Positions 1 to 64,000 of a stretch of DNA of 64,000 nucleotides are shown piece by piece. The number at the start of each line of letters is the position of its first letter. Positions within the stretch are counted from its first letter, which is position 1. The notes below the pieces were generated by a model. It worked only from the letters and a program-made list of their open reading frames with translations, had not been told where the DNA came from and did not search any database. The stretch spans positions 20,750-84,749 of the forward strand of contig JAQULB010000002.1 of the NCBI GenBank assembly GCA_028718785.1. The letters are read 5' to 3'. Both the position numbers and the translations under genes were made by a program. Origin of the DNA: Minisyncoccota bacterium. GTDB taxonomy: Bacteria > Patescibacteriota > Minisyncoccia > Minisyncoccales > CG1-02-41-26.

Positions 1-33
1 GTTTCCATTATTAAATCGCTTTTATAATCTGCA

Positions 34-675
34 ATGAAGATAAACAAAATTGTTAAGTATTTAATTTTAAGCGACATTGCTTTTTGGACTGGCTGGGGGC
101 TTTTAACTCCGGTTTTTGCCATTTTTATTATTGATAAAATTCAGGGTGGCAATGCTTTGGTGGTTGGTATTTCCTCAGCTGTTTTTTTGGGAGTGCGTTC
201 AATTTTAAGAATACCGCTTGGCAAGGCGCTTGATAATAGAGTTTCAGAAAAGGATGATTATTTAGTTATGGTTTTGGGAACATTTATTGCCTCTTTGGTT
301 TCTTTTGGTTATATTTTTTCTTATTTGCCTTGGCATATTTATTTATTGGAAATAGTCCACGGAATTGGGTTAGCTTTGGCCTTGGCAGGCTGGACTGCCA
401 TATTTACCCGTCATATTGACAAGGGCAAGGAGTCAACTCAGTGGGGATGGAATGAAACCACTTTGGGACTGGGAATGGGGGTGGCTGGGGCTTTGGGCGG
501 TTTTTTTGTGACTAAGTTTGGCTTTAATTTAGTTTTTTTATTAGTGGGTATTTTGGGAATTATTGGAACAATTTTATTGCTTGGGTTAAAAAATGAAATA
601 AAAGGCGTTTTTGACCACGGCCTAAAAGTGCCAGTAAAGGAGATATTTAGCCCCAATGTGTCAAATAAAATTTGA
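34..675 (+). CDS. MFS-type transporter-like membrane protein (half-size, about 6 TM helices)
   Basis: Hydrophobic helices throughout. The loop LGKALDNRVSEKD resembles the MFS 2-3 loop motif. Short for a complete MFS. Confidence 0.45.
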   Translation: MKINKIVKYLILSDIAFWTGWGLLTPVFAIFIIDKIQGGNALVVGISSAVFLGVRSILRIPLGKALDNRVSEKDDYLVMVLGTFIASLVSFGYIFSYLPWHIYLLEIVHGIGLALALAGWTAIFTRHIDKGKESTQWGWNETTLGLGMGVAGALGGFFVTKFGFNLVFLLVGILGIIGTILLLGLKNEIKGVFDHGLKVPVKEIFSPNVSNKI

Positions 676-758
676 ATAAGCACCTAATTTTTGGCCAAAA
701 GTTTAAAATTAAGATTCGAGGAGATAGTTATCAATAACACATAAAAAACTCTTAGTAT

Positions 759-950
759 ATGACATTTGATTTTTCTGGAATTTTTTTTAAAAATGTTTCA
801 TCTATTGCCAGTTTATTTTTAATTGGAGCGTTGGCCTTTATTTTGGGAACTTATGTTATTATTGAAGCAGGAAGAATAGAAAAACTTCAAAAGCCGCTAC
901 CACTCTATGTGGGGCATTTTTCAACCACAACTTTTTTAGGCGATTATTAA
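759..950 (+). CDS. hypothetical small membrane protein
   Basis: 63-aa ORF with one hydrophobic helix; no recognisable motif. Confidence 0.25.
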   Translation: MTFDFSGIFFKNVSSIASLFLIGALAFILGTYVIIEAGRIEKLQKPLPLYVGHFSTTTFLGDY

Positions 951-980
951 AAAATAATAAATATTTTATAGTTTTTATTT

Positions 981-1139
981 ATGGCAACACAACAAAATAT
1001 AAATCAGCCCCAAGAGGAGGGAAAAACTCCCGCTCCAGAAAATTCAACTGAACCGCCACAAAAAATTAGTTTAGTGTGGGTGCTTTTTGGCATTGCTGGT
1101 GTCTTGCTTATGTGGTTTGTTTCATCTAAGCTGTTTTAA
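981..1139 (+). CDS. hypothetical 52-aa protein with C-terminal TM helix
   Basis: Hand-translated ATG ORF below the track cutoff (MATQQNINQPQEEGKTPAPE...LVWVLFGIAGVLLMWFV). It fills the gap before the next gene. Confidence 0.3.
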   Translation: MATQQNINQPQEEGKTPAPENSTEPPQKISLVWVLFGIAGVLLMWFVSSKLF

Positions 1140-1150
1140 AAGCAATATTA

Positions 1151-2206
1151 ATGCAGTGGAGATATATTCCAATTTTTTGGGTTTTGTTTGCAGTAATTTT
1201 TTTAATGGCTGGTTTTTTTATTTTTTCAAAAGAATCAACTTTTTCTGTTTTATCAGCTCGCATTGATCGGCCAATTCAAAAAAATCAAATAACACAACCA
1301 ATTGTTTTAATGGCAGTGGGAGACATTATGCTTGATAGGGGAGTTAAATATATGGTTGATAAATACGGCAATGGCGATTTTAATTTTGTTTTTAATGGAA
1401 TTAAAGATTACTTAAACAAGGCGGATATTCTTTTTGGCAATTTAGAAGGACCAATTTCCAACAGAGGAGTTAGGGTGGGCAGTATTTATTCTTTTCGGTT
1501 TTCACCAACATCAACCTTGGCTCTAAAAGAGGCGGGATTTGATATTTTATCAATTGCTAATAATCATATGTTTGATTACCAAGCAATTGCTTTGGGAGAC
1601 ACAATGGCTAATTTGCAAAAATCCGGCATTGATTATGTTGGAGCAGGCAATAATGAAACAGAAGCCTTTAGTTTAAAAGTAAAAGAAATACAAGGGGTTA
1701 AATTTGGGTTTTTGGCTTTTGAAAATTTGGGACATGAAAGCTGGAAAGCTGGCGGGCCCGCCCAAAGCCCTGCGGGCAATGAGGCGGGCGGGGACAAAAC
1801 TGGAATGGCTTGGGTTGGTTGGGGTGATTTTGATGAGGTAAAGGAAACAATTGCTCAAAGCAAACAGCAAGTGGATATTTTGGTTGTTTCTTTGCATGCG
1901 GGAGTTGAATATCAAACATTACCCGATGATTTTCAAATTGCGTTTGACAAAATGGCAATTGACTCTGGGGCGGATTTGGTAGTTGGCCACCACCCGCACG
2001 TTATCGAGCCCTTAGAAAAACATAACAACGGCTGGATAATTTACTCTTTGGGTAATTTTATTTTTGACCAGTATTTTTCACCCCAAACAATGGAAGGAGG
2101 ACTTTTGAAAGTGGAAATTGTTGATAAAAAAATTAGCAATGTTATTTTAGAAAAAGTAAAATTAAATAAATACTACCAGCCCATTTTATTATCCACAAAA
2201 CTTTAG
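1151..2206 (+). CDS. CapA/PGA-cap family metallophosphatase
   Basis: Motifs MAVGDIMLDRG, GNLEGP, SIANNHxxD, HAGVEY, GHHPH. N-terminal TM anchor. Carries a GC-rich in-frame insert at 1757-1788. Confidence 0.75.
   Translation: MQWRYIPIFWVLFAVIFLMAGFFIFSKESTFSVLSARIDRPIQKNQITQPIVLMAVGDIMLDRGVKYMVDKYGNGDFNFVFNGIKDYLNKADILFGNLEGPISNRGVRVGSIYSFRFSPTSTLALKEAGFDILSIANNHMFDYQAIALGDTMANLQKSGIDYVGAGNNETEAFSLKVKEIQGVKFGFLAFENLGHESWKAGGPAQSPAGNEAGGDKTGMAWVGWGDFDEVKETIAQSKQQVDILVVSLHAGVEYQTLPDDFQIAFDKMAIDSGADLVVGHHPHVIEPLEKHNNGWIIYSLGNFIFDQYFSPQTMEGGLLKVEIVDKKISNVILEKVKLNKYYQPILLSTKL
1757..1788. repeat. 32-nt GC-rich hairpin element CCCGCC-N20-GGCGGG, copy 1 (in-frame in capA-like gene)
   Basis: cccgcccaaagccctgcgggcaatgaggcggg, encoding PAQSPAGNEAG. 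Near-identical copies at 6585 and 28078. Confidence 0.85.
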
Positions 2207-2247
2207 GTGGATCAGATAGAGCTGGTAGTGGATAAAATTTTTAAGTC

Positions 2248-2281
2248 AAAACTCCCCCGCCTTTCGGCAGGGGAGTTTTTA
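2248..2281. terminator. bidirectional intrinsic terminator-like hairpin
   Basis: aaaactcccccgcctttcggcaggggagttttt. GC stem flanked by an A-run and a T-run, between convergent capA-like and rplT genes. Confidence 0.6.
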
Positions 2282-2293
2282 GTTTTTAAACTT

Positions 2294-2328
2294 AATTCCT
2301 AATTCCTAATTCTTGATTCTTGATTCTT
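2294..2328. repeat. heptamer tandem repeat (aattcct x2, aattctt, gattctt x2)
   Basis: Five consecutive 7-bp units read directly; abuts the rplT stop codon. Confidence 0.85.
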
Positions 2329-2674
2329 ACCCCTTGGCTTTCTCCACAATCTTTTCAAATACTTCTGGTTTATCTTGGGCTAATTGGGCTAATACTTTTC
2401 TATCAAGCTCGATATTATTCTTTTTTAAGCCAGCAATAAATTTACTATATGAAAGGTCAAAGTGTCGAACAGCCGCGTTAATGTTTATTTGCCACAATGC
2501 TCTGCGGTTGGATTTGTTTTTCTTTCTGTCTCTGTAAGCATAAGTCCAGGCCTTTTGCATGGCTTGTTTGGCCTGAGCGAATTTTGATTTTCGGCCCCAT
2601 TTAAAACCCTTTGTATTTTCCAACAAATGTTTTCTGCGCTTATGAGCAATTGTTCCTCTTTTTACTCTTACCAT
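2327..2674 (-). CDS. rplT: 50S ribosomal protein L20
   Basis: MVRVKRGTIAHKRRKHLL...AYRDRKKNKSNRRALWQININAA is the canonical bL20 pattern. Lies in the rpmI-rplT operon context. Confidence 0.95.
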   Translation of the reverse strand: MVRVKRGTIAHKRRKHLLENTKGFKWGRKSKFAQAKQAMQKAWTYAYRDRKKNKSNRRALWQININAAVRHFDLSYSKFIAGLKKNNIELDRKVLAQLAQDKPEVFEKIVEKAKG

Positions 2675-2695
2675 AGATTTATAAAATTTATACTC

Positions 2696-2884
2696 TTATA
2701 CTTTTAATCCGGCTTTCTTTATTCTTTTTACAATACTTGGGTGCAACGCAATCCAGCTTCGCTTTTGGCGAATTTGTTTTCCGGTTTTTTTGGCTCGGTA
2801 GTGGTTTTGTCCGCCAACCTTTCTTAAAACCTTTCCGTTCTTTGTAATTTTAAACCTTTTCATTAAGGCCTTTCTTGTTTTCAT
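2696..2884 (-). CDS. rpmI: 50S ribosomal protein L35
   Basis: MKTRKALMKRFKITKNGKVLRK...HYRAKK is the bL35 pattern; lies between infC and rplT. Confidence 0.9.
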   Translation of the reverse strand: MKTRKALMKRFKITKNGKVLRKVGGQNHYRAKKTGKQIRQKRSWIALHPSIVKRIKKAGLKV

Positions 2885-2892
2885 AAAAATAT

Positions 2893-3000
2893 ATAATGCT
2901 AATTTACGAATTTAATGCGAATCTACAAATATACGAATAGGATTTCACGAGCAAACATTTGCATATTCGCAACATTCGCATAAAATTTGTAGATTTGTAT
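2893..3000. repeat. left arm of ~100-bp imperfect inverted repeat bracketing infC
   Basis: The reverse complement of 2961-3000 matches 3528-3567 at 37/40 positions. The outer parts (ataatgctaatttacgaat...gcgaatctacaaatat) also align with the reverse complement of 3585-3629. Confidence 0.85.
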
Positions 3001-3533
3001 TATGTTGTTTTGGCGATTATCATTGTTAAGCCCCGAGATTCCATTTTTAACTCCCTTTCAATTTTAATGGGGGTGGTGGTTTTTAACACTTCTAAAAATT
3101 TTAATAATTTCTGTTTGGCAAATTCACCCAAGCCCTTTTCTCGTCCCCTTAAAACCATTTCAATTCTTACTTTATACCCGCTTTTTAAAAATTTTTCAAC
3201 CGCCTGAGCTCTTGTTTCCATATCATGGGGAGAAATGGCAAAACTTAATCTTATGCCTTTTATCTCGCCTGCTTTTTGACTTTTACCCATTTTCTTTTCT
3301 TTTTTTCCCTGTTGGTAAGAAAACTTTCCATAATCAGCTATTTTACAAATTGGCGGAACAGTTTTTTCAGATATTTCTATTAAATCTAATCTGGCTTCAT
3401 GGGCTTTCACTAAGGCCTGTTGCAAAGTAACAATGCCAAGCATCTCTCCTTTTTCGTTGATGAGCCTAACTTCAGGAGCTTTTATTTGATTGTTGATTAA
3501 AATTCTTTTTTGCAATGGATAGATATAATACAA
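3000..3533 (-). CDS. infC: translation initiation factor IF-3
   Basis: INNQIKAPEVRLINEKGEMLGIV and the C-terminal domain are typical of IF-3. The track start is TTG and the true (possibly non-canonical) start is uncertain. Confidence 0.9.
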   Translation of the reverse strand: MYYIYPLQKRILINNQIKAPEVRLINEKGEMLGIVTLQQALVKAHEARLDLIEISEKTVPPICKIADYGKFSYQQGKKEKKMGKSQKAGEIKGIRLSFAISPHDMETRAQAVEKFLKSGYKVRIEMVLRGREKGLGEFAKQKLLKFLEVLKTTTPIKIERELKMESRGLTMIIAKTT

Positions 3534-3629
3534 ATCTACAAATTTTATACGAATACTGCGAATATGCGAATAAGTATCTGTAGATTAGCATATTTGTAGA
3601 TTCGCATTTTATTCGTAGATTAGCATTAT
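3528..3629. repeat. right arm of inverted repeat bracketing infC
   Basis: atacaaatctacaaattttatacgaatactgcgaatatgcg... is collinear with the reverse complement of the left arm. The outer end abuts the tmRNA 3' end. Confidence 0.85.
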
Positions 3630-3636
3630 TTTTTTA

Positions 3637-4003
3637 GTGGAGATGGAGAGATTGAACTCTCGTCCAAAAACAACTTACCTAACAATACTACAAGCTTAGT
3701 TAATTTAAAAGTTTAAAGGCCTAAAATATAAAAATTAACAAAATTTTTAGGTCTCGATCCCAAATTTTTCAGCAAATAGTTTGGGAGGGCTATTTGCCAA
3801 TCCTAATAATTTGTCACCTTGTTCTGTTTATTAGAAATCAACAGGCAAGATGGCCGCGACTTAAAGCCGGGCAGGCCTACGCTACTGCGTAAGCTGGTTG
3901 TGCGTATGTGTATGTTGCACTTATGTTTTTCCAAAAGTTTTTCGAGATTCTGGAGCTCGGCTTGCTCATTAAATAACTCATTCTTGTCAAAACATGCACC
4001 CCC
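3637..4003 (-). ncRNA. ssrA: tmRNA (SsrA)
   Basis: On the minus strand the 5' GGGGGUG pairs with the 3' CAUCUCC-A, including a G3:U pair. T-arm is GGACGAGAGUUCAAUCUCUCC. An internal tag frame reads ...ATYTYAQPAYAVA-stop. smpB is adjacent. Confidence 0.85.
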
Positions 4004-4054
4004 ATCTTTAATGTTTTAACTTGGTAGATAAAGCACTAAAGACGAGGCATTATT

Positions 4055-4507
4055 TTAAAAATGCTTCAAAGTTCTTTCAATTTCTCTGTTTGCTTCCCTG
4101 GTTTTTATCTTTTCTCGTTTATCTGCTTTGCGTTTGCCTTTACATAAGGCAAACTCTATCTTTACTTTACCCTTGTGATTATACACTTTTAAGGGCACCA
4201 TAGTCAACCCCTTTTGCTTATTTTTGCTGATTAACTCGCTAATTTCGGATTTTTGCAAAAGAAGTTTTCTGGTTCGCTTTGGCTCGTATTCTCCATAAAT
4301 ATTATTTGGCTGATAGGGTGGAACGTCGGCATTTAACAAAAAAACTTCGTTTTCTTTTAAAACAACAAAACTTCCTGCCAAGCTAATGCGCCCGTTTTTG
4401 ATTGACTTTACTTCTTGGCCGTTTAAAACAATGCCTGCCTGATACTTCTCTATTATTTCGTAGTCAAAAAGCGCTTTTCTATTTTCTGCTAATACACTGC
4501 CGTTCAT
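4055..4507 (-). CDS. smpB: SsrA-binding protein SmpB
   Basis: ENRKALFDYEI, GQEVKSIK, LLLQKSEI and a basic C-terminal tail; sits next to ssrA. Confidence 0.9.
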   Translation of the reverse strand: MNGSVLAENRKALFDYEIIEKYQAGIVLNGQEVKSIKNGRISLAGSFVVLKENEVFLLNADVPPYQPNNIYGEYEPKRTRKLLLQKSEISELISKNKQKGLTMVPLKVYNHKGKVKIEFALCKGKRKADKREKIKTREANREIERTLKHF

Positions 4508-4582
4508 TCTTTGATTTTAGAGCAGATTATGCTAAAAAGAAAGCAGTTACATTCTACAGTATTATTTTGGAGGTGAAAAAGA

Positions 4583-4828
4583 TTGAAAGAATTAAGGGAC
4601 AAAAAATATTTTTCAGGGTCCCTGAAATGGACAAAGGATTTGGAACATCTGACAGACCAAGGGGCAGAACAGATCCTAATAGAACGATTAAAGGGAGATG
4701 CGGAGGCGGAAGGGTTTACTCACTATACGGTTGGAGTTATGAGTAAATCTTTAGGGAGTCCAGAAATTTTAGATTCTTATGGGGGTTGGACTTTTAGTAT
4801 AATGGCTTATCGTGAGGAGGTGATATAG
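4583..4828 (+). CDS. hypothetical protein
   Basis: 81-aa ORF with a TTG start preceded by GGAGGTG at about 7 nt; no recognisable motif. Confidence 0.4.
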   Translation: MKELRDKKYFSGSLKWTKDLEHLTDQGAEQILIERLKGDAEAEGFTHYTVGVMSKSLGSPEILDSYGGWTFSIMAYREEVI

Positions 4829-4888
4829 GTAGGGAATAACCCTGCCTTTTATTTTATTTAAAAATGTGATAGGATAAAAAATAAACTT

Positions 4889-5137
4889 ATGGCTAAAAAA
4901 TTAAATCAATTTAAAGTTGTTATTGAGCAAGACGAGGACGGCTTTTTTGTGGCCTCTGTGCCAGCTCTTCCTGGCTGTTATACACAAGCAAAAACATTAG
5001 GGGATTTAAAAAAAAGAATTCGTGAGGCGATTTTGCTTTGCCTTGAAGTGGCAAAAACAAATCCTAAATATTACAAGCAAATTAAAGATTTTTCTTATGA
5101 GCCAAGCTTTATTGGGCTTGAATTGATAACAGTATGA
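4889..5137 (+). CDS. hicB: HicB-family antitoxin (UPF0150 fold)
   Basis: FKVVIEQDEDGFFVASVPALPGCYTQAKTLGDL is a typical HicB N-domain. ATGA overlap with the next ORF. Confidence 0.75.
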   Translation: MAKKLNQFKVVIEQDEDGFFVASVPALPGCYTQAKTLGDLKKRIREAILLCLEVAKTNPKYYKQIKDFSYEPSFIGLELITV

Positions 5138-5361
5138 GCCAACGAGTAGCCACATTAAAAGCAAAAGATGTTATTAGCGCTTTAAAGAAAATGGGTTTTT
5201 ATGAAGTTCGCCAAAAAGGTAGTCATTTATGTTTTCAGCATAGCGATGGTAGGTTTACTTTGGTGCCTTGTCATAGCGGTGAAGATATTGGCAGAGGTTT
5301 GTTGAGGCAAATTTTACGAGAAATTAATGTTTCACCAGTCGAGTTTTCAAATTTTTTATAA
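5134..5361 (+). CDS. hicA: HicA-family mRNA interferase toxin
   Basis: VRQKGSHLCFQHSDGRFTLVPCHSGEDIGRGLLRQIL matches the YcfA/HicA pattern. Confidence 0.75.
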   Translation: MSQRVATLKAKDVISALKKMGFYEVRQKGSHLCFQHSDGRFTLVPCHSGEDIGRGLLRQILREINVSPVEFSNFL

Positions 5362-5435
5362 ATTTTATTTTTAGGAGTTTTTGGCGGTTTTTTAAGCCGT
5401 CTTTTTTTTTACCTAAAAATAAGCTAAATTGAATA

Positions 5436-7112
5436 ATGCTGAAAAAAGAAATTGAAAATTTAATTGAAGGGGCTACTGGCAAAAAAGCAATCGTGGAAAC
5501 GCCGGATAATTTTAGTTATGGAGATTTTTCAACTAATGTGGCGATTAGAGAAAAGCTAAACGCACAGGAGGTTGTCGACAAATTGAAAGCGAGTCCCTTA
5601 TTTGAGAAAATAAAGGTTATTAATGGGTTTATAAATTTTTTTCTAAAGCCAGAATATTTTTTAGAAAATTTAAAGCAAATTTTAAAACAAAAAGAAAAAT
5701 ACGGCTCTTCAAGTATTGGCAAGGGCAAAACTATTGTTATTGATTATTCAGCCCCCAATATTGCCAAGCCCTTTGGCATTGGGCATTTGCGATCAACCAT
5801 AATTGGCCAGGCCATTTACAATTTATATAAATTTTTGGGCTACAAAACTATTGGCGACAATCACTTAGGGGATTGGGGCACACAATTTGGAAAATTGATT
5901 TATAAACTCAAAACTCAAAATTCAAAACTCACAGCATTGACTGTTGAGGATTTAGAAAAGTTATATGTGGAGTTTCACAAAGAGGCAGAGCAGAACCCTG
6001 CTTTAAATGATGAGGCAAGGGCTTGGTTTAAAAAATTAGAACAGGGCGATAAAAAAGCCAAAGAAATTTGGCAGGCCTGTAAAGAGATTTCTTTAAAAGA
6101 ATTTGATAGAATTTACAATTTGCTTGGGGTAAAAATTGACAATGTTTTAGGTGAGAGTTTTTACCAAGATAAAATGCAAGATATTTTTGAGGAAATGAAA
6201 AAGAAAAACTTAACCAAGCAAAATGAGGGCGCTTGGGTGGTGGAGTTTGAAAACAATGTTTTGCCAAGTTTAGTTTTAATGAAATCAGATGGCGCTACCA
6301 CTTACTTTTTGCGGGATTTGGCCACAATTAAGTATAGATTAAAAAAATGGAAGCCAGATATTATCGCTTATGAGGTTGGGGTTGATCAGTCGCTACACTT
6401 TAAACAATTATTTAAAACTATTGAAATGCTTGGCTGGGCTAAAAATGTTTGTTTTGAGCATATTGTTCATGGGTTGATGCGCTCAAAAAATGGCAAGTTT
6501 TCAACCAGAAAGGGAGATACAATTCATTTAGAATATGTGTTGCAAGAGGCTATTAGCAAAGCAAGCGATTTGATAAGGGAAAAACCCGCCGAAAGCCCTG
6601 TGGGCAATCAGGCGGGCAAGGGAAAAAATGAATTAGCCAAGCAAATTGGCATTGGAGCTGTAAAGTATAATGATTTAAGCCAGCATCATTCTCGGGATAT
6701 TGTTTTTGATTGGGATAAAATTATAAACTTAAAAGGCAATTCTGGCCCGTATTTACAGTATGCGTTTGCTCGCACCCAGAGCGTTTTAGAAAAAGCCAAC
6801 GGCAACCGGGTTGCCGTAAGCTCTAAAATTGATTTTAATGAGTTGGGCGAAATTGAAAAAACGCTTTTAAAAAAACTTTTGCATTTTAGTGAAATTATTG
6901 AACAAGCAACCAAAACCTTTTCACCAAACTTAATTTGCAATTATATTTTTGATTTAGCGCAAAGCTTTAATTTGTTTTACAATGAAGTTCCAATTTTAAA
7001 AGCCGATACCAAAGAACAAAAAGAATTTCGCTTAGCTTTAACGTTTGCCGTGGGCCAAATTATCAAAAATGGCTTAACTCTTTTGGGTATTGAGTCGCCA
7101 AATAAAATGTAA
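5436..7112 (+). CDS. argS: arginyl-tRNA synthetase
   Basis: SAPNIAKPFGIGHLRST (HIGH region) plus catalytic core and DALR anticodon-binding C-terminus. Contains repeat inserts at 5904 and 6585. Confidence 0.9.
   Translation: MLKKEIENLIEGATGKKAIVETPDNFSYGDFSTNVAIREKLNAQEVVDKLKASPLFEKIKVINGFINFFLKPEYFLENLKQILKQKEKYGSSSIGKGKTIVIDYSAPNIAKPFGIGHLRSTIIGQAIYNLYKFLGYKTIGDNHLGDWGTQFGKLIYKLKTQNSKLTALTVEDLEKLYVEFHKEAEQNPALNDEARAWFKKLEQGDKKAKEIWQACKEISLKEFDRIYNLLGVKIDNVLGESFYQDKMQDIFEEMKKKNLTKQNEGAWVVEFENNVLPSLVLMKSDGATTYFLRDLATIKYRLKKWKPDIIAYEVGVDQSLHFKQLFKTIEMLGWAKNVCFEHIVHGLMRSKNGKFSTRKGDTIHLEYVLQEAISKASDLIREKPAESPVGNQAGKGKNELAKQIGIGAVKYNDLSQHHSRDIVFDWDKIINLKGNSGPYLQYAFARTQSVLEKANGNRVAVSSKIDFNELGEIEKTLLKKLLHFSEIIEQATKTFSPNLICNYIFDLAQSFNLFYNEVPILKADTKEQKEFRLALTFAVGQIIKNGLTLLGIESPNKM
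5904..5931. repeat. heptamer tandem repeat inside argS (aaactca x2, aaattca, aaactca)
   Basis: Four 7-bp units, translated as KLKTQNSKLT. Confidence 0.8.
6585..6616. repeat. 32-nt CCCGCC-N20-GGCGGG element, copy 2 (in-frame in argS)
   Basis: cccgccgaaagccctgtgggcaatcaggcggg, encoding PAESPVGNQAG; 29/32 identical to copy 1. Confidence 0.85.
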
Positions 7113-7116
7113 ATTT

Positions 7117-7647
7117 ATGCAAACATCTTTACTGATTTCTGGTAGCCCCAGAAAGGGCAATACTGAATTTATCTTAAGAAGCATTTCTGAACAATTTATT
7201 GGGAATAAAGAGTTGTTGCTATTAAGAGAGAAAAATATCAAAAGATGCTGTGGCTGTTTATCATGTGAAAAAAGCAAGAAGTGTGTTCAGCAAGATGATA
7301 TACAACAGGTGTTTGAGAAGATGAAGCAAGCTGATGTTTTGGTTTTAGGTTCTCCTAATTATTTTTATAACGTAAGCGGTTTAATGAAAGACCTCATTGA
7401 CAGAACAAACTCTCTTTATAAAACCAATGTTTTTAAGGGTAAAAAAGTATTTTTGGTGGCTGTTAGCGGTGGCCAAGTAAAAAATTCTCAAGGGGTAATC
7501 GAAGCTTTTAGTAGTTTTGCTAAAATACACGGATTAAAAATTATTGGAAGCCATTGTTTTCAATTTTTTTACGCCAATGACGCAGAGAAAAATTTAAGAA
7601 TAGCTAAAAGCATTAAAGAAATAGCGGGAAAATTAAACTCTTTATAA
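7117..7647 (+). CDS. flavodoxin-like NADPH-dependent FMN reductase / iron-sulfur flavoprotein family
   Basis: LLISGSPRKGNT, a CCGCLSC cluster and LVLGSPNYFYNVSG. Start moved to the ATG after the argS stop. Confidence 0.65.
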   Translation: MQTSLLISGSPRKGNTEFILRSISEQFIGNKELLLLREKNIKRCCGCLSCEKSKKCVQQDDIQQVFEKMKQADVLVLGSPNYFYNVSGLMKDLIDRTNSLYKTNVFKGKKVFLVAVSGGQVKNSQGVIEAFSSFAKIHGLKIIGSHCFQFFYANDAEKNLRIAKSIKEIAGKLNSL

Positions 7648-7710
7648 AGTTTGTGAAGAGTTTAAAGAAAATTTTTTAAAACTGTATTATTGTATTTTTA
7701 GTGATATTTT

Positions 7711-7749
7711 ATGTGTAATTATTATGCGACCGCACAAAAAAATACACAT
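7711..7749. repeat. left terminal inverted repeat / hairpin of PaaX-like module 1
   Basis: atgtgtaattattatgcgaccgcacaaaaaaatacacat. The ends ATGTGTA/TACACAT are self-complementary, and the whole is the reverse complement of 8323-8360. Confidence 0.9.
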
Positions 7750-7760
7750 TGGTTGGTTTA

Positions 7761-8318
7761 ATGAATAAAAACAAAGCGATTAAAATTTCTAAAGAAATTT
7801 TAAAATATCTTCTAATAAGCGGAGCGATTTTAATTGCCGCGTCTTCCCCCTACTTTGCGTCAAGTTTAATAAGAGATATAAAAAGATTTAAGGCCAAAGA
7901 TAAGCAAAAAGTAAATAGCGCTTTTCAATATTTAAGAAGAAATGGACTTATTAAAGTTGAAAAATATGGTTTTGACGCTCGTATTTCTCTTACCGAAAAG
8001 GGTAAAAAGAGGGCAGGAAAATATCAAATTAACGACTTAAAAATTGAAATTCCTAACAAATGGGATGGAAAATGGCGAGTAATTATTTTTGATATTCCAG
8101 ATATTTCTAAAACAGTTAGAAATATTTTCAGAACTAAATTAAAAGAATTTAATTTTTATTCATTGCAAAAAAGCGTTTGGGTACATCCCTATAATTGCAA
8201 AAAAGAAATTGAGATTTTAAGAGATTTTTTAGGAGCAAATAGCAACCAAATTCAATTTATATTAGCTGAAGAAATTGAGCATGAAGAAAAATTAAAAAAA
8301 GTTTTTAAAATTATTTAA
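7761..8318 (+). CDS. PaaX-family protein: N-terminal wHTH + Cas2-like central domain
   Basis: LRRNGLIKVEK...LTEKGKK (wHTH), then WDGKWRVIIFDIPD...LQKSVWVHPY (Cas2/PaaX-type beta1 Asp and QxSV motif). Paralog of 57301-57903. Confidence 0.7.
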   Translation: MNKNKAIKISKEILKYLLISGAILIAASSPYFASSLIRDIKRFKAKDKQKVNSAFQYLRRNGLIKVEKYGFDARISLTEKGKKRAGKYQINDLKIEIPNKWDGKWRVIIFDIPDISKTVRNIFRTKLKEFNFYSLQKSVWVHPYNCKKEIEILRDFLGANSNQIQFILAEEIEHEEKLKKVFKII

Positions 8319-8322
8319 TTTG

Positions 8323-8360
8323 ATGTGTAATTTTTGTGCGGTCGCATAATAATTACACAT
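8323..8360. repeat. right terminal inverted repeat / hairpin of PaaX-like module 1
   Basis: atgtgtaatttttgtgcggtcgcataataattacacat equals the reverse complement of the left arm with one mismatch and one 1-nt indel. Confidence 0.9.
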
Positions 8361-8431
8361 TGTGATTGGGGAGGAGTTTTTATAATATAACTTTTATAAT
8401 ATAATAAAAAATAAGTATAAGAATGTAAGCC

Positions 8432-9028
8432 ATGCAGACAGAGTACGAGGCGACTTTTATAAATATTGATAAGGATGAAATTAGAGAAAAACTCAAAAAG
8501 GTTGGGGCAATTTTGGTTAAGCCAGAGATTTTAATGAAAAGATATATTTTTTATTTACCACAAGGTCATGATAAGCCAGGCGCCTTTGTGAGAGTTAGAG
8601 ACGAGGGAGACAAAATTACAATGAGTTTTAAAGTTATTGCTCGTGGTGGTTCTGCAAACATAGAAGACCAGAAAGAGCTTTGTTTAACAATAGATAGCTT
8701 TAACAATGCTGTTGAATTTTTAAAAGAAATGGGTTGCACAGAAAAAGCATACCAAGAAAGTAAAAGAGAAGTTTGGCAGATAATTGAAACTGAAATTTGT
8801 ATTGACGAGTGGCCGTTTTTGGAGCCGTTTGTGGAAGTTGAAGGTCCAAGCGAACAAGAGGTTAAAGATGTTTCAGAAAAATTGGGCTTTGATTATAGTC
8901 AGGCATTATTTTGTGCTGTTGGCACAATTTATGCTAAAAAATATGGCAAATATAATATTGATGAAAAGAGAATCAATAACGAAACTCCCCGCATTGTGTT
9001 TGATATGGAAAATCCGTTTGTTAAATAA
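8432..9028 (+). CDS. CYTH-domain protein (class IV adenylate cyclase / triphosphatase-like)
   Basis: N-terminal EYEATF (ExExK-like start); size and acidic/basic alternation typical of the CYTH barrel. Confidence 0.6.
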   Translation: MQTEYEATFINIDKDEIREKLKKVGAILVKPEILMKRYIFYLPQGHDKPGAFVRVRDEGDKITMSFKVIARGGSANIEDQKELCLTIDSFNNAVEFLKEMGCTEKAYQESKREVWQIIETEICIDEWPFLEPFVEVEGPSEQEVKDVSEKLGFDYSQALFCAVGTIYAKKYGKYNIDEKRINNETPRIVFDMENPFVK

Positions 9029-9046
9029 GGTACTATTAAAATAAAT

Positions 9047-9092
9047 AAAAAGGCCCATAGGAAATTCGGAAATCCTGCGAGGCCTTTTAATT
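9047..9092. terminator. bidirectional terminator-like hairpin
   Basis: aaaaggccc...aggcctttt with flanking A-run and T-run, between convergent genes. Confidence 0.55.
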
Positions 9093-9121
9093 TTTTATAT
9101 TGCTCAATATGCCCTTGTCCA

Positions 9122-9334
9122 TTAGGAGGACAATCCGAATGGTTTTATCGAGCACAGATGAGCCAATTCCTCAAAATTCCACCGCTTCAAGTCCTCAGCT
9201 CTTGTGAGGTAATTACTACGCCGTATAGCTAAAAGAAACACGATGGTTTTTTGAGGGTTGAAAAAATGAACAGATTCCTCTGGGAGAGGAATTTCGATCT
9301 GCGGCATAAGAACCGCGAAAAGCATAGAGTTCAT
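9122..9334 (-). CDS. hypothetical 70-aa protein
   Basis: Internal ATG of the 104-aa track ORF, preceded by GGAGGG at 4 nt. The region is visibly more G+C-rich than its flanks. No motif recognised. Confidence 0.35.
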   Translation of the reverse strand: MNSMLFAVLMPQIEIPLPEESVHFFNPQKTIVFLLAIRRSNYLTRAEDLKRWNFEELAHLCSIKPFGLSS

Positions 9335-9491
9335 TTTACCCTCCAGAGTTGACCTCTTCCTCAGAAGAGGCGAATTGATTTGTGTTAACTTTTGATTAAC
9401 AACTTTTATATTATAGATATTTTTTAAAAAAAGCAAGAATTTAATTTGAAAGTTTTAGCGAAAAATAGTACATTAAAGATAACTTTATAAT

Positions 9492-12400
9492 ATGGAAAAT
9501 GATTTTGTAAAAAAAGAAAAAGAGATATTAAAGTTTTGGGAGGATATTGGACTCTTGGAAAAGCTGAAAGAAAAAAATACCCTTCAGCATACTCAGGGCA
9601 GGGGCAAACCGTGGAGTTTTTTAGATGGCCCAATCACCGCCAACAATCCAATGGGCGTTCATCACGCCTGGGGAAGAACATATAAGGACTTATTTCAAAG
9701 GTTTAAATCAATGCAAGGGTTTAGCGAAAGATTTCAAAATGGGTTTGATTGCCAAGGGCTTTGGGTGGAAGTGGAAGTGGAAAAAGAGCTTGGCTTTAAA
9801 AATAAAAAAGATATTGAAAAATACGGCATTGCTAATTTTGTGAACAAATGCAAAGAACGGGTGCATAAATATTCAAAAATTCAAACCCAACAATCCATAA
9901 GATTGGGTATGTTGCGGGATTGGGGCAACTGGCAAACTGAGTTTGATGAAAAAGGCGAGTGGATGCAAAAAGCCCACTCTTATTACACAATGTCTCCTGA
10001 AAATAATTATGCTATTTGGCATTTTTTAAAAAAATGTCACGAAAAAGGGCTTTTATACAAAGGCCATGATGTGGTGGCTTGGTGTCCAAGGTGCGGCACA
10101 GCTATAAGTCAGCATGAAATCTTAACTGAAGAATATAAAGAAATAACCCACAAAGCAATTTATTTTAAACTGCCGGTTGTTGGAGAAAACGACACTTACT
10201 TTTTGGCTTGGACAACTACTCCCTGGACATTACCCGCCAATGTTTTTTTATCAGTTAATCCAGAATTTATTTACGCAAAAATAGCTGACCCAAAAACTGG
10301 CGAGATTTATATTTTATTAAAAGACAAAGCCAGCTTAATTGAAAATGGTCAAATTTTAGAAACATTTAAAGGTAAAGCATTAGAAGATAAAAAATACATT
10401 GGACTTTTTGATGAGCTACCTGCTGTGAAGGAGGCATTAAAAAATTATCAACATAAAGTTATTTTATGGAAGGATGTTACAGCTGAAGAAGGCACAGGGG
10501 TTGTGCATTCTGCTCCGGGGTGTGGGCAAGAAGATTTTGTTTTGGGGAAAGAACGGGAGTTGCCTGTTATTAATCCCACCAACGATGAAAGCTGTTACAT
10601 TGATGGTTTTGGTGAGTTAACAGGGCATTTTGTGGGTAAAGAACTTGTGAGAGATTTTATTTTTGAAAATTTAAAAGCCAAAAATTTGGTTTACGAAATA
10701 GAGGATTACACTCATAGGTACCCAACTTGTTGGAGATGTAAAAGTGAGCTGATTTTTCGCTTGGTTGACGAATGGTATATAGCGATGACAAAGTCATCGA
10801 ATTCAAAAATCAAAATTCAAAAATCAAAAAAAATAGAAGAAGACCTGAGAGGTGAGTTAATGAAATCGGTTAAGAAAATAAACTGGATGCCAGGGTTTTG
10901 TTTGGAAAGAGAGCTTGATTGGTTAAAGAATATGCATGATTGGCTTATTTCTAAAAAAAGATATTGGGGCTTGGCTTTGCCGATTTATGAATGCTCTGAA
11001 TGCAAAAATTTTGAGGTTATTGGCTCAAAAGAAGAATTGCAAAAAAGAGCGATTGAGGGTTGGGAGGAATTTGAAGGCAATTCTCCCCACAGGCCCTGGA
11101 TTGATAAAATAAAAATAAGATGCTCAAAATGTAACGCTGTTGTTAGCCGAATTTTTGATGTTGGCAACCCGTGGCTGGATGCAGGCATTGTGCCATTTTC
11201 AACTATTAGCGATGATAACAGGCACGAAAATATTCCATATTTTCATAACAATAAAAAAGAGTGGGACAAGTGGTTTCCTATTGATTTGGTTTGTGAAAGT
11301 TTTCCCGGGCAGTTTAAGAATTGGTTTTATGTTTTATTGGTAATGAGTCAGGTTTTAGAAAACAAAACTCCTTTTAAAAATTTATTGGGGTTTGCTTCAG
11401 TGGTGGATGAAAAGGGTGAGGAAATGCATAAATCCAAAGGCAATGCTATTTGGTTTGACGAGGCAGTGGAAAAAATTGGAGCTGATGTGATGCGCTGGAT
11501 GTATGTTACGCAAAACCCAGCAAATAATATGCGATTTGGCTACAATGTGGCTAAAGAAACTGAAAGAAAAATTTTAACCCTAACTAATTGTGTTAAGTTT
11601 TTTGAAACATACGCAGACAAATCAAAAATCAAAAATCAAAATTCAAAAATACAAATTCAAAATTCAAAAAACATTCTAGACAAATGGATAATATCTAAAT
11701 TGAATAATTTAATAAAAGAGGCAACTGAAAGTTTGGAAAAATTTGATCCAATGAAGGTCTGTTTGGCAATTGAAAGTTTTTGGATCAATGATTTGTCGCT
11801 TTGGTATTTGAGGCGTTCTCGAAAAAGATTTCAAAGCTCTGAAAACCCAGAAGACAGAGAGCAAGGAGAGCAAGTTTTTTATGAAGTTTTGTTAACAATT
11901 TGCAAGTTAATTGGGCCATTTATGCCATTTTTAGCTGAAGATATTTATCAGCAGTTAAAAAGTAAGGATATGCCAGAGTCAGCGCATTTGTGTGATTGGC
12001 CCAAGGAAAACAAAAAATTTATTGACCAAAGTTTAGAAAAAGAAATGCAAGAGGTTCGAGAAGTTGTTTCTTTGGCTTTAGCTAAAAGAGCGGAGGTTGG
12101 TATTGGGGTAAGGCAAGCGCTCGCTTCGCTTAAAATTCGAAATCCGAAATTCGAAATCCGAAACAAAGAGGAATTTTTAGCTTTAATAAAAGATGAAGTA
12201 AATGTGAAAGAGATTGTTTTTGATGAGAAAATTAAAGACGAAATTGAGCTGGATACAGAGATTTCAGAAGAGCTAAAAAAAGAAGGGCTTATTAGGGAAA
12301 TTATTAGAAACATTCAAAGCTTAAGAAAAAAAGCAGGTTTAACTCCAAACGACGCAGACATTGTGATTAACTATTTTGCTGGCGAAAAAATAGTTAAAGT

Positions 12401-12614
12401 TTTAAAAGAAAACCAAAAACAAATTTTAGAAAGCACTCGTTCAAAAGAAATAAAAGAAATCAAAGAAAGACAACCTGTCCGCAATGCTTCGCCCGTCAAC
12501 AACGCTTCGCGTAGCGATGCGGGCTGGCATAGCGATGCGGGCGGGGGAGAATTTTTGGCCCAATCTGAATTCAAAATAGATGAGGAATCGGCTTGGTTTG
12601 GGTTAGGAAAATAG
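9492..12614 (+). CDS. ileS: isoleucyl-tRNA synthetase
   Basis: PMGVHHAWGRT (HIGH-type), MHKSKGN (KMSKS-type), CP1 editing domain and Cys pairs. Carries three heptamer tracts and a GC-rich C-terminal tract. Confidence 0.95.
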   Translation: MENDFVKKEKEILKFWEDIGLLEKLKEKNTLQHTQGRGKPWSFLDGPITANNPMGVHHAWGRTYKDLFQRFKSMQGFSERFQNGFDCQGLWVEVEVEKELGFKNKKDIEKYGIANFVNKCKERVHKYSKIQTQQSIRLGMLRDWGNWQTEFDEKGEWMQKAHSYYTMSPENNYAIWHFLKKCHEKGLLYKGHDVVAWCPRCGTAISQHEILTEEYKEITHKAIYFKLPVVGENDTYFLAWTTTPWTLPANVFLSVNPEFIYAKIADPKTGEIYILLKDKASLIENGQILETFKGKALEDKKYIGLFDELPAVKEALKNYQHKVILWKDVTAEEGTGVVHSAPGCGQEDFVLGKERELPVINPTNDESCYIDGFGELTGHFVGKELVRDFIFENLKAKNLVYEIEDYTHRYPTCWRCKSELIFRLVDEWYIAMTKSSNSKIKIQKSKKIEEDLRGELMKSVKKINWMPGFCLERELDWLKNMHDWLISKKRYWGLALPIYECSECKNFEVIGSKEELQKRAIEGWEEFEGNSPHRPWIDKIKIRCSKCNAVVSRIFDVGNPWLDAGIVPFSTISDDNRHENIPYFHNNKKEWDKWFPIDLVCESFPGQFKNWFYVLLVMSQVLENKTPFKNLLGFASVVDEKGEEMHKSKGNAIWFDEAVEKIGADVMRWMYVTQNPANNMRFGYNVAKETERKILTLTNCVKFFETYADKSKIKNQNSKIQIQNSKNILDKWIISKLNNLIKEATESLEKFDPMKVCLAIESFWINDLSLWYLRRSRKRFQSSENPEDREQGEQVFYEVLLTICKLIGPFMPFLAEDIYQQLKSKDMPESAHLCDWPKENKKFIDQSLEKEMQEVREVVSLALAKRAEVGIGVRQALASLKIRNPKFEIRNKEEFLALIKDEVNVKEIVFDEKIKDEIELDTEISEELKKEGLIREIIRNIQSLRKKAGLTPNDADIVINYFAGEKIVKVLKENQKQILESTRSKEIKEIKERQPVRNASPVNNASRSDAGWHSDAGGGEFLAQSEFKIDEESAWFGLGK
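10801..10828. repeat. heptamer tandem repeat inside ileS (attcaaa/aatcaaa x4)
   Basis: Read directly; encodes NSKIKIQKSKK. Confidence 0.85.
11619..11667. repeat. heptamer tandem repeat inside ileS (aaatcaa x3, aattcaa, aaataca, aattcaa x2)
   Basis: Seven 7-bp units; encodes KSKIKNQNSKIQIQNSK. Confidence 0.85.
12133..12160. repeat. heptamer tandem repeat inside ileS (aaattcg/aaatccg x4)
   Basis: Encodes KIRNPKFEIRNK. Confidence 0.85.
12474..12548. repeat. GC-rich internally repetitive tract in the ileS C-terminal region
   Basis: ...aatgcttcgcccgtcaacaacgcttcgcgtagcgatgcgggctggcatagcgatgcgggcggggg. Direct sub-repeats (tagcgatgcgggc x2) and complementary cgcttcgc/gcgatgcg. Encodes PVRNASPVNNASRSDAGWHSDAGGG. 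Confidence 0.75.
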
Positions 12615-12949
12615 CTCAAAGGAATTGCTTTTTTTTATTTTTATAGTAGGATTTTAGTATAAGCTTGTTTAGCTTATATATCTTTAATAAAAAGGAGGGT
12701 TGATGCAACATGAGACAATTCGTGTCTTTTGCAGGATAGAATTTACAGAGGAAAAACAAAAAAAAGAGGCGCACCCCTCTACTCAAAAGATTTTATAACC
12801 TTCGTTTAATCCCTAAACCTGCAAGGGGGCAAACGAGCAAGATTATAAAGTTTTGGTGCATACCTGGTAGAGTAACGCTTGTAGAAGCACTACCAGGATT
12901 TTATTTATTAAAAAAAATGTTAAGATTTAACTAATATTAGTTTATTATT

Positions 12950-13351
12950 ATGGGCATATTAGATAAAGTTCCAAATTTGTTCAAAGAGGGGGGAATGAGA
13001 AGTTTTAGAAAAAGCAGTTTTAAAAAATTTGACAAAAAGGCCTTGTTTCCTGGTCGAAGAGATTTTATTAAAAGAGAAGAGGTTATAAAAAAGATAACAT
13101 TGGATAAAACTCGTATTCCCAAAACTGGTTGGGCTCCAGCCATTAGGGGCAGTTATTTAAGCCGAACTAAAAGGAAAGAATTGGCGGAAAATCTTTTTCC
13201 CAAAGAAAAATTTGGCGATTATATATCAAAAAAGAAGTTTAAAGAAATGATGATTGACTTGCAAAAGAAAACAAAAGAATATAAGCCCTCTATGGAAAAG
13301 TTTCAGGCCCAGCAAAAATACGATTATTTAAAGAAAAAATCAGGGCTATAA
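12950..13351 (+). CDS. hypothetical basic protein
   Basis: 133-aa Lys/Arg-rich ORF whose stop overlaps the recO start; no motif recognised. Confidence 0.45.
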   Translation: MGILDKVPNLFKEGGMRSFRKSSFKKFDKKALFPGRRDFIKREEVIKKITLDKTRIPKTGWAPAIRGSYLSRTKRKELAENLFPKEKFGDYISKKKFKEMMIDLQKKTKEYKPSMEKFQAQQKYDYLKKKSGL

Positions 13352-14088
13352 TGCATCAACACTATCGGACAAAGGGGATTGTTTTGTTAAAAAAGGATTC
13401 TGGGGAGGCGGACCAGATTTTTGTTTTATACACACAAGATTTTGGCAGAATAGAAGTGGTTGGCAAAGCAATTCGCAAAATTACATCAAAATTAAAGTCC
13501 AATATTGATGTTTTTTATTTTATTGAAGTGGAGTTTATTCAGGGTAAAAGCAAGAAAATTTTAACTGATGCTGTTGTTATTGATAAATTTTTGAGTTTGC
13601 GGAAAAATTTTAAAAAGCTTGTTTGTGTTAGTCAAATAGCCAAAGCCGTTAGCGCTTTAGCAAATAAAGAACAAATAGATGGCAATGTTTGGGAACTGCT
13701 TTTAAAAACCTTTAAAGCAATTGAAAATTTAGTAATTGAAAATTCATTGGAAATTTTAAAGCATTACTTTTTATGGAATTTTTTTTCTTTGCTGGGTTAT
13801 TCTCCAGAGCTTTTCGTTTGCTCAGTTTGTTCACAAAAGCTTTTGCCCCAAACATTTTTTTTGTCTCCCCATCATGGAGGAGTGGTTTGTTGGGAGTGTT
13901 GCAATAAAATGCAAAAACAAAATCAGCAATTTATATTTAGCGAAATTTCAGTTAACGCAGTTAAGCTTGTTAGGTTTTTAATCAATCAGCCAATAGAGAT
14001 GTCTCAAAGATTAAGTTTTTGCGGAAATGATTTGCACGAACTAACAAGGGTGAGTGATGCTTATTTTAATTTTTTAATTGGAGGATAA
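13351..14088 (+). CDS. recO: DNA repair protein RecO
   Basis: N-terminal OB pattern (YRTKGIVLLKKDSGEADQIFVLYTQDFGRIEVVGKA) and zinc finger CSVC...CWEC. Confidence 0.85.
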   Translation: MHQHYRTKGIVLLKKDSGEADQIFVLYTQDFGRIEVVGKAIRKITSKLKSNIDVFYFIEVEFIQGKSKKILTDAVVIDKFLSLRKNFKKLVCVSQIAKAVSALANKEQIDGNVWELLLKTFKAIENLVIENSLEILKHYFLWNFFSLLGYSPELFVCSVCSQKLLPQTFFLSPHHGGVVCWECCNKMQKQNQQFIFSEISVNAVKLVRFLINQPIEMSQRLSFCGNDLHELTRVSDAYFNFLIGG

Positions 14089-14093
14089 AACGG

Positions 14094-14121
14094 TTGACTT
14101 TGATAGCTTTTAAGCTATAAA
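14094..14121 (+). promoter_or_regulatory. sigma70-like promoter TTGACT-16-TATAAA
   Basis: Hexamers and spacing read directly; lies upstream of the small ORF at 14174. Confidence 0.5.
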
Positions 14122-14173
14122 GTAGACAGTGTTATTAATTTTTAAACAGAGCTTTATTTTGGAGGAATCAAAA

Positions 14174-14365
14174 ATGTCATCACCAACTTTGAGCTTAACA
14201 TCGACAACATTTCTAATGTTAGCCAGTAACTCCAACTCTATTATTAAAAGAAGCATAGGAACAGGAGGTAGAAATAAAAATCTCGATGTGGGGGTGGAGA
14301 AAAGGCGATACTTTAAAGACAGTAAGAAGTTTTCTGACGGGAGAGCTTACTGTCGGAGATGTTAA
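14174..14365 (+). CDS. hypothetical 63-aa basic protein
   Basis: ATG 7 nt after GGAGGA, with its own promoter and terminator. MSSPTLSLTSTTFLML...RRYFKDSKKFSDGRAYCRRC. Confidence 0.45.
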   Translation: MSSPTLSLTSTTFLMLASNSNSIIKRSIGTGGRNKNLDVGVEKRRYFKDSKKFSDGRAYCRRC

Positions 14366-14383
14366 CTAAAAAGTTGTAAGACG

Positions 14384-14423
14384 GGGCGCAGGGAAGTATT
14401 CTCCTTGTGCCCTGTTGTTTTTT
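14384..14423 (+). terminator. intrinsic terminator
   Basis: 11-bp stem gggcgcaggga/tccttgtgccc (two G-U pairs) followed by tgttgtttttt. Confidence 0.65.
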
Positions 14424-14431
14424 ATAAAGTG

Positions 14432-14460
14432 TTGAAAATGGCTGGTGAAAAGAGTAAAAT
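14432..14460 (+). promoter_or_regulatory. sigma70-like promoter TTGAAA-17-TAAAAT
   Basis: Read directly; about 45 nt upstream of the 14504 ORF. Confidence 0.5.
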
Positions 14461-14503
14461 AAAATCATCAAATTAACCTGTTAGTTTTTAAGCAAAATTA
14501 TAT

Positions 14504-16156
14504 ATGCGTAAATTTTTAACTTTTTTTCTTTTATCAATGGCTTTTTTGTCAGCCATTGCTTTTTGGTATTGGCGGGGAAATATTTATTCAAAAGAGGTTT
14601 TAAAAATTGAAATTTTGGGGCCAGAACAAATTCAATCAGGAGATGAAATCGACTACACAGTTAAATTTAAAAACAATGGCAAGGTGCGTCTTGAATCAGC
14701 TGAATTGGTTTTTGAGTATCCAAGCAACGCATCACCCGTTGAAGACACAGAACAAAGGGTTACAAAAAAATTAGAAGATATATATCCGGGAGAGGAACGA
14801 ACAGCTGTTTTTAAGGCAATAGGCATTAGCAAAGAGGGTGATGTGCTGCAGGCCCAGGCGTCGCTCACCTACAACCCCAAAAATTTAAAAGCTAGATACG
14901 AATCAACAACTAATTTAGCAACCAAAATTACTTTTGTGCCTTTAACTTTAGAGTTTGATTTGCCAGTTAAGGCCGAACAAGGAGGGGATTTAAGTTTTAC
15001 GGTAAATTATTTTTCTAATATGGATGTTACCTTAGAAAATTTGCGCTTAAAGGTTATTTATCCCTCTGGGTTTTTCTTTCAAAGCGCAAATCCAAAAGGG
15101 TTAGACATTGGAGAATGGTCATTACCCACCTTAACTCAAGCTAATGGAGGCAGAGTTAATATTAAAGGCCAGCTAAGCGGAACGCAGGGTGAAAGAAAAG
15201 TTTTTAAAGCTCAGGTGGGCATTATTAAAGACGGGGGATTTATGATTTTAAAGGAGGTTACGGGCTCCATAGAAATTTCAGACCCTTCTGTTTTTGTGTC
15301 CCAAATGATAAACGGCTCCCAAGCCGGTTCAGTTGGCATTGGAAATTTACTTCATTATGAAGTTTATTTTAAAAATATTGGAGCCACTGACATAGAAAAA
15401 AAGTTTCTTTTGGTAAAATTAAACAGCGATTTTTTTGACCTCAGTAGTTTAAAAACAGAAAACGGCAGTGTGGGGCAAGGGGATAACTCTATTATTTTTG
15501 ATTGGAAGGATGTGCAAAGCTTGCGTTTCTTGGGCGCTGGGGAAGAGGGAAAGGTGGAGTTTTGGGTGAAAACAAAAGATATTTCTTTTAGCCGAAAAAT
15601 TACAAATCCTATTTTGCGAGATACAATTTCTTTAAGCGGAGTGGAAAAGGTTTTTGAAACAAAACTGCAAGGAAAAGTTGATTTTGCCCAAAAAGTTATG
15701 TTTATCAATGACGCTTTTCCCAGTGTTGGGCTAACTCCTCCAACAGTTGGAACAAGCACAACCTATTCTGTTTTTTGGCAGATTAAAAATTATTGGAACG
15801 GCTTAAACAATGTAAAAGTAAAAGCGATTTTGCCTCCCAATGTTAGGTTAACCGGCCAAACAAATCCCCAAGACGCTCCTCTCACATTTGATTCAGCTTC
15901 TCGAGAGGTGGTTTGGTCAATTGGGAGTATGGGGGCTTTTCAGGGGTTTGACGCTCCATATACAATGGCGTTTCAAATTGAGTTAACTCCTGATATTTCA
16001 CAGGTTGGAGCAACAGCCCCATTGATTGGTGAGGCTCAAATAACAGGAGAGGATAGTTTTTCTGGCACGCCTATTTCAGAAAGATCAGAAGCAGAAGATA
16101 CTGCTTTGCCCCCAAATTACTCAACTAACGGGGACTCTGGAATAGTAAAACAATAG
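14504..16156 (+). CDS. membrane-anchored extracellular protein with beta-rich repeat domains (DUF11/CARDB-like)
   Basis: N-terminal TM helix followed by repeated roughly 110-aa segments of similar beta-strand-rich composition; no catalytic motif. Confidence 0.5.
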   Translation: MRKFLTFFLLSMAFLSAIAFWYWRGNIYSKEVLKIEILGPEQIQSGDEIDYTVKFKNNGKVRLESAELVFEYPSNASPVEDTEQRVTKKLEDIYPGEERTAVFKAIGISKEGDVLQAQASLTYNPKNLKARYESTTNLATKITFVPLTLEFDLPVKAEQGGDLSFTVNYFSNMDVTLENLRLKVIYPSGFFFQSANPKGLDIGEWSLPTLTQANGGRVNIKGQLSGTQGERKVFKAQVGIIKDGGFMILKEVTGSIEISDPSVFVSQMINGSQAGSVGIGNLLHYEVYFKNIGATDIEKKFLLVKLNSDFFDLSSLKTENGSVGQGDNSIIFDWKDVQSLRFLGAGEEGKVEFWVKTKDISFSRKITNPILRDTISLSGVEKVFETKLQGKVDFAQKVMFINDAFPSVGLTPPTVGTSTTYSVFWQIKNYWNGLNNVKVKAILPPNVRLTGQTNPQDAPLTFDSASREVVWSIGSMGAFQGFDAPYTMAFQIELTPDISQVGATAPLIGEAQITGEDSFSGTPISERSEAEDTALPPNYSTNGDSGIVKQ

Positions 16157-16180
16157 GTGTCAATAACTAATTGAAAAGAT

Positions 16181-17557
16181 ATGGATTTAATGCAAAATAT
16201 AACATCTTTATGCAAAAGGCGGGGTTTTGTTTTTGCTTCCTCGGAAATTTACGGAGGTTTTTCAGCTGTTTATGATATGGGACCATACGGGGTTGAATTG
16301 GCAAACAACATTAAAAATGCCTGGTGGAAAGCAATGGTGCAAGAAAGAGAAGATATAGTGGGGCTTGATTCGGCCATTTTTATGCATCCCAAAATTTGGG
16401 AGGCCTCTGGCCATGTTGGCGGGTTTTCTGACCCATTAACTGAATGTAAAAAATGCCATTCTCGTTTGAGAGTTGATCATTTGCTTGAAGATGTAAATAT
16501 TTTTGCTGATGAAAAAATGACTGAAAAAGAAATTAACGAACTTTTTGATACTCATAAAAGCAAGATAAAATGTCCCAACTGCGCCAAATCTGATTGGACA
16601 AAAGTTAAAAAGTTTAATTTATTAGTTAAGGCCAATTTAGGAAATTTTACTGAGGACTGGAATAAAGACCCAGTTTATCTGCGAGGAGAGACCTGTCAGG
16701 GAATTTATGTTAATTATTTAAATGTTTTAAATTCAAGCAGGGCGCAAATTCCTTTTGGCATTGCTCAAATCGGCAAGGCGTTTCGCAATGAAATAACCGC
16801 TCGTCAATTTATTTTTAGAACTCGCGAGTTTGAACAAATGGAAATGCAGTATTTTTGCTCGCCCGATCAAGAAATGCAAGAATATGAAAAATTAAGGCAA
16901 GCAAGATGGCAGTATTATTTGAATTTGGGCATTGCAGAAAAAAATTTAAAATGGCACAAACACGAAAATTTGGTTTTTTACGCCAAACAGGCCTACGATA
17001 TTGAATATAATTTTCCATTTGGGTTTAAAGAATTAGAGGGTATTCATGCCCGAAGCGATTATGACTTAACTCAGCATAGCAAGTTTTCTGGAGTGGCTTT
17101 GGATTACACTGACCTAAAAACCAAAGAAAAATACATTCCTCATATTATTGAGTCATCAGTGGGAGTGGGGCGGACAATGTTGGCTGTTTTAACAGAGGCC
17201 TATAAAGAAGAAAAAGCTGAGGGGGGTGAAACTCGGATTGTTTTGAAATTTCCCGCTAAATTAGCGCCCATTAAAGCTGCTATTTTTCCCTTATTGGCCA
17301 ACAAGCCAGAATTAGTGGAAAAAGCCAAAGCTATTTTTAATGAATTGAAAAAAGATTTTATGGTTGAGTTTGATGATTCAGGAAATATTGGCAAAAGATA
17401 CCGCAGGCAAGACGAAATTGGTACGCCCCTTTGCGTTACAATTGATTTTGACACTTTAACAGATGACACTGTAACTTTACGCGATAGAGACACAATGAAA
17501 CAAGAAAGAGTAAAAACAATTGATTTAAAAAATGTTTTGCAAGAAAAATTAAAATAA
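16181..17557 (+). CDS. glyQS: glycyl-tRNA synthetase (dimeric class II type)
   Basis: RRGFVFASSEIYGG, LRGETCQGIY, FRNEITARQFIFRTREFEQME and a C-terminal anticodon-binding domain. Confidence 0.9.
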   Translation: MDLMQNITSLCKRRGFVFASSEIYGGFSAVYDMGPYGVELANNIKNAWWKAMVQEREDIVGLDSAIFMHPKIWEASGHVGGFSDPLTECKKCHSRLRVDHLLEDVNIFADEKMTEKEINELFDTHKSKIKCPNCAKSDWTKVKKFNLLVKANLGNFTEDWNKDPVYLRGETCQGIYVNYLNVLNSSRAQIPFGIAQIGKAFRNEITARQFIFRTREFEQMEMQYFCSPDQEMQEYEKLRQARWQYYLNLGIAEKNLKWHKHENLVFYAKQAYDIEYNFPFGFKELEGIHARSDYDLTQHSKFSGVALDYTDLKTKEKYIPHIIESSVGVGRTMLAVLTEAYKEEKAEGGETRIVLKFPAKLAPIKAAIFPLLANKPELVEKAKAIFNELKKDFMVEFDDSGNIGKRYRRQDEIGTPLCVTIDFDTLTDDTVTLRDRDTMKQERVKTIDLKNVLQEKLK

Positions 17558-17560
17558 CAA

Positions 17561-18232
17561 ATGAAAAGAGAATTTAGTAAAAACGATTTTTTTACCCAAA
17601 AAGCCAAAGAACAGGGCTATCCAGCCCGTTCGGTTTATAAGCTTCAAGAAATAGATGAAAAATTTAATCTCTTGCAAAAGGGCTTTTTTGTTTTAGATTT
17701 GGGAGCGGCCCCTGGGTCTTGGCTTTTGTATATTGCCAATAAAGTTTCAATGACTGGGAAAGCGGTGGGGGTGGATATTTTAGATTTAAATACAGAATTA
17801 CCCAGCAACGCAATCTTTGTTAAAAAGAGTGTTTTAGACACCGATTTTTTAGAAAGCGGAGCCCTGGGGTCCGCCAATTTTAATGTGGTGGTTTCAGACA
17901 TGGCCCCAAACACAACCGGACTTCGCGAGGTTGATGTGGCTAATTGCTTGGAGCTAACCCAAAAGGCCTTGGAAATCGCCAAAGAGGTTTTAGTTGGGGG
18001 TGGCCTTGCCACGCCGAAGCCGAGCGAAGCCCGCCTTCGCCCTAGCGGGCTTCGGCGAGGCGAAGGCGGGGATTTTGTTTGTAAAATTTTTGAAGGTCCT
18101 GGCACTGACAATTTTGTGAAAGAAACAAAAAAATATTTTAAAATGGTAAAAAGATATCGTCCCAGAGCTGTTCGGCGTGGTAGCAAAGAATTTTACCTCA
18201 TCGCCAAAGGATTTAAGGGCAGTAAAATTTGA
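17561..18232 (+). CDS. rlmE: 23S rRNA U2552 2'-O-methyltransferase RlmE (FtsJ)
   Basis: GYPARSVYKLQEID, VLDLGAAPGSW, VVSDMAPNTTG, KIFEG. A GC-rich insert splits the GGxF motif. Confidence 0.85.
   Translation: MKREFSKNDFFTQKAKEQGYPARSVYKLQEIDEKFNLLQKGFFVLDLGAAPGSWLLYIANKVSMTGKAVGVDILDLNTELPSNAIFVKKSVLDTDFLESGALGSANFNVVVSDMAPNTTGLREVDVANCLELTQKALEIAKEVLVGGGLATPKPSEARLRPSGLRRGEGGDFVCKIFEGPGTDNFVKETKKYFKMVKRYRPRAVRRGSKEFYLIAKGFKGSKI
18001..18071. repeat. GC-rich structured insert in rlmE
   Basis: Two interleaved complementary pairs: cgccgaagcc (18012-18021) with ggcttcggcg (18048-18057), and cccgccttcgcc (18030-18041) with ggcgaaggcggg (18059-18070). Encodes LATPKPSEARLRPSGLRRGEG. Confidence 0.8.
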
Positions 18233-18268
18233 CTTTGACTTTTTGATAATCTATAATAACTTTTAAAT

Positions 18269-18481
18269 ATGGCAAATGGACAAACAGCAACAATTAGTTT
18301 AAGTGAGCAAAAATTAAAAACTCTTATAAAAGAAAGCGTGAGAGAGGGTATAAAAGCTGAAATTCTAAAATTAAGAGTGGCGTTTTTGTCTTATGTGGAC
18401 AACGCAGAGCAAAAAGAAATAGAAAAGAAATACGGAAAACCTTCTCGAAAAGTTGCTAAAACATACGAATGTGAGATATGA
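18269..18481 (+). CDS. putative antitoxin of RelE-type pair
   Basis: 70-aa ORF with ATGA overlap to the RelE-like ORF; no strong motif of its own. Confidence 0.5.
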   Translation: MANGQTATISLSEQKLKTLIKESVREGIKAEILKLRVAFLSYVDNAEQKEIEKKYGKPSRKVAKTYECEI

Positions 18482-18750
18482 CTTGGAAAATAAATCTTTC
18501 TAAAGAAGCGGATAGGTTTTTAGTAAAGAATAGGATGGGCAAAGAGGAAATTTTCGAAATAGTGGGCAATATAATTAAAAAGTTGCAGGGCGAGGATATA
18601 AATGTTGATGTTAAAAAACTAAAAGGCAAGTGGCTTGGATTTTATAGATGTAGGGTTGGAGGCGTGAGAATAATTTTTGAAATAAATTTTGACGAATTTT
18701 CAGTCTTTATTGAAGTAATTGATTTTAGGGGTAGAGTTTATAAAAAATAA
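18478..18750 (+). CDS. relE: RelE/ParE-family toxin
   Basis: KKLKGKWLGFYRCRVGGVRIIFEINFDEFSVFIEVIDFRGRVY is the RelE/StbE pattern. Confidence 0.7.
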   Translation: MTWKINLSKEADRFLVKNRMGKEEIFEIVGNIIKKLQGEDINVDVKKLKGKWLGFYRCRVGGVRIIFEINFDEFSVFIEVIDFRGRVYKK

Positions 18751-18961
18751 AATTTAAAAGTATAGAAAAGAAAACGGCGTTCTGCTGTTTTTTATTTTAT
18801 TCATTTTTACCCCCACACCAAATAAATTTATGGTGTGGGGGTGAACGACGACTGTTTCAGAATTAAATCATTTGTTTTATTATTATTTTTTGTTTATTTT
18901 TCAGCAATAGAAAAACTCATGTTGCTTTTTGTTGAAGCATTTTTTTGGTAAAGTGGAAAAT

Positions 18962-19630
18962 ATGAAAGAGATAATACAAATTCAAAGATTTTTATTAGCT
19001 TACCTTATTTTTCTTCCTGCTTTCTTTACCACCTTGTTTTTCGTTGTTAGAAAACGGTATAAAAATTATTCTGTTTTTACTTTCTGGATAAGCAATCTTG
19101 GTGTAAAAAAGTCGCATAGCCAACTTATTTTTAGTATTTGTTTTTTTATCTTTGGTTTTTTTAATGTGTTGTTTTGTTTGATATTATTTGAAACTTTACC
19201 AAAAACATTATTAACCTCGTCGATATTATTTTTTCTCTCCCTATCCACCATACTTATTATTCTTGTTCCATTTTTTCCGATGGACGAAAAAAGAAAAGTC
19301 CATGAAATGATTGCCATCTTTTTATTTATCTCTATCTTGACAGCTTGCTTGCTATTTGCTTATTTTAATTTAATTTCACAAATGTTCTCTGTCTATTTAA
19401 CAATTTTTAGTTTAGCTGTGGTTGTTTTTTCTTTCTTATTAAGCTACTCTTATTTGAAAATAAAAGCAAAATATGGTGGGTGGGCGATGAGCGATTTGGC
19501 ACTTGAAAGAAAAAAAGAAAAATCATTCATCATAAAGAATGCTACATTGTGGGAATGGCTTACTTTTTTTTCAGTAATTGTTTGGCTTTTTGTTTTAGTG
19601 ATAAACATTTTACTTGCTTACATTATTTAA
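18962..19630 (+). CDS. hypothetical polytopic membrane protein
   Basis: About 6 hydrophobic helices. Start placed at the first ATG (the track start is TTG at 18929). Confidence 0.5.
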   Translation: MKEIIQIQRFLLAYLIFLPAFFTTLFFVVRKRYKNYSVFTFWISNLGVKKSHSQLIFSICFFIFGFFNVLFCLILFETLPKTLLTSSILFFLSLSTILIILVPFFPMDEKRKVHEMIAIFLFISILTACLLFAYFNLISQMFSVYLTIFSLAVVVFSFLLSYSYLKIKAKYGGWAMSDLALERKKEKSFIIKNATLWEWLTFFSVIVWLFVLVINILLAYII

Positions 19631-19636
19631 GAAAAA

Positions 19637-20515
19637 ATGAAAAATAGCAACTTAAAACAAGAGATTGTTTGGCTGTTAAATGAAAAATATGGGGGAAAAT
19701 TGACAGATAAAGCGAAAAAGGATATAACTCGTTTGCGAGCAGGAGAACCGATTGATTATATTATTGGTCACAAAAATTTTTGTGGGTGTAAAATTGACTT
19801 ACGATACAAACCGCTTATCCCAAGAGACGAAACAGAATATTGGGTGCAAGGCAACTGCTTGCCTTGCACGGGCGTTTTAGGCGGAGCTCCTGCGGAGCCG
19901 TTAAAAAACGCCCCGGAAAATGCTAAAGATACCTCAATAGGCAAAAAGATACCCACTAGATTTTTAGACATTTTTGCGGGGTCTGGGTGTTGTGGGATTG
20001 CGGTTTTAAAAAATGTTGCAAACAGTCATTGTGATTTTGTGGATATTAATGATAACTGCTTAAAACAAATTCGGTTTAATTTAAAACTGAATGGAATTGA
20101 TAAAAAAAGATACCGCATTATAAAATCAAATATTTTTGAAAAGTTGAAGGGGAGGGCCTGCCCTGAGCGAGCGAAGCGAGTCGAAGGGTATGATGTCATT
20201 TTAGCTAATCCGCCATATATTGGGCTTGGCGAGAAAAGCAAAGTTCAAGAATCGGTTTTAAATTTTGAGCCAAGAATAGCTTTGTTTGCCAAAAATAACG
20301 GTTTGTATTTTATTGAAAAATTTTTAAAGCAAGCCAGAAGTTATTTGGCTCCAGAAGGTGTTATTTATATGGAATTTGGCTATAATCAAAAAATGGACAT
20401 TGAAAAATTGCTTAAAAAATTTAAATATCAAAATTTTGAATTTCACAAAGACCAGTTCGGAAAATGGAGATGGGTGATGGTCAAAAAACATGTTGGTGTT
20501 GACAAATTGAAATAA
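19637..20515 (+). CDS. prmC: release factor glutamine N5-methyltransferase PrmC (HemK)
   Basis: GEPIDYIIG, FAGSGC, ILANPPYI. Two GC-rich inserts. Confidence 0.8.
   Translation: MKNSNLKQEIVWLLNEKYGGKLTDKAKKDITRLRAGEPIDYIIGHKNFCGCKIDLRYKPLIPRDETEYWVQGNCLPCTGVLGGAPAEPLKNAPENAKDTSIGKKIPTRFLDIFAGSGCCGIAVLKNVANSHCDFVDINDNCLKQIRFNLKLNGIDKKRYRIIKSNIFEKLKGRACPERAKRVEGYDVILANPPYIGLGEKSKVQESVLNFEPRIALFAKNNGLYFIEKFLKQARSYLAPEGVIYMEFGYNQKMDIEKLLKKFKYQNFEFHKDQFGKWRWVMVKKHVGVDKLK
19844..19916. repeat. GC-rich double-hairpin insert in prmC
   Basis: gtgcaaggca/tgccttgcac and gggcgtttt/aaaacgccc stems. Encodes QGNCLPCTGVLGGAPAEPLKNAP. Confidence 0.75.
20156..20189. repeat. GC-rich element (ccctgagcgagcgaagcgagtcgaagggt) in-frame in prmC
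   Basis: 28/29 identical to intergenic 45801-45829. Encodes ACPERAKRVEG immediately before the NPPY motif region. Confidence 0.85.
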
Positions 20516-20649
20516 ATATTGCAATATGTTGGAGGTAGTGTTTTGTTCTTTTTTACAATTATAATTGAGAGGAGATGGTGAAAAAAAGATTAGAGAGGTT
20601 TTTTTATTTCTATTTTACTTTAGCGACCTAAGACGAAAGGAGATTTAAA

Positions 20650-21666
20650 ATGGCAAGACCAATTACGCTTTTTACAGGACAATTTGCGGATCTTCCGCTT
20701 GAAGAGCTTGCTGATAAAGCAAAAAGTTTCGGATATGACGGAGTTGAATTAGCATGTTGGGGCGATCATTTTGATGTAAACGCCGCTATGAAGGATGCCA
20801 GCTATTGCAAAGGTAAATGGGAACTTTTGAAGAAAAAAGGGCTTGGTGTTTGGGCAATAAGCAATCACCTTGTTGGGCAGGCAGTCTGCGATAATATTGA
20901 TAAAAGGCATGCTTCCATACTTTCCCCATCTATTTTTGGAGATGGCGACCCCGAAGGCGTCAGGAAACGTGCCGCTGAAGAGATGAAAACTACTGCCCGT
21001 GCCGCAAGGAAACTCGCTGACGTAGTCGGACACGAAATAGTTGTTTGCGGATTTACGGGATCAAGTATATGGCATCTGCTTTATTCGTTCCCGCCTGTTT
21101 CACCAGATATGATTGATGCTGGATACAAGGATTTCGCAGACAGATGGAATCCCATCCTTGACGTTTTTGATGCGGTTGGTGTAAAGTTTGCTCTGGAAGC
21201 GCAACCAACGGAGATCGCATTTGATGCGTATTCAGCGATGAGAGCAGTCGAAGCGCTTGGTTGGCGCAAGGCTTTCGGATTCAATTACAATCCAAGCCAT
21301 TTTGGCTATCAGGGCGTTGATTACGTTGAGTTTATCCATATGTTCGGAGATCGCATATATCACGTTCACATGAAGGATGTTGGCTGGTCATCAGTACCAA
21401 AGCTGGCAGGCGTTTTTGGTGGACATACGAATTTCGGTGACGTGAATCGTTACTGGGATTTCCGCTCACTCGGTAGAGGTAACATTAACTTTGAAGAAAT
21501 AATCCGTATGCTCAACAGAATCAATTATCAGGGACCGTTGAGTATTGAATGGGAAGATTCAGGCATGGATCGTTGGTTCGGTATCAAAAATGCCATAGAA
21601 TTCTTACGGCGTCTTTGTTTTCCACCGTCTTCAACAGCCTTTGACAGAGCCTTTGAGAGAAAGTAA
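20650..21666 (+). CDS. sugar phosphate isomerase/epimerase (xylose isomerase-like TIM barrel)
   Basis: [30 protein letters not shown] pattern of the AP-endonuclease-2/IolE-like family. RBS AAAGGAG. Visibly higher G+C and different codon bias from neighbours. Confidence 0.7.
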
Positions 21667-21674
21667 TCGTTCAA

Positions 21675-21717
21675 GATAAGTAATGGATGAGCGGAGAATC
21701 CCCATCCATTACTTATC
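21675..21717 (+). terminator. 15-bp stem hairpin after the isomerase gene
   Basis: gataagtaatggatg...catccattacttatc; only a weak T-tract follows. Confidence 0.45.
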
Positions 21718-21830
21718 GCAATTTTATTAAAATTATAGGCCTAACAAAAGTTAGCGCTTTTATTTTTAAAATTTATTTGCTAACTTGCCGTATATCGGTT
21801 ATGCTGAAAAAATAAGCTTGTAAATATACT

Positions 21831-23099
21831 ATGGATTACAAAAAAATAGTTTTAGACAATGGTTTGCGGGTAATGTTGGTGCCAAATAAAAACACTCAGG
21901 CAGTGACGGTTTTGGTTGTGGTGGGGGCGGGGAGCAAATACGAGACAAAACAAAACAATGGCATTTCTCATTTTGTGGAGCATATGTTTTTTAAGGGAAC
22001 AAATAAACGGCCAAACACTTTGGCGATTTCTGAAACATTAGATAGGGTGGGCGGTTTTTACAACGCTTTTACCAGCAAAGAATATACTGGCTATTTTGCT
22101 AAAGTTGATTCAAAGCATAGCGATTTGGCTTTGGATTGGGTGAGCGATATATTTTTAAATTCAAAAATTGATAGCCATGAAATTGAAAAAGAACGGGGAG
22201 TTATTAGCGAGGAATTGAATATGTATTTAGATACCCCTGTTAGGCATATTAGAGATTTGTTTGAAACGCTTTTATATGGAGACCAGCCAGCTGGTTGGGA
22301 GATAGTGGGCACAAAAGAAAGCATAAAAAAAATTCAAAGAAAAGATTTTATTGATTATATTAAAAATCATTATTCTGCAAGCAACACTATCGTTTGTGTT
22401 TCGGGGAATTTTAGCCAAGAAAAAATGGCTCAAGATATAAAAAGGAAATTTAAAACAATAAATAAAGAACAACCCCAAACAAAAGAAAAAGTTATTGAAA
22501 AACAAAGTTGTCCCCAAGTTCATTTAAAGTTTAAAGAAACCGACCAAACCCATTTTTGTTTGGGCGTAAGGGCTTTTGATTTGTTTAGCCCCAAGGTTTA
22601 TATCCAAGAAGTTTTAGCCACTATATTGGGGGGCAATATGAGCTCTCGGTTGTTTATTAAAGTGCGAGAAAAAAACGGCTTGGCTTATTATATAAAAACC
22701 GAAGCAGAGGGTTTTACCGACTCTGGGTATTTGGTTACTCAAGCGGGGATTCCCCATTCTGCTTTGCCAAAAGCAGTGGAAATGATTTTAAAAGAATATA
22801 AAAATTTAGCTCAAAAAACCATTACAGAACAAGAGCTAAAAAAAGCTAAAGATTACTTAAAGGGGAATTTGGTTTTAAGCTTGGAAAGTTCAGACGCGTT
22901 GGCTTCTTTTTACGCTGGTCAAGAGTTGCTAACTAATCGTATTTTGACATTGCAAGAGGAGTGTGCCAAAATTGATAAAGTAAAAGCAAGCGAAGTTAAG
23001 GCCTTAGCCAAAGAAATTTTTCAAAAACAAAGCTTAAGTTTGGCGGTTATTGGGCCCCATAAAAATGAAGAGTCATTGAAAAAGCTAATGATTTTATGA
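21831..23099 (+). CDS. M16-family zinc peptidase (insulinase-like)
   Basis: HFVEHMFFKG (HxxEH) and the downstream E of the M16 active site; two-domain length. Confidence 0.8.
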   Translation: MDYKKIVLDNGLRVMLVPNKNTQAVTVLVVVGAGSKYETKQNNGISHFVEHMFFKGTNKRPNTLAISETLDRVGGFYNAFTSKEYTGYFAKVDSKHSDLALDWVSDIFLNSKIDSHEIEKERGVISEELNMYLDTPVRHIRDLFETLLYGDQPAGWEIVGTKESIKKIQRKDFIDYIKNHYSASNTIVCVSGNFSQEKMAQDIKRKFKTINKEQPQTKEKVIEKQSCPQVHLKFKETDQTHFCLGVRAFDLFSPKVYIQEVLATILGGNMSSRLFIKVREKNGLAYYIKTEAEGFTDSGYLVTQAGIPHSALPKAVEMILKEYKNLAQKTITEQELKKAKDYLKGNLVLSLESSDALASFYAGQELLTNRILTLQEECAKIDKVKASEVKALAKEIFQKQSLSLAVIGPHKNEESLKKLMIL

Positions 23100-24139
23100 A
23101 CGAAACAACCCACTATAAACTGCATATGGATTGGCAAACCGTGGCCAAGCTGGCCTTATTAGTTATTTGCCTTTATCTTATTTTTATTTTAAAAGATGTT
23201 ATTATCTGGTTTGTTTTTGCTTTGGTTATTTCCGTATTATTTAATTTTTTAATTGACGGACTTCAAAAAAGGAGAGTGCCTCGTATTGTTTCCACCACTG
23301 TTTTATATCTTGGATTTTTTGCTTTGTTGGGGTTTTTTATTTATAAAACAGCCCCAATTTTGCTTTATGAAATTCAAGAGTTTATAGCTAGTTTGCCTGC
23401 TTACTTAAAAAAGATATCGCCATTTTTTGAAAAGTTAGGCATTACTTCATTTAAAAATAGCAAATTATTTTTGGGCAACTTGCAAGATAGCTTAAATAGC
23501 GCTGGGGGGAGTTTTACCAATGCCATGGCGAGCATCTTTGGGGGAGCGGCCTCTACCGCCCTGGTTATTGCTATGGCTTTTTTTATTTCTTTGGAAAAAC
23601 AGTTTGTTGAAAAAATATTAAGCGCTTTTTCACCTCCCCAGTATAAAGAATACTTGTTTGGATTGTGGAGGCGGTCAAAAAAGAAAGTGAGTGGCTGGTT
23701 TGTTACCCGATTGATTGGAATTGTTTTTGTGGGTTTGGGAATGTATGTTGTTTTAATGATTTTAAATGTAAAATACGCTTTTATTTTAGCTGTTATCGCT
23801 GGGGTGTTGGACTTGTTGCCTTTTATTGGGCCATTGGTGGCTGGAGTGGCTTTGTTTGCGGTTGTTTCGTTGATTTCTTTCCCTCAAGCGTTATTTGTGG
23901 TTTTAGCTTTCTTTATTATTCAAGAAATTGAAAATCATATTTTATTTCCCATTATATTTAAAAAGCTTATTGGTTTGTCTCCGGTTTTGGTTTTGGTGGC
24001 TTTTGCTGTGGGAGGGGAATTGTGGGGAGCGTCTGGAGCTATTTTGGGAATTCCTTTAGCTGGGGTGGTGTATGAAATTATTAAGGATTATTTAATAAAG
24101 CGTCAAAGACACGAATTGCCAGAGCAAAGCAACGAATAA
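23096..24139 (+). CDS. AI-2E family transporter (PerM/UPF0118)
   Basis: About 8 TM helices, with the conserved LDLLPFIGP and IPLAG segments typical of the family. Confidence 0.7.
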   Translation: MNETTHYKLHMDWQTVAKLALLVICLYLIFILKDVIIWFVFALVISVLFNFLIDGLQKRRVPRIVSTTVLYLGFFALLGFFIYKTAPILLYEIQEFIASLPAYLKKISPFFEKLGITSFKNSKLFLGNLQDSLNSAGGSFTNAMASIFGGAASTALVIAMAFFISLEKQFVEKILSAFSPPQYKEYLFGLWRRSKKKVSGWFVTRLIGIVFVGLGMYVVLMILNVKYAFILAVIAGVLDLLPFIGPLVAGVALFAVVSLISFPQALFVVLAFFIIQEIENHILFPIIFKKLIGLSPVLVLVAFAVGGELWGASGAILGIPLAGVVYEIIKDYLIKRQRHELPEQSNE

Positions 24140-24160
24140 TAAAAAGTAAGAGATATTTTT

Positions 24161-24895
24161 ATGGCAAGTTTGTATGTGGTGGGAACGCCTATTGGAAATT
24201 TAAGCGATATTTCTCAGAGAGCGTTGGACACTCTAAAATTAGTTGATTATATTTTATGCGAAGACACGCGGGTGAGCCAAAAAATGCTCACTCGTTTTGG
24301 CATTAAAAAGCCAATGATTTCCTATCATCAACATTCAAAATTAGATAAGGTTGATTGTATTTTAAATTTATTGCGTGATGGAAAAAATTTAGCTTTAATT
24401 TCTGATGCTGGAACACCAGGAGTTTCTGACCCTGGTGGCCAGCTTGTTGAGGCAGTAATAAAAGAATTTGGGGATAGCGTGGGGGTGAAAATTGAGCCAA
24501 TTCCGGGGCCATCAGCTTTAACAGCCGTTGCAAGTGTTTGTGGATTTTCAATGGATAGATTTATTTTTTTGGGTTTCCCGCCAATCAAGAAAAAACGCCA
24601 GCAATTTTTTGAGGAAGTTGTAAATTCAAAATACCCAGTAATTTTTTATGAATCACCCTATAGAATTTTAAAAACCTTGAATGAAATATTGAAATATCGA
24701 GATGTTGAGATGTTTCTTGTGGTGGGCAGGGAATTAACAAAAAAGTTTGAAACAATATATCGGGGCTCGCTACAAGATGTTGCAAAAAAAATTGAAAGTG
24801 ATAAAGTGGGAGGCAGTATCAAGGGCGAGTTTGTTGTAGTAATCAAAAATTCAAAAGAAGGTGATAATATTGACACAGCAACAGCAAAATTTTAG
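24161..24895 (+). CDS. rsmI: 16S rRNA C1402 2'-O-methyltransferase RsmI
   Basis: LYVVGTPIGNLSDISQRAL, CEDTR, SDAGTPGVSDPG. Confidence 0.85.
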   Translation: MASLYVVGTPIGNLSDISQRALDTLKLVDYILCEDTRVSQKMLTRFGIKKPMISYHQHSKLDKVDCILNLLRDGKNLALISDAGTPGVSDPGGQLVEAVIKEFGDSVGVKIEPIPGPSALTAVASVCGFSMDRFIFLGFPPIKKKRQQFFEEVVNSKYPVIFYESPYRILKTLNEILKYRDVEMFLVVGRELTKKFETIYRGSLQDVAKKIESDKVGGSIKGEFVVVIKNSKEGDNIDTATAKF

Positions 24896-24896
24896 T

Positions 24897-25115
24897 ATGG
24901 GAACTGTTGTATCGGGAGAATTGAAAGTTATGATAGAAGGAATCGGTAGCTATGGAGCGATTTTCCAAGGCTCTTCGTTGAGATGTTTTGCTGGGAATGT
25001 TTATGTGGTATTGACTGGAAAGGTTTTGTTTGACAATGGAGATTTTTTCGAGCTTGTTTCCTTTGATCCTGATAAGAAAGAGTTAGTTGTCAAAATAAAA
25101 AATAAAACACAATAA
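24897..25115 (+). CDS. hypothetical small protein
   Basis: 72-aa ORF from an internal ATG just after the rsmI stop; the palindrome ggacttgctcgcgagcaagccc follows it. Confidence 0.35.
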   Translation: MGTVVSGELKVMIEGIGSYGAIFQGSSLRCFAGNVYVVLTGKVLFDNGDFFELVSFDPDKKELVVKIKNKTQ

Positions 25116-25215
25116 TATTTTAGGACTTGCTCGCGAGCAAGCCCTATTTTAATCAGATAAAAGGAGAGTTTGTGGTGGTGGTTAATAAATAAAGTTGGCT
25201 TGTAAAAATGGCAAA

Positions 25216-25266
25216 GCGGCAATCAGGTTCTTGCTAATGAAGCAAATGACTGATTGCCGCTTTTTA
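25216..25266. terminator. bidirectional intrinsic terminator
   Basis: gcggcaatcag...ctgattgccgc 11-bp stem with T-run; A-rich on the other side. Confidence 0.6.
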
Positions 25267-25269
25267 TTT

Positions 25270-25563
25270 TTAAAGCTTGGAGTAAGGACTTAATCCAAGC
25301 TTTGTTTTTCTTCTTATAGATTGAAAAAAGATTTTTTTTGCACGACTAATCTTTTTTCGAGCGTGGGTTGGTATTACATTTGACACAATAAGGACCACCC
25401 CCACAAAAAAGGGAACTGCCGACCAAAGCCACTCTAATCCAACCGGGCCGGTTGGGCGATGAGCAATAAACCCATCTGCCCTATATTGAGGAGCATAAGC
25501 GATTATTAAGAGAATTGCAGAGAAAAACAAAAGAGCAACCCCAATCCAAATTTTTTTGTTCAT
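25270..25563 (-). CDS. hypothetical membrane protein
   Basis: 97-aa ORF with two hydrophobic helices and a basic C-terminus. Confidence 0.45.
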   Translation of the reverse strand: MNKKIWIGVALLFFSAILLIIAYAPQYRADGFIAHRPTGPVGLEWLWSAVPFFVGVVLIVSNVIPTHARKKISRAKKIFFQSIRRKTKLGLSPYSKL

Positions 25564-25695
25564 TTCTTACTCCTTATTTCTTATTTTTAATACTTTAAAA
25601 TTTGGAGAAATATAAATATACCATAACACTTTATTTTATTATGTCAAGGTTAGAAATGTAAGAAAAATTGTGATAGAGTGGATTTAATAAAAAAA

Positions 25696-27165
25696 ATGAC
25701 AGAAAAAAATAATAAAATTTATTTAACGACTCCTATCTACTATGTCAACTCAGTTGCTCATCTCGGGCATGCTTACACTACTTTAGCAATTGATGTTTTA
25801 ACTCGCTATTACCGGGAGCTGGGAAAAGACGTTTTCTTTTTAACTGGCACAGATGAGCATGGCGCTAAAATTTTTGAGGCCGCTCAAAAAGCAGGCAAAA
25901 CTCCTCAAGGGTTTTGTGATGAAGTTTCAAGTTTATTTAAAAAAGCGTGGGGAAATTTAAATATTGGCTACTCTTATTTTATAAGAACAACCGATAAAAA
26001 CCACGAGGAAAAGGTGGCTGAATTTCTAACTATATTAAAAGACAAGGGCTTTTTATACGAGGGAGAATATGCTGGCAAATATTGCGTGGGCTGTGAAAAG
26101 TTTGTGACAGAAAAAGATTTGGTTGATGGCAAATGCCCTGACCACAAATGCGAGCCCCAAGATGTGGCTGAGGAAAATTGGTTTTTTAAATTAAGGCAAT
26201 TGTTGCCAAAAATTCAAGAACTTATTGAAAGCGATAAAATATTAATAAGGCCAGAAAACGCCAAAAGCGAAGTTTTGGGCGTTATAAAACAAGGGATTGA
26301 CGATATTTCAATTTCTCGCAAAAATGTTTCTTGGGGAATAAAATTGCCTTGGGATGAAAGCCAAACAATTTATGTGTGGGTGGACGCTTTGCTTAATTAT
26401 TGGACTGTTTTGCAAAACTTTAATAAAACTGAATTTTGGCCAGCAGATTTGCATTTGGTGGGTAGAGATATTTTAAAGTTTCATTGTATTATGTGGCCAG
26501 CCCTATTGCTTGCTTATTATAAGGAGGGCGCTATTGACCAGTTGCCAAAACAGATTTTTTGCCACGGATATTTTACAATTGATGGGCAAAAAATGTCCAA
26601 AACAATTGGCAATGTAATTGATCCAAATAATTTAATAAAAAAATACGGGATTGACGCCACCAGATATTTGCTTTTAACCCAGTTTCCATTTGGCAATGAT
26701 GGAGATGTTTCGCTTGGTCGATTAGATGAAAAATATAATAGCGATTTAGCGAGCGGATTGGGAAACCTCACTGCAAGGGTGATCACTCTTGCGAGGAAAT
26801 CAAACATCAAAAATCAAACATCAAAAATAAAAATTAAAAGTCAAAAAGTAAAACAAGCTATCTTGGAGGCAAAAAATAAGCATAACTTTAGTTTGGCTTT
26901 GGAAAATTTAAAAATTGATGAAGCATTGGGGGCTGTTTGGGAGTTGATCGGGGCTTGTGATAAAATAATTGATACCGAAAAACCATGGGAGGTGACAGAT
27001 CAAAAATCAAAAATTAAAAATCAAAAGGTTATTGAAGATTTATTGTTGGCTTTGCAGGAAATCGCAGAGTTATTGAAGCCGTTTATGCCCCAAACCGCAG
27101 AGAAAATTACAGGGCAAATCAAAACCGGTAAAAGCGAACCGCTTTTCCCCCGCCTTAATTTTTAA
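25696..27165 (+). CDS. metG: methionyl-tRNA synthetase
   Basis: TPIYYVNSVAHLGHAYT (HIGH), KMSKTIGN (KMSKS) and Zn knuckle CVGCEKF...CPDH. Start set at the ATG (the track start is GTG at 25678). Confidence 0.9.
   Translation: MTEKNNKIYLTTPIYYVNSVAHLGHAYTTLAIDVLTRYYRELGKDVFFLTGTDEHGAKIFEAAQKAGKTPQGFCDEVSSLFKKAWGNLNIGYSYFIRTTDKNHEEKVAEFLTILKDKGFLYEGEYAGKYCVGCEKFVTEKDLVDGKCPDHKCEPQDVAEENWFFKLRQLLPKIQELIESDKILIRPENAKSEVLGVIKQGIDDISISRKNVSWGIKLPWDESQTIYVWVDALLNYWTVLQNFNKTEFWPADLHLVGRDILKFHCIMWPALLLAYYKEGAIDQLPKQIFCHGYFTIDGQKMSKTIGNVIDPNNLIKKYGIDATRYLLLTQFPFGNDGDVSLGRLDEKYNSDLASGLGNLTARVITLARKSNIKNQTSKIKIKSQKVKQAILEAKNKHNFSLALENLKIDEALGAVWELIGACDKIIDTEKPWEVTDQKSKIKNQKVIEDLLLALQEIAELLKPFMPQTAEKITGQIKTGKSEPLFPRLNF
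26800..26855. repeat. heptamer tandem repeat inside metG (tcaaaca/tcaaaaa...)
   Basis: About 8 units of 7 bp; encodes NIKNQTSKIKIKSQKVKQ. Confidence 0.8.
27000..27027. repeat. heptamer tandem repeat inside metG (tcaaaaa x2, ttaaaaa, tcaaaag)
   Basis: Encodes DQKSKIKNQK. Confidence 0.8.
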
Positions 27166-27169
27166 TTTT

Positions 27170-27949
27170 ATGTATATTGATACTCACGCGCATTTAGATG
27201 TGGAGCAATATGACAGCGATAGGGAGCAAGTGATTAAAAACGCCATAAAAAATGGCGTTGGTTTTATTGTTAACCCCAGTTTTGATCTACAAAGCGCCAA
27301 AAAAGCCATTGACTTAGCAAATAAATATGAAAATATTTTTGCTGGTGTTGGGTGCCATCCAAAAACAAGAGAAGAAAGCGGATATGTTTTTAATAAAAAA
27401 GATTATTTAAAAATTATTGGAAACAAAAAAGTGGTGGCTGTTGGGGAGTGTGGCTTGGAATTAGCAAGTTCTAAGATTCCAGAGGGGCAGAAACAAGAAT
27501 TATTAAAACACCAAAAAGAAATTTTTGTTGAGCAAATAAATTTGGCAAAAGAATTTAATTTGCCAATAATTGTGCATTGTCGTAATACCCATAAAGAGGT
27601 TATTGAAATTTTATCAAAAGAAAATAATTTACAAGGAGTTATCCATTGTTTTTCGGGCTCTTGGGGGGATGCTCAAAAATATTTAGAAATGGGGATTTAT
27701 ATTTCGTTTACTGGCATTATTACTTATGCAAACGACTACGATAAAGTGGTAAAAAATACGCCATTGGATAGAATTTTAATTGAAACTGATTGCCCGTATT
27801 TATCGCCTGTTCCGTTGAAGGGGCAAAGAAATGAGCCAGCCAATGTTAAATATGTAGCTCAAAGAATTGCAGAGATTAAGGGGGAGCCATTAGAAAGAGT
27901 TGCTGATATAACCACCCAAAACGCTAAAAAACTCTTTAATTTAAGTTGA
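27170..27949 (+). CDS. tatD: TatD-family metal-dependent hydrolase/DNase
   Basis: IDTHAHLD, GECGLE, HCR, ETDCPYL. Confidence 0.85.
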   Translation: MYIDTHAHLDVEQYDSDREQVIKNAIKNGVGFIVNPSFDLQSAKKAIDLANKYENIFAGVGCHPKTREESGYVFNKKDYLKIIGNKKVVAVGECGLELASSKIPEGQKQELLKHQKEIFVEQINLAKEFNLPIIVHCRNTHKEVIEILSKENNLQGVIHCFSGSWGDAQKYLEMGIYISFTGIITYANDYDKVVKNTPLDRILIETDCPYLSPVPLKGQRNEPANVKYVAQRIAEIKGEPLERVADITTQNAKKLFNLS

Positions 27950-27972
27950 TTTTGGCGTACAATATAACATTT

Positions 27973-30360
27973 ATGGCAGAACAAGAAAAAAAATACGAGC
28001 CAAATAAAATTGAGCCCAAGTGGCAGAAATATTGGGAGAAGGAAGGGTTAAACAGGGCAAAGGACTTTGACAAAAATCCCGCCCAAAGTGCTACGCATAA
28101 TGAGGCGGGCAGGCCAAAGTTTTATTGTTTGGATATGTTCCCATACCCCTCTGGCGCTGGATTGCATGTGGGCCATCCTAAGGGCTACACTGCCACTGAT
28201 ATTATTTCTCGCTATAAGAGAATGAATGGCTTTAATGTATTTCATCCAATTGGCTGGGACGCTTTTGGCTTACCAGCAGAAAACTATGCCATTAAAACCA
28301 AAGTCCACCCCAATGAAAGCACGCATAAAAATATAGCTCATTTCAAAGAGCAGATTAAGTCATTGGGGTTTTCTTATGATTGGGAAAGAGAAATAGACAC
28401 CTCGTCACCCGAGTATTACAAATGGACGCAATGGTTTTTTCTTTTTCTTTACAAAAATGGCTGGGCATACAAAGCAAAAGCAGCCGTTAATTGGTGCGAT
28501 TCCTGCCAAACAGTTTTAGCCAACGAGCAAGCGCAAGATGGAAAATGTGAAAGATGCTCTAGCAATGTTTTACAAAAAGATTTGGAGCAGTGGTTTTTTA
28601 AAATAACTGATTTTAGCGAGGAGTTATTAGCTGGCTTGGATAAGATTGATTGGCCAGAACCAATTAAAATAATGCAAAAAAATTGGATCGGCAAATCTGA
28701 AGGATATGAGATAGATTTTAACATAAAAAATAGTGTAACAAAGTTAGCCGATCGGCACAGTTTGTTACAGATTAGAGTTTTTACAACAAGGATAGATACA
28801 ATTTTTGGCTGTACTTATTTGGTAATAGCCCCTGAACACGAGATAGCCAAGAATCAAGAATTGGGAATTAAGAATTATGAAGAAGTAAAAGATTACGTTG
28901 AGACAGCGAAAAAGAAAAGCGAACGGGACAGGCAAGCTGATGTAAAAGATAAAACGGGCGTGAAGTTGGAAGGCGTTACGGCAATTAATCCAGCTAATGG
29001 AAAAGAAATTCCAATTTTTGTGGCTGATTATGTTTTATCAAGTTATGGCACGGGAGCAATAATGGCAGTTCCCGCTCAAGATGAAAGGGATTTTGAGTTT
29101 GCGAAAAAATTTAATTTGCCAATTGTTGAAGTTCCAAATTCTATGGAAATGGCAGAAAAAGGCATAGCAAAGAAAAAAATAAATTATAGATTAAGAGATT
29201 GGCTGGTTTCACGCCAGCGTTATTGGGGAGCTCCCATTCCCATTGTTTATTGCGAGAAATGCGGAGAGCAGGCAGTGCCAGAAAAAGATTTGCCGGTATT
29301 GCTGCCAACAGATGTTGATTTTATGCCAACAGGCGAATCGCCCTTGGTAAAATCAAAAGAATTCCATAAAGTTAAATGTCCAAAATGCGGCGGGCCAGCT
29401 AGGCGGGAAAGCGATACTATGGATACTTTTGTTTGTTCGTCTTGGTATTTTTTTCGCTATCTTGACCATAAAAATAAAAATGAATTTGCTGATAAAAAAT
29501 TAATTGATTATTGGCTACCAGTTGATTTGTATGTGGGCGGGGCGGAACATGCGGTTTTACATCTTTTATATGCTCGTTTTTTTGCTAAGGCGTTGAAAAG
29601 AATTAGCTTGATTGGCTTTGACGAACCATTTTTAAAGCTGAGAAATGTTGGTTTAATTCTGGCCGAAGGTGGAGTAAAAATGAGCAAATCAAAGGGCAAT
29701 GTTATAAACCCTGATGATATTGTTAAAGAATACGGCGCTGATACTTTAAGGATTTACGAAATGTTTATGGGGCCTTTTGACCAAGCTATTGCTTGGGATA
29801 CAAAAGGGGTTGGGGGGGCGAGAAGATTCTTAGACAGGATATATAAATTAAAAGAAAGAGTTTCTGCTAAGAGCAGTAATTTAGAGCTTGAAAAAGCAGT
29901 TAATAAAATAATTAAAAAAGTCGGGGAAGATATTGAACAGATGAAATTTAATACAGCCATTTCTTCGTTAATGATTTTGCTTAACGAAATGGAAGGGGAA
30001 GAAGAAATTTCGGGTGATATTTTTGAAAGGTTTTTATTGCTTTTAGCGCCTTTTGCCCCGCACATCGCTGAGGAGTTATATGAAGGATTCAAGATTCAAG
30101 ATTCAAGATTCAAGAATGGATCAATCTTTGAGCAAGAGTGGCCAAAGTACGATACCGCCTTACTAAAGGAGGAAAAAGTTAATATAGTGGTTCAAATAAG
30201 CGGCAAGGCAAGAGGAGTTGTGGAAGTTGAAACAGGTGCGAGCGAACAAGAGGTTTTAGATATAGTCAAAGCAGATTCAAAGATAAATAAATGGATAGAA
30301 GGGCAAAATATTAAAAAAGTCATTTTTATCCAAAATAAATTAATTAATCTAGTTTTATAG
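27973..30360 (+). CDS. leuS: leucyl-tRNA synthetase
   Basis: PYPSGAGLHVGHPKGY (HIGH), VKMSKSKGN (KMSKS), CP1 editing domain. Start placed at the ATG at 27973. Confidence 0.95.
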   Translation: MAEQEKKYEPNKIEPKWQKYWEKEGLNRAKDFDKNPAQSATHNEAGRPKFYCLDMFPYPSGAGLHVGHPKGYTATDIISRYKRMNGFNVFHPIGWDAFGLPAENYAIKTKVHPNESTHKNIAHFKEQIKSLGFSYDWEREIDTSSPEYYKWTQWFFLFLYKNGWAYKAKAAVNWCDSCQTVLANEQAQDGKCERCSSNVLQKDLEQWFFKITDFSEELLAGLDKIDWPEPIKIMQKNWIGKSEGYEIDFNIKNSVTKLADRHSLLQIRVFTTRIDTIFGCTYLVIAPEHEIAKNQELGIKNYEEVKDYVETAKKKSERDRQADVKDKTGVKLEGVTAINPANGKEIPIFVADYVLSSYGTGAIMAVPAQDERDFEFAKKFNLPIVEVPNSMEMAEKGIAKKKINYRLRDWLVSRQRYWGAPIPIVYCEKCGEQAVPEKDLPVLLPTDVDFMPTGESPLVKSKEFHKVKCPKCGGPARRESDTMDTFVCSSWYFFRYLDHKNKNEFADKKLIDYWLPVDLYVGGAEHAVLHLLYARFFAKALKRISLIGFDEPFLKLRNVGLILAEGGVKMSKSKGNVINPDDIVKEYGADTLRIYEMFMGPFDQAIAWDTKGVGGARRFLDRIYKLKERVSAKSSNLELEKAVNKIIKKVGEDIEQMKFNTAISSLMILLNEMEGEEEISGDIFERFLLLLAPFAPHIAEELYEGFKIQDSRFKNGSIFEQEWPKYDTALLKEEKVNIVVQISGKARGVVEVETGASEQEVLDIVKADSKINKWIEGQNIKKVIFIQNKLINLVL
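28078..28109. repeat. 32-nt CCCGCC-N20-GGCGGG element, copy 3 (in-frame in leuS)
   Basis: cccgcccaaagtgctacgcataatgaggcggg; encodes PAQSATHNEAG in the same codon phase as copies 1 and 2. Confidence 0.85.
28733..28770. repeat. GCCGATCGGC-core palindromic element (variant) in-frame in leuS
   Basis: gtgtaacaaagttagccgatcggcacagtttgttacag, with tgtaacaaa/tttgttaca arms. Encodes VTKLADRHSLLQ. Confidence 0.85.
30086..30113. repeat. heptamer tandem repeat inside leuS (gattcaa x4)
   Basis: Perfect 4x7 bp; encodes GFKIQDSRFKN. Confidence 0.9.
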
Positions 30361-30382
30361 TTTTTTGTTTTTGTTTCTAATC

Positions 30383-30424
30383 ATTAAAAATTGATTAAAA
30401 ATTAAAAATTAAAAATTAAAAATT
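30383..30424. repeat. heptamer tandem repeat (taaaaat-type) in the leuS-downstream spacer
   Basis: cattaaaaattgattaaaaattaaaaattaaaaattaaaaatt runs right up to the next ATG. Confidence 0.8.
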
Positions 30425-31186
30425 ATGGTGCATAAAGTTGTAATTGCAGCAGCCGGGCAGGGCACAAGAATGAAGGAGCTTTCAAAAGACAAGCCAAAGT
30501 CTTTGATTTGCGTTAAGCAAAGGCCATTTTTAGCTTTTTTGCTGGATAATTTAATTGAAGCGGGATACAAGGATTTTATGCTGGTGGTTGGCTTTCACGC
30601 TGAATTAATGGAAAGATTTGTTAAAGAATATTTGGATTTTTGTTCTCAAAAAGGCAAAACAGATGTGAAAATAGATTTGGTTAACCAGTTTGAAATTTTG
30701 GGACCAAAAGAAAAAGAATATGGCACTTTATGTCCAATGAAGTGCGTTAGGGATTTTGTTGGCAATGAAAACTTTCTTTCTATTTACGGAGACAATTTGT
30801 TTTCTGTTAGAGACCTGCAAGCAATGGGCATTGAAGATGAATACAACTATATTGGCGCTTCCACAACCGACCACCCAGAAAAATATGGAGTTTTAATAAC
30901 TGATGGAAATGGGAATTTAAAAGAAATTATTGAAAAGCCAAAAGAGTTTGTTGGCAACTTGGTTAATAAAGGAATTTATAAATTTACCCCGGAGGTTTTT
31001 GACGTGCTTCCTCAAGTTTGCATATCTCCGCGAGGAGAATACGAGCTAACTGACGCAGTTACTTTATTGGCAAAAGAAGGAAAAGTGAAGGTGAGAATGT
31101 TGCAGGATTACTGGCTGGATTTTGGCAACCCCGACGATATCGTCAAAGTAGAAAACTTTTTAAACGAACAAAAAATCTGCGAATAA
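30425..31186 (+). CDS. sugar-phosphate nucleotidyltransferase (NTP_transferase family)
   Basis: VIAAAGQGTRMKELSKDKPKSLI (GxGTRxxPxxxxxPK signature). Confidence 0.7.
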   Translation: MVHKVVIAAAGQGTRMKELSKDKPKSLICVKQRPFLAFLLDNLIEAGYKDFMLVVGFHAELMERFVKEYLDFCSQKGKTDVKIDLVNQFEILGPKEKEYGTLCPMKCVRDFVGNENFLSIYGDNLFSVRDLQAMGIEDEYNYIGASTTDHPEKYGVLITDGNGNLKEIIEKPKEFVGNLVNKGIYKFTPEVFDVLPQVCISPRGEYELTDAVTLLAKEGKVKVRMLQDYWLDFGNPDDIVKVENFLNEQKICE

Positions 31187-31199
31187 CCGCAGATTTTTT
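31171..31199 (+). terminator. intrinsic terminator overlapping the stop codon
   Basis: atctgcg-aataac-cgcagat followed by ttttt. Confidence 0.6.
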
Positions 31200-31361
31200 G
31201 TTTTGATATTAAAAACGTACATTGCAAAATTTTTCAATAAAAAAGAGAAGAGCCGTACCATTTTGAAAACGGTACGGCCTTGAGTGAGGGGGACGGTTCT
31301 TGTTCTGCCCAATGTCTCCAGAAGTGGAGAGAGAGATCAATTACCCGTTTAGAAGTTTGAC

Positions 31362-31598
31362 TTACCCTGTCACTCTCACCTTTGGAACATATTCCTGCTT
31401 TGGTTTCGCGAATGTTTCTTCAACTAGTTCGCGAACGATTAACTCTGTGAATTCCATGGTTTCCTCGAGAGAAATACCAATGGCCTTCGCTTCGTTTCCT
31501 ATTTCCCGTCTAATATCCGGAGTAAGGCGGACCCCTTTTTGGCGGAACAGTTGTTTAATTAACAACAAGGCAATTTCTTTTTTTCTTTCGTTGGTCAT
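31362..31598 (-). CDS. hypothetical 78-aa protein
   Basis: AGGAGG 5 nt before the ATG, a TTGACA-17-TATATA promoter upstream, and a terminator hairpin gccgtacc...ggtacggc downstream. Preferred over the antisense + ORF. Confidence 0.55.
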   Translation of the reverse strand: MTNERKKEIALLLIKQLFRQKGVRLTPDIRREIGNEAKAIGISLEETMEFTELIVRELVEETFAKPKQEYVPKVRVTG

Positions 31599-31674
31599 GA
31601 TAACCTCCTAAAAATGTACTGATACCACGAAACCTCCGTGGCTTGGATTCCCAATTTATTTCAGGAATGTTTTA

Positions 31675-31703
31675 TATATACTACGAAACGAAATGTTTGT
31701 CAA
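31675..31703 (-). promoter_or_regulatory. sigma70-like promoter TTGACA-17-TATATA (minus strand)
   Basis: Read from the reverse complement; drives the 78-aa gene. Confidence 0.55.
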
Positions 31704-31734
31704 GTCAAATAGTGCGTGATGCTTATAATTTTAG

Positions 31735-31818
31735 TGCCGGGGGAGGGACTTGAACCCTCAAGGGCTTGCGCCCACAGCATTTTGAGTGCTGCGTGTTTCC
31801 CAATTTCACCACCTCGGC
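31735..31818 (-). tRNA. tRNA-Leu (anticodon CAA)
   Basis: Minus strand: GCCGAGG acceptor stem (one A:C mismatch), anticodon stem cagca/tgctg with loop cuCAAaa, long variable arm gggcgcaagccc, T-arm gaggGTTCAAGtccctc. CCA is not encoded. Confidence 0.85.
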
Positions 31819-31855
31819 TTTATGGCTTTTAGTATTGCAAATTTTAAGGGGAAAT

Positions 31856-33628
31856 TCAAGAATTAATCCATTTCGCAGGGATTACCCGTTCAGGCCATTT
31901 TTGTTTTAATTCAGCCAAATTTGGGCAGGTTTCTTTGTGGATTGAGGCGCCTTCTCCTTGGGTAATAAAAGCTAAAATTGGCTCAGGTTGTTTTGGATGG
32001 CAACACATCGCTAATTTAAAAGCAATTCCTTGCTCTCCTCCAATTAAAATTTTTGGCGCTTTGATAAATCGCTCAGGGATAATTTTTTTAATAAGAGCAA
32101 CTTTTTCAGTAATCGCTGAAACAGCGGCTTGGGTTATTGATTGAGGGGCTTGGCCCAGGGATTGTTCTATAAATTTGCTGATTTTGTTTTTGGCTTTTTG
32201 AGTTTTAACAAAATGCAACCATTTTTCAGAGGGAGAGTGGTTTTTACTGGTTAAAATTTCCACATGGTCGTTGTTTTGAAGTTTATAATCCAAAGGAACC
32301 ATTTTTTGATTAACCAAAGCGCCTTCACAATGATCTCCAATATCTGAATGAACAGCATAAGCAAAATCAACCGGAGTAGAGTCCTTTGGAAGATTAATAA
32401 CATCGCCTTTTGGCGTGGAAACAAAAATTAAATCCTTAAATAAACCCTTTTTAATATCTTTTGAGAGCCCATCCATTGTGGCTGTTTCAGTTTTCCATTG
32501 CCGAATCTTGTCAAGCCAAAAAAATTGTTTGTATGCTTTTGAATTTATTTTTCCCTTATAGCCCAAATGAGCGGCAATGCCAAACTCGGCTTCTTGATGC
32601 ATCTGGATTGTTTTTATCTGGATTTCAAAGTTTTTGTCCTCTGGGCCAATAACGGTTGTGTGAATAGCCCGATAGCCATTTTTTTTGGGATTGCCAATAT
32701 AGTCCTTTGTTCGGTTTGGTAAGGGCTGGAAAAATTGATGCAAAAATCCTAAGGCCTTGTAGCAATCATCCGTGTTTTCAAGCACCACTCTCACAGCCAC
32801 CACATCAAAAATTTGGTTAAAGTCCATATCGTGTTTTAGCAGTTTTTGATAAAGAGAAAACAGGCCTTTTGCTCGAGAAAAAACCTCAACTTTTACTAAC
32901 CCTTTGTCTTGGAGAATTTTTTTAATTTTTGGTTTTATTTTTTCGGTGTAGGCCTTTATCTTTGCTCTATCGTCAGTAAAGTTTTTAATTAGCCAATCAT
33001 ATTCTTTTGGATAAAGAATGGGGAAAGCGGCGTCCTCAAACCTCATTTTTAAACTTTCCATACCAAGCGCGTAGCATAAAGGCGCCATAATTTCTAAAGC
33101 AATTATGGCCTGGTTTTTTTGTTTGTCTTTGTTGTAGTATTTAGTTAAACTTTCTATTTCATCTAAAGAGTCAGCTATTAAAACCAATATGGGCTGAACA
33201 TCTTTTGTTAAGGCAAAAAAGGACTTTCTGATATTTTCTGACTGTTCGTCAAAAAGAATTTTCTGCCAATCTTTAATTGATTTTACTTTTGGCTCTTTTA
33301 AAAAACCAAAAGAATCTTTTAACTTTTTTGTTAAAAATATAATTTCTTCAATTTCTTTTTGCTGACTTTCTTTTGTAATTGATGTTGGAAGGATGAGGTC
33401 TTTGAATTGATAAAGAATTCCAGCTAAAATTGTTTCTTTTGAAGAATTAATTTCACCTAATATTTCGCCCGTTCTGATGGCGTGGTTAAACAAAAAGGCC
33501 TTGTTTTGAGGGGATTTTTCATCCGTTAAAACAGGCCTAAAATTCGCTTCTTTGGCAAGCTTGATTATTTCTTCAAATAAATCTGGGGAGTTAAGTTTCC
33601 TTTTTAAGTTTTTTATTTTCTTTTGCAT
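31856..33628 (-). CDS. RelA/SpoT homolog, (p)ppGpp synthetase with TGS domain; hydrolase HD motif degenerate
   Basis: KDYIGNPKKNGYRAIHTTV...EIQIKTIQMHQEAEFGIAAHLGYKG (synthetase). TGS: IFVSTPKGDVINLPKDSTPVDFAY. The expected LHD is replaced by LYQ. Confidence 0.8.
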   Translation of the reverse strand: MQKKIKNLKRKLNSPDLFEEIIKLAKEANFRPVLTDEKSPQNKAFLFNHAIRTGEILGEINSSKETILAGILYQFKDLILPTSITKESQQKEIEEIIFLTKKLKDSFGFLKEPKVKSIKDWQKILFDEQSENIRKSFFALTKDVQPILVLIADSLDEIESLTKYYNKDKQKNQAIIALEIMAPLCYALGMESLKMRFEDAAFPILYPKEYDWLIKNFTDDRAKIKAYTEKIKPKIKKILQDKGLVKVEVFSRAKGLFSLYQKLLKHDMDFNQIFDVVAVRVVLENTDDCYKALGFLHQFFQPLPNRTKDYIGNPKKNGYRAIHTTVIGPEDKNFEIQIKTIQMHQEAEFGIAAHLGYKGKINSKAYKQFFWLDKIRQWKTETATMDGLSKDIKKGLFKDLIFVSTPKGDVINLPKDSTPVDFAYAVHSDIGDHCEGALVNQKMVPLDYKLQNNDHVEILTSKNHSPSEKWLHFVKTQKAKNKISKFIEQSLGQAPQSITQAAVSAITEKVALIKKIIPERFIKAPKILIGGEQGIAFKLAMCCHPKQPEPILAFITQGEGASIHKETCPNLAELKQKWPERVIPAKWINS

Positions 33629-35675
33629 TAATAATTGAGGGGCAAGTTTTATTTGGACACTTTATTGTTTTGCTTTTAGTTTCAATCATTATTGAGTGGC
33701 AGTCCGGACAAAACTGATTAACTGGTTTATCCCACAAAGCAAAATCGCATTTGGGCCAGTTTGAACAGCCATAAAATACCTTTTTTCTTTTAGTTGTTTT
33801 TTCAGTTATCTCCCCTTGGGCGCACTTTGGACATTCAATGCCCAAAGTGGGTTTTTTAATTGGTTCGGTGTGCTTGCATTCTGGAAACTTACTGCAAGCG
33901 TAAAACTTTCCATATCTACCCAAACGAAGAACCATTGGATTTTTACATTCTGGGCAAATTTTGTCGGTTTCTTCTGTTAAATCCAACTTTTCCACTGTTT
34001 TTTCTTTTTGTTTTAAAATTTGTTCAAATGGCATATAAAAATCTTTTAAAGTTTTTTGAAAAGTATCTTTTCCATCAGCTACTTCATCAAACTCTTTCTC
34101 CATTTTAGCAGTAAATTGAATATCTACAATCTGGGGAAAGTTTGTTAAAAGCATAGTGTCAACCATTATTCCTATTTGAGTGGGTTTTAATTTTTTATTT
34201 TCATCTTTTTCAACATAATTTCTTTGTTGAATTGTATCAATAATTGGGGCATAGGTTGATGGACGGCCAATGCCTTCTTTTTCTAAAACTTTTATTAAAG
34301 TTGCTTCTGAATATCTGGCTGGGGGCTGGGTGAAGTGCTGAGATGGCAATAATTCTTTTAGCTCTAAAACTTCACTTTCTTTAAGCTCTGGCAATTCTGT
34401 TTCTTCAAATTTTGTTGGGTAAATTTTTAAAAAACCATCAAACTTCATTGTTTGTCCGGTGGCTCTAAAGGTGTAGATTTGATTTAAGTTAGCTGAGGAG
34501 TTAGCTTTTATATCAATTGAGCAACTGTCAAAAACGGCCTGTTGCATTTGGCTGGCTATAAATCTTTGCCAAATCAACGAGTAAAGTTTTGATTCGTCGG
34601 GAGTTAACTTGGCGCTTTTTTTAAATCCTTCGGGAGTGTGTTCTGGGTGGGTTGGCCTTATGGCTTCGTGGGCCTCTTGGGCGGATTTTGATTTTGTTTT
34701 AAATTTTCTTTCAAACCCTGGCCAATAATTAGCGCCAAAGCTGTCAATTATAAATTGTTTGGCTTGCTGTTGGCTTTGCTCACTTAAATTTAAAGAATCG
34801 GTTCGGTGGTAGGTGATGTGGCCTTTTTCATAAAGTTTTTGAGCAATAGCCATTGCCCTTTTAGCGCCAAATCCAAGCTTGTTAACAGAGGCCTGTTGGA
34901 GAGTGCTGGTGGTAAAAGGAGCTCCAGGGTTTTTAATAGTTTCTTTTTTTTCAACGCTTTCAACAGCGTAAGTTGCTCCACTTAAGTTGTTTAAAATTTC
35001 ATCGGCTTGTTGTTTGTTTTTTATTTCTAATCTGTCAATTGGTTTTCCGTTTTTGGCAATCAAATTTGATAAAAATTCTTTGTCTTTAAAAAGTTTTGCT
35101 TCCAGTGTCCAATACTCAACTGGTGTAAATTTTTTAATTTCATTTTCTCGCTCGCAAATCAAGCGCATAGCCACTGACTGCACCCTGCCAGCTGATAATC
35201 CTCGCATTATTTTTTTCCAAAGAAAGGGGGATAACTTATACCCAACCAACCTGTCTAAAACCCTTCTGGACTGCTGGGCATTTACTAAATTCATATCTAT
35301 TTTTCTTGGGCTTTCAAGAGCTTTTTCTATGGCTGTTTTAGTTATTTCATGAAAAACAATTCTTTTGGGTTCTTTTAATTTTAAAACTTCAGCCAAGTGC
35401 CAAGCAATGGCCTCGCCTTCTCTGTCCTCGTCAGTTGCTAAGATTATCTCATCGGCTTTTTTGGTTTCTTCTTTTAAAATTTTTACTTTTGGTTTGGCCT
35501 TAACTGGCACAACATATTTAACCTGAAAGTTTTTTTCAACATCAACGCCCAAAACACTTGTTGGCAAATCGCGCACATGACCAAAAGAAGAAAGAACCTT
35601 GTAGTTCTTTCCTAAGAATTTTTCAATTGTTTTAGCTTTTGTGGGACTCTCCACCACAACTAATGTGTTGCTCAT
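33591..35675 (-). CDS. topA: DNA topoisomerase I
   Basis: VVVESPTKAKTI, Toprim ATDEDREGEAIAWH, active-site ITYHRTDS, and C-terminal Cys4 zinc ribbons. Confidence 0.95.
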   Translation of the reverse strand: MSNTLVVVESPTKAKTIEKFLGKNYKVLSSFGHVRDLPTSVLGVDVEKNFQVKYVVPVKAKPKVKILKEETKKADEIILATDEDREGEAIAWHLAEVLKLKEPKRIVFHEITKTAIEKALESPRKIDMNLVNAQQSRRVLDRLVGYKLSPFLWKKIMRGLSAGRVQSVAMRLICERENEIKKFTPVEYWTLEAKLFKDKEFLSNLIAKNGKPIDRLEIKNKQQADEILNNLSGATYAVESVEKKETIKNPGAPFTTSTLQQASVNKLGFGAKRAMAIAQKLYEKGHITYHRTDSLNLSEQSQQQAKQFIIDSFGANYWPGFERKFKTKSKSAQEAHEAIRPTHPEHTPEGFKKSAKLTPDESKLYSLIWQRFIASQMQQAVFDSCSIDIKANSSANLNQIYTFRATGQTMKFDGFLKIYPTKFEETELPELKESEVLELKELLPSQHFTQPPARYSEATLIKVLEKEGIGRPSTYAPIIDTIQQRNYVEKDENKKLKPTQIGIMVDTMLLTNFPQIVDIQFTAKMEKEFDEVADGKDTFQKTLKDFYMPFEQILKQKEKTVEKLDLTEETDKICPECKNPMVLRLGRYGKFYACSKFPECKHTEPIKKPTLGIECPKCAQGEITEKTTKRKKVFYGCSNWPKCDFALWDKPVNQFCPDCHSIMIETKSKTIKCPNKTCPSIINAKENKKLKKET

Positions 35676-35678
35676 ATT

Positions 35679-36593
35679 TTAATTTAATGAATAAATATTT
35701 CCTCCTAAATTTTTTATTTTATCTTCTAATTCCATTATACAGATAATTCCAGATATTGCTTGAGAAGGCAGTTTTGTTATTTCAATTATTTTATCAATAT
35801 GTAGAGGTCCATTTTCCAGAGCGCTTGCCACTAATAGTTCTTCTGGGGGTAAAAATAGGTTTTGGGTTTGATTGGTTTTTTCTTCTCCAAGCTCTTTTAA
35901 AATATCATTGGCGCTTTCAACTAATTTAGCGCCTTGCTTAATTAGCAAATGAGGCCCTTTGGAATTTTGATTGTGAATGTCTCCTGGGATAGCGAAAATT
36001 GGTTTTTTGTATTTTTTTGCGTATTTAGCGGTTATTAGTGCCCCTGATTTTATTTTTGCTTCAACCACCAAAACCCCAGCTGACAACCCTGCTATTATGC
36101 GGTTTCTTTTGGGAAATGTAAAGTTTGCGCCCCTAGTTTCTGGAGAATATTCTGAAATTAAACATCCGTTTTTTTCTAAAATTTCTTTAGCTAATTTTAA
36201 GTTTTCTTGAGGGTAAATAACATTTTCGCTAAGCCCTGTCCCAAAAACTGCCATTGTTGAGCAAAAATTAGCGGAAGTCCGACGTCCGCTAATTTGGACG
36301 CTGTAGTTTTTTAAAGCGCCTTTGTGACTCCAAGTGTCAATGCCCAATGCCATACCAGAAACAATGCAAAAGCCCGCTTGAGACAAATCTTTAGCAATAG
36401 AAAAAGCGATTTCTTTTCCATAATTACTAGGCAATCTTGTTCCCACAATAGCAAAAAATTTTTCATTGGGTTTGAAATTACCCCTAAAAAACAACTCTTG
36501 TGGAGCTTCAGCAATATTTTTTAGAGTTTCTGGGAAAAGCGAGTCGCTTGGAGTTATTTTTTGAATTGGAAAATTTTGTAAAAACCTGTCCAT
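35679..36593 (-). CDS. dprA: DNA processing protein DprA (Smf)
   Basis: VGTRLPSNYG, IVSGMALGIDTWSH and the Rossmann-like core. A palindromic insert sits at 36265-36295. Confidence 0.85.
   Translation of the reverse strand: MDRFLQNFPIQKITPSDSLFPETLKNIAEAPQELFFRGNFKPNEKFFAIVGTRLPSNYGKEIAFSIAKDLSQAGFCIVSGMALGIDTWSHKGALKNYSVQISGRRTSANFCSTMAVFGTGLSENVIYPQENLKLAKEILEKNGCLISEYSPETRGANFTFPKRNRIIAGLSAGVLVVEAKIKSGALITAKYAKKYKKPIFAIPGDIHNQNSKGPHLLIKQGAKLVESANDILKELGEEKTNQTQNLFLPPEELLVASALENGPLHIDKIIEITKLPSQAISGIICIMELEDKIKNLGGNIYSLN
36265..36295. repeat. 31-bp palindrome aaattagcgga-agtccgacg-tccgctaattt in-frame in dprA
   Basis: Read directly; a related copy gcagaggtccgacctccgctaattt lies at 36694-36720. 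Confidence 0.85.
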
Positions 36594-36693
36594 TGGTTAT
36601 TGTATCAGCTAAAATCTTTTTAGCCAAATCTTGTAAAATTTGATAAAAAGTGTAATATAATGCGTATTGAGTTTTGGGTGTGTTGTTGAATAG

Positions 36694-36720
36694 TTGCAGA
36701 GGTCCGACCTCCGCTAATTT
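36694..36720. repeat. second copy of the GTCCGAC-core palindrome (intergenic)
   Basis: gcagaggtccgacctccgctaattt shares gtccgac + tccgctaattt with the dprA copy. Confidence 0.8.
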
Positions 36721-36944
36721 TGAAGGAGGCGATTAAGTTGGCAGAAAAAAATATTTATCGCTTTAGATGTAAAGATACAGAGGAACATTTGGTTGAGATC
36801 TTGGGAAAGCCCGAAGATTTCGAAAAATCAGACGAGATGTTTTGCATTTGGTGTGGCAAGAAAGGCCTTATCTTTTCTGGGGCAGAGACGTCTTTGGATC
36901 AGATGGTTCAAGTTTTAAAAAGGGAAAATGAAAAGTATTCATAA
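36720..36944 (+). CDS. hypothetical small protein
   Basis: 74-aa ORF with an uncertain start (TTG; AAGGAGG lies within the first codons, so a later TTG at about 36738 is possible). Confidence 0.4.
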   Translation: MKEAIKLAEKNIYRFRCKDTEEHLVEILGKPEDFEKSDEMFCIWCGKKGLIFSGAETSLDQMVQVLKRENEKYS

Positions 36945-36970
36945 CCTTATAATTTCGACTATTAGTATTA

Positions 36971-39178
36971 CTAATAGTCGTTTTTCTTTAATTTTTCTAC
37001 GGCCTCAGATAACATTTGGCAGTATAGATTTAGGCCAATGCGGTTAACCGAGCCAGATTGCTCACGGCCCAAAATATTGCCTGCTCCTCGAATTTCCAAG
37101 TCCGCTTGCGCAATTTTGTATCCACTACCCAACTCTTCAGCTTGTTTTAAGGCAGTAAGTCGCTGTTTGGCCAAACCCTTTAAAGTATTTTTGGGATATA
37201 AAAAGTAGGCGTTGGCTTGGGTATTGCTTCGGCCAATCCGGCCTCGCAACTGATAGGCCTGGGCCAAGCCCAAGCGGGTGGCGTTGTCCACAATTAAAGT
37301 GTTGGCATTGGAAATATCTAATCCGTTTTCAATAATAGTGGTGGCTAAAAGCAAGTTAGTTTTTCCGGTTTGAAAATCGCTTAAGGCCTTTACAATTTCT
37401 TTGTCTGGCAGTTTGGCGTGCAAAACGCCAATTTTAACTTTTGATTTTTCTAACTCAAAGCGTATCAAAGTTGGCCGATCGGCACAGATTGACACACTTT
37501 TGGAAGATGGTTTTTTGTTAAGAAGTTCCTCTAACAAAAGCTTAAAGGCATTGATTGTTTCCACTCTGTTGTGCAAGAAATAAATTTGTCCGCCTCGTTT
37601 TAGTTCATTTTCAATAGCGTTTTTTATAACATCTTTTTTAAATGGTAAAATAAATGTCTTTACTGGTTTACGGCCTTGGGGAGGAGTTTGAATAAAGCTG
37701 ATTTCTTTTAAAGACGACAAAGCCAAGTAAAGAGTGCGGGGGATTGGCGTGGCCGAAAGATAAAGAATGTCAATTGAGGGATTTGTTGTTCTTAATTTTT
37801 CTTTTTGTTTAACACCAAACCTTTGCTCATCATCAATGATTAAAAGTCCCAAGTTTTTAAATTCAATATTTTTAGCTAAAACGCTATGGGTGGCAATCAA
37901 AATATCCACGTTGCCATCTTTTAAGCCCTGTAGAATTTTGGGTTTTTCGTTTTTGTTTTGAAGCCGTGAAAGTAAAGCTACTTTTACGGGCAAGCCAGTT
38001 AGCCGTTTCTGAAAAGTATTAAAATGTTGGGTGGCCAAAATGGTGGTGGGGCACATAATTACTGCTTGCTTGCTGTTTTCAGCAGCCAATGTGGCTGCCC
38101 TTAAAGCCACTTCGGTTTTGCCAAAACCAACATCCCCGCAAATTATGCGGTCAATGGGTTTTTGTTTGCTAAAATCGTTTTCAATTTCGTTTAAACACTG
38201 GGATTGGTCTGGGGTTAAAGTATAAGGAAAAGTGGCCTCTAATTTTTCGTAAATTTCTGTTTTGCTGTATGCGGGTCTAGTGGCAAGTTCCTTTAAAGCA
38301 AACATTTCCAAAAGTTCTTTGGCAAATTTTTCAGCGTCTTCTTTTATTTTATATTTTGTTTTTTGCCAAAATATACCTCCAAGCCGGGATAATTTTGGCT
38401 CAACAAAACCAAGATATCGCGTTAGCTTTCTCTCAAGCCCAACAGGCACAAAAAGTTTGTCTCCTTGGGCGTATTCTAAAACATAGTATTCTTTGGCTGG
38501 CGAAGTGGCGGAAACCTTTTCAGGGTACGCTTGTTCGCCCAGCGCGCTCACTCGCTCCTGTCCTCGGCTCGCTCTCTCACTATGTTCGAACCCTGCCCGC
38601 TCGCCTGCGGATGCCCCTGAAAAGGTTTCTGCCACTTCGCTTTCTTGAACCGTTTGTATTTCTAAGAATCGGGAGATGCCGTGGTCAAGGTGTACTAAAT
38701 AATCCCCGGTTTTTAGGCCTTTTAAATCGCTAAAGATTTTTTGGGATTTTAATTTCTTTTTTAAAACATTTTTGGCGGTTTCTTCGTTGGTTATTTCAAT
38801 TGGCAGTTTTTCGATTGTTTCAATGGTGTTGCCTAAAAAATCTAAACGAAAAGCAAAAAAGGAGTTAATGGGGAAAATTTCCACAACTCCTCCAATTTGA
38901 GAAAATTCGCCTGGCTCGGTTATTTTGAAAACTTTTTCATAGCCCATTTCATCAATTTTTTTTAAAACTTCAGAAATGTTTATTTTTTGATTTGCTTCTA
39001 AAAATAAAGTATTGTCTTGCCAAAAGGCCTGGGTTTTTTGAGATTTTTTAATATGGCTTAAATTTTCTGTAAACCAAAGAATTTCTTTTTCAAGAAAGTA
39101 GGGGGTGATACTAACAATTAAAGCGCTTTGGAGCGCTTTTTTACTTGCTAAATCCATATTATGGTTATAGTATGGCAA
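36971..39178 (-). CDS. mfd: transcription-repair coupling factor Mfd (short N-terminus)
   Basis: RNAP-interacting domain LVHLDHGI...KLFVPV, helicase motifs GDVGFGKTEVA, DDEQRFGV, RGRIGR. Carries two repeat inserts. Confidence 0.9.
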   Translation of the reverse strand: MPYYNHNMDLASKKALQSALIVSITPYFLEKEILWFTENLSHIKKSQKTQAFWQDNTLFLEANQKINISEVLKKIDEMGYEKVFKITEPGEFSQIGGVVEIFPINSFFAFRLDFLGNTIETIEKLPIEITNEETAKNVLKKKLKSQKIFSDLKGLKTGDYLVHLDHGISRFLEIQTVQESEVAETFSGASAGERAGFEHSERASRGQERVSALGEQAYPEKVSATSPAKEYYVLEYAQGDKLFVPVGLERKLTRYLGFVEPKLSRLGGIFWQKTKYKIKEDAEKFAKELLEMFALKELATRPAYSKTEIYEKLEATFPYTLTPDQSQCLNEIENDFSKQKPIDRIICGDVGFGKTEVALRAATLAAENSKQAVIMCPTTILATQHFNTFQKRLTGLPVKVALLSRLQNKNEKPKILQGLKDGNVDILIATHSVLAKNIEFKNLGLLIIDDEQRFGVKQKEKLRTTNPSIDILYLSATPIPRTLYLALSSLKEISFIQTPPQGRKPVKTFILPFKKDVIKNAIENELKRGGQIYFLHNRVETINAFKLLLEELLNKKPSSKSVSICADRPTLIRFELEKSKVKIGVLHAKLPDKEIVKALSDFQTGKTNLLLATTIIENGLDISNANTLIVDNATRLGLAQAYQLRGRIGRSNTQANAYFLYPKNTLKGLAKQRLTALKQAEELGSGYKIAQADLEIRGAGNILGREQSGSVNRIGLNLYCQMLSEAVEKLKKNDY
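37457..37500. repeat. GTGTCAA..GCCGATCGGC..TTGACAC palindromic element in-frame in mfd
   Basis: aaagcgtatcaaagttggccgatcggcacagattgacacacttt is about 95% identical to the 57214-57259 copy. Encodes (minus strand) SVSICADRPTLIRF. Confidence 0.9.
38500..38640. mobile_element. 141-bp MITE-like GC-rich element with 26-bp terminal inverted repeats, in-frame in mfd
   Basis: gcgaagtggcggaaaccttttcaggg (38500-38525) against cccctgaaaaggtttctgccacttcgc (38614-38640). Length 141 = 47 codons. Encodes ...ETFSGASAGERAGFEHSERASRGQERVSALGEQAYPEKVSATSP... Confidence 0.8.
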
Positions 39179-39224
39179 TTAGTGAGAGTTTGCAATATTT
39201 TACTGTTTAAAAAGGAGGACAATA

Positions 39225-39524
39225 ATGAAAAAAGGAGAAATATTTCTTGTGGTTGTGATAATAGGGTTGCTTGTTGCCGCTCTCTTTTTACGAAATGTAA
39301 TAAAAGTTTCAAATCCAAAGGAGAGTTTGCCGTCGGTAGTTTGGAGCCAGGGGGATTACCCAGATCAAATAATGGCTTCGTTTGAAAAAAGGAAGCCTTA
39401 CTTTGATGTTCGAGAATTGGCTGATAATGAGGTGCGTCGTTGGTACAGAAACAACCCAGAGAAAGAGATTACTGCAACCTCGCTAACGGTTATTCTAACC
39501 GTTAGCGATCGTAAAGAAAGGTGA
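39225..39524 (+). CDS. hypothetical membrane-anchored protein
   Basis: 99-aa ORF with RBS AAGGAGG upstream and an N-terminal TM helix. Confidence 0.5.
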   Translation: MKKGEIFLVVVIIGLLVAALFLRNVIKVSNPKESLPSVVWSQGDYPDQIMASFEKRKPYFDVRELADNEVRRWYRNNPEKEITATSLTVILTVSDRKER

Positions 39525-39530
39525 GAAATA

Positions 39531-39570
39531 AAACCAGGGCACAAAAGGAGCGTGGCCCTGGTTTTGCATT
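39531..39570. terminator. bidirectional intrinsic terminator
   Basis: aaaccagggc...gccctggtttt between convergent genes. Confidence 0.65.
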
Positions 39571-40149
39571 TTAAAGAAGCGACATAATGTTGTGGCTGGC
39601 TTTTTCTAACAAGTCAGCCATGTTTTTTTCTTCGGCTTTAGAAAATTTTTTTAAAACAAAATCTTCAGCTTTTAGGTTTGCGGCAACCGGGTTGCCGTTA
39701 GCTGGGCGAAGTCCTGTAGTGAGCCCTGCTCTACTGCTGGGGCGGATGCCGATACGGATCCTTTTAAAATTTTGGGTTTTTAGGTTATCAATAATTGACT
39801 GAACTCCGCGATGACCACCACTGCTTGAGTTTTCTGCTATTTTTATTTCTCCAAATGGCAAGTCAAAATCATCATGAACTACAATAAGCGTAGAACATGG
39901 AACGTAGAACGTAGAACATAGGGCTTCAACAGAAAAACCAGAGTTATTCATAAATATCTGGGGTTTGGCAAGTAAAACTTTTTGGCTACTAATAACTCCT
40001 TTTGAAATTTCCGCTTTGGATTTTTTGTCTAACTTAAATTTTGGGAAATTGTTTTCTTTTTGCAAAAAATCCAAAAACCTAAACCCTATGTTATGACGGG
40101 TTTTGCGAAATTTTAAACCAGGATTGCCCAAACCAACAATAATTTTCAT
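39571..40149 (-). CDS. pth: peptidyl-tRNA hydrolase
   Basis: MKIIVGLGNPG..TRHNIGF, VVHDDFDLPFG, GGHRGVQSI. Start set at the ATG giving MKIIVGL; the upstream ATGs come from the heptamer repeat. Confidence 0.9.
   Translation of the reverse strand: MKIIVGLGNPGLKFRKTRHNIGFRFLDFLQKENNFPKFKLDKKSKAEISKGVISSQKVLLAKPQIFMNNSGFSVEALCSTFYVPCSTLIVVHDDFDLPFGEIKIAENSSSGGHRGVQSIIDNLKTQNFKRIRIGIRPSSRAGLTTGLRPANGNPVAANLKAEDFVLKKFSKAEEKNMADLLEKASHNIMSLL
39679..39752. repeat. GC-rich insert in pth
   Basis: Contains hairpin cggcaac-cgg-gttgccg. Encodes SSRAGLTTGLRPANGNPVAANL between conserved RIGI and DFVL segments. Confidence 0.7.
39890..39917. repeat. heptamer tandem repeat inside pth (gtagaac/atggaac x4)
   Basis: Read directly; encodes LCSTFYVPCSTL on the minus strand. 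Confidence 0.8.
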
Positions 40150-40218
40150 GAAACATGAAACATGAAACATGAAACATATAAAAAAGTTTCAAGTTTCAAG
40201 TTATAAGTTTTAAGATTT
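40147..40218. repeat. two adjacent heptamer arrays (catgaaa x4; aagtttc-type x5) at the pth start and upstream
   Basis: 40147-40174 catgaaa x4 and 40184-40218 aagtttc, aagtttc, aagttat, aagtttt, aagattt. Confidence 0.9.
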
Positions 40219-40297
40219 TATAATTATAGCATTTTCTTGTTGTTATTTAAAATATCTGCTAAAATATATTTAAATTACTTTTAAAAATATTAAATTT

Positions 40298-40855
40298 ATG
40301 AGCATAAAAGCAGGTTTTTCTTTTATTTGGGAGGTTTTACAGGTGGTTATTGTGGCTTTGGCCATTGTGTTGCCAATTCGTTTTTTTGTATTTCAGCCCT
40401 TTATTGTAAAAGGAGCGTCAATGGAGCCAAGTTTCCATGGGGGGGATTATTTAATAGTTGATGAAATAAGCTACAGATTTACAGAGCCCCAAAGGGGAGA
40501 GGTTTTGGTTTTTAAATACCCATTAGACAAAACTCAGAGGTTTATAAAAAGAATCATTGGTTTGCCAGGAGAAAAAGTGGATATTGAGGCGGGCAGGATT
40601 ACCATTACTTCACCCCTGGGAGATAAAAAAACGCTTGATGAACCATATATCACAACCCCTTTATCGGAAATGATTTTAGAAAATAACTCATTAAAATTGG
40701 GAAGAGACGAATATTATGTAATGGGAGACAATAGAGCTCATTCCTTTGATTCTCGAAGCTGGGGAGTTTTAAAAAAAGAAGACATTGTGGGCAGAGTTGT
40801 TTTTAGGGCCTGGCCGCCATTGGATGTAACTCTTTTCCCAGCTTTAAGCTACTAA
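40298..40855 (+). CDS. lepB: signal peptidase I
   Basis: N-terminal TM, VKGASMEPSF (catalytic Ser), KRIIGLPGE (Lys), GDNRAHSFDSR. Confidence 0.9.
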   Translation: MSIKAGFSFIWEVLQVVIVALAIVLPIRFFVFQPFIVKGASMEPSFHGGDYLIVDEISYRFTEPQRGEVLVFKYPLDKTQRFIKRIIGLPGEKVDIEAGRITITSPLGDKKTLDEPYITTPLSEMILENNSLKLGRDEYYVMGDNRAHSFDSRSWGVLKKEDIVGRVVFRAWPPLDVTLFPALSY

Positions 40856-40902
40856 AAGTATAATTGCCACAAAGCGACACCTAAATTTTTACTTTTTAAT
40901 TT

Positions 40903-42174
40903 ATGTTAAAATATCAAACACCAACAGGAATGCACGATTTGTTTCAAAAAGATTTGGAACAAGTTGCCAAAATAGAACAGTTAGCCAAAAAAATGGCGGA
41001 TTTTTACGGGTTTGAAAAAATTGAAACTCCAATTTTGGAATTTTCGGAAATTTTTGAAAAAGGCACAGGAGGTTCCACTGACATTGTAGAAAAAGAGATG
41101 TATTCTTTAAAAACTAAAGGGGGGGATCTTTTAACTTTAAGACCAGAGATAACTCCCGGGGTGGTTAGGGCTTATAGTCAAGCTGGAATGCAGAACTTGC
41201 CAAAGCCAGTCCGGCTTTGGTATTTGGGGCCTTGCTTTAGGCATGAAAGACCACAGGCTGGTAGATACAGGCAATTTAATCAGCTTGGTTTTGAAAGCTT
41301 GGGAACCCCTCATCCAATTATTGACACTATCACCATTTTAATATTTTATAACTTATTAAAATCTTTGGGTTTTAAAAAGCTAATAGTTGAAGTGAGCTGT
41401 ATTGGAGATGGCCAGTGCCGAGGAGCTTTTAAAAAGGCCTTAACAAATTATTTTCGTTCAAAAGTTTCTTCTTTATGCGCTGATTGTCGCAATAGATTAA
41501 AGAGGAATCCTTTAAGAGTTTTAGATTGCAAAGAAGAAAAATGTTGTGTTGTAAAAAAGAACGCTCCCCAAGTATTAGATTATTTATGCAAGGATTGTAG
41601 CGATCATTTTAAAAGTTTGTTGGAATTTTTAGAAGAGCTTGAGATACCTTATAGCATAAATCCTTATTTGGTGAGAGGGCTGGATTATTATACCAGAACT
41701 GTTTTTGAAATAATTGAAGACACTGAAGAAGGCAAGGTTCAGGGCTCTTTGGCGGGCGGGGGAAGGTACGATGGTTTGGTAAAGCTTTTGGGTGGAAAGG
41801 ACACTCCGGCTTGTGGAGGGGCAATGGGAGTGGAAAGAGTTATCAATTTAATAAAAGCTAAAAATAAGCAAGCAGAAAAAGAAAAACAAACTTGCGAGGT
41901 TTACTTGACTCAGGTTGGAGAATTGGCTAAAAAAAAGGCCTTAAAGCTTTTTGAGCAGTTAAGGCAAGCCAACATTAAAGCTGGAGAGGGTTTGCACAAA
42001 GAGTCATTGTCAGCCCAATTGGGAGCGGCTGACGCAATGAAAGCAAAGTATAGCTTGATTATTGGTCAAAAAGAGGCCTTAAGCAACCAAGTTATTATTA
42101 GAGAAATGAAAAATGGCCGTCAAAAAGTTGTGGATATTGATAAGGTGATTAAAGAATTAAAAAACAAAATATAA
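40903..42174 (+). CDS. hisS: histidyl-tRNA synthetase
   Basis: Class II motifs LRPEITPG, CFRHERPQAGRYRQF, GGGRYD, and an anticodon-binding C-terminus. Confidence 0.9.
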   Translation: MLKYQTPTGMHDLFQKDLEQVAKIEQLAKKMADFYGFEKIETPILEFSEIFEKGTGGSTDIVEKEMYSLKTKGGDLLTLRPEITPGVVRAYSQAGMQNLPKPVRLWYLGPCFRHERPQAGRYRQFNQLGFESLGTPHPIIDTITILIFYNLLKSLGFKKLIVEVSCIGDGQCRGAFKKALTNYFRSKVSSLCADCRNRLKRNPLRVLDCKEEKCCVVKKNAPQVLDYLCKDCSDHFKSLLEFLEELEIPYSINPYLVRGLDYYTRTVFEIIEDTEEGKVQGSLAGGGRYDGLVKLLGGKDTPACGGAMGVERVINLIKAKNKQAEKEKQTCEVYLTQVGELAKKKALKLFEQLRQANIKAGEGLHKESLSAQLGAADAMKAKYSLIIGQKEALSNQVIIREMKNGRQKVVDIDKVIKELKNKI

Positions 42175-42176
42175 AA

Positions 42177-42320
42177 AATTCTAAATTCTAATATCTAAAC
42201 TCTAAACAATATCAAATTATCAAAATACAAAATTCAAAATGAGCTCTTGTTGTTTTGAATTTAAAACATTTGAATTTTGGATTTGTTTAGGATTTAGGAT
42301 TTAGATATTAGGATTTATTT
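42177..42320. repeat. ~145-bp imperfect palindrome built from heptamer words (ttctaaa... / tttagga...)
   Basis: The left run ttctaaattctaatatctaaactctaaa is complementary to the right run tttaggatttagatattaggattta (about 25/28). Inner hairpin aaattcaaaa/ttttgaattt. Confidence 0.85.
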
Positions 42321-42322
42321 TT

Positions 42323-42637
42323 ATGGATTGTATTTTTTGCAAAATAGTTAATAAGGAACTGCCAGCGGATATTGTGTATGAAAATGAAAATGTTTTGGCG
42401 TTTAAAGATATTCACCCCAAAGCAGCTGTCCACATTTTAGTAGTTCCAAAAATTCATATTGAGTCAATAAACTCTGAAAATTCAGAAAACATTGTTGGGG
42501 ACTTGATTTTAGCGGCTAAAAATATTATAAAGAGAGATAACATCACAGGATATAAATTACTTTTTAATATTGGAAGAGAGGGCGGGCAAATGGTTGATCA
42601 TTTGCATATGCATCTTTTAGCAGGAAACCCCAGTTAA
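42323..42637 (+). CDS. HIT-family (histidine triad) nucleotide hydrolase
   Basis: CIFCKI...; HLHMHLL histidine triad. Confidence 0.85.
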   Translation: MDCIFCKIVNKELPADIVYENENVLAFKDIHPKAAVHILVVPKIHIESINSENSENIVGDLILAAKNIIKRDNITGYKLLFNIGREGGQMVDHLHMHLLAGNPS

Positions 42638-42760
42638 ACAGCTCCCTGAGGTCGTTTAACACTCGGAGCCACCCCAGTTGAATCCGCCCTTAGGCGGTGT
42701 TTCGCAGAAAGCGAAACAATTTAACGGGGTATAAGAACTTCTAAATTCATTCGTGGCTAA
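42626..42760. repeat. ccccagttaaac...gtttaacgggg hairpin element with nested ~60-nt insertion (upstream of rpsU)
   Basis: Shares accccagttaaacagctccYtgaggtcg ... ttaacggggtRtaag..ctNNtaaattc with 53248-53325. Overlaps the HIT stop codon. Confidence 0.8.
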
Positions 42761-42791
42761 ACGCCACTTCATTCATTAAAGAATTTCTAAT

Positions 42792-43043
42792 ATGCCAATT
42801 ATAGCTCAAAAACAAGGAAAAGAAACAACTCAAAGTTTGGTGAGGCGTTTTACTCAAAAGCTCAGAAAGAGCGGAACTTTGCTTGAAGTGCGAAAAAGGC
42901 AGTTTCATAAAAAATCAAAATCAAGACCATTATTAAAACGTTCGGCCTTGCGAAGATTAGAAAAAAAGCAGGAGTTTGCCAAGCAAAGAAAATTAACCGG
43001 CGCTCCAACTAAAACATTCACCAGATATAGCAAATCTAAATAA
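42792..43043 (+). CDS. rpsU: 30S ribosomal protein S21
   Basis: SLVRRFTQKLRKSGTLLEVRKRQFHKKSKSR is the bS21 pattern, with an extended basic tail. Confidence 0.8.
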   Translation: MPIIAQKQGKETTQSLVRRFTQKLRKSGTLLEVRKRQFHKKSKSRPLLKRSALRRLEKKQEFAKQRKLTGAPTKTFTRYSKSK

Positions 43044-43055
43044 TATTTAAAAAAC

Positions 43056-43095
43056 AAAACCGCCCTGATTTTAGGGCGGTTTTGTTTTGTTTTTC
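43056..43095 (+). terminator. intrinsic terminator
   Basis: aaaaccgccct-gatttt-agggcggtttt followed by gttttgttttt. Confidence 0.7.
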
Positions 43096-43180
43096 CTTAT
43101 CTAATTTTGCCAATCAAGGGAATTAGCAGAATGCATTTTCCCCAGTTTGCTAAAAAATAAAGGTTTGCTAAAATAATTAA

Positions 43181-43594
43181 ATGATTGAGATTATAAATTT
43201 GACTAAACAGAAAGTCAGAAATGATTTGGTTGTGGATATTGTCCAAAAAGTTTTGGCTGGAGAAAAAGCGAATAACTGGGACATCTCCATTGTTTTTATT
43301 GGTTGTGCTAAAATAAAAGAATTAAATAAAAAATTTAGGAAAAAAGATTCTTCAACTGATGTTTTAAGTTTTTCTGGGCTTGAAATAAAAGGAGGCCAGG
43401 AAAGAATTGGTGAGATATTTATTTGTTTAGAAAAAATACAAGAGAATGCTCAAAAAGATGGCCAAAGTTTTCAAAAGGCGCTAAACTGGGCAATTAGCCA
43501 TTCAGTTTTACACCTGCTTGGCTATGATCACGAAAAATCAGAAAAAGACGCAAAAAAAATGCGTCAAAAAGAGGAAAAATATTTAAAAAAGTAG
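43181..43594 (+). CDS. ybeY: rRNA maturation endoribonuclease YbeY
   Basis: HSVLHLLGYDH zinc-binding motif; typical size. Confidence 0.85.
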   Translation: MIEIINLTKQKVRNDLVVDIVQKVLAGEKANNWDISIVFIGCAKIKELNKKFRKKDSSTDVLSFSGLEIKGGQERIGEIFICLEKIQENAQKDGQSFQKALNWAISHSVLHLLGYDHEKSEKDAKKMRQKEEKYLKK

Positions 43595-43610
43595 TTTTTA
43601 TTTTCACAAT

Positions 43611-44822
43611 ATGAGAAATTTAATTTTAACAGCGTTAGACATTGGCTCTGGAAGCATTAAGGGAGTAGTTGGTGAAAAAAATCAGGAAACTGACGAGATA
43701 GAAATTTTAGCTGTGGCTGAAAAATCTTGCTTGGGTGTTAGAAATGGTGAAGTTGTAAACCCAGAACAGGTTTCATTGGGTATAGCGCAAATAAAAGAAG
43801 AACTTGCTAATTCGTCTGGGGTTAAAATTAGAGAGGTTTTTACTAATATTGGAGGCACGCATTTATTTTCTGTTCCGTCTCAGGGCCTTGTTTCTGTGGC
43901 CAGAGCTGACCAGCTTATTTCCAAAGACGAAATCCAAAGGGTAAAAAAAGAGGCAGAAGCTGTTAATTTACAATCAAAAAACAATGAAATTTTAGAAGTT
44001 TTTCCCAAAGAGTTTATAGTTGATGGTGAGGGGGGAATAAAAGAATCTGCGGTTTTGGGATTAAGGGGAATTCGTTTGGAGGTAAAGGTTTTGTTGGCTT
44101 GTATTTTTTCTCCGGTTATTCGTAATTTAGAAAAAGCCATTAGTCTGTCTGGATTAAATTATCTGGACTCTTTTATTACCCCAATGGCGGTTTCAAGCGC
44201 GGTTTTAAGTCAAGAACAAAAAGAACTCGGGGTGGCGGTTTTGGATATTGGGTTTTCTGTTTCATCTTTGATAGTTTTTAACAAAGGAGAAGTTGTGGAT
44301 TTTGCTGTTTTTCCCTTGGGGTCTTCGCATATAACTAACGATTTAGCTATTGGCTTGAGAACAGAAATTCAAACAGCCGAAAATATTAAGAAAGAGTTCG
44401 GCACTTTAAAAACCGCTATTAAGAAATCATCTGGGGATAAAATAAAAATAATTGATGGAGACATAGAATTTTCGAAAGCGTTTTTAAAAAGCGTGGTTGA
44501 GTCCAGAGCCAATGAGATATTTTTTGAAGCTCAAAAAGCTCTTAAAAAAATTGTTGGGCAAAATCTGCCTCCAGCGGGAATTGTTTTAGTGGGCGGAGGT
44601 TCTTTATTGCCAGGAATTGTGGAATTTGCCAAGCAAAAAACAAAATTGCCCTGTAGAATTGGAGAAATAAGAGGGGTAAAGGGAGTAGAAAATTCTTGTT
44701 TTGCCACATGTTGTGGAATTTTAATGTTAGGGTTTGACGATATGGAAAATGATGAAGGAAAACATTCTTCTTATGGAATTGGCAGAAAAGCAAAGAGAGT
44801 TTTCAAGGCCTTTTTACCCTGA
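43611..44822 (+). CDS. ftsA: cell division protein FtsA
   Basis: Actin-fold phosphate motifs ALDIGSGSIKG and VLVGGGSLLPGI; adjacent to ftsZ. Confidence 0.85.
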   Translation: MRNLILTALDIGSGSIKGVVGEKNQETDEIEILAVAEKSCLGVRNGEVVNPEQVSLGIAQIKEELANSSGVKIREVFTNIGGTHLFSVPSQGLVSVARADQLISKDEIQRVKKEAEAVNLQSKNNEILEVFPKEFIVDGEGGIKESAVLGLRGIRLEVKVLLACIFSPVIRNLEKAISLSGLNYLDSFITPMAVSSAVLSQEQKELGVAVLDIGFSVSSLIVFNKGEVVDFAVFPLGSSHITNDLAIGLRTEIQTAENIKKEFGTLKTAIKKSSGDKIKIIDGDIEFSKAFLKSVVESRANEIFFEAQKALKKIVGQNLPPAGIVLVGGGSLLPGIVEFAKQKTKLPCRIGEIRGVKGVENSCFATCCGILMLGFDDMENDEGKHSSYGIGRKAKRVFKAFLP

Positions 44823-44827
44823 AGATT

Positions 44828-45760
44828 ATGAATAATATACCTAAAATTAAGGTGGTGGGAATTGGCGGTTCTGGAGTGAACGCTGTTTCTCGTATGCATA
44901 AAGAAAAAATTGTTGGGGTTGAATTGATTGCTGTGAACACCGATGACCAGTCGCTTAAAATTTGCCCTGTGGCTAAAAAAATTTTAATTGGCAAAAAAAC
45001 TACTGGGGGATTTGGATCTGGAATGGATGTATCAGCAGGTGAAAAAGCCGCTAGAGAAAGTTATAGCGAGTTAAAACAGGCCATTGAAGGAGCGGAGCTT
45101 GTTTTTTTAACTTGCGGGTTGGGCGGGGGTACTGGAAGCGGCGCTATTTCAGTTATTGGGGAAATTGTCAAACAAGTTGGAGCATTAGCAATTGCTGTTG
45201 TTACTTTTCCATTTGCTTTTGAGGGAACGCAAAGGAAAAATATCGCTAATTGGGGGTTAAAAAGATTAGAAAATAAAGTTGATAGTTTTTTGGTAATTCA
45301 AAACGACCGGCTTTTAAAAATGGTGGGGCCATCATCAACTGTTGAAAACGCTTTTTGGGTTTGCGATAGCATTTTAAGAGAAGCTGTTAAGGGAATATCG
45401 GATTTAGTTTCTCTGCCAGGCATTATCAATGTTGATTTTGCTGACTTAAGAAGCATACTTGTGGGTTCTGGGAGAGCGTTTTTAGGCATTGGTAGGGCCA
45501 AGGGCGAAAAAAGAGCGCTATCAGCGGCCAGCTCTGCTTTGCAGTCGCCTTTGTTGGATTTTTCTTTAAAAAATGCTCAAGGGATATTGTTAAATATTGC
45601 GGGGGGAGATGACTTGTCAATTACTGAGGTTAATTTAGCGGCCACTTTTATAAAAAAGAACGCTTTGCCCCAAGCAAAAATTATTTTTGGCGTTTCAGAG
45701 GATACGCATATAGAAAGCGGAGAGCTTAAAATTACATTAATTGCCACATCAAAAGGATAG
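44828..45760 (+). CDS. ftsZ: cell division protein FtsZ (core only, no C-terminal linker or tail)
   Basis: GIGGSGVNAV, NTDDQSL, GLGGGTGSGA tubulin signature. Ends 3 aa after ...ITLIATS. Confidence 0.9.
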   Translation: MNNIPKIKVVGIGGSGVNAVSRMHKEKIVGVELIAVNTDDQSLKICPVAKKILIGKKTTGGFGSGMDVSAGEKAARESYSELKQAIEGAELVFLTCGLGGGTGSGAISVIGEIVKQVGALAIAVVTFPFAFEGTQRKNIANWGLKRLENKVDSFLVIQNDRLLKMVGPSSTVENAFWVCDSILREAVKGISDLVSLPGIINVDFADLRSILVGSGRAFLGIGRAKGEKRALSAASSALQSPLLDFSLKNAQGILLNIAGGDDLSITEVNLAATFIKKNALPQAKIIFGVSEDTHIESGELKITLIATSKG

Positions 45761-45800
45761 TTTTTTTAGAGCCTGCCGTTCGGCTGAGCTCACGATGAAG

Positions 45801-45829
45801 CCCTGAGCGAGCGAAGCGAGTTGAAGGGT
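45801..45829. repeat. intergenic copy of the ccctgagcgagcgaagcgagtYgaagggt element
   Basis: 28/29 identical to the in-frame prmC copy at 20161-20189. Confidence 0.85.
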
Positions 45830-45867
45830 TATCCACAGGTTGCCTATTTTTTTTGAAGGCATATAAT
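45827..45867 (+). promoter_or_regulatory. DnaA-box + promoter module: gTTATCCACAgg TTGCCT-16-TATAAT
   Basis: Perfect DnaA-box 9-mer at 45829-45837, 2 nt before the -35 hexamer. The 16-mer gttatccacaggttgc recurs at 58511. Confidence 0.55.
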
Positions 45868-45882
45868 TAAGTAATCCAAAAG

Positions 45883-45945
45883 ACCTGTTAGAGGTTTTCT
45901 AAAAATTATTTGTTAAATTTAAGAAACTTCTAACAGGTTTTTTGC
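45883..45945 (+). terminator. terminator-like hairpin in the nrdD leader / end of the ftsAZ unit
   Basis: acctgttagaggttttct...agaaacttctaacaggt (about 17 bp) followed by tttttt. Lies between the predicted promoter and the nrdD ATG. Confidence 0.55.
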
Positions 45946-45985
45946 CCCTAAAAAAGCCGAAAAAGTTCAAAAAGAATTAAAAAAT

Positions 45986-48900
45986 ATGACCCAACTTGCC
46001 AAACCAATTGAAAAAATTCGCAAAAGAGATGGAAATTTAGCTGATTTTGAGCAAGATAAAATTACCAAAGCAATTGCTAAAGCATTGTCAGCCAGTGGGC
46101 AGGAAAGTCAAGAAACAGCAGAAAAGGTTTCCAACAAAGTTGTGGATTTTTTGCAAAGAAGGTTCAAAGAAGATCAAATTCCTGAAGTTGAGCAAATCCA
46201 AGATATTATTGAAGAGGTTTTAATGTTAGAGGAATTGGTTGAAGCGGCCAAGGCCTTTATTCTTTACAGAGAACAAAGAAGAGTATTGAGAGAAACAGAA
46301 GTTATTTCAGATGAAGCAGTGGAAATTTTTGAAAAATATATCGGTGAAATGGATTGGCAGGTAAAAGAAAATGCCAACATGGCTTATTCTTTGCAGGGGC
46401 TAAATCATTACGCAGTTTCTGTTTTAACAAAAAGATATTGGCTTAATAAAGTTTATCCAAAATATATAAGAGAGGCCTATAATTCTGGGGATATGCACAT
46501 TCATGATTTGGATTGTTTGGCAACATATTGCAATGGCTGGGATTTATATGATTTATTGATAAGAGGGTTTGGGGGAGTGGCTGGGAAAGTGGAAACATCT
46601 CCAGCCAAACATTTTAGAGTGGCATTGGGGCAGGTGGTGAATTTTTTCTATACAATGCAAGGTGAATGTTTTTCAAAAGATACACAAGTGTTAACGGATT
46701 CTGGGTGGAAATATTTTTTTGATGTGGCAAAAAGTGATAAGATTTTTACGCTAAATAATCAAACCAACGAAATTGAATTGCAAGAACCCTTAAAATTTTT
46801 TGAATTTGATTATAATGGCGAACTTTATAATTTTAAAACAAAAAAATTAGACCTAATGGTTACTCCCAACCACAATATGGTAGTTGACCAATATTGTCCA
46901 GGATGTTCGTTTAAGCAATTATCTCAATTTCAAGAGCAAGAAAAAGAAGTTGGAGCAGAAAATAGTTCAATTGGGGTTTTAAATCAAGTGAAAAAACAAG
47001 TTTTTGCTATTGAACCCCTTTATTATCGTAAATTTATTAAAGCAAAGGATTTTAATCCAAATCAGCATTTTGTTCCCAAGCAATCAGTTTGGATGGGGGA
47101 AGAAAAAGAATTTTTTGAGTTGCCAAGCATTGAAATTAAACAATATCGAAATTTTGGCAAAATATACGAAACAATTAAAATAGCTCCTAAAAAGATTTTA
47201 ATAAACGATTGGGTAGCCTTTTTTGGTTTTTTCTTGGCCGAAGGCAATATCTATAAAAGAATAAGAAAAAGAGAAGAAGGAAAATCATATCACGAATATT
47301 GTGTGCGGGTTTCTCAAAATCAAGGTCTGGTTAGTCAGGATTTTGAAGCAATTTTGCAAAAACTACCCTTTAATTACCGAAAAAAAATAACAGACAATAA
47401 AATTACTTTTGAAATTACTGACAAGCAACTTTTTTCTTATTTAGAGCAATTTGGCAAAGCAGGCAATAAATTTATTCCAAGCGATATTAAGAAGCTGCCA
47501 AAGGAACAATTGAAAGTTTTGTTTGATTGGATGATGAAAGGGGATGGTCATATTAGTAATGGCTTGGTGGAGTATTCTACTAAAAGTCAAAAATTAGCTG
47601 ATGATTTTCAGGAAATAGTTTTGAAATTGGGCTGGAGCGCCAACATATATAAAAGAACAAAGGGAGAGTTTGCTTGGTTTGATGTGGGCGTTTCAATGGC
47701 AAAGCATTTTAGATTTCAGCCAGAGAGTGTGCAAAAAGTTTTTTATCAGGACAAAGTTTATTGTTTAGAGGTGCCAAACCATACTTTGTATGTTAGAAGG
47801 AACGGAAAGGCCTGTTGGAGCGGTAATTCAGCTGGGGCGCAGGCCTTATCAAGCATTGATACTTTGTTAGCGCCCTTTATTAGGTATGATAGTTTAGATT
47901 ATGCTCAGGTAAAACAAGCAATGCAGGAGTTTTTATTTAACTGCGCTGTGCCCACAAGGGTTGGGTTCCAAACTCCTTTCAGTAATGTTACTTTAGATGT
48001 TCATCCATCTCTTTCTTTTGCCAAACAGCCAATTATTATTGGAGGCAAGCCCCAAAAAGAAACCTACGCTGAATTTCAAGAAGAGATGAATATGTTTAAC
48101 AACGCCTTTTTTGAAGTAATGATGCAGGGCGATAAAAACGGACGGCCGTTTACTTTTCCCATTCCCACAATAAATATAACCAAAGATTTTCCCTGGGACG
48201 ATTCAAAATTGGATTTAATGTGGCAAGCAACCGCTAAATACGGCATTTGTTATTTTACAAATTTTATTCAATCAGAGATGAAACCAGAGGATGTTAGAAG
48301 TATGTGCTGTCGGCTTCGGCTTGACAATAAAGAGCTTTACAAAAGAGGCGGGGGCTATTTTGGCGCAAACCCTCTAACCGGCAGTTGTGGCGTGGTTACA
48401 ATCAACCTTCCTCGGCTTGGTTATTCAACTAAAACTAAAAAAGAATTTTTTGAAAAATTAGCCAATATAATGGATGTGGCGCGAGATTCTTTGGAAATAA
48501 AAAGAAAAGCCCTTGAGGATTTGATAAAAAAAGGGCTTTACCCATATTCAAAAGTTTATTTATCGGGCATTGAAAAAATGCGAGGTAAATATTTTGGCAA
48601 TCATTTTTCAACCATTGGTTTACTGGGACTTAACGAATGTTTGCTCAATTTTATGGGTGAGGATATTGGCTCAAAAAACGGGCAGGCCTTGGCTTTGGAG
48701 GTGCTGGACTTTATGAGAAATAGAATTATTGGTTATCAAAAAGAAACCGACAACTTATATAATTTAGAGGCCACGCCCGCTGAAGGAACAAGCCACAAGT
48801 TAGCTTTAAAAGATCAAGAAAAATGTCCGGGCATTATACAAGCAGGCACAAAAGAGGCTCCATATTATACCAATAGCTCTCAACTGCCAGTTAATTACAC

Positions 48901-49309
48901 TGATGATATTTTTCACACATTAGAGCTTCAAGACGAACTGCAATGTAAATATACGGGAGGGACTGTTCAGCATTTGTTTTTGGGCGAGCAAATAACTGAT
49001 ATTTCCAATATGAAGGCCTTGATAAAAAAAGTGTTTGAGACATTTCATCTGCCTTATATTACTTTAACCCCAACATTTTCTATTTGTCCATCGCACGGAT
49101 ATATATCCGGAGAACACTGGACTTGCCCAAAGTGCACCATTGAACAGCCCTGCGAGGTTTATTCAAGAATAGTTGGGTATATTAGACCAGTAATGCAATG
49201 GCATAAAGGAAAAGCCCAAGAGTTTAAAGAGCGAAAAACTTTTCAAGTGCCTCAAGTTGTAGAAAAAATTTATGAAAATAGGGGGGTTACAGAAGTTAAC
49301 ATTGATTGA
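45986..49309 (+). CDS. nrdD: anaerobic ribonucleoside-triphosphate reductase NrdD, interrupted by an intein
   Basis: ATP-cone IRKRDGNLADFEQDKI; C-terminal Zn site CPSHGY...CPKC; glycyl-radical motif SRIVGYIRP. The extein is about 720 aa once the 387-aa intein is removed. Confidence 0.9.
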   Translation: MTQLAKPIEKIRKRDGNLADFEQDKITKAIAKALSASGQESQETAEKVSNKVVDFLQRRFKEDQIPEVEQIQDIIEEVLMLEELVEAAKAFILYREQRRVLRETEVISDEAVEIFEKYIGEMDWQVKENANMAYSLQGLNHYAVSVLTKRYWLNKVYPKYIREAYNSGDMHIHDLDCLATYCNGWDLYDLLIRGFGGVAGKVETSPAKHFRVALGQVVNFFYTMQGECFSKDTQVLTDSGWKYFFDVAKSDKIFTLNNQTNEIELQEPLKFFEFDYNGELYNFKTKKLDLMVTPNHNMVVDQYCPGCSFKQLSQFQEQEKEVGAENSSIGVLNQVKKQVFAIEPLYYRKFIKAKDFNPNQHFVPKQSVWMGEEKEFFELPSIEIKQYRNFGKIYETIKIAPKKILINDWVAFFGFFLAEGNIYKRIRKREEGKSYHEYCVRVSQNQGLVSQDFEAILQKLPFNYRKKITDNKITFEITDKQLFSYLEQFGKAGNKFIPSDIKKLPKEQLKVLFDWMMKGDGHISNGLVEYSTKSQKLADDFQEIVLKLGWSANIYKRTKGEFAWFDVGVSMAKHFRFQPESVQKVFYQDKVYCLEVPNHTLYVRRNGKACWSGNSAGAQALSSIDTLLAPFIRYDSLDYAQVKQAMQEFLFNCAVPTRVGFQTPFSNVTLDVHPSLSFAKQPIIIGGKPQKETYAEFQEEMNMFNNAFFEVMMQGDKNGRPFTFPIPTINITKDFPWDDSKLDLMWQATAKYGICYFTNFIQSEMKPEDVRSMCCRLRLDNKELYKRGGGYFGANPLTGSCGVVTINLPRLGYSTKTKKEFFEKLANIMDVARDSLEIKRKALEDLIKKGLYPYSKVYLSGIEKMRGKYFGNHFSTIGLLGLNECLLNFMGEDIGSKNGQALALEVLDFMRNRIIGYQKETDNLYNLEATPAEGTSHKLALKDQEKCPGIIQAGTKEAPYYTNSSQLPVNYTDDIFHTLELQDELQCKYTGGTVQHLFLGEQITDISNMKALIKKVFETFHLPYITLTPTFSICPSHGYISGEHWTCPKCTIEQPCEVYSRIVGYIRPVMQWHKGKAQEFKERKTFQVPQVVEKIYENRGVTEVNID
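46667..47827 (+). mobile_element. intein with LAGLIDADG homing endonuclease domain in NrdD
   Basis: Starts at Cys (MQGE|CFSKDTQVLT), block B TPNHNMVV, LAGLIDADG motifs VAFFGFFLAEGN and LFDWMMKGDGHI, ends ...LYVRRNGKACWSGN|S. 1161 nt = 387 aa. Confidence 0.85.
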
Positions 49310-49982
49310 TTATCCCAATATTTTAGCTTGCACAGTTTTTTTAAGCGGATGTAATTTTCGCTGTCCTTGGTGTTATTCATCAGAATTGGTTTTGCCAAAA
49401 CTTATATCACATCAGCCAGAAATTAAAGAAAATGAATTTTTTGATTTTTTAAAAACAAAAAAAGGGCTTATAGATGGCGTGGTTGTTTGCGGAGGCGAGC
49501 CAACTATCCATCAAGAGCTGCCGCTTTTTTGTTCAAAAATAAAAAATGCCGGGTATAAAATAAAATTAGACACAAATGGTTCATCGCCCGAGATGTTAGA
49601 AAAGCTTTTTAAATTAAAGCTAGTGGATTATGTGGCCATGGACATAAAAGCTCCAAAAGAAAAATACACCCAGGCGGTTGGTTTTGAGGGAACAACAGGA
49701 AATTATTTAGTGGATAAAATTGAACAATCAATCAATATTTTAAAAAATAGCAACATTGACCACGAGTTTAGAACCACAGTGGTGCCAGGAGTGCACACTA
49801 AAGAGGATATTGTTAAAATAGCCCACTGGATAAGGCCAGCCAAAAAATATTTCTTACAAAAATTTAGACCTGAAAAAACTTTAGACCCAGCATTTGAAGA
49901 AAAACAAACCTTTGATGAGGAAGAGATGTATCAAATAAAAGAGTGTGTTGCCCCGTTATTTGACGCAATTTATCTTAGATAA
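49272..49982 (+). CDS. nrdG: anaerobic RNR activating protein (radical SAM)
   Basis: CNFRCPWCY (CxxxCxxC), GGEPT; overlaps the nrdD 3' end. Confidence 0.85.
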   Translation: MKIGGLQKLTLIDYPNILACTVFLSGCNFRCPWCYSSELVLPKLISHQPEIKENEFFDFLKTKKGLIDGVVVCGGEPTIHQELPLFCSKIKNAGYKIKLDTNGSSPEMLEKLFKLKLVDYVAMDIKAPKEKYTQAVGFEGTTGNYLVDKIEQSINILKNSNIDHEFRTTVVPGVHTKEDIVKIAHWIRPAKKYFLQKFRPEKTLDPAFEEKQTFDEEEMYQIKECVAPLFDAIYLR

Positions 49983-49984
49983 AA

Positions 49985-50941
49985 ATGCCTCAGTCCAAAA
50001 TCTTTTTTATTTCCTGCCTTTGTTTTATTGGCAGTATTTTTATTTGTTCGTTTATTTTTTTAAACTCACCCCCAAAGAAGTTAAACTCCTTCCAAAGCTC
50101 TGCAAGGAGTTTAACTCCTTGCAGTTCTGTTAAAGAAAAATTTAGGGAAGTTATTAACACTAATTTGCCAAATCCCCAATCAGCTATTTTGGCTGGCATA
50201 TTGCTTGGAGATAAAGCCAGTTTTAGTGGCGAGTGGAAGCAAAAACTATCAAACACTGGCACAAGCCACATAGTGGCGGTTTCGGGAATGAATATTGTTA
50301 TGCTGTCTCAAATTTTAGTTGTTTTGGGGGTGGCTTTGGGGCTTTATCGAAGGCAGGCCTTGTTTTTTTCTTTAATTTTAATTTGGCTTTTTATTGCTTT
50401 AATTGGTTTTCAGGTGTCAGCTGTGAGAGCTGGAATCATGGGTTCAATTTTAATTGTTTGCTCTCTTTTGGGCCGGCAAAATGCCAGTTTTCGGGCTTTG
50501 GTTTTAGCAGTGGCTGTAATGTTGGCAATAGATCCAACATTGTTAAGGTATAGTTTAAGCTTTCAGCTTTCGGTTTTAGCCACTCTGGGGCTTATTCAAT
50601 TAAGCGGGGTTATAAAAAGTAAGCTTTCTAAGTTGAAAATCTTTAGAAGCAATAAAGAACTTACAGAAATAATTTCAGCCACCATATCTGCTCAGATATT
50701 CACCTTACCGCTTTTAATTTACACTTTTAACGCTGTTTCTTTGGTTGGTTTGCTTGTTAATATCTTAATTGTGCCGTTATTATCCGTGGTGATGGTTTTG
50801 GGAATTATATTTTTAATCGGCGCTTTAGTTTACAACCCCTTGGGAATTATATTGGGTTGGCTGGTTGGAATTTTACTTTCTTTCATTGTCTGGGTAATTG
50901 ATATATTTTCTAAAATTCCATTTGCCATTTTAAGGTTTTGA
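49985..50941 (+). CDS. comEC: ComEC/Rec2-family competence membrane protein (competence domain only)
   Basis: TGTSHIVAVSGMNIVML signature; polytopic. Confidence 0.7.
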   Translation: MPQSKIFFISCLCFIGSIFICSFIFLNSPPKKLNSFQSSARSLTPCSSVKEKFREVINTNLPNPQSAILAGILLGDKASFSGEWKQKLSNTGTSHIVAVSGMNIVMLSQILVVLGVALGLYRRQALFFSLILIWLFIALIGFQVSAVRAGIMGSILIVCSLLGRQNASFRALVLAVAVMLAIDPTLLRYSLSFQLSVLATLGLIQLSGVIKSKLSKLKIFRSNKELTEIISATISAQIFTLPLLIYTFNAVSLVGLLVNILIVPLLSVVMVLGIIFLIGALVYNPLGIILGWLVGILLSFIVWVIDIFSKIPFAILRF

Positions 50942-51035
50942 TAGTGGCAAAAAACGATTTTTTGTGGTATATTAAAAAGCATAAACTCTCAAAAAGAGCT
51001 TTGAGCTTAAAGGTGAAAATAAAAATTTAAAAAAT

Positions 51036-51407
51036 ATGCATATAAAAAGTATTATTAACGCTCGCAAACAGGTCAATAGCTTTAAAAATTCTTTTCATGG
51101 TTTAAAAGTGGCTTTTTTTGAAGAACAAAGCTTTAAAATTCAAGCTATACTGGCTTTAGTGGTTTTTCTTTTAATGTTTTCTTTGCCCTTGCATTCCATT
51201 GAAAGAGCTATTTTGGTTTTAGCGGTTATGTTTGTTTTGGGCTTGGAGCTTTTAAATTCTCAAATTGAAAGAGCACTGGATACCGCGCAGTTTGATCATA
51301 ATCCTAAAATAAAAGATATAAAGGACTTGTCAGCGGGCGCTGTTTTGTTGGCTTCTATTGGCGCTTTAATTATTGGTCTTTTTATATTTATTCCATATCT
51401 TACCTAA
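51036..51407 (+). CDS. dgkA: diacylglycerol/undecaprenol kinase (DgkA family)
   Basis: Three TM helices, ELLNSQIERALD and KDLSAGAVLLASI motifs. Confidence 0.7.
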   Translation: MHIKSIINARKQVNSFKNSFHGLKVAFFEEQSFKIQAILALVVFLLMFSLPLHSIERAILVLAVMFVLGLELLNSQIERALDTAQFDHNPKIKDIKDLSAGAVLLASIGALIIGLFIFIPYLT

Positions 51408-51482
51408 AGTGAAACTTTTTTTCGCTTTTTTCGTAATAGTATATATGGGGAAATACCCAATTAAATAAACGATTTCTAAGAT

Positions 51483-52868
51483 ATGTATATAGAGATTTCA
51501 TCTAAAAAAATTCAAAATAAAATCAAAAGTTTTCTTGCAACATTAAAGGGTTTAAAAATAAGTTTTCCAAAAATAAAAATAAAAGGCATAGCTAAAACAA
51601 AAATCAGTTTTGTTTTTTTGGTTTTAGCTATTTTTTTGGTTTTTGCTCTTGGTTTTTGGGGCGGGGATTTTTTTGCCAAACAGGCCAAAGGAGAATTAAG
51701 CGGACTTTTTGGCCAGGTTAAAGAATTTGTTTTAAATAAAGGATTTAATCAAGCTCCAATACTTCCCCCTATTCCCCTTGAAGAATACAAGCCCCAAACA
51801 TCTCAAGAAGAAGCAATTATAAATGTGGTAAAAAACGCTTCTCCTTCAGTTGTGAGCGTAATTATTAGTAAAGATATGCCAGTTTATGAGCAGTATGTGG
51901 AAACACAGCCCTTTTCTGATTTTTTTGGCGGGCAAATTCAAATCCAAGTTCCCAAAACCCGTCAAAAAGGCACGCAAAGACAAGTGATTGGCAGTGGAAG
52001 CGGGTTTATTGTTTCTTCTGATGGCACAATAATAACCAACAAGCATGTTGTTTCAGATCAAGACGCTTTCTATGAGGTGATTACATCAGAAGGAAAAAAA
52101 TATCCAGCTAAGGTTTTAGCTAAAGACCCCTTGCAGGATTTAGCGATTATGAAAATAACGCAAAAAGCCACTTCAAGCCCTGAGGTTTTTCCAGCTGTTA
52201 GTTTTGGCAACTCTGATTTGGCAATAGTGGGCCAAACTGCCATTGCCATTGGAAACGCTTTGGGAGAATTTAGCAATTCGGTTTCTGTGGGGGTGATTTC
52301 TGGGCTATCAAGAAGCATTACAGCTGAGGGCGGGGGAGTATCTGAGGATTTACAAGATATATTGCAAACTGACGCGGCTATTAACAAAGGAAATTCTGGA
52401 GGGCCTTTGTTAAATTTAAAAGGCGAGGTTATTGGAGTTAATGTGGCAGTGGCTGAAGGCGCTCAAAGCATTGGCTTTGCCATTCCAGTTAATAAAGCCA
52501 GAAGAGATATTCGCCAGTTAAGGGAGCAAGGCAAAATATCTTATCCGTTTTTGGGTATTAGATATGTTTTAATTAACTCCGACATTCAAGAAACAGAAAA
52601 ATTATCAGTTGATTATGGCGCTTTAGTTTCAAAAGGCGACACTGCCAATGAGCCAGCCATTGAGCCGGGCTCTTCTGCTCAAAAAGCTGGCTTAAAAGAA
52701 AACGATATTATTTTAGAGGTGGATGGGGTTAAAATTACCTCAAAAATTCCATTGGCTAATATTGTTCAAAACCAGCATATCCCGGGAGATAAAATTGTTT
52801 TAAAAGTTTTGCGAGGCGCAAAAGAAATGGAAATTACCGTAACTTTAGGTGAAAAATCCAGCGAATAG
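51483..52868 (+). CDS. HtrA/DegP-family serine protease with PDZ domain
   Basis: Catalytic triad context TNKHVV, DLAIMK, GNSGGPLLN. C-terminal PDZ (GLKENDIILEVDG). N-terminal TM anchor. Confidence 0.85.
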   Translation: MYIEISSKKIQNKIKSFLATLKGLKISFPKIKIKGIAKTKISFVFLVLAIFLVFALGFWGGDFFAKQAKGELSGLFGQVKEFVLNKGFNQAPILPPIPLEEYKPQTSQEEAIINVVKNASPSVVSVIISKDMPVYEQYVETQPFSDFFGGQIQIQVPKTRQKGTQRQVIGSGSGFIVSSDGTIITNKHVVSDQDAFYEVITSEGKKYPAKVLAKDPLQDLAIMKITQKATSSPEVFPAVSFGNSDLAIVGQTAIAIGNALGEFSNSVSVGVISGLSRSITAEGGGVSEDLQDILQTDAAINKGNSGGPLLNLKGEVIGVNVAVAEGAQSIGFAIPVNKARRDIRQLREQGKISYPFLGIRYVLINSDIQETEKLSVDYGALVSKGDTANEPAIEPGSSAQKAGLKENDIILEVDGVKITSKIPLANIVQNQHIPGDKIVLKVLRGAKEMEITVTLGEKSSE

Positions 52869-52882
52869 ATTAAGGAAATAAG

Positions 52883-52958
52883 AAAAGTGTACAAATCTGT
52901 GCCGACTCGCCTTGCTGGAGCCTTCGGCGTAGCGCAGGTCGGCTAACTTTTGACACGG
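52883..52958. repeat. long (nested) variant of the GTGTCAA..GCCGA|..|TCGGC..TTGACAC element
   Basis: aaaagtgtacaaatctgtgccga[ctcgccttgctggagccttcggcgtagcgcaggt]cggctaacttttgacacgg. The 34-nt core insertion is identical to that in the reverse complement of 62451-62526. Confidence 0.9.
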
Positions 52959-53009
52959 TTTATTTTCTCATTATTTTGTGGTATTGTTTGACAATAAGAG
53001 AGAAATCAT

Positions 53010-53186
53010 ATGAAAACAATTTTAATTGTGATTTTAGCGGGTTTAGTGATAATAGCAGGAGCGTTTTATTGGTATTCTTGGAGGCCGACACAGATTAGGC
53101 AGGAATGTGTAGACGCTACTCTTTCGGGGGTTGTAGTAGATGGAGCTTATGAGTTATGTTTATTAAGACACGGATTAGAAAAATAA
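53010..53186 (+). CDS. hypothetical 58-aa membrane-anchored peptide
   Basis: Hand-translated MKTILIVILAGLVIIAGAFYWYSWRPTQIRQECVDATL...; below the track cutoff. Confidence 0.35.
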   Translation: MKTILIVILAGLVIIAGAFYWYSWRPTQIRQECVDATLSGVVVDGAYELCLLRHGLEK

Positions 53187-53247
53187 TTTTTAAATTAGAA
53201 ATTAAGTCATTAAAAATTATTTAAAAATTAAAAATTATTTTACGAAG

Positions 53248-53325
53248 TTACCCCAGTTAAACAGCTCCTTGAGGTCGCGTTTAACGGGGTGTAAGTTCTC
53301 GTAAATTCGTTTCACTCATTAACGA
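53248..53325. repeat. compact copy of the ccccagttaaac...gtttaacgggg hairpin element (upstream of clpB)
   Basis: accccagttaaacagctccttgaggtcgcgtttaacggggtgtaagttctcgtaaattcg; an 11-bp stem with one bulge. Confidence 0.8.
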
Positions 53326-53333
53326 TAACTAAC

Positions 53334-56039
53334 ATGCCATTTATACAAGGGGGAGAATTTACATATAAGGCCCAAGAGGCAATGATGAAAGCTCAATCAT
53401 TCGCTCGGGAGCGGAATCAACAGCAGGTTGACGCCTTGCATCTTTTGCTTGCTTTGTTGATTCAAGAAGAAAGCGTGGTTGTTAGTTTGTTGCGAAGCTT
53501 GCAGCTTGACATTGATGATTTAAAACATAAAGTTGAAACCGCTTTAAACCAGTTAAAGCCAGTGGCGCCTGGGGGGCCAACCGTAATGGGCCAGTTTTAC
53601 TTAACGCAGGACTTGGCTATGGTGTTGGAAAAATCAAAAGAAGAAGCAATGGCAATGGGGGATGAGTTTATATCCATTGAGCATATGTTTTTAAGTATTC
53701 TTTCCAATCAAACCAGAGCTTTTGAAGTATTACAAACCGCTCATTTTACTTCTCAGCTAATATCGGCTCCGTTGGAAAGGGAAATTGTTTTAAAAAAATT
53801 AGCGGAAATTAGGGGTGGTGAAAGAATAAGCGACCCCAACCCAGAAAGCAAATTTGAAGTTATTAAAAAATATTCTCGCAATTTAACCGCTTTAGCCATT
53901 GAAGGAAAATTAGACCCAGTTATTGGTAGAGAGTCAGAAATAAGGCGGGTAATGCAGGTGTTGAGCCGTAGAACAAAAAATAATCCTGTTTTAGTTGGAG
54001 AGGCTGGAGTTGGCAAAACCGCGGTTGTTGAAGGCCTAGCTAAAAAAATTGTTTCTTTAGATGTGCCCGAAAGCTTAAAAGGCAAAGAGATTATTGCTTT
54101 GGATCTGGGCTCTTTAGTGGCAGGCACAAAATTTAGGGGCGAATTTGAAGCTCGGCTAAAGGCCTTTGTTAATGAAATTGAAAGAGCTCAAGACCACTAT
54201 ATTTTATTTATAGACGAGTTGCACACATTAGTGGGGGCTGGAGCGGCTGAGGGTTCAATTGACGCTTCCAATTTATTAAAACCCGCTTTAGCTCGGGGAG
54301 AACTGCGAGCCATTGGAGCCACCACCTTAAAAGAATATCAAAAATATATTGAAAAAGACCCGGCCTTAGAAAGAAGGTTTCAGCCAGTTTTGGTTGTTGA
54401 GCCATCAGTTGAGGACACCATTGCTATATTGAGAGGCATAAAAGAAAAATACGAACTGCACCATGGCGTTAAAATAAAAGATGCGGCTTTAAAAGCCGCC
54501 GCTGAGTTAAGCTCACGGTATATATCTGACAGGTTTTTGCCCGATAAAGCCGTGGATTTAATGGACGAGGCCGCTTCTTCTTTGCGTCTTGAAATTGAAT
54601 CTGAGCCAACCGAACTTGAGGACTTAAGAAATGAAATTACAAAACTGGAAATTGAAAAGCGGGTTTTAAGCAAAGAACAAGGCAATATCACTCGACTAAA
54701 AGCGGTTGAACGGAGTTTAGCTGATTTAAACGAAAAGGTTTCAGCTATAAAAATGAAATGGGCAGGAGAAAAAGCTATTATCACTGAAATAAAAGAGCTA
54801 AAAAAAGAAATGGACCAAGTTTCTTTTCAGGTGGAGGTGGCTCACCGAGAAACTGATTTGCAAAAAGTGGCTGAATTAAAATACGGAAAAATTCCTGAGC
54901 TAAAAAAGCGAATGACAGAAGCAGAAAAAAAACTGCAAAATATCCAGCAAAACAACTCTATTTTAAAAGAAGAAGTAACCGAAGAAGATGTGGCCATGGT
55001 GGTTTCTCGTTGGACAGGCATTCCAGTTAATCGTTTAATAGAGGCAGAAGCGCGTAAATTAGAAAAAATGGAGCAAGAATTAAAGAACAGAGTAATTGGC
55101 CAAGACGAGGCAATTATGGCTGTTTCAAACGCTATTAGGCGAGGCCGGTCAGGTATTGGAGATGAAAGCCGGCCAATGGGAGTGTTTATGTTTTTGGGGC
55201 CAACAGGCGTGGGAAAAACCGAAACCGCTCGAGCCTTAGCTGACTTTTTATTTAGCACAGAAAAATCGCTTATAACTGTTGATATGAGCGAGTATATGGA
55301 AAAATACAGCGTGTCTAAAATTTTGGGCAGTCCTCCCGGATATGTTGGTTATGAAGAAGGCGGGCAATTAACTGAAAAAGTAAGACGCAGGCCTTATAGC
55401 GTGATTTTGCTTGATGAAATTGAAAAAGCTCACCCAGAAGTTTTTAATATTTTGTTGCAAATTTTTGAAGAAGGCCGTTTAACTGACGCCAAGGGTCGGC
55501 CGGTTTCGTTTAGAAATTGCATAATTATAATGACCTCAAATGTGGGCAGTGATTTTATTGCTCAAATGAAACCAATTGGTTTTGAAATGCAAAAAGGCGA
55601 CAGCCCGGCCCAAAAGAAAGACAACATTCAAAAGAAAATTCAAGAGGCCTTAAAAGAGGCGTTTAAGCCCGAGTTTTTAAACCGAATTGATGAAATAATC
55701 ACTTTCAATTATTTGGGCGCCAAAGAAATAAGGCAAATTGTGGATTTAGAGCTAAATAAAGTGGAAAAAAGATTGGCAAAAGCTAAAAGTGTTAAATTAA
55801 AGTTTTCCAAGGCCTTGTGCGACGCTATGGCCCAAAAAGGATTTGACGCTGATTTGGGAGCAAGGCCTTTAAAAAGAATAATTCAAAAGTTAATTTTAGA
55901 TCCTTTGGCCTTAAAAATTATTATTGGGGAAATAAAAGAAAAAGACGCAGTATCAGCTGACTTTAAAAATAACGAAGTGGTTTTTGTTGTGTCTCATATA
56001 TCGCCCAAAAAACGAGAAAAAGCATCCATTGCCAAGTAA
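53334..56039 (+). CDS. clpB: ATP-dependent chaperone ClpB
   Basis: Clp N-domain, two AAA+ modules ([16 protein letters not shown]) and a long coiled-coil M-domain between them. Confidence 0.95.
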
Positions 56040-56065
56040 ATTTAAAAATTTAATTTAAGTTTTTA

Positions 56066-56098
56066 CCCTCCGCCTTAAGCGGAGGGTTTTGCTTTTTT
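56066..56098 (+). terminator. intrinsic terminator
   Basis: ccctccgc-cttaa-gcggaggg followed by ttttgctttttt. Confidence 0.75.
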
Positions 56099-56301
56099 AA
56101 ATTAAAATGTTAAATTGAAATTGGAAACGAAAAGTTTAAAAATTATCAACCCAAACAGAAAAGGAGTGGACAATGAGGGGAATGCTGCGGATTTATTCAT
56201 CTATTTATTCTTGGAAATACCCCGGAAAGAGGTGATCCAGCGTCTACCTGCATGCGGCTCCTTTTTTAAAGCAGGTTTTTATATTGAGTGATACGGGGTC
56301 A

Positions 56302-56366
56302 CTCCAAAAATGGCTTGAGTATTTAAGAAACTAATCGACCAGCTTAAATATTTCAAGCCATTTTTT
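56302..56366. terminator. long bidirectional terminator-like hairpin
   Basis: atggcttgagtatttaag...cttaaatatttcaagccat (about 17 bp) with an A-run before and tttttt after. Confidence 0.5.
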
Positions 56367-56773
56367 CTTGTAATTTTTATTAATTTTGCTATAGTTATAG
56401 TTGATAGGGCATTGCTTAAGGTTCATTTTACGATCCTTCGTTTATGAATTTTTGACTAATGCTTTATCCTCCGAAAAAAGAAAAAAAGTCCACCGTATGG
56501 TGGCGAAAGGAGGATAGAACTTTGAAAAAATTTTCTCGGAATTTTGGGCTTAGTAAGCCATTATGAAAGAATTCCGAACAAAACAGTTTTCCAACACAGG
56601 GTCAAAAGCGATGGCCCTGTTGTTTTTTTGTTTTTAAAAATAATAAAAAAGCCAAGTGTGGTTGTAAACTACGATGGTAATTTTTAAAATTTATTGGTAA
56701 AGTATTTAATAAGTCATTGGGTTTTTTATTGTCTTTGCGTCTGTATCGTTCTATAAAAAATAGGAGGAGAAAA

Positions 56774-57061
56774 ATGGCACAAGGCAAAAAGAGCTTTTTT
56801 GAGGAGATGATAGAAATTACAGAGGATGGTCTTCAAGATGTTCAAAACGCTAACGCCAATGCTGGGGTAATTATGGCTTTTGATGGAGATATTCATTTGG
56901 ACAATATGGCGGTATCTATGATGGGAAGATATCAGATTCCAGTAGAGGAAATGGCCATGTTCATTGTGGCAATGGGAGTTAAGATTTTTCAAGAAGCGAA
57001 AAGGGAAGTTTCTATTACTGTGGTGATGGAAACCCCCAAGATTGAGCAAAAGGTTGAGTAA
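56774..57061 (+). CDS. hypothetical 95-aa protein
   Basis: ATG 8 nt after TAGGAGGAG; the hairpin aaatgcctttcca...tggaagggcattt follows the stop. No motif recognised. Confidence 0.5.
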   Translation: MAQGKKSFFEEMIEITEDGLQDVQNANANAGVIMAFDGDIHLDNMAVSMMGRYQIPVEEMAMFIVAMGVKIFQEAKREVSITVVMETPKIEQKVE

Positions 57062-57213
57062 AATGTATATAATAAAAAATGCCTTTCCATATATATTGGA
57101 AGGGCATTTATATTATAGAAAGGCGATTGGGGCATTTGAAAGGGAATTTGAAGGGGTACTTGGAAGACATTTGGAAGGCATTTTATGTATACTTTATTTA
57201 TAGAAGTGAGTTT

Positions 57214-57259
57214 AAAAGCGTGTCAAAGTTGGCCGATCGGCACGGATTGACACACTTTT
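57214..57259. repeat. GTGTCAA..GCCGATCGGC..TTGACAC element, left flank of PaaX-like module 2
   Basis: aaaagcgtgtcaaagttggccgatcggcacggattgacacactttt, 42 nt upstream of the ATG. Confidence 0.9.
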
Positions 57260-57300
57260 AAGTTTAGTGATAAAGTAAAAAATAAATAGAGAATAGAAAT

Positions 57301-57903
57301 ATGAAGTATTCTTTCCAACAAAAGAAAAGGTCTGTCACTTATAAACTTTTCAGCAAAGGCATAGACGCAACAACCCATATTTTATTAGCCTTGTATGAAA
57401 ATACCCAGTTAGCTAGAGAAGGTTTTCTTAGAGGTTGCCCTCAATATTCTGGTTTTGGATTAGCAAGAGCGGTATTTGGGAAAGATAGTTATCCACAGCC
57501 CAAAAAAGAAGCAATCCGTACCGATCTTTCTCGTTTGCAAAAAGAAGGTTTGATAAAAAAAGACCCAAAACAAAAAATTTATTACTTAACTGATAAGGGA
57601 AAAGAACTTGTAAGCTACATCGAAAATCGTTTTTTAATTTTACAAGAACCTTGGGATAAAAAGTTTCGTGTTGTTATTTTTGATGTGCCAGAAAAGAAAA
57701 GATATTGGAGAGTTTTCTTAAAAAGAGAGTTAGAATTAATGCAATTTCAACAACTCCAAAAAAGTGTTTACATTGGCAAGTATCCTTTGCCAGCAAGCTT
57801 GATAAAAGAAATAGAGGCCGATAATATGGGGGAGTTTGTTTATATTTTTACAGCGGAGAATATTGACAGGCAAGATGAGATTTTAAAAATGCTAAATGAA
57901 TAG
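57301..57903 (+). CDS. PaaX-family protein: wHTH + Cas2-like central domain (paralog 2)
   Basis: LSRLQKEGLIKKD...LTDKGKE (wHTH), then PWDKKFRVVIFDVPEKKR...LQKSVYIGKYP. Homologous to 7761-8318. Confidence 0.7.
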   Translation: MKYSFQQKKRSVTYKLFSKGIDATTHILLALYENTQLAREGFLRGCPQYSGFGLARAVFGKDSYPQPKKEAIRTDLSRLQKEGLIKKDPKQKIYYLTDKGKELVSYIENRFLILQEPWDKKFRVVIFDVPEKKRYWRVFLKRELELMQFQQLQKSVYIGKYPLPASLIKEIEADNMGEFVYIFTAENIDRQDEILKMLNE

Positions 57904-57941
57904 TGTGTCAATCCGTGCCGATCGGCACGGATTGACACACT
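57902..57941. repeat. perfect 40-bp palindrome of the same family, right flank of PaaX-like module 2
   Basis: agtgtgtcaatccgtgccga|tcggcacggattgacacact; overlaps the stop codon. Confidence 0.95.
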
Positions 57942-58022
57942 ATTTAATAAAGAAATTAGCAACGGGGTTGACAAATAGATGTGGTTTTGATAGGTTTGCT
58001 GTAAGTAAATAAAATAATAAAT

Positions 58023-58295
58023 ATGGAACAAACAAGCCTAAGTTCAAGCGTTTCAACAAAGAAAAGTTCAAAAAAGTTGGCAATTTTTTTAATTTTGGGA
58101 GTGGTAATTCTGGCCGGTATAGCTGGAATTTTTTATTATAAATATAAAAGTAATGGAGTTTATGGTGAGCTTGCCGAACCACCGAAATTGTTTGAGAAAG
58201 GGGATTATAAGGTGGAAGACAGAGCTGATGGCCAGTATATTGTGGTGGATAAAGTGGGCCTAACCGCCAAGGTTCCAGATGGCTGGAGGGGTTGA
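58023..58295 (+). CDS. hypothetical membrane-anchored protein, possibly truncated
   Basis: N-terminal TM helix, then a short ectodomain ending ...KVPDGWRG-stop. Two hairpins follow immediately. Confidence 0.4.
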   Translation: MEQTSLSSSVSTKKSSKKLAIFLILGVVILAGIAGIFYYKYKSNGVYGELAEPPKLFEKGDYKVEDRADGQYIVVDKVGLTAKVPDGWRG

Positions 58296-58510
58296 AAGCA
58301 TATTATTCTTTCAACGGGAATTTTAGCCAAATGCTTTTGGCGTGAAAATTCACAGGGTCGTGCGGAATATAATATTTATTCTTTTTCCGCACGAGGAGTT
58401 TGAAAATACTTTTGGTCGTTGATTTTGAAAATAAGTCGTTTTATTATTTCCAAAAAAAGCGTCAGATAGATGGTGAATGTAGTTAAAAGTGTTTGGTTTA
58501 AAGATTGAGA

Positions 58511-58550
58511 GTTATCCACAGGTTGCGTAAGTTTTCTGTTTTGTTAAAAT
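58511..58550 (+). promoter_or_regulatory. DnaA-box + promoter module: gTTATCCACAgg TTGCGT-16-TAAAAT
   Basis: Same 16-mer and same box-to--35 spacing as upstream of nrdD. Confidence 0.5.
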
Positions 58551-58556
58551 TAAATA

Positions 58557-58740
58557 TAAAATACATACACTAACAATTCATTGTCTCACTGGCAAGCGAG
58601 ACAGCAGGGCGAACAATAAGCATCGGAAACACCTCAATAGCGGTGCACTCTGTGGGGGGAAACCCCACAGCTTGCCAAAATTTGTGGGGTTCGTGATTGA
58701 ATTCAGGAATCCTACAGAGTGTCCTGCTATTGGGGTTTTT
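58557..58740 (+). ncRNA. candidate ~180-nt structured RNA of unknown class
   Basis: Hairpin tgtctc/gagaca (58582-58603). Its loop tggcaagc is complementary to gcttgcca (58670-58677). Long composite stem caatagc+cactctgt / acagagtg+gctattg encloses ctgtgggg-ggaaa-ccccacag. Ends in ggggttttt. Confidence 0.4.
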
Positions 58741-58794
58741 AATTAAGTATACTTACAAAAAAAGTAATTACAGCGGGAGGTTGGTAATAGAAAT

Positions 58795-59002
58795 AATGAT
58801 AAAAAAATGTTCAGAATTAGAGAATCAACGATGCTTTCTAGTTGATGGTGGTAGAGTATGTAACCATAGAAAGCTAAAAGATGGACTATGTGCCATTTCC
58901 AATAAGATTGGGGGGTGGCTATTCATGAAGGACAAGGTTATAAAAAAAGATAAAACCCCAGGTCATATTGAGGTTTTATCAAATGTTAAGTCTAGCTCTT
59001 AA
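58795..59002 (+). CDS. hypothetical 68-aa Cys-containing protein (weak call)
   Basis: Internal ATG of the track ORF (MIKKCSELENQRCFLVDGGRVCNHRKLKDGLC...). No convincing RBS. Bounded by 15-bp inverted repeats at 58761 and 59041. Confidence 0.25.
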
Positions 59003-59334
59003 TAATTGTTAACCGAACCGCTGTAATTACTCATTAGGCACGCTGTAATTACTTTCTTTGTAAATATTTAACTTACTTTTATTTTCACAAAGATAGAAAC
59101 TTCTGTCAAACATCCCCAAGCTCTATTTCTGTGGATAACTTTTAATAAGAAAACACTACCATAGTGTTTCTTTTTTTACAAGAGTTTTGATAAATACTGT
59201 TTGTAATTATAATACGAACGATCAAGTCTCCCTATTGGAGAATAGTTTTTTTATTGATAATATGAAATTAATGAATAATTTAGAATTGACCATTAAGAGC
59301 TAACTAACTTTTTAAATAAAGTAAAAACAAAAAA

Positions 59335-60774
59335 ATGAGTAAGCTAACGAAAATTTCCAAAAATAAAATAAAAAATAATGGGCAAATTTATACCCCAGAT
59401 TTTATAGTAAATAATATCCTTGATATTGTCGGATATGATGGGAATAGTATTTTAGAGAAAGATATTATTGATAATAGTTGCGGAAACGGAGCTTTCTTAA
59501 TCGGAATAGTAAAAAGATATTGTGGGGCTTTCTATAAAAAATACGGTAAGTCCGATAATGAAAAACTAAAAAGCCACTTGGAGAAATATATTCATGGTGT
59601 TGAGGTGCAAAGCGAGGAAATTGGAGGCTGTGTCGCTAACTTAAATAATGAAGTTAAAAATTTTGGGTTATTAAACGTTAAATGGGATTTAATTTGCGCA
59701 GACGCATTATCGGTTGATAGTTATAACGGGAAAATGGATTTTGTAGTAGGAAATCCTCCTTATGTTAGAGTTCATAACCTAAATGAAAGCTATAATAAAG
59801 TGAAAGAATTTAAATTTTGCAAAAAAGGAATGATCGATTTGTATATAGTTTTCTTTGAAATAAGTTTAAAAATGCTCAATAAATCAGGAAAGATGTGTTT
59901 AATAACTCCCAGTTCATTTCTGAGAAGCAATGCTGGTGCAGAATTAAGGAAATATATATTTGAGAACAAAAATTTAACGAAAGTCATAGATTTGGAGCAT
60001 TTTCAACCATTTAATGCTACAACCTACACCATGATAACCCTTTTTGAAATGGGTAAAAAATGTAATCAAATAGAATACTATATATACGACGAGGATAAAA
60101 AAGAACCAAAAAAGATAGAGAGTTTAAACTATTCAGATATATTTATAGATGGAAAGATCTATTTTTCAAAAAATGAAAATTTGAAATTTTTAAGAGAAGT
60201 AGAGGTTTATAATACTAATAACAAAGCAGATTTTGATGTTAAGAATGGTTTTGCAACGCTGGCTGATAGTGTTTTTATTAACAAGTTAAACTTTGAGAAT
60301 AAAACCATTCCCGTATTAAAGGCCTCTACTGGTAAATGGTATAGCTGTTTTTTTCCATATGATGAGGCGGGAGAACCAATCAATTTTGATGAAATAAAGC
60401 AAAACTCACAGCTATATAACTATTTATTGGACAATAAGGCGATGTTAGAAGAAAGAAGTTTAGAAAAAAATAGTAGCTGGTTTTTATTTGGTAGAAGTCA
60501 GGGGATAAAAGATGTGTTTAAGAATAAAATAGCGATAAATACAATAATAAAAGATGTTGACAGTATAAGGATTGAAGAAGTTCCGTCTGGTAGTGGTATA
60601 TATAGTGGATTATATGTCTTATCAAATATGTCTTTTAACAAAGTAAAGGAGAGCGTTAAGAATAGTGATTTTATAAATTATATTAAATTATTAAAAAATT
60701 ATAAAAGTGGAGGATACTACACTTTTTCTTCTGGCGAATTAAAGAATTTTTTGAATTATAAAATAAAAAGATAA
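59335..60774 (+). CDS. N6-adenine DNA methyltransferase (gamma class, Eco57I/TaqI-like)
   Basis: GQIYTPDFIV (motif X), DNSCGNGAFL (motif I), VVGNPPYVRV (motif IV, NPPY), followed by a large C-terminal target-recognition region. Confidence 0.8.
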   Translation: MSKLTKISKNKIKNNGQIYTPDFIVNNILDIVGYDGNSILEKDIIDNSCGNGAFLIGIVKRYCGAFYKKYGKSDNEKLKSHLEKYIHGVEVQSEEIGGCVANLNNEVKNFGLLNVKWDLICADALSVDSYNGKMDFVVGNPPYVRVHNLNESYNKVKEFKFCKKGMIDLYIVFFEISLKMLNKSGKMCLITPSSFLRSNAGAELRKYIFENKNLTKVIDLEHFQPFNATTYTMITLFEMGKKCNQIEYYIYDEDKKEPKKIESLNYSDIFIDGKIYFSKNENLKFLREVEVYNTNNKADFDVKNGFATLADSVFINKLNFENKTIPVLKASTGKWYSCFFPYDEAGEPINFDEIKQNSQLYNYLLDNKAMLEERSLEKNSSWFLFGRSQGIKDVFKNKIAINTIIKDVDSIRIEEVPSGSGIYSGLYVLSNMSFNKVKESVKNSDFINYIKLLKNYKSGGYYTFSSGELKNFLNYKIKR

Positions 60775-60778
60775 TAAT

Positions 60779-61489
60779 ATGGAAAATAAAGAATTTTTAG
60801 AAATAATAAGCTCGTCATTTGTTAAGTTTTTAGAAACCTCTGCCAGAAGTAATAAAAAATTAAAAATACTTCACGGGGCGATAGCTATAGATATAGAGAA
60901 AAGGCTTGGGAAAGGTTATGCCATTTGCTCTCTCGGTTGTGGCGAGGGTAAGGAAGTTAAAATAAGTGGGAGATATATGGATAAAACGGTTGACATAGCA
61001 GTTTATAAGGGCGAGAACGACATAGCGGCGATCGGGGTTAAGTTTGTAATGAATAATTATTCCCAAAATTCAAACAATTATTTTGAAAATATGCTTGGGG
61101 AAACTGCCAATATAAGGGCGAATAAAAAGAAGTATTTTCAAATTTTAATTCTTCCCGAAGAATTACCCTACTATGATAATTCTGGGAAGATTACGCATTG
61201 GGAGAAAATTACAACTCATAACATCAATAAATATATTAAATTGTCTAATGACGATGAAGATGTATTTTTTCATACACCTATCAAAACGCTTATTTGCATA
61301 ATCAAACTGCCAAAACTTGATATTCAAACAATAACCAACAAAACCCAATATAAAAAACATTATTTAGATATTGGGAGTATTAAATTGGATTTTTCCACAA
61401 ACATATCGAATAGTTTTGGTGAAAGGGTGGTTTTGAATGATTATGAAGACTTTATCAAAAAAGTAGTTTTCTTTCTTAAAAGTATCTAA
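60779..61489 (+). CDS. putative type II restriction endonuclease partner
   Basis: Starts 5 nt after the methyltransferase stop and shares its extreme AT-richness. KTVDIAV...AAIGVKFV resembles a degenerate PD-(D/E)XK core. Family not recognised. Confidence 0.45.
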   Translation: MENKEFLEIISSSFVKFLETSARSNKKLKILHGAIAIDIEKRLGKGYAICSLGCGEGKEVKISGRYMDKTVDIAVYKGENDIAAIGVKFVMNNYSQNSNNYFENMLGETANIRANKKKYFQILILPEELPYYDNSGKITHWEKITTHNINKYIKLSNDDEDVFFHTPIKTLICIIKLPKLDIQTITNKTQYKKHYLDIGSIKLDFSTNISNSFGERVVLNDYEDFIKKVVFFLKSI

Positions 61490-61550
61490 TCTACTAAAAT
61501 ACACTGGTCTTACCAGTGGAACTTCTACTATTTCCAATATTGCATCAGGC

Positions 61551-62450
61551 ATGGCTTGGCCGGGGTTTCAGGATAATGGCGATACATTAACCGACTTGCG
61601 TACAAATTTAACTTGGCAAAAAGATGCTTTAAGCTCTATAAACAATTTTGGAGCCAGTACCACTCAAGACAATGCTGTTGATTTTATAACAGGACAAAAC
61701 AGCGATTGGCGCTTGCCAAATTTTAAAGAGTTAGCCAGTTTGTTTAGCTATGCCCTCCCCAATCCCGGAGTGTGGAGCGGATTTTTAAACATAAAGCCAG
61801 AAAATTATTGGTCAATAAGCAAAAGAATGATTAACGCTCCCACTTGGGGCATACCTCCCCGGTACAGTGGCTGGTCTTTTAATTTCTTAAATGGAATAGT
61901 TGAAAATAATATTTATGACTTGGGGCAAGACAATAATTTTTATTCTTTTATGGCCACTAAAAATCAAGGAATCCCCGGTGGGCTATCGGGTGATGATGAT
62001 TTTGATTTTACCGACAATAATGATGGCACAATAAAAGACAACAAAACTGGCTTAATGTGGCTTAACGCAAATTTATCCCATGTAATGGGCAATCGCAAAA
62101 ATTGGAATTCGGCTTTTATGCTTGCTAATAATGTTGCTTTATGCAACGACGGAACTTTGCAGGGCAATGAAAACAAAGCTGGGGATTGCTTGGCTAATGG
62201 GGGAGTAAAATATGATGACTGGCGATTGCCCAATGTTCAAGAGTTAATGGAAATAACTAAACTGGACAATCAGCCCGGGATTCCTTCAATTTTGCCAAAC
62301 TTGAGCTTGGGTGTTTCTTTCTACTGGACTGGCACAATGTTTGACGCAAATAATGTTTGGTATGTGGGAGATGGGTTTTGTTTTGGTATGGTTAATTACA
62401 GGGCAAAAATTGGCGAGGAGTTTAATGTTCAGCTAGTGCGGGAGGAGTAA
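61551..62450 (+). pseudogene. DUF1566 (Lcl C-terminal domain-like) protein, apparently 5'-truncated
   Basis: Two DUF1566-type modules (..TNLTWQKD..DWRLPNFKELASL.. and ..TGLMWLN..DDWRLPNVQELMEI). The frame stays open upstream to 61467 without a start or signal peptide, and it abuts the R-M island. Confidence 0.55.
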
Positions 62451-62526
62451 CCGTGTCAAAAGTTTGCCGACCTGCGCTACGCCGAAGGCTCCAGCAAGGC
62501 GAGTCGGCGCAGATTGACACGCTTTT
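62451..62526. repeat. long (nested) variant of the palindromic element, inverted relative to 52883-52958
   Basis: ccgtgtcaaaagtttgccgacctgcgctacgccgaaggctccagcaaggcgagtcggcgcagattgacacgctttt starts 1 nt after the DUF1566 stop. Confidence 0.9.
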
Positions 62527-62747
62527 GGTTTGATCTTTAGGTGGGGGAATAATTTTATAAAAAAAAGGAGAAACAGCATAATTGCTAATGGGGAAAGGCG
62601 GCGACCTTAAAACCATTTTTTGTTTATGCGAGTTTCTCCTATAGAGGAGAAGGGCAGGTTGGGCGAAAGCTGTCAAAATTCCGTGGGAGATGGATATTTT
62701 GACGACTTTAGGCCTGCCCCTCTTTTTAAAAAATTTTTAAGGCGCTT

Positions 62748-62767
62748 GCCACCCTTAAGGGGGTGGC
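62748..62767 (-). terminator. hairpin after the Cys-rich peptide gene
   Basis: gccaccc-ttaagg-gggtggc, 9 nt downstream of the stop; T-rich tract a few nt further on the minus strand. Confidence 0.45.
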
Positions 62768-62775
62768 TTTGGTTT

Positions 62776-63015
62776 TTAATGGTGATGGGGTGGCTCGTGG
62801 TGTTCCCACGGTTGTCCACCGTAAGAACAACAAGGCGTTGCTCCGTTTCCGTTTTTGCAACCATCAATGTTGGCATTTGTGCCAACTAAACACCCAACAG
62901 CTGACATTCCCTCCTTACATCCAGCAGTGGGATTAGATCCCGGCTGACAAATCACGCATCCCCTTGTTTCGTGAGTGTTGAAAAGTTCCGGTTTTTCGTA
63001 TTTTCTTTTTTCCAA
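62776..63015 (-). CDS. 79-aa Cys-rich peptide with YxxPxL-type leader and His-rich tail (RiPP-precursor-like or metal-binding)
   Basis: TTG start 7 nt after AAGGAGG. MEKRKYEKPELFNTHETRG then five Cys sites about 10 aa apart (RGC..C, AGC, VGC, DGC, PCC), ending HHEPPHHH. G+C-richer than its surroundings. Confidence 0.6.
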   Translation of the reverse strand: MEKRKYEKPELFNTHETRGCVICQPGSNPTAGCKEGMSAVGCLVGTNANIDGCKNGNGATPCCSYGGQPWEHHEPPHHH

Positions 63016-63290
63016 AAGATTACCTCCTTTTTCAAAGTATAGAACAAAATTTGTTTATTTTTTATACCACAAAATTTGTAGATGTGCAAATAAAAACAGG
63101 GAAAGCGTTTTGGTCTGGTTTATTTTAACAACCCCTTACGGAGTTAAAATAAAGCAATTTTTTAAAACGCTTTCCCTTTGTTTTGGAGGTCTTTTGCTTG
63201 ACGAAAAAAAGCAAAAGACAGAATTTAAAAGCATAGCATTAACCCAAAAACAAGTCAAAAAAAATACAAGTAAATATCAAGTAAAATTGT

Positions 63291-63319
63291 TTGACAAAAC
63301 AGGGAATTTTTGCTATAAA
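63291..63319 (+). promoter_or_regulatory. sigma70-like promoter TTGACA-17-TATAAA
   Basis: Read directly, about 130 nt upstream of the 63451 ORF. The leader contains a terminator-like hairpin. Confidence 0.55.
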
Positions 63320-63450
63320 TACAAGCATAATGGCGTAAAAGTAAAATTTTTAAGGTGGTATTTTTCGCCACTTAAAACCCCTCCACCTTATTTACTTTTA
63401 CGCTCTTTTTTTAAAGTTGATTTTTATTTTAGGTGTGATAAAATCTAAAA

Positions 63451-64000
63451 ATGTTTGAAAGGAGCCATGTTATTAAGCTCACCATGGTTTTATATAAGGT
63501 GAGTGATTTTTTTCCTGAAAAAGAACCATTGAAAGCTCTGATTAGAAAAAAAGCTGACGAAGTGCTGGCTGGTTTGATATTGCTGGAAAAAGATAGTAAT
63601 TTGGCAGTGCAGGTTTTGGGAGATATTGAAATAATAAAAGCTTATATTGAGCTGGCCCAAAATCAAGATTGGCTAAAAAGCGAAAATTTTGAAGTTTTAA
63701 AAAAAGAGTATTGTTTGATTAATGATAAAATAAAAGAACAGATTATTTTTGAAAAAAATACCACTAGCCAAGAGCAAGAAAAAAAGAAATTTGTTTCTGC
63801 TCTGCCACATTCAATTAAGACAAACAATGAAAGTGAAGATTCAAGAGTTCACCTAAACGAAAGACATAAAAAAATTATTGGTATTTTAAAACAAGGAAAG
63901 TTAATTCAAGTAAAAGATTTAAAAGATGTTTTTCCAAACATTAGCAAAAGAACAATAAGAAGAGATTTTGAATATTTATTTGAAAATGGCTTAGTGGAGA
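63451..64000 (+). CDS. helical N-domain + DeoR-type wHTH protein (partial, runs off the window)
   Basis: Hand-translated open frame from the ATG at 63451. ...HKKIIGILKQGKLIQVKDLKDVFPNISKRTIRRDFEYLFENGLVE matches the DeoR-type HTH. No stop before the window end. Confidence 0.6.
   Translation, partial: MFERSHVIKLTMVLYKVSDFFPEKEPLKALIRKKADEVLAGLILLEKDSNLAVQVLGDIEIIKAYIELAQNQDWLKSENFEVLKKEYCLINDKIKEQIIFEKNTTSQEQEKKKFVSALPHSIKTNNESEDSRVHLNERHKKIIGILKQGKLIQVKDLKDVFPNISKRTIRRDFEYLFENGLVE

Follow-up and report, generated by a model that had tools for sequence, protein, structure and literature searches.

Why do three unrelated genes on a short stretch of Patescibacteria DNA carry the same GC-rich hairpin in the same codon phase? 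The stretch analyzed, hereafter the window, comprises 64,000 nucleotides; its genes are ordinary housekeeping genes with their best matches in Patescibacteria, and it is AT-rich (GC content of 32-39%). The pattern CCCGCC-N20-GGCGGG was matched three times in the window, compared with 0.00 matches expected from 100 dinucleotide-preserving shuffles. All three copies are on the + strand at exactly the positions originally predicted, and each opens at codon position 1 of a long open reading frame (ORF). We refer to this repeat as family A; its copies in the window are as follows.

1757 to 1792, + strand: family A copy 1, core CCCGCCCAAAGCCCTGCGGGCAATGAGGCGGGC followed by GGG, read in frame as PAQSPAGNEAG-G in a PGA_cap (CapA-like) gene (1151-2206); 56.7 bits.
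6585 to 6620, + strand: family A copy 2, core CCCGCCGAAAGCCCTGTGGGCAATCAGGCGGGC followed by AAG, read in frame as PAESPVGNQAG-K in the gene for ArgRS (5436-7112); 55.3 bits.
28078 to 28113, + strand: family A copy 3, core CCCGCCCAAAGTGCTACGCATAATGAGGCGGGC followed by AGG, read in frame as PAQSATHNEAG-R in the gene for LeuRS (27946-30360); 52.1 bits.

With a covariance model built on 23 copies, four strong matches were obtained in the window, each on the + strand: the three family A copies and one at 12492, a member of a second, related family, B. A search of the whole window against Rfam, together with a sensitive local scan, returned a tmRNA and one tRNA only, and the element matched no Rfam family.

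The original prediction described an element of 32 nt with 6-bp terminal inverted repeats. The inverted repeats are present, but the hairpin extends further, with two more pairs, an inner stem, and a triloop, and the length has to be corrected. Column composition in 44 independent copies placed the ends of the unit at CCCGCC and GGCGGGY-RRG. Position 33, either C or T, is the last letter of a glycine codon, and the codon after the core is RRG, with G at the third position in 35 of the 44 independent copies as opposed to 16% of comparable codons in window genes (p ~1e-19). Since both this position and this codon are conserved, the conserved unit consists of a 33-nt core plus the RRG codon, that is, 36 nt or 12 codons. 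The family A fold, ((((((((..((((...))))..)).))))))., is identical in all copies, with predicted energies of -17 to -20 kcal/mol and z-scores of -3.1 to -3.8. A 6-bp GC stem is followed, past a bulged A26, by the pairs 7-25 and 8-24; a 2x2 internal loop (AA/AA) separates these from an inner stem of 4 bp, which is capped by a loop of 3 nt. The inner stem of the LeuRS copy, GUGC/GCAU, is compensatory with respect to those of copies 1 and 2. We inspected the fold for resemblance to an archaeal bulge-helix-bulge intron, a tRNA-anticodon-like editing site, and a k-turn, and its geometry was unfit for each of them.

The window contains two further features of this type, neither of which formed part of the original prediction.

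12474 to 12545, + strand: nested pair of family B units (36 nt), in frame in the C-terminal part of IleRS (9492-12614); 38.7 bits.
18005 to 18070, + strand: 66-nt GC-rich composite palindrome, in frame in RlmE/FtsJ (17561-18232), where it encodes amino acids 149-170, LATPKPSEARLRPSGLRRGEGG; -27.4 kcal/mol.

In the IleRS pair, an outer B unit is split into two halves (12474-12491 and 12528-12545) by an inner B unit at 12492-12527 (CCCGTCAACAACGCTTCGCGTAGCGATGCGGGCTGG), and the whole encodes PVRNAS-PVNNASRSDAGW-HSDAGG. Family B was defined from two loci, L022 and L008; outside the window it reads CCTGCCCGCAATGCTTCGCRTAGCGATGCAGGCGGG, corresponding to PARNAS[HR]SDAGG, and it has GTAG/ATAG internally and at neither end. 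Nesting in the loop is also seen at locus L008, where units of family B and of a third family each split a family A unit between nt 15 and nt 16; the layout of the IleRS pair, with one B unit mid-way inside another, is alike. The RlmE palindrome was detected by a scan for stable local hairpins; it pairs CCCGCCTTCGCC with GGCGAAGGCGGG and GCCGAAGCC with GGCTTCGGC, and Escherichia coli FtsJ lacks the corresponding segment. We assign it to a separate family of elements of this kind. An additional family, E, is an antisense-like relative.

Public sequence collections were scanned with a pattern in which 19 of the 33 positions were fixed and in which positions 7 and 25 and the inner hairpin could vary. 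It retrieved 28 loci from species-representative genomes, nearly all in Patescibacteria metagenome-assembled genomes (MAGs) labeled Staskawicz-, Harrison-, or Berkelbacteria, Paceibacterota, Parcubacteria, or 'Saccharibacteria', and 51 loci from metagenome contigs. After removal of duplicates, 70 family-A-like copies were left. Of these, 51 are in sense orientation and frame 0 within ORFs of at least 100 amino acids, and a few further frame-0 copies are hidden by overlapping or truncated ORFs. The proposed spread into unrelated coding regions is supported in that the same element occurs in some 35 unrelated proteins from many Patescibacteria, where it occupies tails, linkers, and loops. The hosts include (i) NusA (C-terminal tail), trigger factor (linker), H+-pyrophosphatase, and type IV coupling proteins (tails); (ii) the ribosomal proteins L7/L12, L19, and L21 (terminal extensions); and (iii) phosphoglycerate kinase (PGK), FtsK (linker), LepA, a succinyl-CoA-ligase-like protein, LTD-domain surface proteins, and a metallophosphatase. 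The copy in PGK lies inside the conserved HLG|RP motif. Three copies (L003, L027, and L030) are in other frames, and their ORFs are still open through the element. Non-coding copies were found beside a tRNA-like fragment (L028/L051), between a 16S rRNA and a tRNA-Ala gene (L009), and at two other loci (L010 and L016). The GC-rich contigs L054/L077 and L072 contain 3 to 7 tandem copies that are extragenic and lie at distances not divisible by 3, in the manner of a REP array. Non-coding copies and variants, whose absence had been named beforehand as a point that would count against a spreading element, thus both exist. A search of 2.9 million viral contigs (IMG/VR), GenBank phages, and PLSDB plasmids found no family A copy, and a phage or plasmid vector was rejected as a candidate; since all three collections are without the element, no vector is evident. 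One non-coding family B copy was noted in a viral contig.

Alignment of orthologs agrees with the original view of the segment as a lineage-specific insert. None of 120 LeuRS homologues carries it, and the Thermus thermophilus LeuRS aligns with a gap of exactly 11 residues. For NusA, homologues were picked by their conserved core only, blind to the tail, and almost all of 120, including some that are 87-90% identical, are without the element in that tail; the exceptions are one decayed copy (PAQNPADIEAG) and one family B copy. Because almost all relatives lack it, the nine NusA loci that bear the element represent a subclade and not the rule. In ArgRS, the copy lies in a hypervariable inter-helix loop that precedes the anticodon-binding domain. 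The length of this loop varies from 33 to 70 amino acids among homologues, and a clean insertion is not delimitable there; a relative that is 85% identical (P0144) begins downstream of the site, so that no empty site can be read from it. When the ArgRS fragment was modeled with AlphaFold, the insert came to lie between two helices, with pLDDT values of 71-74 as compared to 95-96 for its neighbors. Together with the tails, linkers, and loops occupied elsewhere, this modeled position favors the predicted retention as surface loops. A 10-nt direct repeat (AAGGGAAAAA) that flanks the ArgRS copy was considered as a target duplication and rejected: the frames differ on its two sides, and 33 + 10 is not a multiple of 3. 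Its presence is accounted for by REK/KGK codons. The conservation of the element above that of its flanks in NusA and trigger factor was measured and left unused as evidence, given that the scan pattern fixes 19 of the 33 positions.

Several observations bear on how copies may arise. (i) In one MAG, an identical block of 63 nt, formed by 11 nt, the core, and 19 nt, is present in two unrelated ORFs. (ii) Trigger factor genes and an H+-pyrophosphatase gene have in common a composite of 80-90 nt, in which a family E unit is followed by a 12-nt spacer and a family A unit. (iii) The first two nucleotides of the codons flanking the core are alike in 20 of 44 independent copies, compared with 8.4 expected by permutation and 4 to 11 in adjacent-codon controls. 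This signal may be read as the weak signature of a short target duplication or of microhomology, for which boundaries and duplication are statistical only. (iv) Many stem mismatches turned out to be half-and-half chimeras of subfamilies, for example, GCCC..GGAC and GTCC..GGGC, which suggests that copies might recombine at the loop. As to machinery, Pfam annotation of essentially all ORFs in the 64-kb window revealed no transposase, RAYT, reverse transcriptase, or similar protein, and none was present among the ORFs beside the arrays in L077, L072, and L050, all of this being sequence from genome fragments.

The last observation might lead one to think of a signal for DNA uptake or recombination by the competence machinery that spreads by molecular drive, like the USS of Pasteurellaceae and the DUS of Neisseria. 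The window encodes ComEC and DprA, as well as RecO, the core is conserved across lineages, and USS are known to build up in favored frames at permissive places of proteins. Against this stand the low density of about one copy per 16 kb in the window, the single orientation relative to genes in place of both, and an inner stem that covaries and has no fixed sequence. Furthermore, an insertion of 36 nt cannot come from point-mutation drift, and block transfer between unrelated genes would need illegitimate insertion anyway. We consider an uptake signal very improbable.

We then asked at which level the sequence is constrained. For pair 7-25, whose columns were left free in the scan, we counted 11 G-C, 10 C-G, and 1 U-A combinations, and between 5 and 10 double changes affect each pair of the inner stem. 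Pairing holds in 97.5% of all cells, a value that falls to 86.2% in column-shuffled alignments and to 28-42% on sliding of the 3' partner. The swap at 7/25 turns Q..E in the peptide into E..Q, and the constraint is therefore on the nucleic acid and not on the protein. The same observation weighs on the notion that the peptide of 11-12 residues, PA[EQ]SPx[DG]N[QE]AG, is a functional module, serving for modification, recognition, or as a flexible linker, with an incidental DNA palindrome. Such a module would agree with the strong frame preference and with a peptide that is always polar, rich in Pro and Gly, and in exposed regions. However, residues are freely altered by changes in the inner stem (SPAG, SATH, SPSD, and IASQ), the sequence also occurs in other frames, as non-coding copies, and in arrays that do not keep the frame, and most orthologues do without the peptide. 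A peptide module thus appears to us a slim prospect.

A constraint on nucleic acid may act on DNA or on RNA. The original prediction had offered, as an alternative, a role of the hairpin at the RNA level; within host mRNAs, it might bind a conserved protein of Patescibacteria or affect ribosome pausing or mRNA stability, with the peptide as a by-product. In its favor, the element is nearly always sense to its host gene on either strand, pairing is conserved via compensatory changes, unpaired A-rich positions that the pattern had not fixed are kept in the three window copies, and genes for translation and transcription are enriched among the hosts. Selection on a sense RNA predicts that G.U pairs are favored over A.C, and the data point the opposite way: there are 10 G.U (G.T) and 17 A.C combinations overall, and 8 and 16, respectively, at free positions. 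Because A.C is at least as common as G.T, there is no sign that the sense RNA is the selected structure; the enrichment in G.U that we had considered as a mark of RNA-level selection was not found, and the alternative gains no support from it. In addition, the element is patchy among close orthologues (the NusA and LeuRS relatives without it), the hosts have no shared regulation, the antisense-like family E and extragenic arrays exist, and there is no Rfam match. We regard an RNA-level role as unlikely, although less so than an uptake signal or a peptide module.

The data on frame concern the translated product. The lengths of all families are multiples of 3 (33+3, 36, and 66), there are no stops in the used frame, and variation at position 33 is synonymous only. 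The element is oriented like its host gene, also where that gene is on the minority strand, and co-orientation with the majority strand (28 of 35 loci) corresponds to its 77% share of the coding length. Strand-specific insertion linked to replication was rejected as an explanation, since orientation follows the host gene even on the minority strand. The data on frame, stops, position 33, and orientation fit selection that acts through translation. They speak against a segment that is removed like a mini-intron ahead of translation or bypassed in its course, in the way of mitochondrial byp elements and T4 gene 60, and hence missing from the proteins. A GC-rich hairpin in an AT-rich genome does recall byp elements, and one copy lies inside the HLG|RP motif of PGK. 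Removal would, however, lift the constraints on frame and stops, yet family lengths are all multiples of 3, the 51 frame-0 copies and those in other frames are open, and neither a codon pair for take-off and landing nor a stop codon is present. On the evidence of frames and stop codons, splicing and bypass were rejected, and of all the explanations considered removal is the one to which we attach the least credence.

Taken together, these data lead us to favor, as the probable explanation, a non-autonomous palindromic mini-repeat of REP/RPE type that multiplies at the DNA level in the genomes of Patescibacteria (CPR) and is selfish and translated. Patchy distribution, block transfers, and nesting are less well explained by the rival readings. 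According to this explanation, new copies would be inserted DNA copies, with the weak 2-nt duplication or microhomology marking the junction, and the hairpin, above all its loop, would be the place of breakage, insertion, and recombination or copy-to-copy conversion. Selection would then purge insertions that break the frame or produce a harmful peptide. The survivors would be sense, frame-0 copies that add a small polar loop rich in Pro, Ala, and Gly, PA[EQ]SPx[DG]N[QE]AG[KEGR], at a permissive site, and the repeat can persist inside genes because its unit is 36 nt. Pairing would be retained for propagation or copy-to-copy conversion and not for the host protein. The RPE-like mobile mini-element of the original prediction is thus supported at the level of sequence, from which we infer its mobility and mechanism.

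Some observations sit less easily with a selfish passenger. With 51 copies in sense and frame 0 and a handful in other frames, selection would have to be strong, given that at least one further frame (RRKSFGQSGG) seems acceptable too. Even between Patescibacteria that diverged deeply the core hardly differs, which is uncommon for a purely neutral passenger; this near-identity is inflated by the 19 of 33 positions that the pattern fixed. Against a mobile element speaks that a transposase or RAYT-like gene was seen neither in the window nor by the arrays, and that there is no evident vector. A more far-reaching reading, possible but doubtful in our judgment, is that of a Patescibacteria-wide mobile system adapted to coding regions with dedicated loop-targeting machinery, or of a nucleic-acid signal in sense mRNA that is used by the host. 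If either were true, the element would be a major ongoing source of lineage-specific insertions in essential CPR proteins, including insertions within catalytic motifs such as HLG|RP of PGK.

Patescibacteria have genomes of about 1 Mb with few recognized mobile elements. Here, a repeat family of 36 nt is present in aminoacyl-tRNA synthetases, ribosomal proteins, NusA, trigger factor, PGK, and many other essential genes. A selfish mini-repeat, if confirmed, would have a number of implications. (i) Some lineage-specific insertions of CPR proteins would be accounted for. (ii) Its copies would mark, as a map made by nature, where conserved enzymes tolerate insertions. (iii) Caution would be called for with alignments, phylogenies, and gene calls of these genomes, which would contain selfish segments. 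(iv) A mechanistic question would be posed, namely, what mobilizes a 36-nt hairpin without a visible transposase. (v) The RPE phenomenon of Rickettsia would reach a second, very large branch of bacteria with reduced genomes. The points of interest are the lineage, the minimal size, the nesting, the co-existence of several families, and the mechanism of mobilization.

How does the element compare with known systems? The Rickettsia palindromic elements (RPEs), which Ogata and colleagues are said to have described in 2000, reportedly lie in frame in many unrelated housekeeping genes. RPE-1 has a length of about 100-150 bp, and we know of no transposase associated with RPEs. The present element is like them in that it is a dispersed palindromic repeat of a reduced genome, located in frame in open, apparently functional, and unrelated housekeeping genes, missing from their orthologues, and predicted to be translated as a surface segment. 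It differs by its unit of 36 nt, which sets it apart from RPE-1 by size, by its hosts, which are Patescibacteria and not Alphaproteobacteria, and by families that nest in each other's loops. In-frame RPEs and intragenic REPs, including examples in tRNA synthetases, have been documented (Di Nocera et al. 2013, PMC3733652); the same article reports intragenic REPs in Opitutus terrae, Rickettsia (RPE-4/6), Xanthomonas, and others. With REPs the element shares the form of a GC-rich imperfect palindrome of 20-40 nt with a bulge, the occurrence as singletons, dimers, and clusters, some of them intragenic and including tRNA synthetases, and, in GC-rich contigs, the extragenic tandem arrays. In the 44 independent copies, neither end of family A bears the GTAG or CGTC tag of REPs. 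No RAYT was seen among the Pfam-annotated ORFs of the window or beside the arrays of L077, L072, and L050, all genome fragments. Furthermore, copies in the AT-rich contigs of Patescibacteria are mostly intragenic and in one frame, whereas REPs are mainly extragenic. MITEs have terminal inverted repeats with a target-site duplication and measure 70-300 bp as compared to 36 nt, and the element shows only a statistical 2-nt duplication-like signal.

Other systems are more distant. Bypass elements and introns stay untranslated, whereas lengths, open frames, and the synonymous position 33 indicate that the element is translated. USS and DUS are likewise short conserved motifs that are over-represented in permissive protein parts and preferred frames of naturally competent bacteria. 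They are fixed sequences of 9-12 nt that arise by point mutation and occur about once per kb in both orientations; the element studied here is a 36-nt insertion with a covarying stem and four copies per 64 kb on one strand. Mitochondria contain GC-rich elements such as the yeast var1 GC cluster, as well as the byp elements that are skipped by the ribosome. Mitochondrial GC clusters are similar in being short GC-rich hairpins that invade an AT-rich, gene-dense genome, including its coding regions, and that insert into each other. They are organellar, and the skipping of byp elements contrasts with the signatures of translation found here. Hairpin repeats reported from sponge and placozoan mitochondria (e.g., PMC7813641) belong to this group. 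A full-text search of the literature found no description of such elements in CPR/Patescibacteria. Although it has no REP tag and no RAYT in sight, and although it is far smaller than RPE-1, the element behaves like an RPE or an intragenic REP.

Pattern scans of public genome and metagenome collections retrieved the family A hairpin within a gene encoding PGK, in noncoding DNA, and in tandem arrays, at the following loci.

L014 2383-2415, minus strand: family A unit in the PGK gene (1483-2631)
L028 2681-2780: noncoding family A copy with the elements after it, sequence identical in L051
L009 2965-4509: noncoding family A copy with its neighbors
L054 440-730 and 1039-1075: tandem arrays of the family A-type hairpin
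L077 216-487: tandem array of the same type
L072 340-640: tandem array of the same type

In PGK, the unit interrupts the conserved SHLG|RP motif (SHLGK-PAQIASQNEAG-RPTRK); for an insert that is tolerated, this position lies surprisingly near the substrate site. The N-terminal loop of LeuRS that holds the family A unit in the window carries differing Pro/Ala/Gly/Arg-rich inserts (e.g., PLPSPRLRQAG) in the homologues P0077, P0024, and P0019, which suggests that the loop is a repeated landing site of other hairpin families.

Among the noncoding copies, that of L009 lies 3' of the 16S rRNA 3' end and a match to a group II intron D1-D4 fragment, with tRNA-Ala downstream, and thus sits in either the spacer of an rRNA operon or the remnant of an intron. 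In L028 and L051, a second hairpin, TCCGCCAAAATGCGAAGCTTTTGGCGGA, comes after the copy, and beyond it lies a reverse-complemented 5' half resembling tRNA-Gly. This half, which yielded no call by ARAGORN or Rfam, may represent either a tRNA gene split in the anticodon loop or a pseudogene. The array-bearing contigs have a GC content of 61-67%, and the hairpin family therefore extends beyond AT-rich Patescibacteria; array spacing is 38-60 nt, and L072 contains additional head-to-tail copies of 36 nt.

The window itself also holds the following repeats and genes.

5905-5931, 10779-10850, 11605-11683, 26797-26861, 26989-27025, and 30086-30112: A-rich heptamer runs
42615-42654 and 53238-53277: 40-nt hairpin-forming repeat, TTTTA..CCCCAGTTAAACAGCTCCYTGAGGTCG, copies 85% identical
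28732-28771, 37439-37501, 57217-57256, and 57902-57941: members of a palindromic family of ~40 nt
3635-4003, minus strand: tmRNA gene (139.5 bits)
4055-4507, minus strand: adjoining smpB

IleRS, ArgRS, LeuRS, and a MetRS-like gene all contain heptamer runs, (AAATCAA/AATTCAA)n, in their coding sequence; these runs are a further repeat class expanding within genes. The tmRNA/smpB pair is ordinary and has no connection with the hairpin repeat. A LAGLIDADG_3 match spans residues 518-559 of NrdD, the anaerobic ribonucleotide reductase (45986-49309), with the ATP-cone on one side and the catalytic domain on the other, and the segment bearing this match is probably an intein. A HIT-family gene has one copy of the TTTTA.. 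repeat at its end, and the other copy lies immediately 5' of ClpB (53334); this repeat may be a stress-regulon operator.

The ~40-nt family, a second palindromic family in the window, has the layout TGTGTCAA-N5-GCCGATCGGC-N5-TTGACACA. Diverged in-frame copies are present in LeuRS (NSVTKLADRHSLLQ), where the Thermus thermophilus enzyme shows a 9-residue gap, and in an Mfd-like helicase gene on the minus strand. Two further copies, one of them a perfect 40-nt palindrome, flank a gene (57301-57903) with a PaaX-like wHTH and a Cas2-like domain. Together, these palindromes and the PaaX-like gene could constitute a repressor with its operator or an arrangement like that of REPtrons.

Follow-up and report, generated by a model that had tools for sequence, protein, structure and literature searches.

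How a short palindromic DNA element came to lie in frame inside leuS, an essential gene, is the question raised by a 64-kb stretch of DNA (64,000 nucleotides, hereafter the window) from a groundwater Pacebacteria bacterium, a member of the Candidate Phyla Radiation (CPR). The original prediction regarded the leuS block as a REP/MITE-like insertion comparable to the Rickettsia palindromic elements (RPEs). According to our analysis the block is, with a probability of roughly 70%, a solo copy of a dispersed REP/RPE-like hairpin repeat that is cognate to a PaaX_M protein, has settled in a loop of the CP1 editing domain permissive to insertion, and is translated there. The features on which this reading draws are listed in Table 1.

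Table 1 Copies of the repeat family, PaaX_M genes and related features of the window
Feature	Position	Strand	Remarks
Palindrome P2 (ATGTGTAATTATTATGCGACCGCACAAAAAAATACACAT)	7711..7749	+	directly upstream of paaxB
paaxB, second PaaX_M gene	7749..8318	+	probable ATG at 7761; 28% identical to paaxA
P2', reverse complement of P2	8323..8360	+	4 nt past the paaxB stop
leuS ORF, 804 aa	27946..30360	+	HVGH and KMSKS motifs intact
Second GC-rich hairpin insert in leuS, 36 nt (NPAQSATHNEAG)	28075..28110	+	unrelated to c1; only in this genome
Copy c1, 39-nt palindromic block in leuS	28732..28770	+	in frame, codons S263-Q275 (SVTKLADRHSLLQ)
mfd-like ORF	36971..39178	-	encloses c2
Copy c2, in frame in the mfd-like gene (..KSVSICADRPTLIR..)	37457..37500	-	missing from the 17 closest Mfd orthologues
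Long form, copy 1	52885..52958	-	17 nt 3' of an htrA-like gene
Copy c3, asymmetric form	57212..57261	+	40 nt upstream of paaxA
paaxA, 200-aa winged-helix + Cas2-like (Pfam PaaX_M)	57301..57903	+	bracketed by c3 and c4
Copy c4, perfect 46-nt palindrome	57899..57944	+	begins at the paaxA stop codon; 100% complementary
Long form, copy 2	62451..62520	+	starts 1 nt past the stop of ORF 61551..62450

The leuS product contains the Pfam domains tRNA-synt_1, LeuRS editing domain and Anticodon_1 and is identical to P0001, a protein labelled 'MAG Candidatus Pacebacteria bacterium'. The letters originally quoted for 28733-28770 match the sequence exactly, and their in-frame position in the LeuRS ORF was borne out: the block is read in the context ..NSVTKLADRHSLLQIR.. 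between NWIGKSEG and VFTTRIDTIFG. Its centre is GCCGATCGGC and the surrounding palindrome is hairpin-capable, with inverted-repeat arms (28734-28754 and 28749-28769) that are 86% complementary, an RNA fold of -14.2 kcal/mol (z = -4.0) and a score of 58.6 bits against the covariance model R2. Compared with the DNA of all six orthologues, the second hairpin insert of leuS adds exactly 36 nt.

An alignment of LeuRS orthologues, which had been proposed as a check, demonstrated that the block is lineage-specific. Four close LeuRS possess it, namely the window protein and P0002, P0003 and P0004 (83% identical LeuRS from separate JGI, ENA and NCBI assemblies; the exact P0002 protein was found on 6 contigs), and at least eight orthologues are without it (P0005, P0014, P0006, P0007, P0009, P0011, P0012 and remoter LeuRS), reading KN-QE[SQ]K-I[KR]VFTTR at the site. 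The leuS site is also empty in L122, L125 and L126, whose 49 kb contain no family copy. The block is 39 nt long where the empty orthologues have 12 nt, so that leuS has gained 27 nt net (9 codons); the predicted in-frame insertion was correct, its predicted size of 36-38 nt too large. With a net gain of only 27 nt, 9-12 nt of target were lost or replaced at leuS, and a clean empty-site junction was not found. A target-site duplication was visible neither at leuS nor at mfd in comparison with empty sites that are 16-18% diverged, 9-12 nt of target being missing; a repeat of GTTAGA close to the copy in mfd, considered as such a duplication, is probably due to chance. A leuS tree built to separate one insertion from several was star-like with bootstrap values of 12-57%, and with support below 60% a single ancient insertion and several insertions cannot be told apart from these sequences.

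The AlphaFold model shows the 13 residues capping a beta-hairpin (strands 249-261 and 275-280) in coil conformation, directly before the TTRxDT editing motif. In solved LeuRS structures the loop differs in length at this point: that of Neisseria gonorrhoeae is equally long, and those of Escherichia coli and Thermus thermophilus are 8-9 residues shorter. The claim that the segment is a variable linker, for which structural modelling had been suggested, is therefore in line with both the AF2 model, where the block forms coil between two strands, and the loop lengths in the PDB. Furthermore, unrelated inserts occur at the same LeuRS loop in other lineages (P0010, P0015, P0016, P0017, P0019, P0020, P0008), and judged by these alignments the loop is an insertion hot spot. 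On the best reading the block has landed in a permissive surface loop within the CP1 editing domain; the length of this loop varies across bacteria.

The block belongs to a repeat family. The GCCGATCGGC core occurs four times in the 64 kb against 0.00 times in 100 dinucleotide shuffles, at 28747 (leuS), 37474 (mfd-like ORF), and 57232 and 57917 (both intergenic), in agreement with the earlier statement that the core recurs in frame in mfd and in intergenic copies. Together with two long copies, the four short ones make up a family of six in the window. The mfd copy is unique to the window genome among 18 aligned sequences, although the Mfd proteins P0177 and P0184 have inserts of their own at this site. 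The short form is an imperfect palindrome of 38-46 nt with a conserved internal loop, and the family consensus is AAAAGT-GTGTCAA-[AGTTRG/TCTGT]-GCCGATCGGC-ACRGA-TTGACAC-ACTTTT, the element ends reading AAAAGTGTGTCAA / TTGACACACTTTT and the terminal inverted repeats having the arms GTGTGTCAA.. / ..TTGACACAC. At about 71 nt, the long form ends like the short form and has 33 additional nt placed precisely at its dyad centre (GCCGA|...|TCGGC); this internal sequence, searched as a nested known repeat, had no occurrence beyond the two long copies. All intragenic copies are imperfect hairpins of -8 to -20 kcal/mol; 8 of the 15 intergenic copies are perfect, with -26 to -32 kcal/mol, and c4 folds at -40.3 kcal/mol (z = -12). 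Most copies lie 0-70 nt 3' of genes and are flanked by an A-run and a T-run; the intergenic copies were not flagged by a simple consensus terminator scan.

At gathering score, Rfam 15 recognised only tmRNA and tRNA in the window and gave no match to the repeat, and scans of viral contigs with the short and long forms gave no matches. A CRISPR repeat can be set aside since there are no arrays, and an integron attC site since GTTAGCC and GTTGGCC misfit the GTTRRRY core and the window has no integrase. Depletion of GATC was considered as a clue to restriction-modification, but most 4-nt palindromes are equally depleted.

Outside the window, a scan of a genome collection with GCCGATCGGCACNGNTTG, too loose a pattern, yielded only chance matches in GC-rich genomes (L001-L118). 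Five of the 20 matches of a metagenome scan were true family members; the other 15 belong either to a conserved gene in a GC-rich gut bacterium or to a palindrome unrelated to the family. Hainich groundwater contigs (L131, L132, L138, L142) contain five copies. On related metagenomic contigs, in-frame copies were found in tsaD of L142, reading GGSVSICADRLTLTQ, and in a Memo-like gene of L153, reading GGSSYDDRHDLNQ. Solo copies in L151 and L153 have the arms of their own genome.

The original prediction did not mention the tie of the family to a PaaX_M gene. The paaxA product matches Pfam PF20803 at 2e-14, and Foldseek with its AF2 model returned E. coli PaaX (8a39) as top match (E 5.6e-5), followed by Cas2/VapD. 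The match to TIGR02277 is partial and under the cut-off (5.8e-10), covering PaaX positions 35-148 of 279. The motif FD[IV]PE..R..LQKSV is invariant in the PaaX_M proteins compared, and the Cas2-like protein retains the invariant FD[IV]PE aspartate. This type of protein, a winged-helix/Cas2-fold family of roughly 190 aa, comprises 4,850 cluster representatives at E <= 1e-10. In three related genomes the paaxA-type gene is a single-copy gene beside clpB, and no paa genes were found among the paaxA neighbours.

All eight paaxA homologues examined (32-100% identity; the window gene and those in L147-150, L151/152, L153, L154, L155 and L156) are bracketed on both sides by palindromes that share a CGATCG centre and have genome-specific arms. 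The arms covary: 81.8% of cells are paired compared with 64.9% after shuffling, none of 500 shuffles attains the observed values, and double-sided changes occur at 17 of 20 pairs, the CGATCG centre being invariant. The flanking copies of the paaxA type are in direct orientation. The window also contains paaxB, whose palindromes P2 and P2' have no further copy in the window, and the second PaaX_M gene of L154 is likewise bracketed by palindromes of its own. A counter-example is L131, where the pair brackets a wHTH-Nudix gene and not a PaaX_M gene. The bracketing of a winged-helix/Cas2-like gene by the intergenic copies of a repeat family is new here, a pairing that we found described nowhere; the literature yielded nothing on PaaX_M together with palindromes, nor on in-frame repeats in CPR.

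These observations can be combined into a mechanism. The home copies would be those that bracket the PaaX_M gene, whose product, as the eight bracketed homologues suggest, may bind the palindrome or its hairpin. As the upstream copy overlaps the -35-like hexamer of this gene, autoregulation is suggested. Additional copies would have spread around the chromosome in this Pacebacteria lineage. Because no target-site duplication is recognisable, this spread resembles that of REPs, or a process of template switching, more than cut-and-paste transposition by terminal inverted repeats. Copies 3' of genes, with their layout of A-run, hairpin and T-run, resemble a bidirectional terminator and may act as such. 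Intragenic copies would survive only if they are in frame, free of stops, situated in a permissive surface loop and weakly folding, as the leuS copy is in all four respects. The leuS copy sits at the tip of a beta-hairpin of variable length that leads into the CP1 editing domain, and it would be translated as 13 extra residues. Its palindromy would have been preserved after insertion, either through paired changes or through template switching at the quasipalindrome, the peptide meanwhile drifting.

The term MITE in the original prediction went further than the data: the insertion into an essential aminoacyl-tRNA synthetase holds, but neither a target-site duplication nor a parent IS was found. 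In an ordinary MITE, the two terminal inverted repeats of an IS located elsewhere in the genome would directly adjoin one another and be moved in trans by its transposase, the copies at the PaaX_M genes being captured operators or a coincidence. The short form indeed resembles a pair of 19-nt arms in direct contact, which in the long form are separated by 33 nt, and the copies are dispersed and differ in presence between genomes. We nevertheless consider this origin unlikely, as no copy has a visible target-site duplication and no IS, transposase, RAYT, integrase or Y1_Tnp domain was detected among the window ORFs scanned. Moreover, it gives no account of why eight of eight paaxA homologues, from varied genomic contexts, retain cognate palindromes in a pair whose CGATCG centre is invariant, and it leaves the conserved asymmetric inner arms unexplained.

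An equally improbable alternative is a pure regulon, in which the palindromes are immobile operators of a PaaX_M repressor, those inside genes having arisen, or having been kept, as regulatory or roadblock sites. PaaX, whose fold the protein shares, is a known repressor. In the window and in L149 alike the upstream copy overlaps a -35-like TTGACA (in c3 it is part of the right arm), with a spacer of 18 nt to TG-n-TAAAGT. Since L154, L155 and L156 have palindromes solely as the bracketing pair, plain operator binding may be the basic function and the spread a separate accident. Against immobile operators stands the leuS block itself: 39 nt that replace 12 nt in a conserved enzyme and are missing from orthologues point to insertion and not to evolution in situ, and the same applies to mfd. 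Near-identical 34-nt cores at unrelated loci, in different genes, are also difficult to reconcile with such a regulon, and an invariant centre with covarying arms is the reverse of the usual duplex operator, which is contacted at half-sites.

It is very improbable that the insert remains untranslated because it is cut out of the mRNA or because the ribosome skips it, in the manner of mitochondrial 'byp' elements or the insert of T4 gene 60. GC-rich mobile hairpins in AT-rich genomes are a substrate of known bypassing, and a stable hairpin does lie within the coding region. But in all four independent intragenic events and in all four leuS orthologues the insert is a multiple of three bases and stop-free, and the intragenic copies share one open frame, ..(A/D)DR.. 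Selection on translation is expected to leave such a signature.

A conserved functional LeuRS peptide, for which the DNA palindrome would be incidental, has been refuted and deserves hardly any credence: frame and length are kept in the four orthologues, but the block is missing from equally close and all remoter LeuRS, the same DNA recurs at non-coding sites, in mfd, tsaD and the Memo-like gene, and the peptide varies (SVTKLADRHSLLQ, SVSNCADRQTLTQ, SVVNLADRQGLTQ, SVSKLADRHSLTH) while double changes such as GTC/GAC -> AAC/GTT preserve the base-pairing. An assembly or chimera artefact, named at the outset as a possible refutation, has a negligible chance, for although perfect palindromes may confuse de Bruijn assemblers and many paaxA homologues are on contigs of about 0.9 kb, the same insert is present at the same codon in at least four independent assemblies, the NCBI MAG (P0001) and the JGI, ENA and NCBI relatives, with lineage-specific substitutions.

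The preferred reading, a translated solo copy of a dispersed hairpin repeat, can be compared with known systems. RPEs are repeated palindromic DNA found between genes as well as in frame in unrelated housekeeping genes, where they encode a peptide compatible with the protein fold (PMC10969869). The proposed likeness holds for behaviour, as the copies in leuS, mfd, tsaD and the Memo-like gene are in frame and the leuS peptide lies in a surface loop. It does not extend further in a comparison by description: RPEs (RPE-1..10) are about 100-150 bp long, belong to Alphaproteobacteria and have no known cognate gene, whereas the present element is three to four times shorter (38-46 bp, the long form about 71 bp), occurs in a different phylum, the Patescibacteria, and has conserved copies that bracket a PaaX_M gene.

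The REP/REPIN-RAYT systems are built around a gene that is inherited vertically as a single copy and has its cognate repeats on either side; gene and repeat change together from lineage to lineage (PMC3337134, PMC3116915, PMC3733652). Short imperfect palindromes (20-40 nt), many copies and a flanked cognate gene are common to both. One end of a REP is marked by the tetranucleotide GTAG or CGTC (PMC3733652), a tag which the present family does not have, and its flanked gene encodes a winged-helix + Cas2-like protein and not a Y1 HUH transposase. The copies flanking paaxA are direct, whereas the REPs around RAYTs are inverted. In addition, REPIN doublets were not seen, and two of the six window copies as well as those in L142 and L153 are intragenic, in contrast to the extragenic REPs. 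With PaaX, the protein shares the architecture of winged helix and PaaX_M (Cas2-like) domain, and a palindromic site lies over the gene's own promoter region; it differs in being a 200-aa protein without the C-terminal ligand/effector-binding domain, and paa genes are not present. The present site is also 38-46 bp long, stands on both sides of the gene, and is dispersed and found inside genes. Fungal mitochondrial GC clusters and double-hairpin elements are short GC-rich hairpins that invade an AT-rich genome and insert in frame in protein genes. They belong to another type of genome, have no known sequence relation to the family and are without a known associated protein.

A more far-reaching proposal, tentative and on balance doubtful, is that PaaX_M proteins of Patescibacteria and CGATCG-centred hairpins form an undescribed repeat-protein partnership like REPIN-RAYT, in which the protein would recognise the hairpin and promote or control its spread, essential genes included. 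If this analysis is correct, it extends the observation made in Rickettsia to the CPR, where short selfish or semi-domesticated hairpin repeats would remodel essential core proteins; in these tiny genomes at least five repeat families add loops to LeuRS, Mfd, DprA, Pth, FtsJ and other proteins. It would then bear on protein-length heterogeneity, on alignment artefacts in CPR phylogenomics and on the origin of new surface loops. The winged-helix/Cas2-fold family, widespread and still 'hypothetical', would gain a function as a candidate partner for such repeats, and the association would be a second, independent instance of a REP-RAYT-style long-term association between repeat and protein.

The leuS block comprises 38 bases at 28733-28770, in frame within the leuS ORF 27946..30360(+), as the original prediction of a palindromic element inside this gene had held. 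Its 39-nt unit yields codons S263-Q275 (peptide SVTKLADRHSLLQ). The LeuRS (804 aa), with HVGH and KMSKS motifs and a Pfam LeuRS editing domain, is identical to the protein of a 'Candidatus Pacebacteria' MAG (162-kb contig). An alignment of 26 LeuRS sequences confirmed the insertion: the block is present in the window protein and three 83%-identical orthologues (P0002, P0003, P0004), and P0005, P0014, P0006, P0007, P0009, P0011, P0012 and more distant LeuRS have KN-QE[SQ]K-I[KR]VFTTR in its place. A chimeric assembly is excluded, since the block recurs in orthologue DNAs from separate JGI, ENA and NCBI assemblies. Empty leuS genes have 12 nt where the block has 39 nt, a net gain of 27 nt, and this DNA comparison reveals no visible target-site duplication. 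The leuS tree is star-like (bootstrap < 60%) and compatible with single as well as multiple insertions. In other lineages this loop holds inserts of unrelated sequence (VILSQQAKNLGDPSARSPQDD in P0010, P0016, P0017 and P0019; others in P0015, P0020 and P0008), and it is therefore a hot spot for insertion or, at minimum, a permissive position. The empty sites of L122 (10700-10740) and L126 (10715-10760) contain 7-nt tandem repeats, (GAATCAG)x4 and (TTTCCAA)x4, respectively; variable low-complexity repeats of a similar kind (QETRNKQI, FNFQ) are found around window position 29863-29874.

In the AlphaFold model of LeuRS (mean pLDDT 67.8; editing domain 83-89) residues 262-274 form a coil flanked by two strands (249-261 and 275-280), four residues ahead of the TTRxDT editing motif, where confidence dips. 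Among solved structures, the loop at the insertion point is equally long in N. gonorrhoeae (7nty) and 8-9 residues shorter in E. coli (4aq7) and T. thermophilus (1h3n). This placement and these length differences agree with the variable linker proposed originally and make a translated surface loop structurally plausible. Among the LeuRS homologues (P0078, P0032/P0042/P0047 and others), one Falkowbacteria protein (974 aa) has a Pfam Y1_Tnp (IS200-like transposase) domain, and many from Moranbacteria and Gribaldobacteria have a NUDIX domain fusion.

The core GCCGATCGGC occurs four times in the window (36% GC; copies c1-c4) and not once in 100 shuffles; the additional mfd and intergenic copies noted at the outset are c2 and c3/c4. 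Two long forms possess 33 additional nt exactly at the dyad centre, between GCCGA and TCGGC. A specific metagenome scan found five further copies on low-GC groundwater contigs. The family has two forms, a perfect 46-nt palindrome (AAAAGTGTGTCAATCTGTGCCGATCGGCACAGATTGACACACTTTT) and an asymmetric one (left inner arm AAGTT[AGT]G) common to the long copies. The covariance model R2 found no additional copies in the window and none in the empty-site genomes L122, L125 and L126, and no Rfam family matches the repeat. At the c2 site, the more distant Mfd orthologues P0177 and P0184 have differing inserts (alignment A4, columns matching window 37448-37522), each with 'DR' (..AKQSDRSELHH.., ..TSKNDRSYL..), which may be decayed CGATCG palindromes.

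Palindromic copies, PaaX_M genes and other in-frame inserts (window coordinates unless a locus is named)
Feature	Position	Context	Sequence or remark
c1	28732-28770	leuS (+), in frame	
c2	~37457-37500	in frame in minus-strand mfd-like gene	read as SVSICADRPTLIR
c3	57212-57261	intergenic	
c4	57899-57944	intergenic	
Long form	52885-52958	(-)	ends as in short copies
Long form	62451-62520	(+)	ends as in short copies
L131 (two copies), L132, L138		intergenic	22-69 nt 3' of genes
L142 copy		in frame in tsaD	read as GGSVSICADRLTLTQ
paaxA	57301..57903	tightly flanked by c3 and c4	200 aa
paaxB	7749/7761..8318	second PaaX_M gene; region with palindromes 7711-8360	28% identical to paaxA
L147-150		bracketing palindrome	ATGTGTCAAAAGTTCGTCGATCGACGAACTTTTGACACAT both sides
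L151/152		bracketing palindrome	GATGCA..CCGATCG..TGCATC
L153		bracketing palindrome	CTTCA..GACGATCGC..TGAAG
L154		bracketing palindrome	TGTTTCAAAT.TCTGCGATCGCAGAGATTTGAAACA
L155		bracketing palindrome	GACA.TTTATTACGATCG..AAAATGTC
L156		bracketing palindrome	TGACATTTGCTCACGATCGTGACGAAATGTCA
L153 second family	L153 12770-12819, 17280-17329	perfect palindromes	TGTGTCAAAATCCTGCGATCGCAGGATTTTGACACA
L131 wHTH-Nudix gene	L131 389..1093	bracketed within 175-1156	
Second leuS insert	28075-28110	in frame	NPAQSATHNEAG
mfd insert	38500-38630	minus strand, inside CarD/TRCF RID domain	GC-rich, ~45 aa (AETFSGASAGERAGFEHSERASRGQERVSALGEQAYPEKVSATSPA)
FtsJ-like gene insert	17996-18061	lineage-specific, GC-rich	22 aa; missing from L122, L126
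MTS methyltransferase insert	20153-20185	lineage-specific, GC-rich	RACPERAKRVE; motif again at 45768-45830
dprA insert	36258-36308	lineage-specific, GC-rich	NYSVQISGRRTSANFCS; palindrome
pth insert	39675-39718	lineage-specific, GC-rich	AACGGCAACCCGGTTGCCG; also at 6794-6825

The leuS block is best read as a solo member of a repeat family whose cognate gene is of the PaaX_M type. The paaxA product combines a winged helix with a 'Cas2-like' PaaX_M domain (Pfam 2e-14). Its AlphaFold model (pLDDT 79) best matches E. coli PaaX (8a39, E 5.6e-5) and Rv0674 in the PDB, and the C-terminal domain is matched by Cas2 and VapD. All 39 homologues compared keep the Cas2-type motif FD[IV]PE..R..LQKSV unchanged, and the family is large (E <= 1e-10: 4,850 cluster representatives). 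All seven further homologues examined (32-89% identity) are flanked on both sides by CGATCG-centred palindromes with genome-specific arms; the association is not circular, because the loci were picked by protein rather than by palindrome. Solo copies 3' of a sigma-factor gene (L151) and in frame in a Memo-like gene (L153, read as GGSSYDDRHDLNQ) have the arms of their own genome, and nearly every CGATCG at these loci lies within such an element. In L154-L156 the palindromes exist as the bracketing pair only. The position after clpB is kept in the window, L149 and L151; the paaxA-type gene is therefore inherited vertically and does not hop.

The second PaaX_M gene, paaxB, is bracketed by its own 38-39-nt palindromes with a GCGACCGC centre, which occur nowhere else in the window and are in inverted orientation; copies flanking paaxA-type genes are direct. 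A CCATGG-centred pair flanks the second PaaX_M gene of L154. In L131 two family copies, one with a symmetric GTATC/GATAC change, bracket a wHTH-Nudix gene and not a PaaX_M gene. The second palindrome family of L153, found beside the bracketing one, has arms resembling those of the window family and presumably belongs to another PaaX_M paralogue. A literature search found nothing on PaaX_M genes bracketed by palindromes or on in-frame repeats in CPR.

We infer that the palindrome, or the hairpin that it forms, is recognised by the PaaX_M protein. Caveats are the L154-L156 loci with a bracketing pair alone, the direct orientation of copies beside paaxA-type genes, and the wHTH-Nudix gene bracketed in L131. 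Differences among the four orthologous leuS copies preserve pairing: the window has AAC/GTT in place of GTC/GAC, L124 has inner arms that now pair perfectly, and the L119 copy is a flipped L123 copy (reverse complement differing at 1/34 positions). Across 22 copies, 81.8% of cells are paired vs 64.9% in shuffles and 17 of 20 pairs have double-sided changes, values reached by none of 500 shuffles; the CGATCG centre is invariant. Intragenic copies all form imperfect hairpins (7/7; -8 to -20 kcal/mol), and 8 of 15 intergenic ones form perfect hairpins (-26 to -32 kcal/mol). An invariant centre with covarying arms fits hairpin-tip recognition better than duplex half-site recognition; symmetric co-evolution with a dimeric protein is a possible alternative. 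Paired changes and an orientation flip are the expected products of hairpin-loop inversion and quasipalindrome template switching, and selection may be unnecessary for them. Autoregulation of paaxA via the upstream copy is suggested by its TTGACA (57247), 18 nt before TG-n-TAAAGT in the window and L149. An outward-facing TTGACA closes each palindrome arm, and that at 52950 has TATTTT 16 nt downstream; with such partners at 57247 and 52950, dispersed copies could donate -35 boxes.

Neither a target-site duplication nor a RAYT was found, and no transposase was among the window ORFs scanned. REP-like or microhomology/template-switch insertion seems more likely than classical TIR transposition. 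The original observation is confirmed and its reading supported, with the likeness to REP/MITE and Rickettsia insertions holding in part. Rickettsia palindromic elements behave alike (PMC10969869) but are 3-4 times longer than the leuS-type element and belong to another phylum. The genomic logic resembles REP/REPIN-RAYT (PMC3337134, PMC3116915); however, the element fails the defining tests of that system, lacking the Y1 transposase and the GTAG or CGTC tag (PMC3733652) and not being strictly extragenic. A MITE is the less likely reading.

Elsewhere in the window, at 59335-61489, a type II N6-adenine DNA methyltransferase (PADLOC MTase_II, 1.5e-146) precedes a 236-aa ORF that matches no family and may be the restriction enzyme. 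The window is depleted in most 4-nt palindromes (GATC 58 vs 112, CTAG 20 vs 73, ACGT 21 vs 67). NrdD (anaerobic ribonucleotide reductase; 45986-49309, 1107 aa) is a further essential gene with an in-frame invader, here a LAGLIDADG-type segment that interrupts it (Pfam LAGLIDADG_3, residues 518-559); the annotation of the L151 orthologue includes intein-splicing domains.

The second leuS insert, an exact 36-nt gain missing from 6/6 orthologue DNAs, is of another hairpin family (CCCGCC..AAAG..AAT.AGGCGGGC) with more copies near 1750-1795 and 6583-6620. In mfd the Pfam match to CarD/TRCF RID spans 100 residues vs a 57-residue profile, and Mfd orthologues have a different, shorter sequence there. 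Counting the inserts in the FtsJ-like, MTS methyltransferase, dprA and pth genes, at least five repeat families write additional loops into housekeeping proteins.

Follow-up and report, generated by a model that had tools for sequence, protein, structure and literature searches.

An in-frame, hairpin-forming 141-bp insertion of foreign composition in the mfd gene of a Minisyncoccota bacterium, resembling palindromic inserts known from other genes

The mfd gene (transcription-repair coupling factor) of a Minisyncoccota bacterium carries a 141-nt segment at positions 38500-38640 of the 64-kb stretch of DNA analysed in this study (64,000 nucleotides of contig JAQULB010000002.1, hereafter the window). 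We interpret this segment, known from a single metagenome assembly, as a recently acquired orphan palindromic insertion of foreign composition, similar in kind to the RPEs of Rickettsia and the GC clusters of yeast mitochondria and tolerated as a disordered loop of the Mfd protein, and we give this interpretation a probability of about 0.55.

The host gene is located on the minus strand (positions 36971-39178) as an open reading frame of 735 aa with a TTG start (deposited as the 728-aa protein MDD5738564.1), and encodes a short CPR-type transcription-repair coupling factor, which matches the Mfd structures of E. coli, Thermus and Mycobacterium with E = 2e-133. The RNA polymerase (RNAP)-interacting domain (RID) and the superfamily-2 translocase motifs are both present, the helicase motifs are invariant among 120 homologs, and the Pfam domains detected on its relatives are CarD_TRCF_RID (PF02559), DEAD (PF00270) and Helicase_C (PF00271). 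The RID corresponds to approximately residues 155-260 (positions 38399-38716, minus strand) and is predicted to form a five-stranded barrel with strands at residues 160-163, 167-177, 229-235, 241-245 and 252-255.

Within this domain, the element begins at codon 180 in phase 1 and is read on the minus strand as exactly 47 codons (approximately residues 180-227) without a stop, in agreement with an earlier reading of this DNA made from the sequence alone (hereafter the sequence-only reading). The same reading had proposed that the element interrupts the RNAP-interaction domain with the frame left intact, and that it lengthens the protein by about 47 aa rich in Ala, Gly, Glu, Arg and Ser; both proposals are correct, the domain being CarD_TRCF_RID by Pfam, and the flanking Mfd sequences being ...HLDHGISRFLEIQTVQE before the element and (T)AKEYYVLEYAQGDKLFVPV after it. 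The left inverted-repeat arm (38500-38525, GCGAAGTGGCGGAAACCTTTTCAGGG), which is the 3' arm in the mRNA sense, encodes ..YPEKVSATS, the right arm (38615-38640, CCCTGAAAAGGTTTCTGCCACTTCGC) encodes SEVAETFSG, and the core of 89 nt between them (38526-38614) encodes ASAGERAGFEHSERASRGQERVSALGEQA. The arms, 26 nt each, are complementary at 25 of the 26 positions (96%), the single mismatch being A.C in the mRNA and G.T on the plus strand, and no inverted-repeat match was found in shuffles of the window. The near-perfect terminal inverted repeats of 26 bp described previously are thus real, except that the second arm, given before as 27 nt from 38614 to 38640, starts at 38615. The core, which had rightly been called very G+C-rich, has a GC content of 65.2% against 61.7% for the whole element and 35.7% for the window; it is overall non-palindromic, and GAGCGAG-like motifs repeat on its coding strand.

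As RNA in the mRNA sense, the element folds with a free energy of -70.7 kcal/mol (z = -7.06), a stability reached by none of 200 shuffles, and as DNA it folds with z = -6.4. Three of its six frames are free of stops, but the only long reading frames are that of the host gene and its antisense, and the element encodes no transposase of its own. Covariance models of Rfam, including those of introns and ribozymes, gave no match at the gathering threshold and only noise at E-values up to 10, and no terminator or promoter signal above chance was detected within the element.

The element begins and ends exactly where the inverted repeats do, and the junction without it would read ...CAAGAAA joined to CAGCCAAAGAA... 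Direct repeats of at least 3 nt abutting both arms are absent; the closest candidate, TTCTT, lies at offsets of 6 and 1 nt. For comparison with other classes of inserted sequence, an intein was ruled out, 47 aa being too short and the motifs absent; a target of a diversity-generating retroelement is unlikely because the window contains no template repeat; and the GTTRRRY/RYYYAAC core sites that an integron attC site would have at its ends are missing, making this identity unlikely as well.

The length of the element coincides with the maximum k-mer (141) used by default in a common metagenome assembler, and the protein cluster consists of one member from one contig, raising the question of an assembly artefact or chimera in this metagenome-assembled genome. 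We regard this as extremely improbable, because the insert is exactly in frame and free of stops within an otherwise intact gene, because the arms, unlike those of fold-back artefacts, differ at one position and surround a non-palindromic core, and because analogous hairpin inserts are found at the same mfd codon position in independent JGI, ENA and NCBI assemblies.

The sequence-only reading had suggested an alignment with Mfd orthologs. The closest relatives, P0002 and P0003 (88% and 86% identity), lack the segment, and their DNA aligns with both of its flanks; by this comparison the 141-nt segment is a lineage-specific insertion and not an ancestral sequence. Excision in silico yields SRFLEIQTVQE-TAKEYYVLEYA, with a loop of 16 aa compared with 14 aa for the basal loop. 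The insertion is recent and foreign, since its GC content is 62% against 36% for the window and its arms still retain the 25/26 complementarity.

The insert forms the loop joining strands 2 and 3 of the RID and starts two residues past V177, which aligns with L499 of E. coli Mfd. Residues of the class I/L/V constitute one of two covarying classes at this RNAP-interface position (PMC3001067), and V177 keeps this class. The flanking segment had been described as conserved; to the contrary, the length of the loop joining strands 2 and 3 ranges from 9 to 63 aa among 120 CPR Mfd homologs. This loop is enlarged in many of them, reaches its maximum in the Mfd with the 141-nt element, and is the most length-variable loop of Mfd in the clade. 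A structure model, as had been recommended, was calculated by AF2 with the 120 homologs, giving a mean pLDDT of 76 and values above 90 for the helicase core. Residues 185-225, between the strands at 167-177 and 229-235, have a pLDDT of approximately 30, and the model thus predicts a low-confidence loop between two strands, in which form the insert would be a disordered loop tolerated by the Mfd fold.

The position next to an RNAP-contact residue, together with the high stability of the stem and the enlargement of this loop in many CPR Mfd proteins, could point to an addition selected for its function, either as an RNA stem that serves as an RNase III site or as an obstacle to the ribosome or RNA polymerase and thereby lowers or tunes mfd expression, or as an acidic, flexible loop that modulates the recruitment of Mfd at the RNAP beta1-binding surface. 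The Correia elements (CREE/NEMIS) of Neisseria, which have a similar architecture, offer a parallel: once transcribed, they fold into a long stem to which RNase III binds, with cleavage or protection as the outcome (PMC2649163). Such a function is nevertheless improbable for the present insert, which is unique to one genome with no conservation pointing to selection: the inserts at the same site elsewhere are unrelated to it in sequence and length, Rfam and the searches for transcription signals gave nothing beyond chance, and the predicted peptide is unstructured.

Relatives of the element were then sought in the window and in public collections. With up to 3 mismatches allowed, the only arms in the window are those of the element itself, and low-stringency BLASTN of the whole element against the window returned only the element. 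In collections that do not contain the genome of the window, the arm pattern gave 2 chance matches among the GTDB representative genomes (Sphingomonadales and Akkermansia) and 1 in the JGI metagenomes (on a contig of 68% GC), and IMG/VR gave 2 chance matches to an 18-mer, all of them in GC-rich genomes and lacking a partner arm; no exact arm match of 20/21 nt with a partner arm was present in the public collections searched. BLASTN against phages and plasmids gave just matches of about 30 nt (E = 0.4) to actinobacterial records. For the in-frame peptide of 48 aa, exhaustive phmmer detected no match in 1.84 billion representative proteins, a library of one representative per 50%-identity cluster, which may conceal inserts located in otherwise conserved proteins of this genome. 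The word-indexed protein searches with a six-frame concatenate and with the 48-aa peptide are blind to the insert, as even P0001, which contains the peptide verbatim, was not returned.

These results bear on the label given to the element in the sequence-only reading, that of a MITE-like element. A canonical MITE would be a multi-copy, non-autonomous derivative of an insertion sequence (IS), mobilised in trans by a transposase recognising the 26-bp terminal inverted repeats, and the size of 141 bp, the near-perfect arms, the lack of coding capacity and the foreign GC content would all suit this description. Since approximately 64 kb of the genome were examined, and since other hairpin types are single-copy per locus of 15-22 kb, a family with few copies may have escaped detection. 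We consider a canonical MITE quite unlikely, however, and the label is not established: the element has neither a target-site duplication, nor a second copy in the window or the public collections searched, nor a relative of its peptide among the 1.84 billion representative proteins, and the lack of further arms in the window implies that no IS with these ends exists there. A repeated mobile family is thus not demonstrated, no second copy having appeared in anything searched. The sequence-only reading had also named, as evidence against itself, the absence of other copies combined with conservation of the segment in related Mfd proteins; as far as can be tested there are no other copies, but in the relatives the segment is absent and not conserved.

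The orphan status in every search (window, collections, proteins, phages and plasmids), the lack of a target-site duplication and the low-complexity GAGCGAG-like repeats in the core would also be compatible with a one-off product of repair or replication, either filler DNA captured at a break, or a template switch that duplicated 26 nt inversely around a GC-rich low-complexity stretch, template switching being well known to generate perfect inverted repeats. We judge this origin rather unlikely. The window contains no donor for the core or the arms, and the boundaries lie cleanly at the ends of the inverted repeats. In several lineages, many different hairpins occur in the same loop and in other genes, and two or more hairpin families are found at more than one locus. 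Such recurrence is better explained by a population of hairpin elements than by a series of accidents.

Hairpin inserts unrelated to one another are indeed found at the strand 2-strand 3 loop of Mfd in at least six other CPR lineages. One of them (L008) is a GC hairpin of 62 nt with a free energy of -46.9 kcal/mol, and the others (L009, L010, L011, L012 and L013) carry one hairpin each, with differing sequences and z-scores down to -5.5; all are unrelated to the 141-nt element in sequence and length. The wider proposal that CPR/Patescibacteria carry diverse short palindromic hairpins that are routinely translated as loops of housekeeping proteins is tentative and stands below an even chance; in this proposal, the Mfd loop would be a site of repeated insertion, having received at least seven hairpin types in the lineages examined. 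Among these, the 141-bp element would rank as largest and youngest, and its 26-bp RNA stem might bring the mfd mRNA under control by RNase III. No report of translated hairpin elements across CPR/Patescibacteria was found in the literature searched.

Two known systems provide the closest parallels. RPEs are found in frame in many genes of Rickettsia and are translated as part of the host protein, ten families with 44 insertions being recorded in R. conorii (Ogata et al. 2000, summarised in the review PMC10969869). The element of 141 nt shares with them the size of about 100-150 bp and the formation of a hairpin, the in-frame location in unrelated housekeeping genes in a form compatible with translation (here 47 codons without a stop), a small AT-rich host genome and a site where the fold tolerates insertion, in our case a predicted surface loop with a pLDDT of about 30. 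RPEs are, however, repeated families with conserved peptides, whereas the element has one known copy and a peptide without relatives, and its host belongs to another phylum, Patescibacteria/CPR; the demonstrated likeness is one of architecture. The GC clusters of yeast mitochondria are likewise GC-rich palindromes in an AT-rich genome (62% against 36% here) and form many sequence-diverse families, a further likeness, and some of them are located in frame in a protein-coding gene, var1, generating size polymorphism of the protein (PMC8811140). GC clusters are usually shorter, are multi-copy and carry AG/TAG terminal repeats, whereas the element is single-copy and without terminal direct repeats. 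The 'byp' elements of Magnusiomyces differ in being bypassed by the ribosome (PMC8811140), whereas the frame of the element is open and nothing suggests bypass. By analogy of architecture, then, the element resembles the known class of palindromic inserts within genes represented by RPEs and GC clusters.

Other short palindromic elements of bacteria share some of these features. REPINs and BIMEs are paired inverted REP sequences mobilised by RAYT transposases, and are intergenic and highly repeated. The element resembles REPINs in having two GC-rich inverted repeats of about 25 nt with a spacer, together forming one long hairpin, but each REP is itself a small palindrome, and no further arms of the element exist in the window. 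Correia elements are about 100-155 bp in length with terminal inverted repeats of approximately 26 bp, comparable to the 141 nt and 26 nt of the element. They number in the hundreds, lie for the most part between genes, contain IHF sites as well as promoter halves, and are flanked by a duplicated TA target. Neither this copy number, nor TA duplication, IHF or promoter features and intergenic location are seen for the element, and the sequences are unrelated. The bacterial MITEs QMITE1 and QMITE2 of Coxiella are also small, non-coding and bordered by terminal inverted repeats, and can overlap or extend open reading frames, but they are present in 45-78 copies per genome with direct repeats at their ends (PMC5896051), while the element is single-copy and lacks direct repeats.

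Under the preferred reading, the hairpin DNA would have been brought in by some mechanism that mobilises DNA hairpins, and its site, the loop joining strands 2 and 3 of the Tudor-like RNAP-interacting domain, appears to be the surface loop of Mfd that tolerates indels best. The insertion would survive because it comprises a whole number of codons and introduces no stop into the frame that is read; it would then be translated, being neither removed nor bypassed, into an acidic disordered loop of 47 residues, and the Mfd carrying it would still work. The 26-bp RNA stem may also make the mfd mRNA a substrate of RNase III or an obstacle to the ribosome. The phenomenon would be that of selfish or neutral hairpin DNA, which within coding regions persists only at positions that the protein can accommodate. 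If so, 'selfish DNA inside protein-coding genes', a phenomenon of Rickettsia and mitochondria, would occur in the candidate phyla radiation as well, where there is little intergenic room for such DNA because the genomes are tiny and densely coding. The loop beside the RNAP-contact residue would be marked as tolerating insertions of up to 47 residues, which would be useful for protein engineering and for gauging how much of the RID surface RNAP binding needs. For annotation, CPR proteins of unusual length or with odd low-complexity stretches could owe these features to translated DNA hairpins and not to functional domains.

As to GC-rich sequences of the genome as a whole, 12 GC islands were counted per 64 kb here and 5 per 53 kb in the relatives, and no enrichment is claimed, since the difference is only about two-fold. 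In local alignments of the 141-nt element with the other GC-rich hairpins, the similarity was within the expectation from shuffles. The GCCGATCGGC palindrome occurs in the window as four short copies and one long copy, the latter located within an 84-aa open reading frame (62422-62676) of doubtful reality. Of the short copies, one in mfd and one in leuS are read in frame; the mfd copy (37457-37500) lies inside a second lineage-specific insert of this gene (37442-37516, minus strand, approximately residues 555-579), unrelated in sequence to the 141-nt element. The AAGGAGYTWARCTCCTT palindrome, located in the Mfd loop in L013, is found in this window in another open reading frame (49985-50941), and in-frame GC hairpins are also present in rlmE (RlmE/FtsJ) and pth (Pth) of this genome.

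The 141-nt element (window 38500-38640) is a real feature with clean boundaries. Its GC content is 61.7%, against 35.7% for the window, and it ends in 26-nt inverted repeats that fail to pair at a single position (A.C in the mRNA sense, G.T on the opposite strand) around an 89-nt core of 65% GC, an inverted-repeat pair for which shuffles of the window gave no counterpart. The sequence-only reading gave the right coordinates and sequences, apart from the length of the second arm, given there as 27 nt and in fact 26. As a single strand the element folds into one long hairpin, of -70.7 kcal/mol and z = -7.06 in the mRNA sense (0 of 200 shuffles were as stable), with z = -6.4 when folded as DNA. 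In the mRNA sense this hairpin lacks a U-run on its 3' side, and terminator scoring gave no site; it should therefore not terminate transcription of mfd.

The host ORF, mfd (transcription-repair coupling factor; 36971..39178, minus strand), was assigned by ORF call and homology, and its product is the 728-aa protein MDD5738564.1, encoded on a 162-kb contig of a metagenome-assembled genome of Candidatus Pacebacteria/Paceibacterota. Against the Mfd proteins of known structure, those from E. coli, Thermus and Mycobacterium, it scores E ~1e-133, and it represents the short form of about 660-735 aa typical of the clade. The regions of E. coli Mfd aligned by this protein are 121-198, 464-501, 505-832 and 836-988; since only residues 121-198 and 464-988 are matched, most of the UvrB-homology module, D3 and the autoinhibitory D7 seem absent, and by sequence comparison they appear to be missing from Mfd across the whole clade. 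The element starts at mfd codon 180 in phase 1 and three of its six frames are open, including the used frame, in agreement with the earlier claim that it lies in frame inside mfd and measures exactly 47 codons.

The two closest relatives, whose Mfd proteins (P0002 and P0003) reach 88% and 86% identity with window Mfd in the alignment, share with the window the gene order pth-mfd-dprA, and their DNA aligns on either side of the element, never across it. Precise removal of the 141 nt gives ...SRFLEIQTVQE-TAKEYYVLEYA..., in which the loop of the RNA polymerase (RNAP)-interacting domain (RID) is 16 residues long. Among 120 Mfd proteins of the candidate phyla radiation (CPR), the RID loop has a median length of 22 residues (range 9-63) and is longest in window Mfd; its commonest form, of 14 residues (IGIYNGQQTINKEQ and similar), is the basal state. 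The absence of the segment from the closest relatives and the short loop left by its excision support the proposal of an inserted hairpin element, here in a tolerant loop. That a GC-rich segment stands in an AT-rich genome, and that its arms are almost perfect, speaks for a recent insertion.

For location of the insert in the protein, a structure model was first built from 15 sequences, with a weak result (mean pLDDT 57.7); a second, from 120 homologs, was good (mean pLDDT 76.2, helicase core >90). The modelled RID is a five-stranded barrel (strands 160-163, 167-177, 229-235, 241-245 and 252-255), which agrees with the Tudor-like fold of this domain (PMC3001067), and in the second model the insert forms the loop joining strands 2 and 3, with pLDDT of ~30 for residues 185-225. 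HMMER alignment to E. coli Mfd pairs V177 with L499, a position at the RNAP interface where the L499R substitution abolishes RNAP binding (PMC3001067); covariation between this position (I, L, V or E) and Arg in beta1 is also reported (PMC3001067), so that Val177 fits a functional interface. Since the insertion starts two residues past V177, the alignment and the model place the insert near the RNAP contact surface, yet in a loop whose length evolution has left free to grow.

The description of the element as MITE-like holds for its inverted repeats and small size. Direct repeats abutting both ends, the target duplication specific to MITEs, were looked for and not found, and no second copy was seen, leaving the MITE label unproven; the absence of flanking duplications also argues against ordinary cut-and-paste transposition. 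Searches for further matches to the arms were negative: the 64-kb window carries neither a second copy nor another arm-like sequence, and scans of 185,579 representative genomes and of JGI metagenome contigs (20 of 21 bases exact), as well as of IMG/VR (18 bases), gave only isolated matches in unrelated GC-rich genomes or contigs, all without a partner arm. BLASTN of phages and plasmids gave no meaningful match. The in-frame 48-residue peptide had no relative among 1.84 billion representative proteins. Two separate searches of a word-indexed protein database were negative as well, but this kind of search is blind to short or low-complexity inserts and failed with this query to recover even the deposited window protein (P0001), which carries the peptide verbatim, so that its negatives for such queries are uninformative and unusable. 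As far as visible in the ~64 kb of genome examined, the element is thus present in single copy.

In relatives of CPR lineages, the same Mfd loop carries other hairpins, for which no sequence relationship to the 141-nt element was found. In many relatives (L003 10480-10560, L004 10490-10565, and also the mfd loci L008-L010) the RID loop is filled by a repeat-like, AT-rich insert of the AAATTTCAAATTTTAAA...CAAATTCCAATGA type, which codes for peptides such as NFKFQILNFKTNSNDEISKQ and hosts nested hairpins, including a 62-nt GC-rich one of -46.9 kcal/mol in L008 and other stem-loops in L009 and L010. The window itself has a similar AT-rich inverted repeat downstream of hisS (42161-42338). In addition, L011 has a stem-loop with z = -2.9, L012 a 36-nt nested GC hairpin encoding PEGKPSASYGAG with z = -4.4, its Mfd variant occurring in 78 indexed blocks of the contig collection, and L013 a hairpin of z = -5.5 whose 16-bp stem is perfect. 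The L013 type (AAGGAGYTWARCTCCTT; L013 10511-10555) was found again in a different gene of the window, at 50075-50120, where the palindrome AAGGAGTTTAACTCCTT (50075-50135) lies in a membrane-protein ORF (49985-50941); the two are related, with 2-3 mismatches. The encoded peptides are ..KKLNSFQS.. in the window ORF and ..RKELNSFQS.. in the Mfd loop of a relative, and KKLNSFQS/KELNSFQS peptides recur in the Mfd loops of several relatives. Its occurrence in mfd and in another gene indicates that some hairpin families move between genes, and the recurring peptides suggest a hairpin family common to CPR genomes at differing insertion sites.

We propose that a DNA segment able to form a hairpin inserted into the part of mfd that codes for the loop, and that full-length Mfd is still made because the insert is a multiple of three nucleotides long and open in the used frame; the extra 47 residues (8 Glu and 4 Arg, with much Ala, Ser and Gly) would form a disordered excursion from the turn between strands 2 and 3. 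Tolerance is the best explanation for unrelated hairpins recurring at this turn, since genomes with very little non-coding DNA keep insertions mainly where these are harmless; a site preference of the insertion process would account for the same recurrence and is a conceivable alternative to tolerance. Mobilisation might have gone through a mechanism acting on single-stranded hairpins, or through recombination and gene conversion, the route proposed for the GC clusters of mitochondria (PMC8811140). The arms also give the mfd mRNA a 26-bp near-perfect duplex; in Correia elements RNase III binds such a duplex (PMC2649163), and by analogy the mfd stem is a plausible RNase III substrate.

In size, hairpin, in-frame position and location in a surface loop, the element behaves like Rickettsia palindromic elements (PMC10969869), and as a GC-rich palindrome in an AT-rich genome it is like the in-frame GC clusters of yeast mitochondrial var1 (PMC8811140); its architecture recalls Correia elements and REPINs. 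The defining feature that all four share, a repeated family, was not found for it in the window and the collections searched, and it was therefore assigned to none of them. Limited literature searches gave no description of such hairpin elements in Patescibacteria, and this insertion, adjoining the RNAP contact, suggests that CPR genomes have a wider habit of this kind, apparently not yet described.

A small palindrome family was identified in the window (consensus AAAGYGTGTCAAAGTTGGCCGATCGGCACAGATTGACACACTTTT; GCCGATCGGC centre, GTGTCAA...TTGACAC arms), with four short copies of ~44 nt and a long one in which the arms lie around ~31 nt of GC-rich core (57899-57944, 57212-57261, 37457-37500, 28734-28769 and 62440-62530); it was absent from the fetched loci of relatives. 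Two short copies are in frame, in leuS and mfd. The mfd copy lies in a second lineage-specific insert (37442-37516, residues ~555-579) between the helicase lobes, modelled with low confidence, where the linker is 5 residues in ~82% of 120 homologs vs 30 in window Mfd. The long copy lies inside an 84-aa minus-strand ORF (62422-62676) whose status as a gene is doubtful. Two copies flank ORF 57301-57903 (200 aa, PaaX central Cas2-like domain) within 57205-57953, and could be operator-like sites or mere gene-boundary repeats.

The window has other GC-rich segments. The RlmE/FtsJ ORF (17561-18232) carries an in-frame GC-rich hairpin (18005-18065, z = -4.7) adding ~20 residues (LATPKPSEARLRPSGLRRGE) that separate motifs adjoining each other in E. 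coli FtsJ (PDB 1eiz), and pth (39571-40170) a lineage-specific in-frame GC-rich segment, SSRAGLTTGLRPANGNPVAA (39670-39765, hairpin z = -3.0), in a loop that differs between the two closest relatives as well. Four further GC-rich, hairpin-prone segments lie near the C-terminus of a 1040-aa class I aminoacyl-tRNA synthetase (12470-12560, z = -3.3), in a PGA_cap protein (1745-1805, z = -1.9), in a small methyltransferase (19840-19925, z = -5.1) and outside any ORF of at least 80 aa (42636-42735, z = -4.9). The density of GC-rich islands is only ~2x that of relatives' loci, and no special enrichment is therefore claimed for this genome. Two islands are explained by the sole Rfam/ARAGORN matches in the window, the tmRNA gene (3635-4003, tag peptide ATYTYAQPAYAVA) and tRNA-Leu(CAA) (31734-31818). 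NrdD (anaerobic ribonucleotide reductase) of relatives bears intein and LAGLIDADG homing-endonuclease domains (L003 339-3455, L004 11-3355, L012 1-2745 and L013 813-3971), and by synteny the 1107-aa window ORF 45986-49309 is probably the same nrdD gene.
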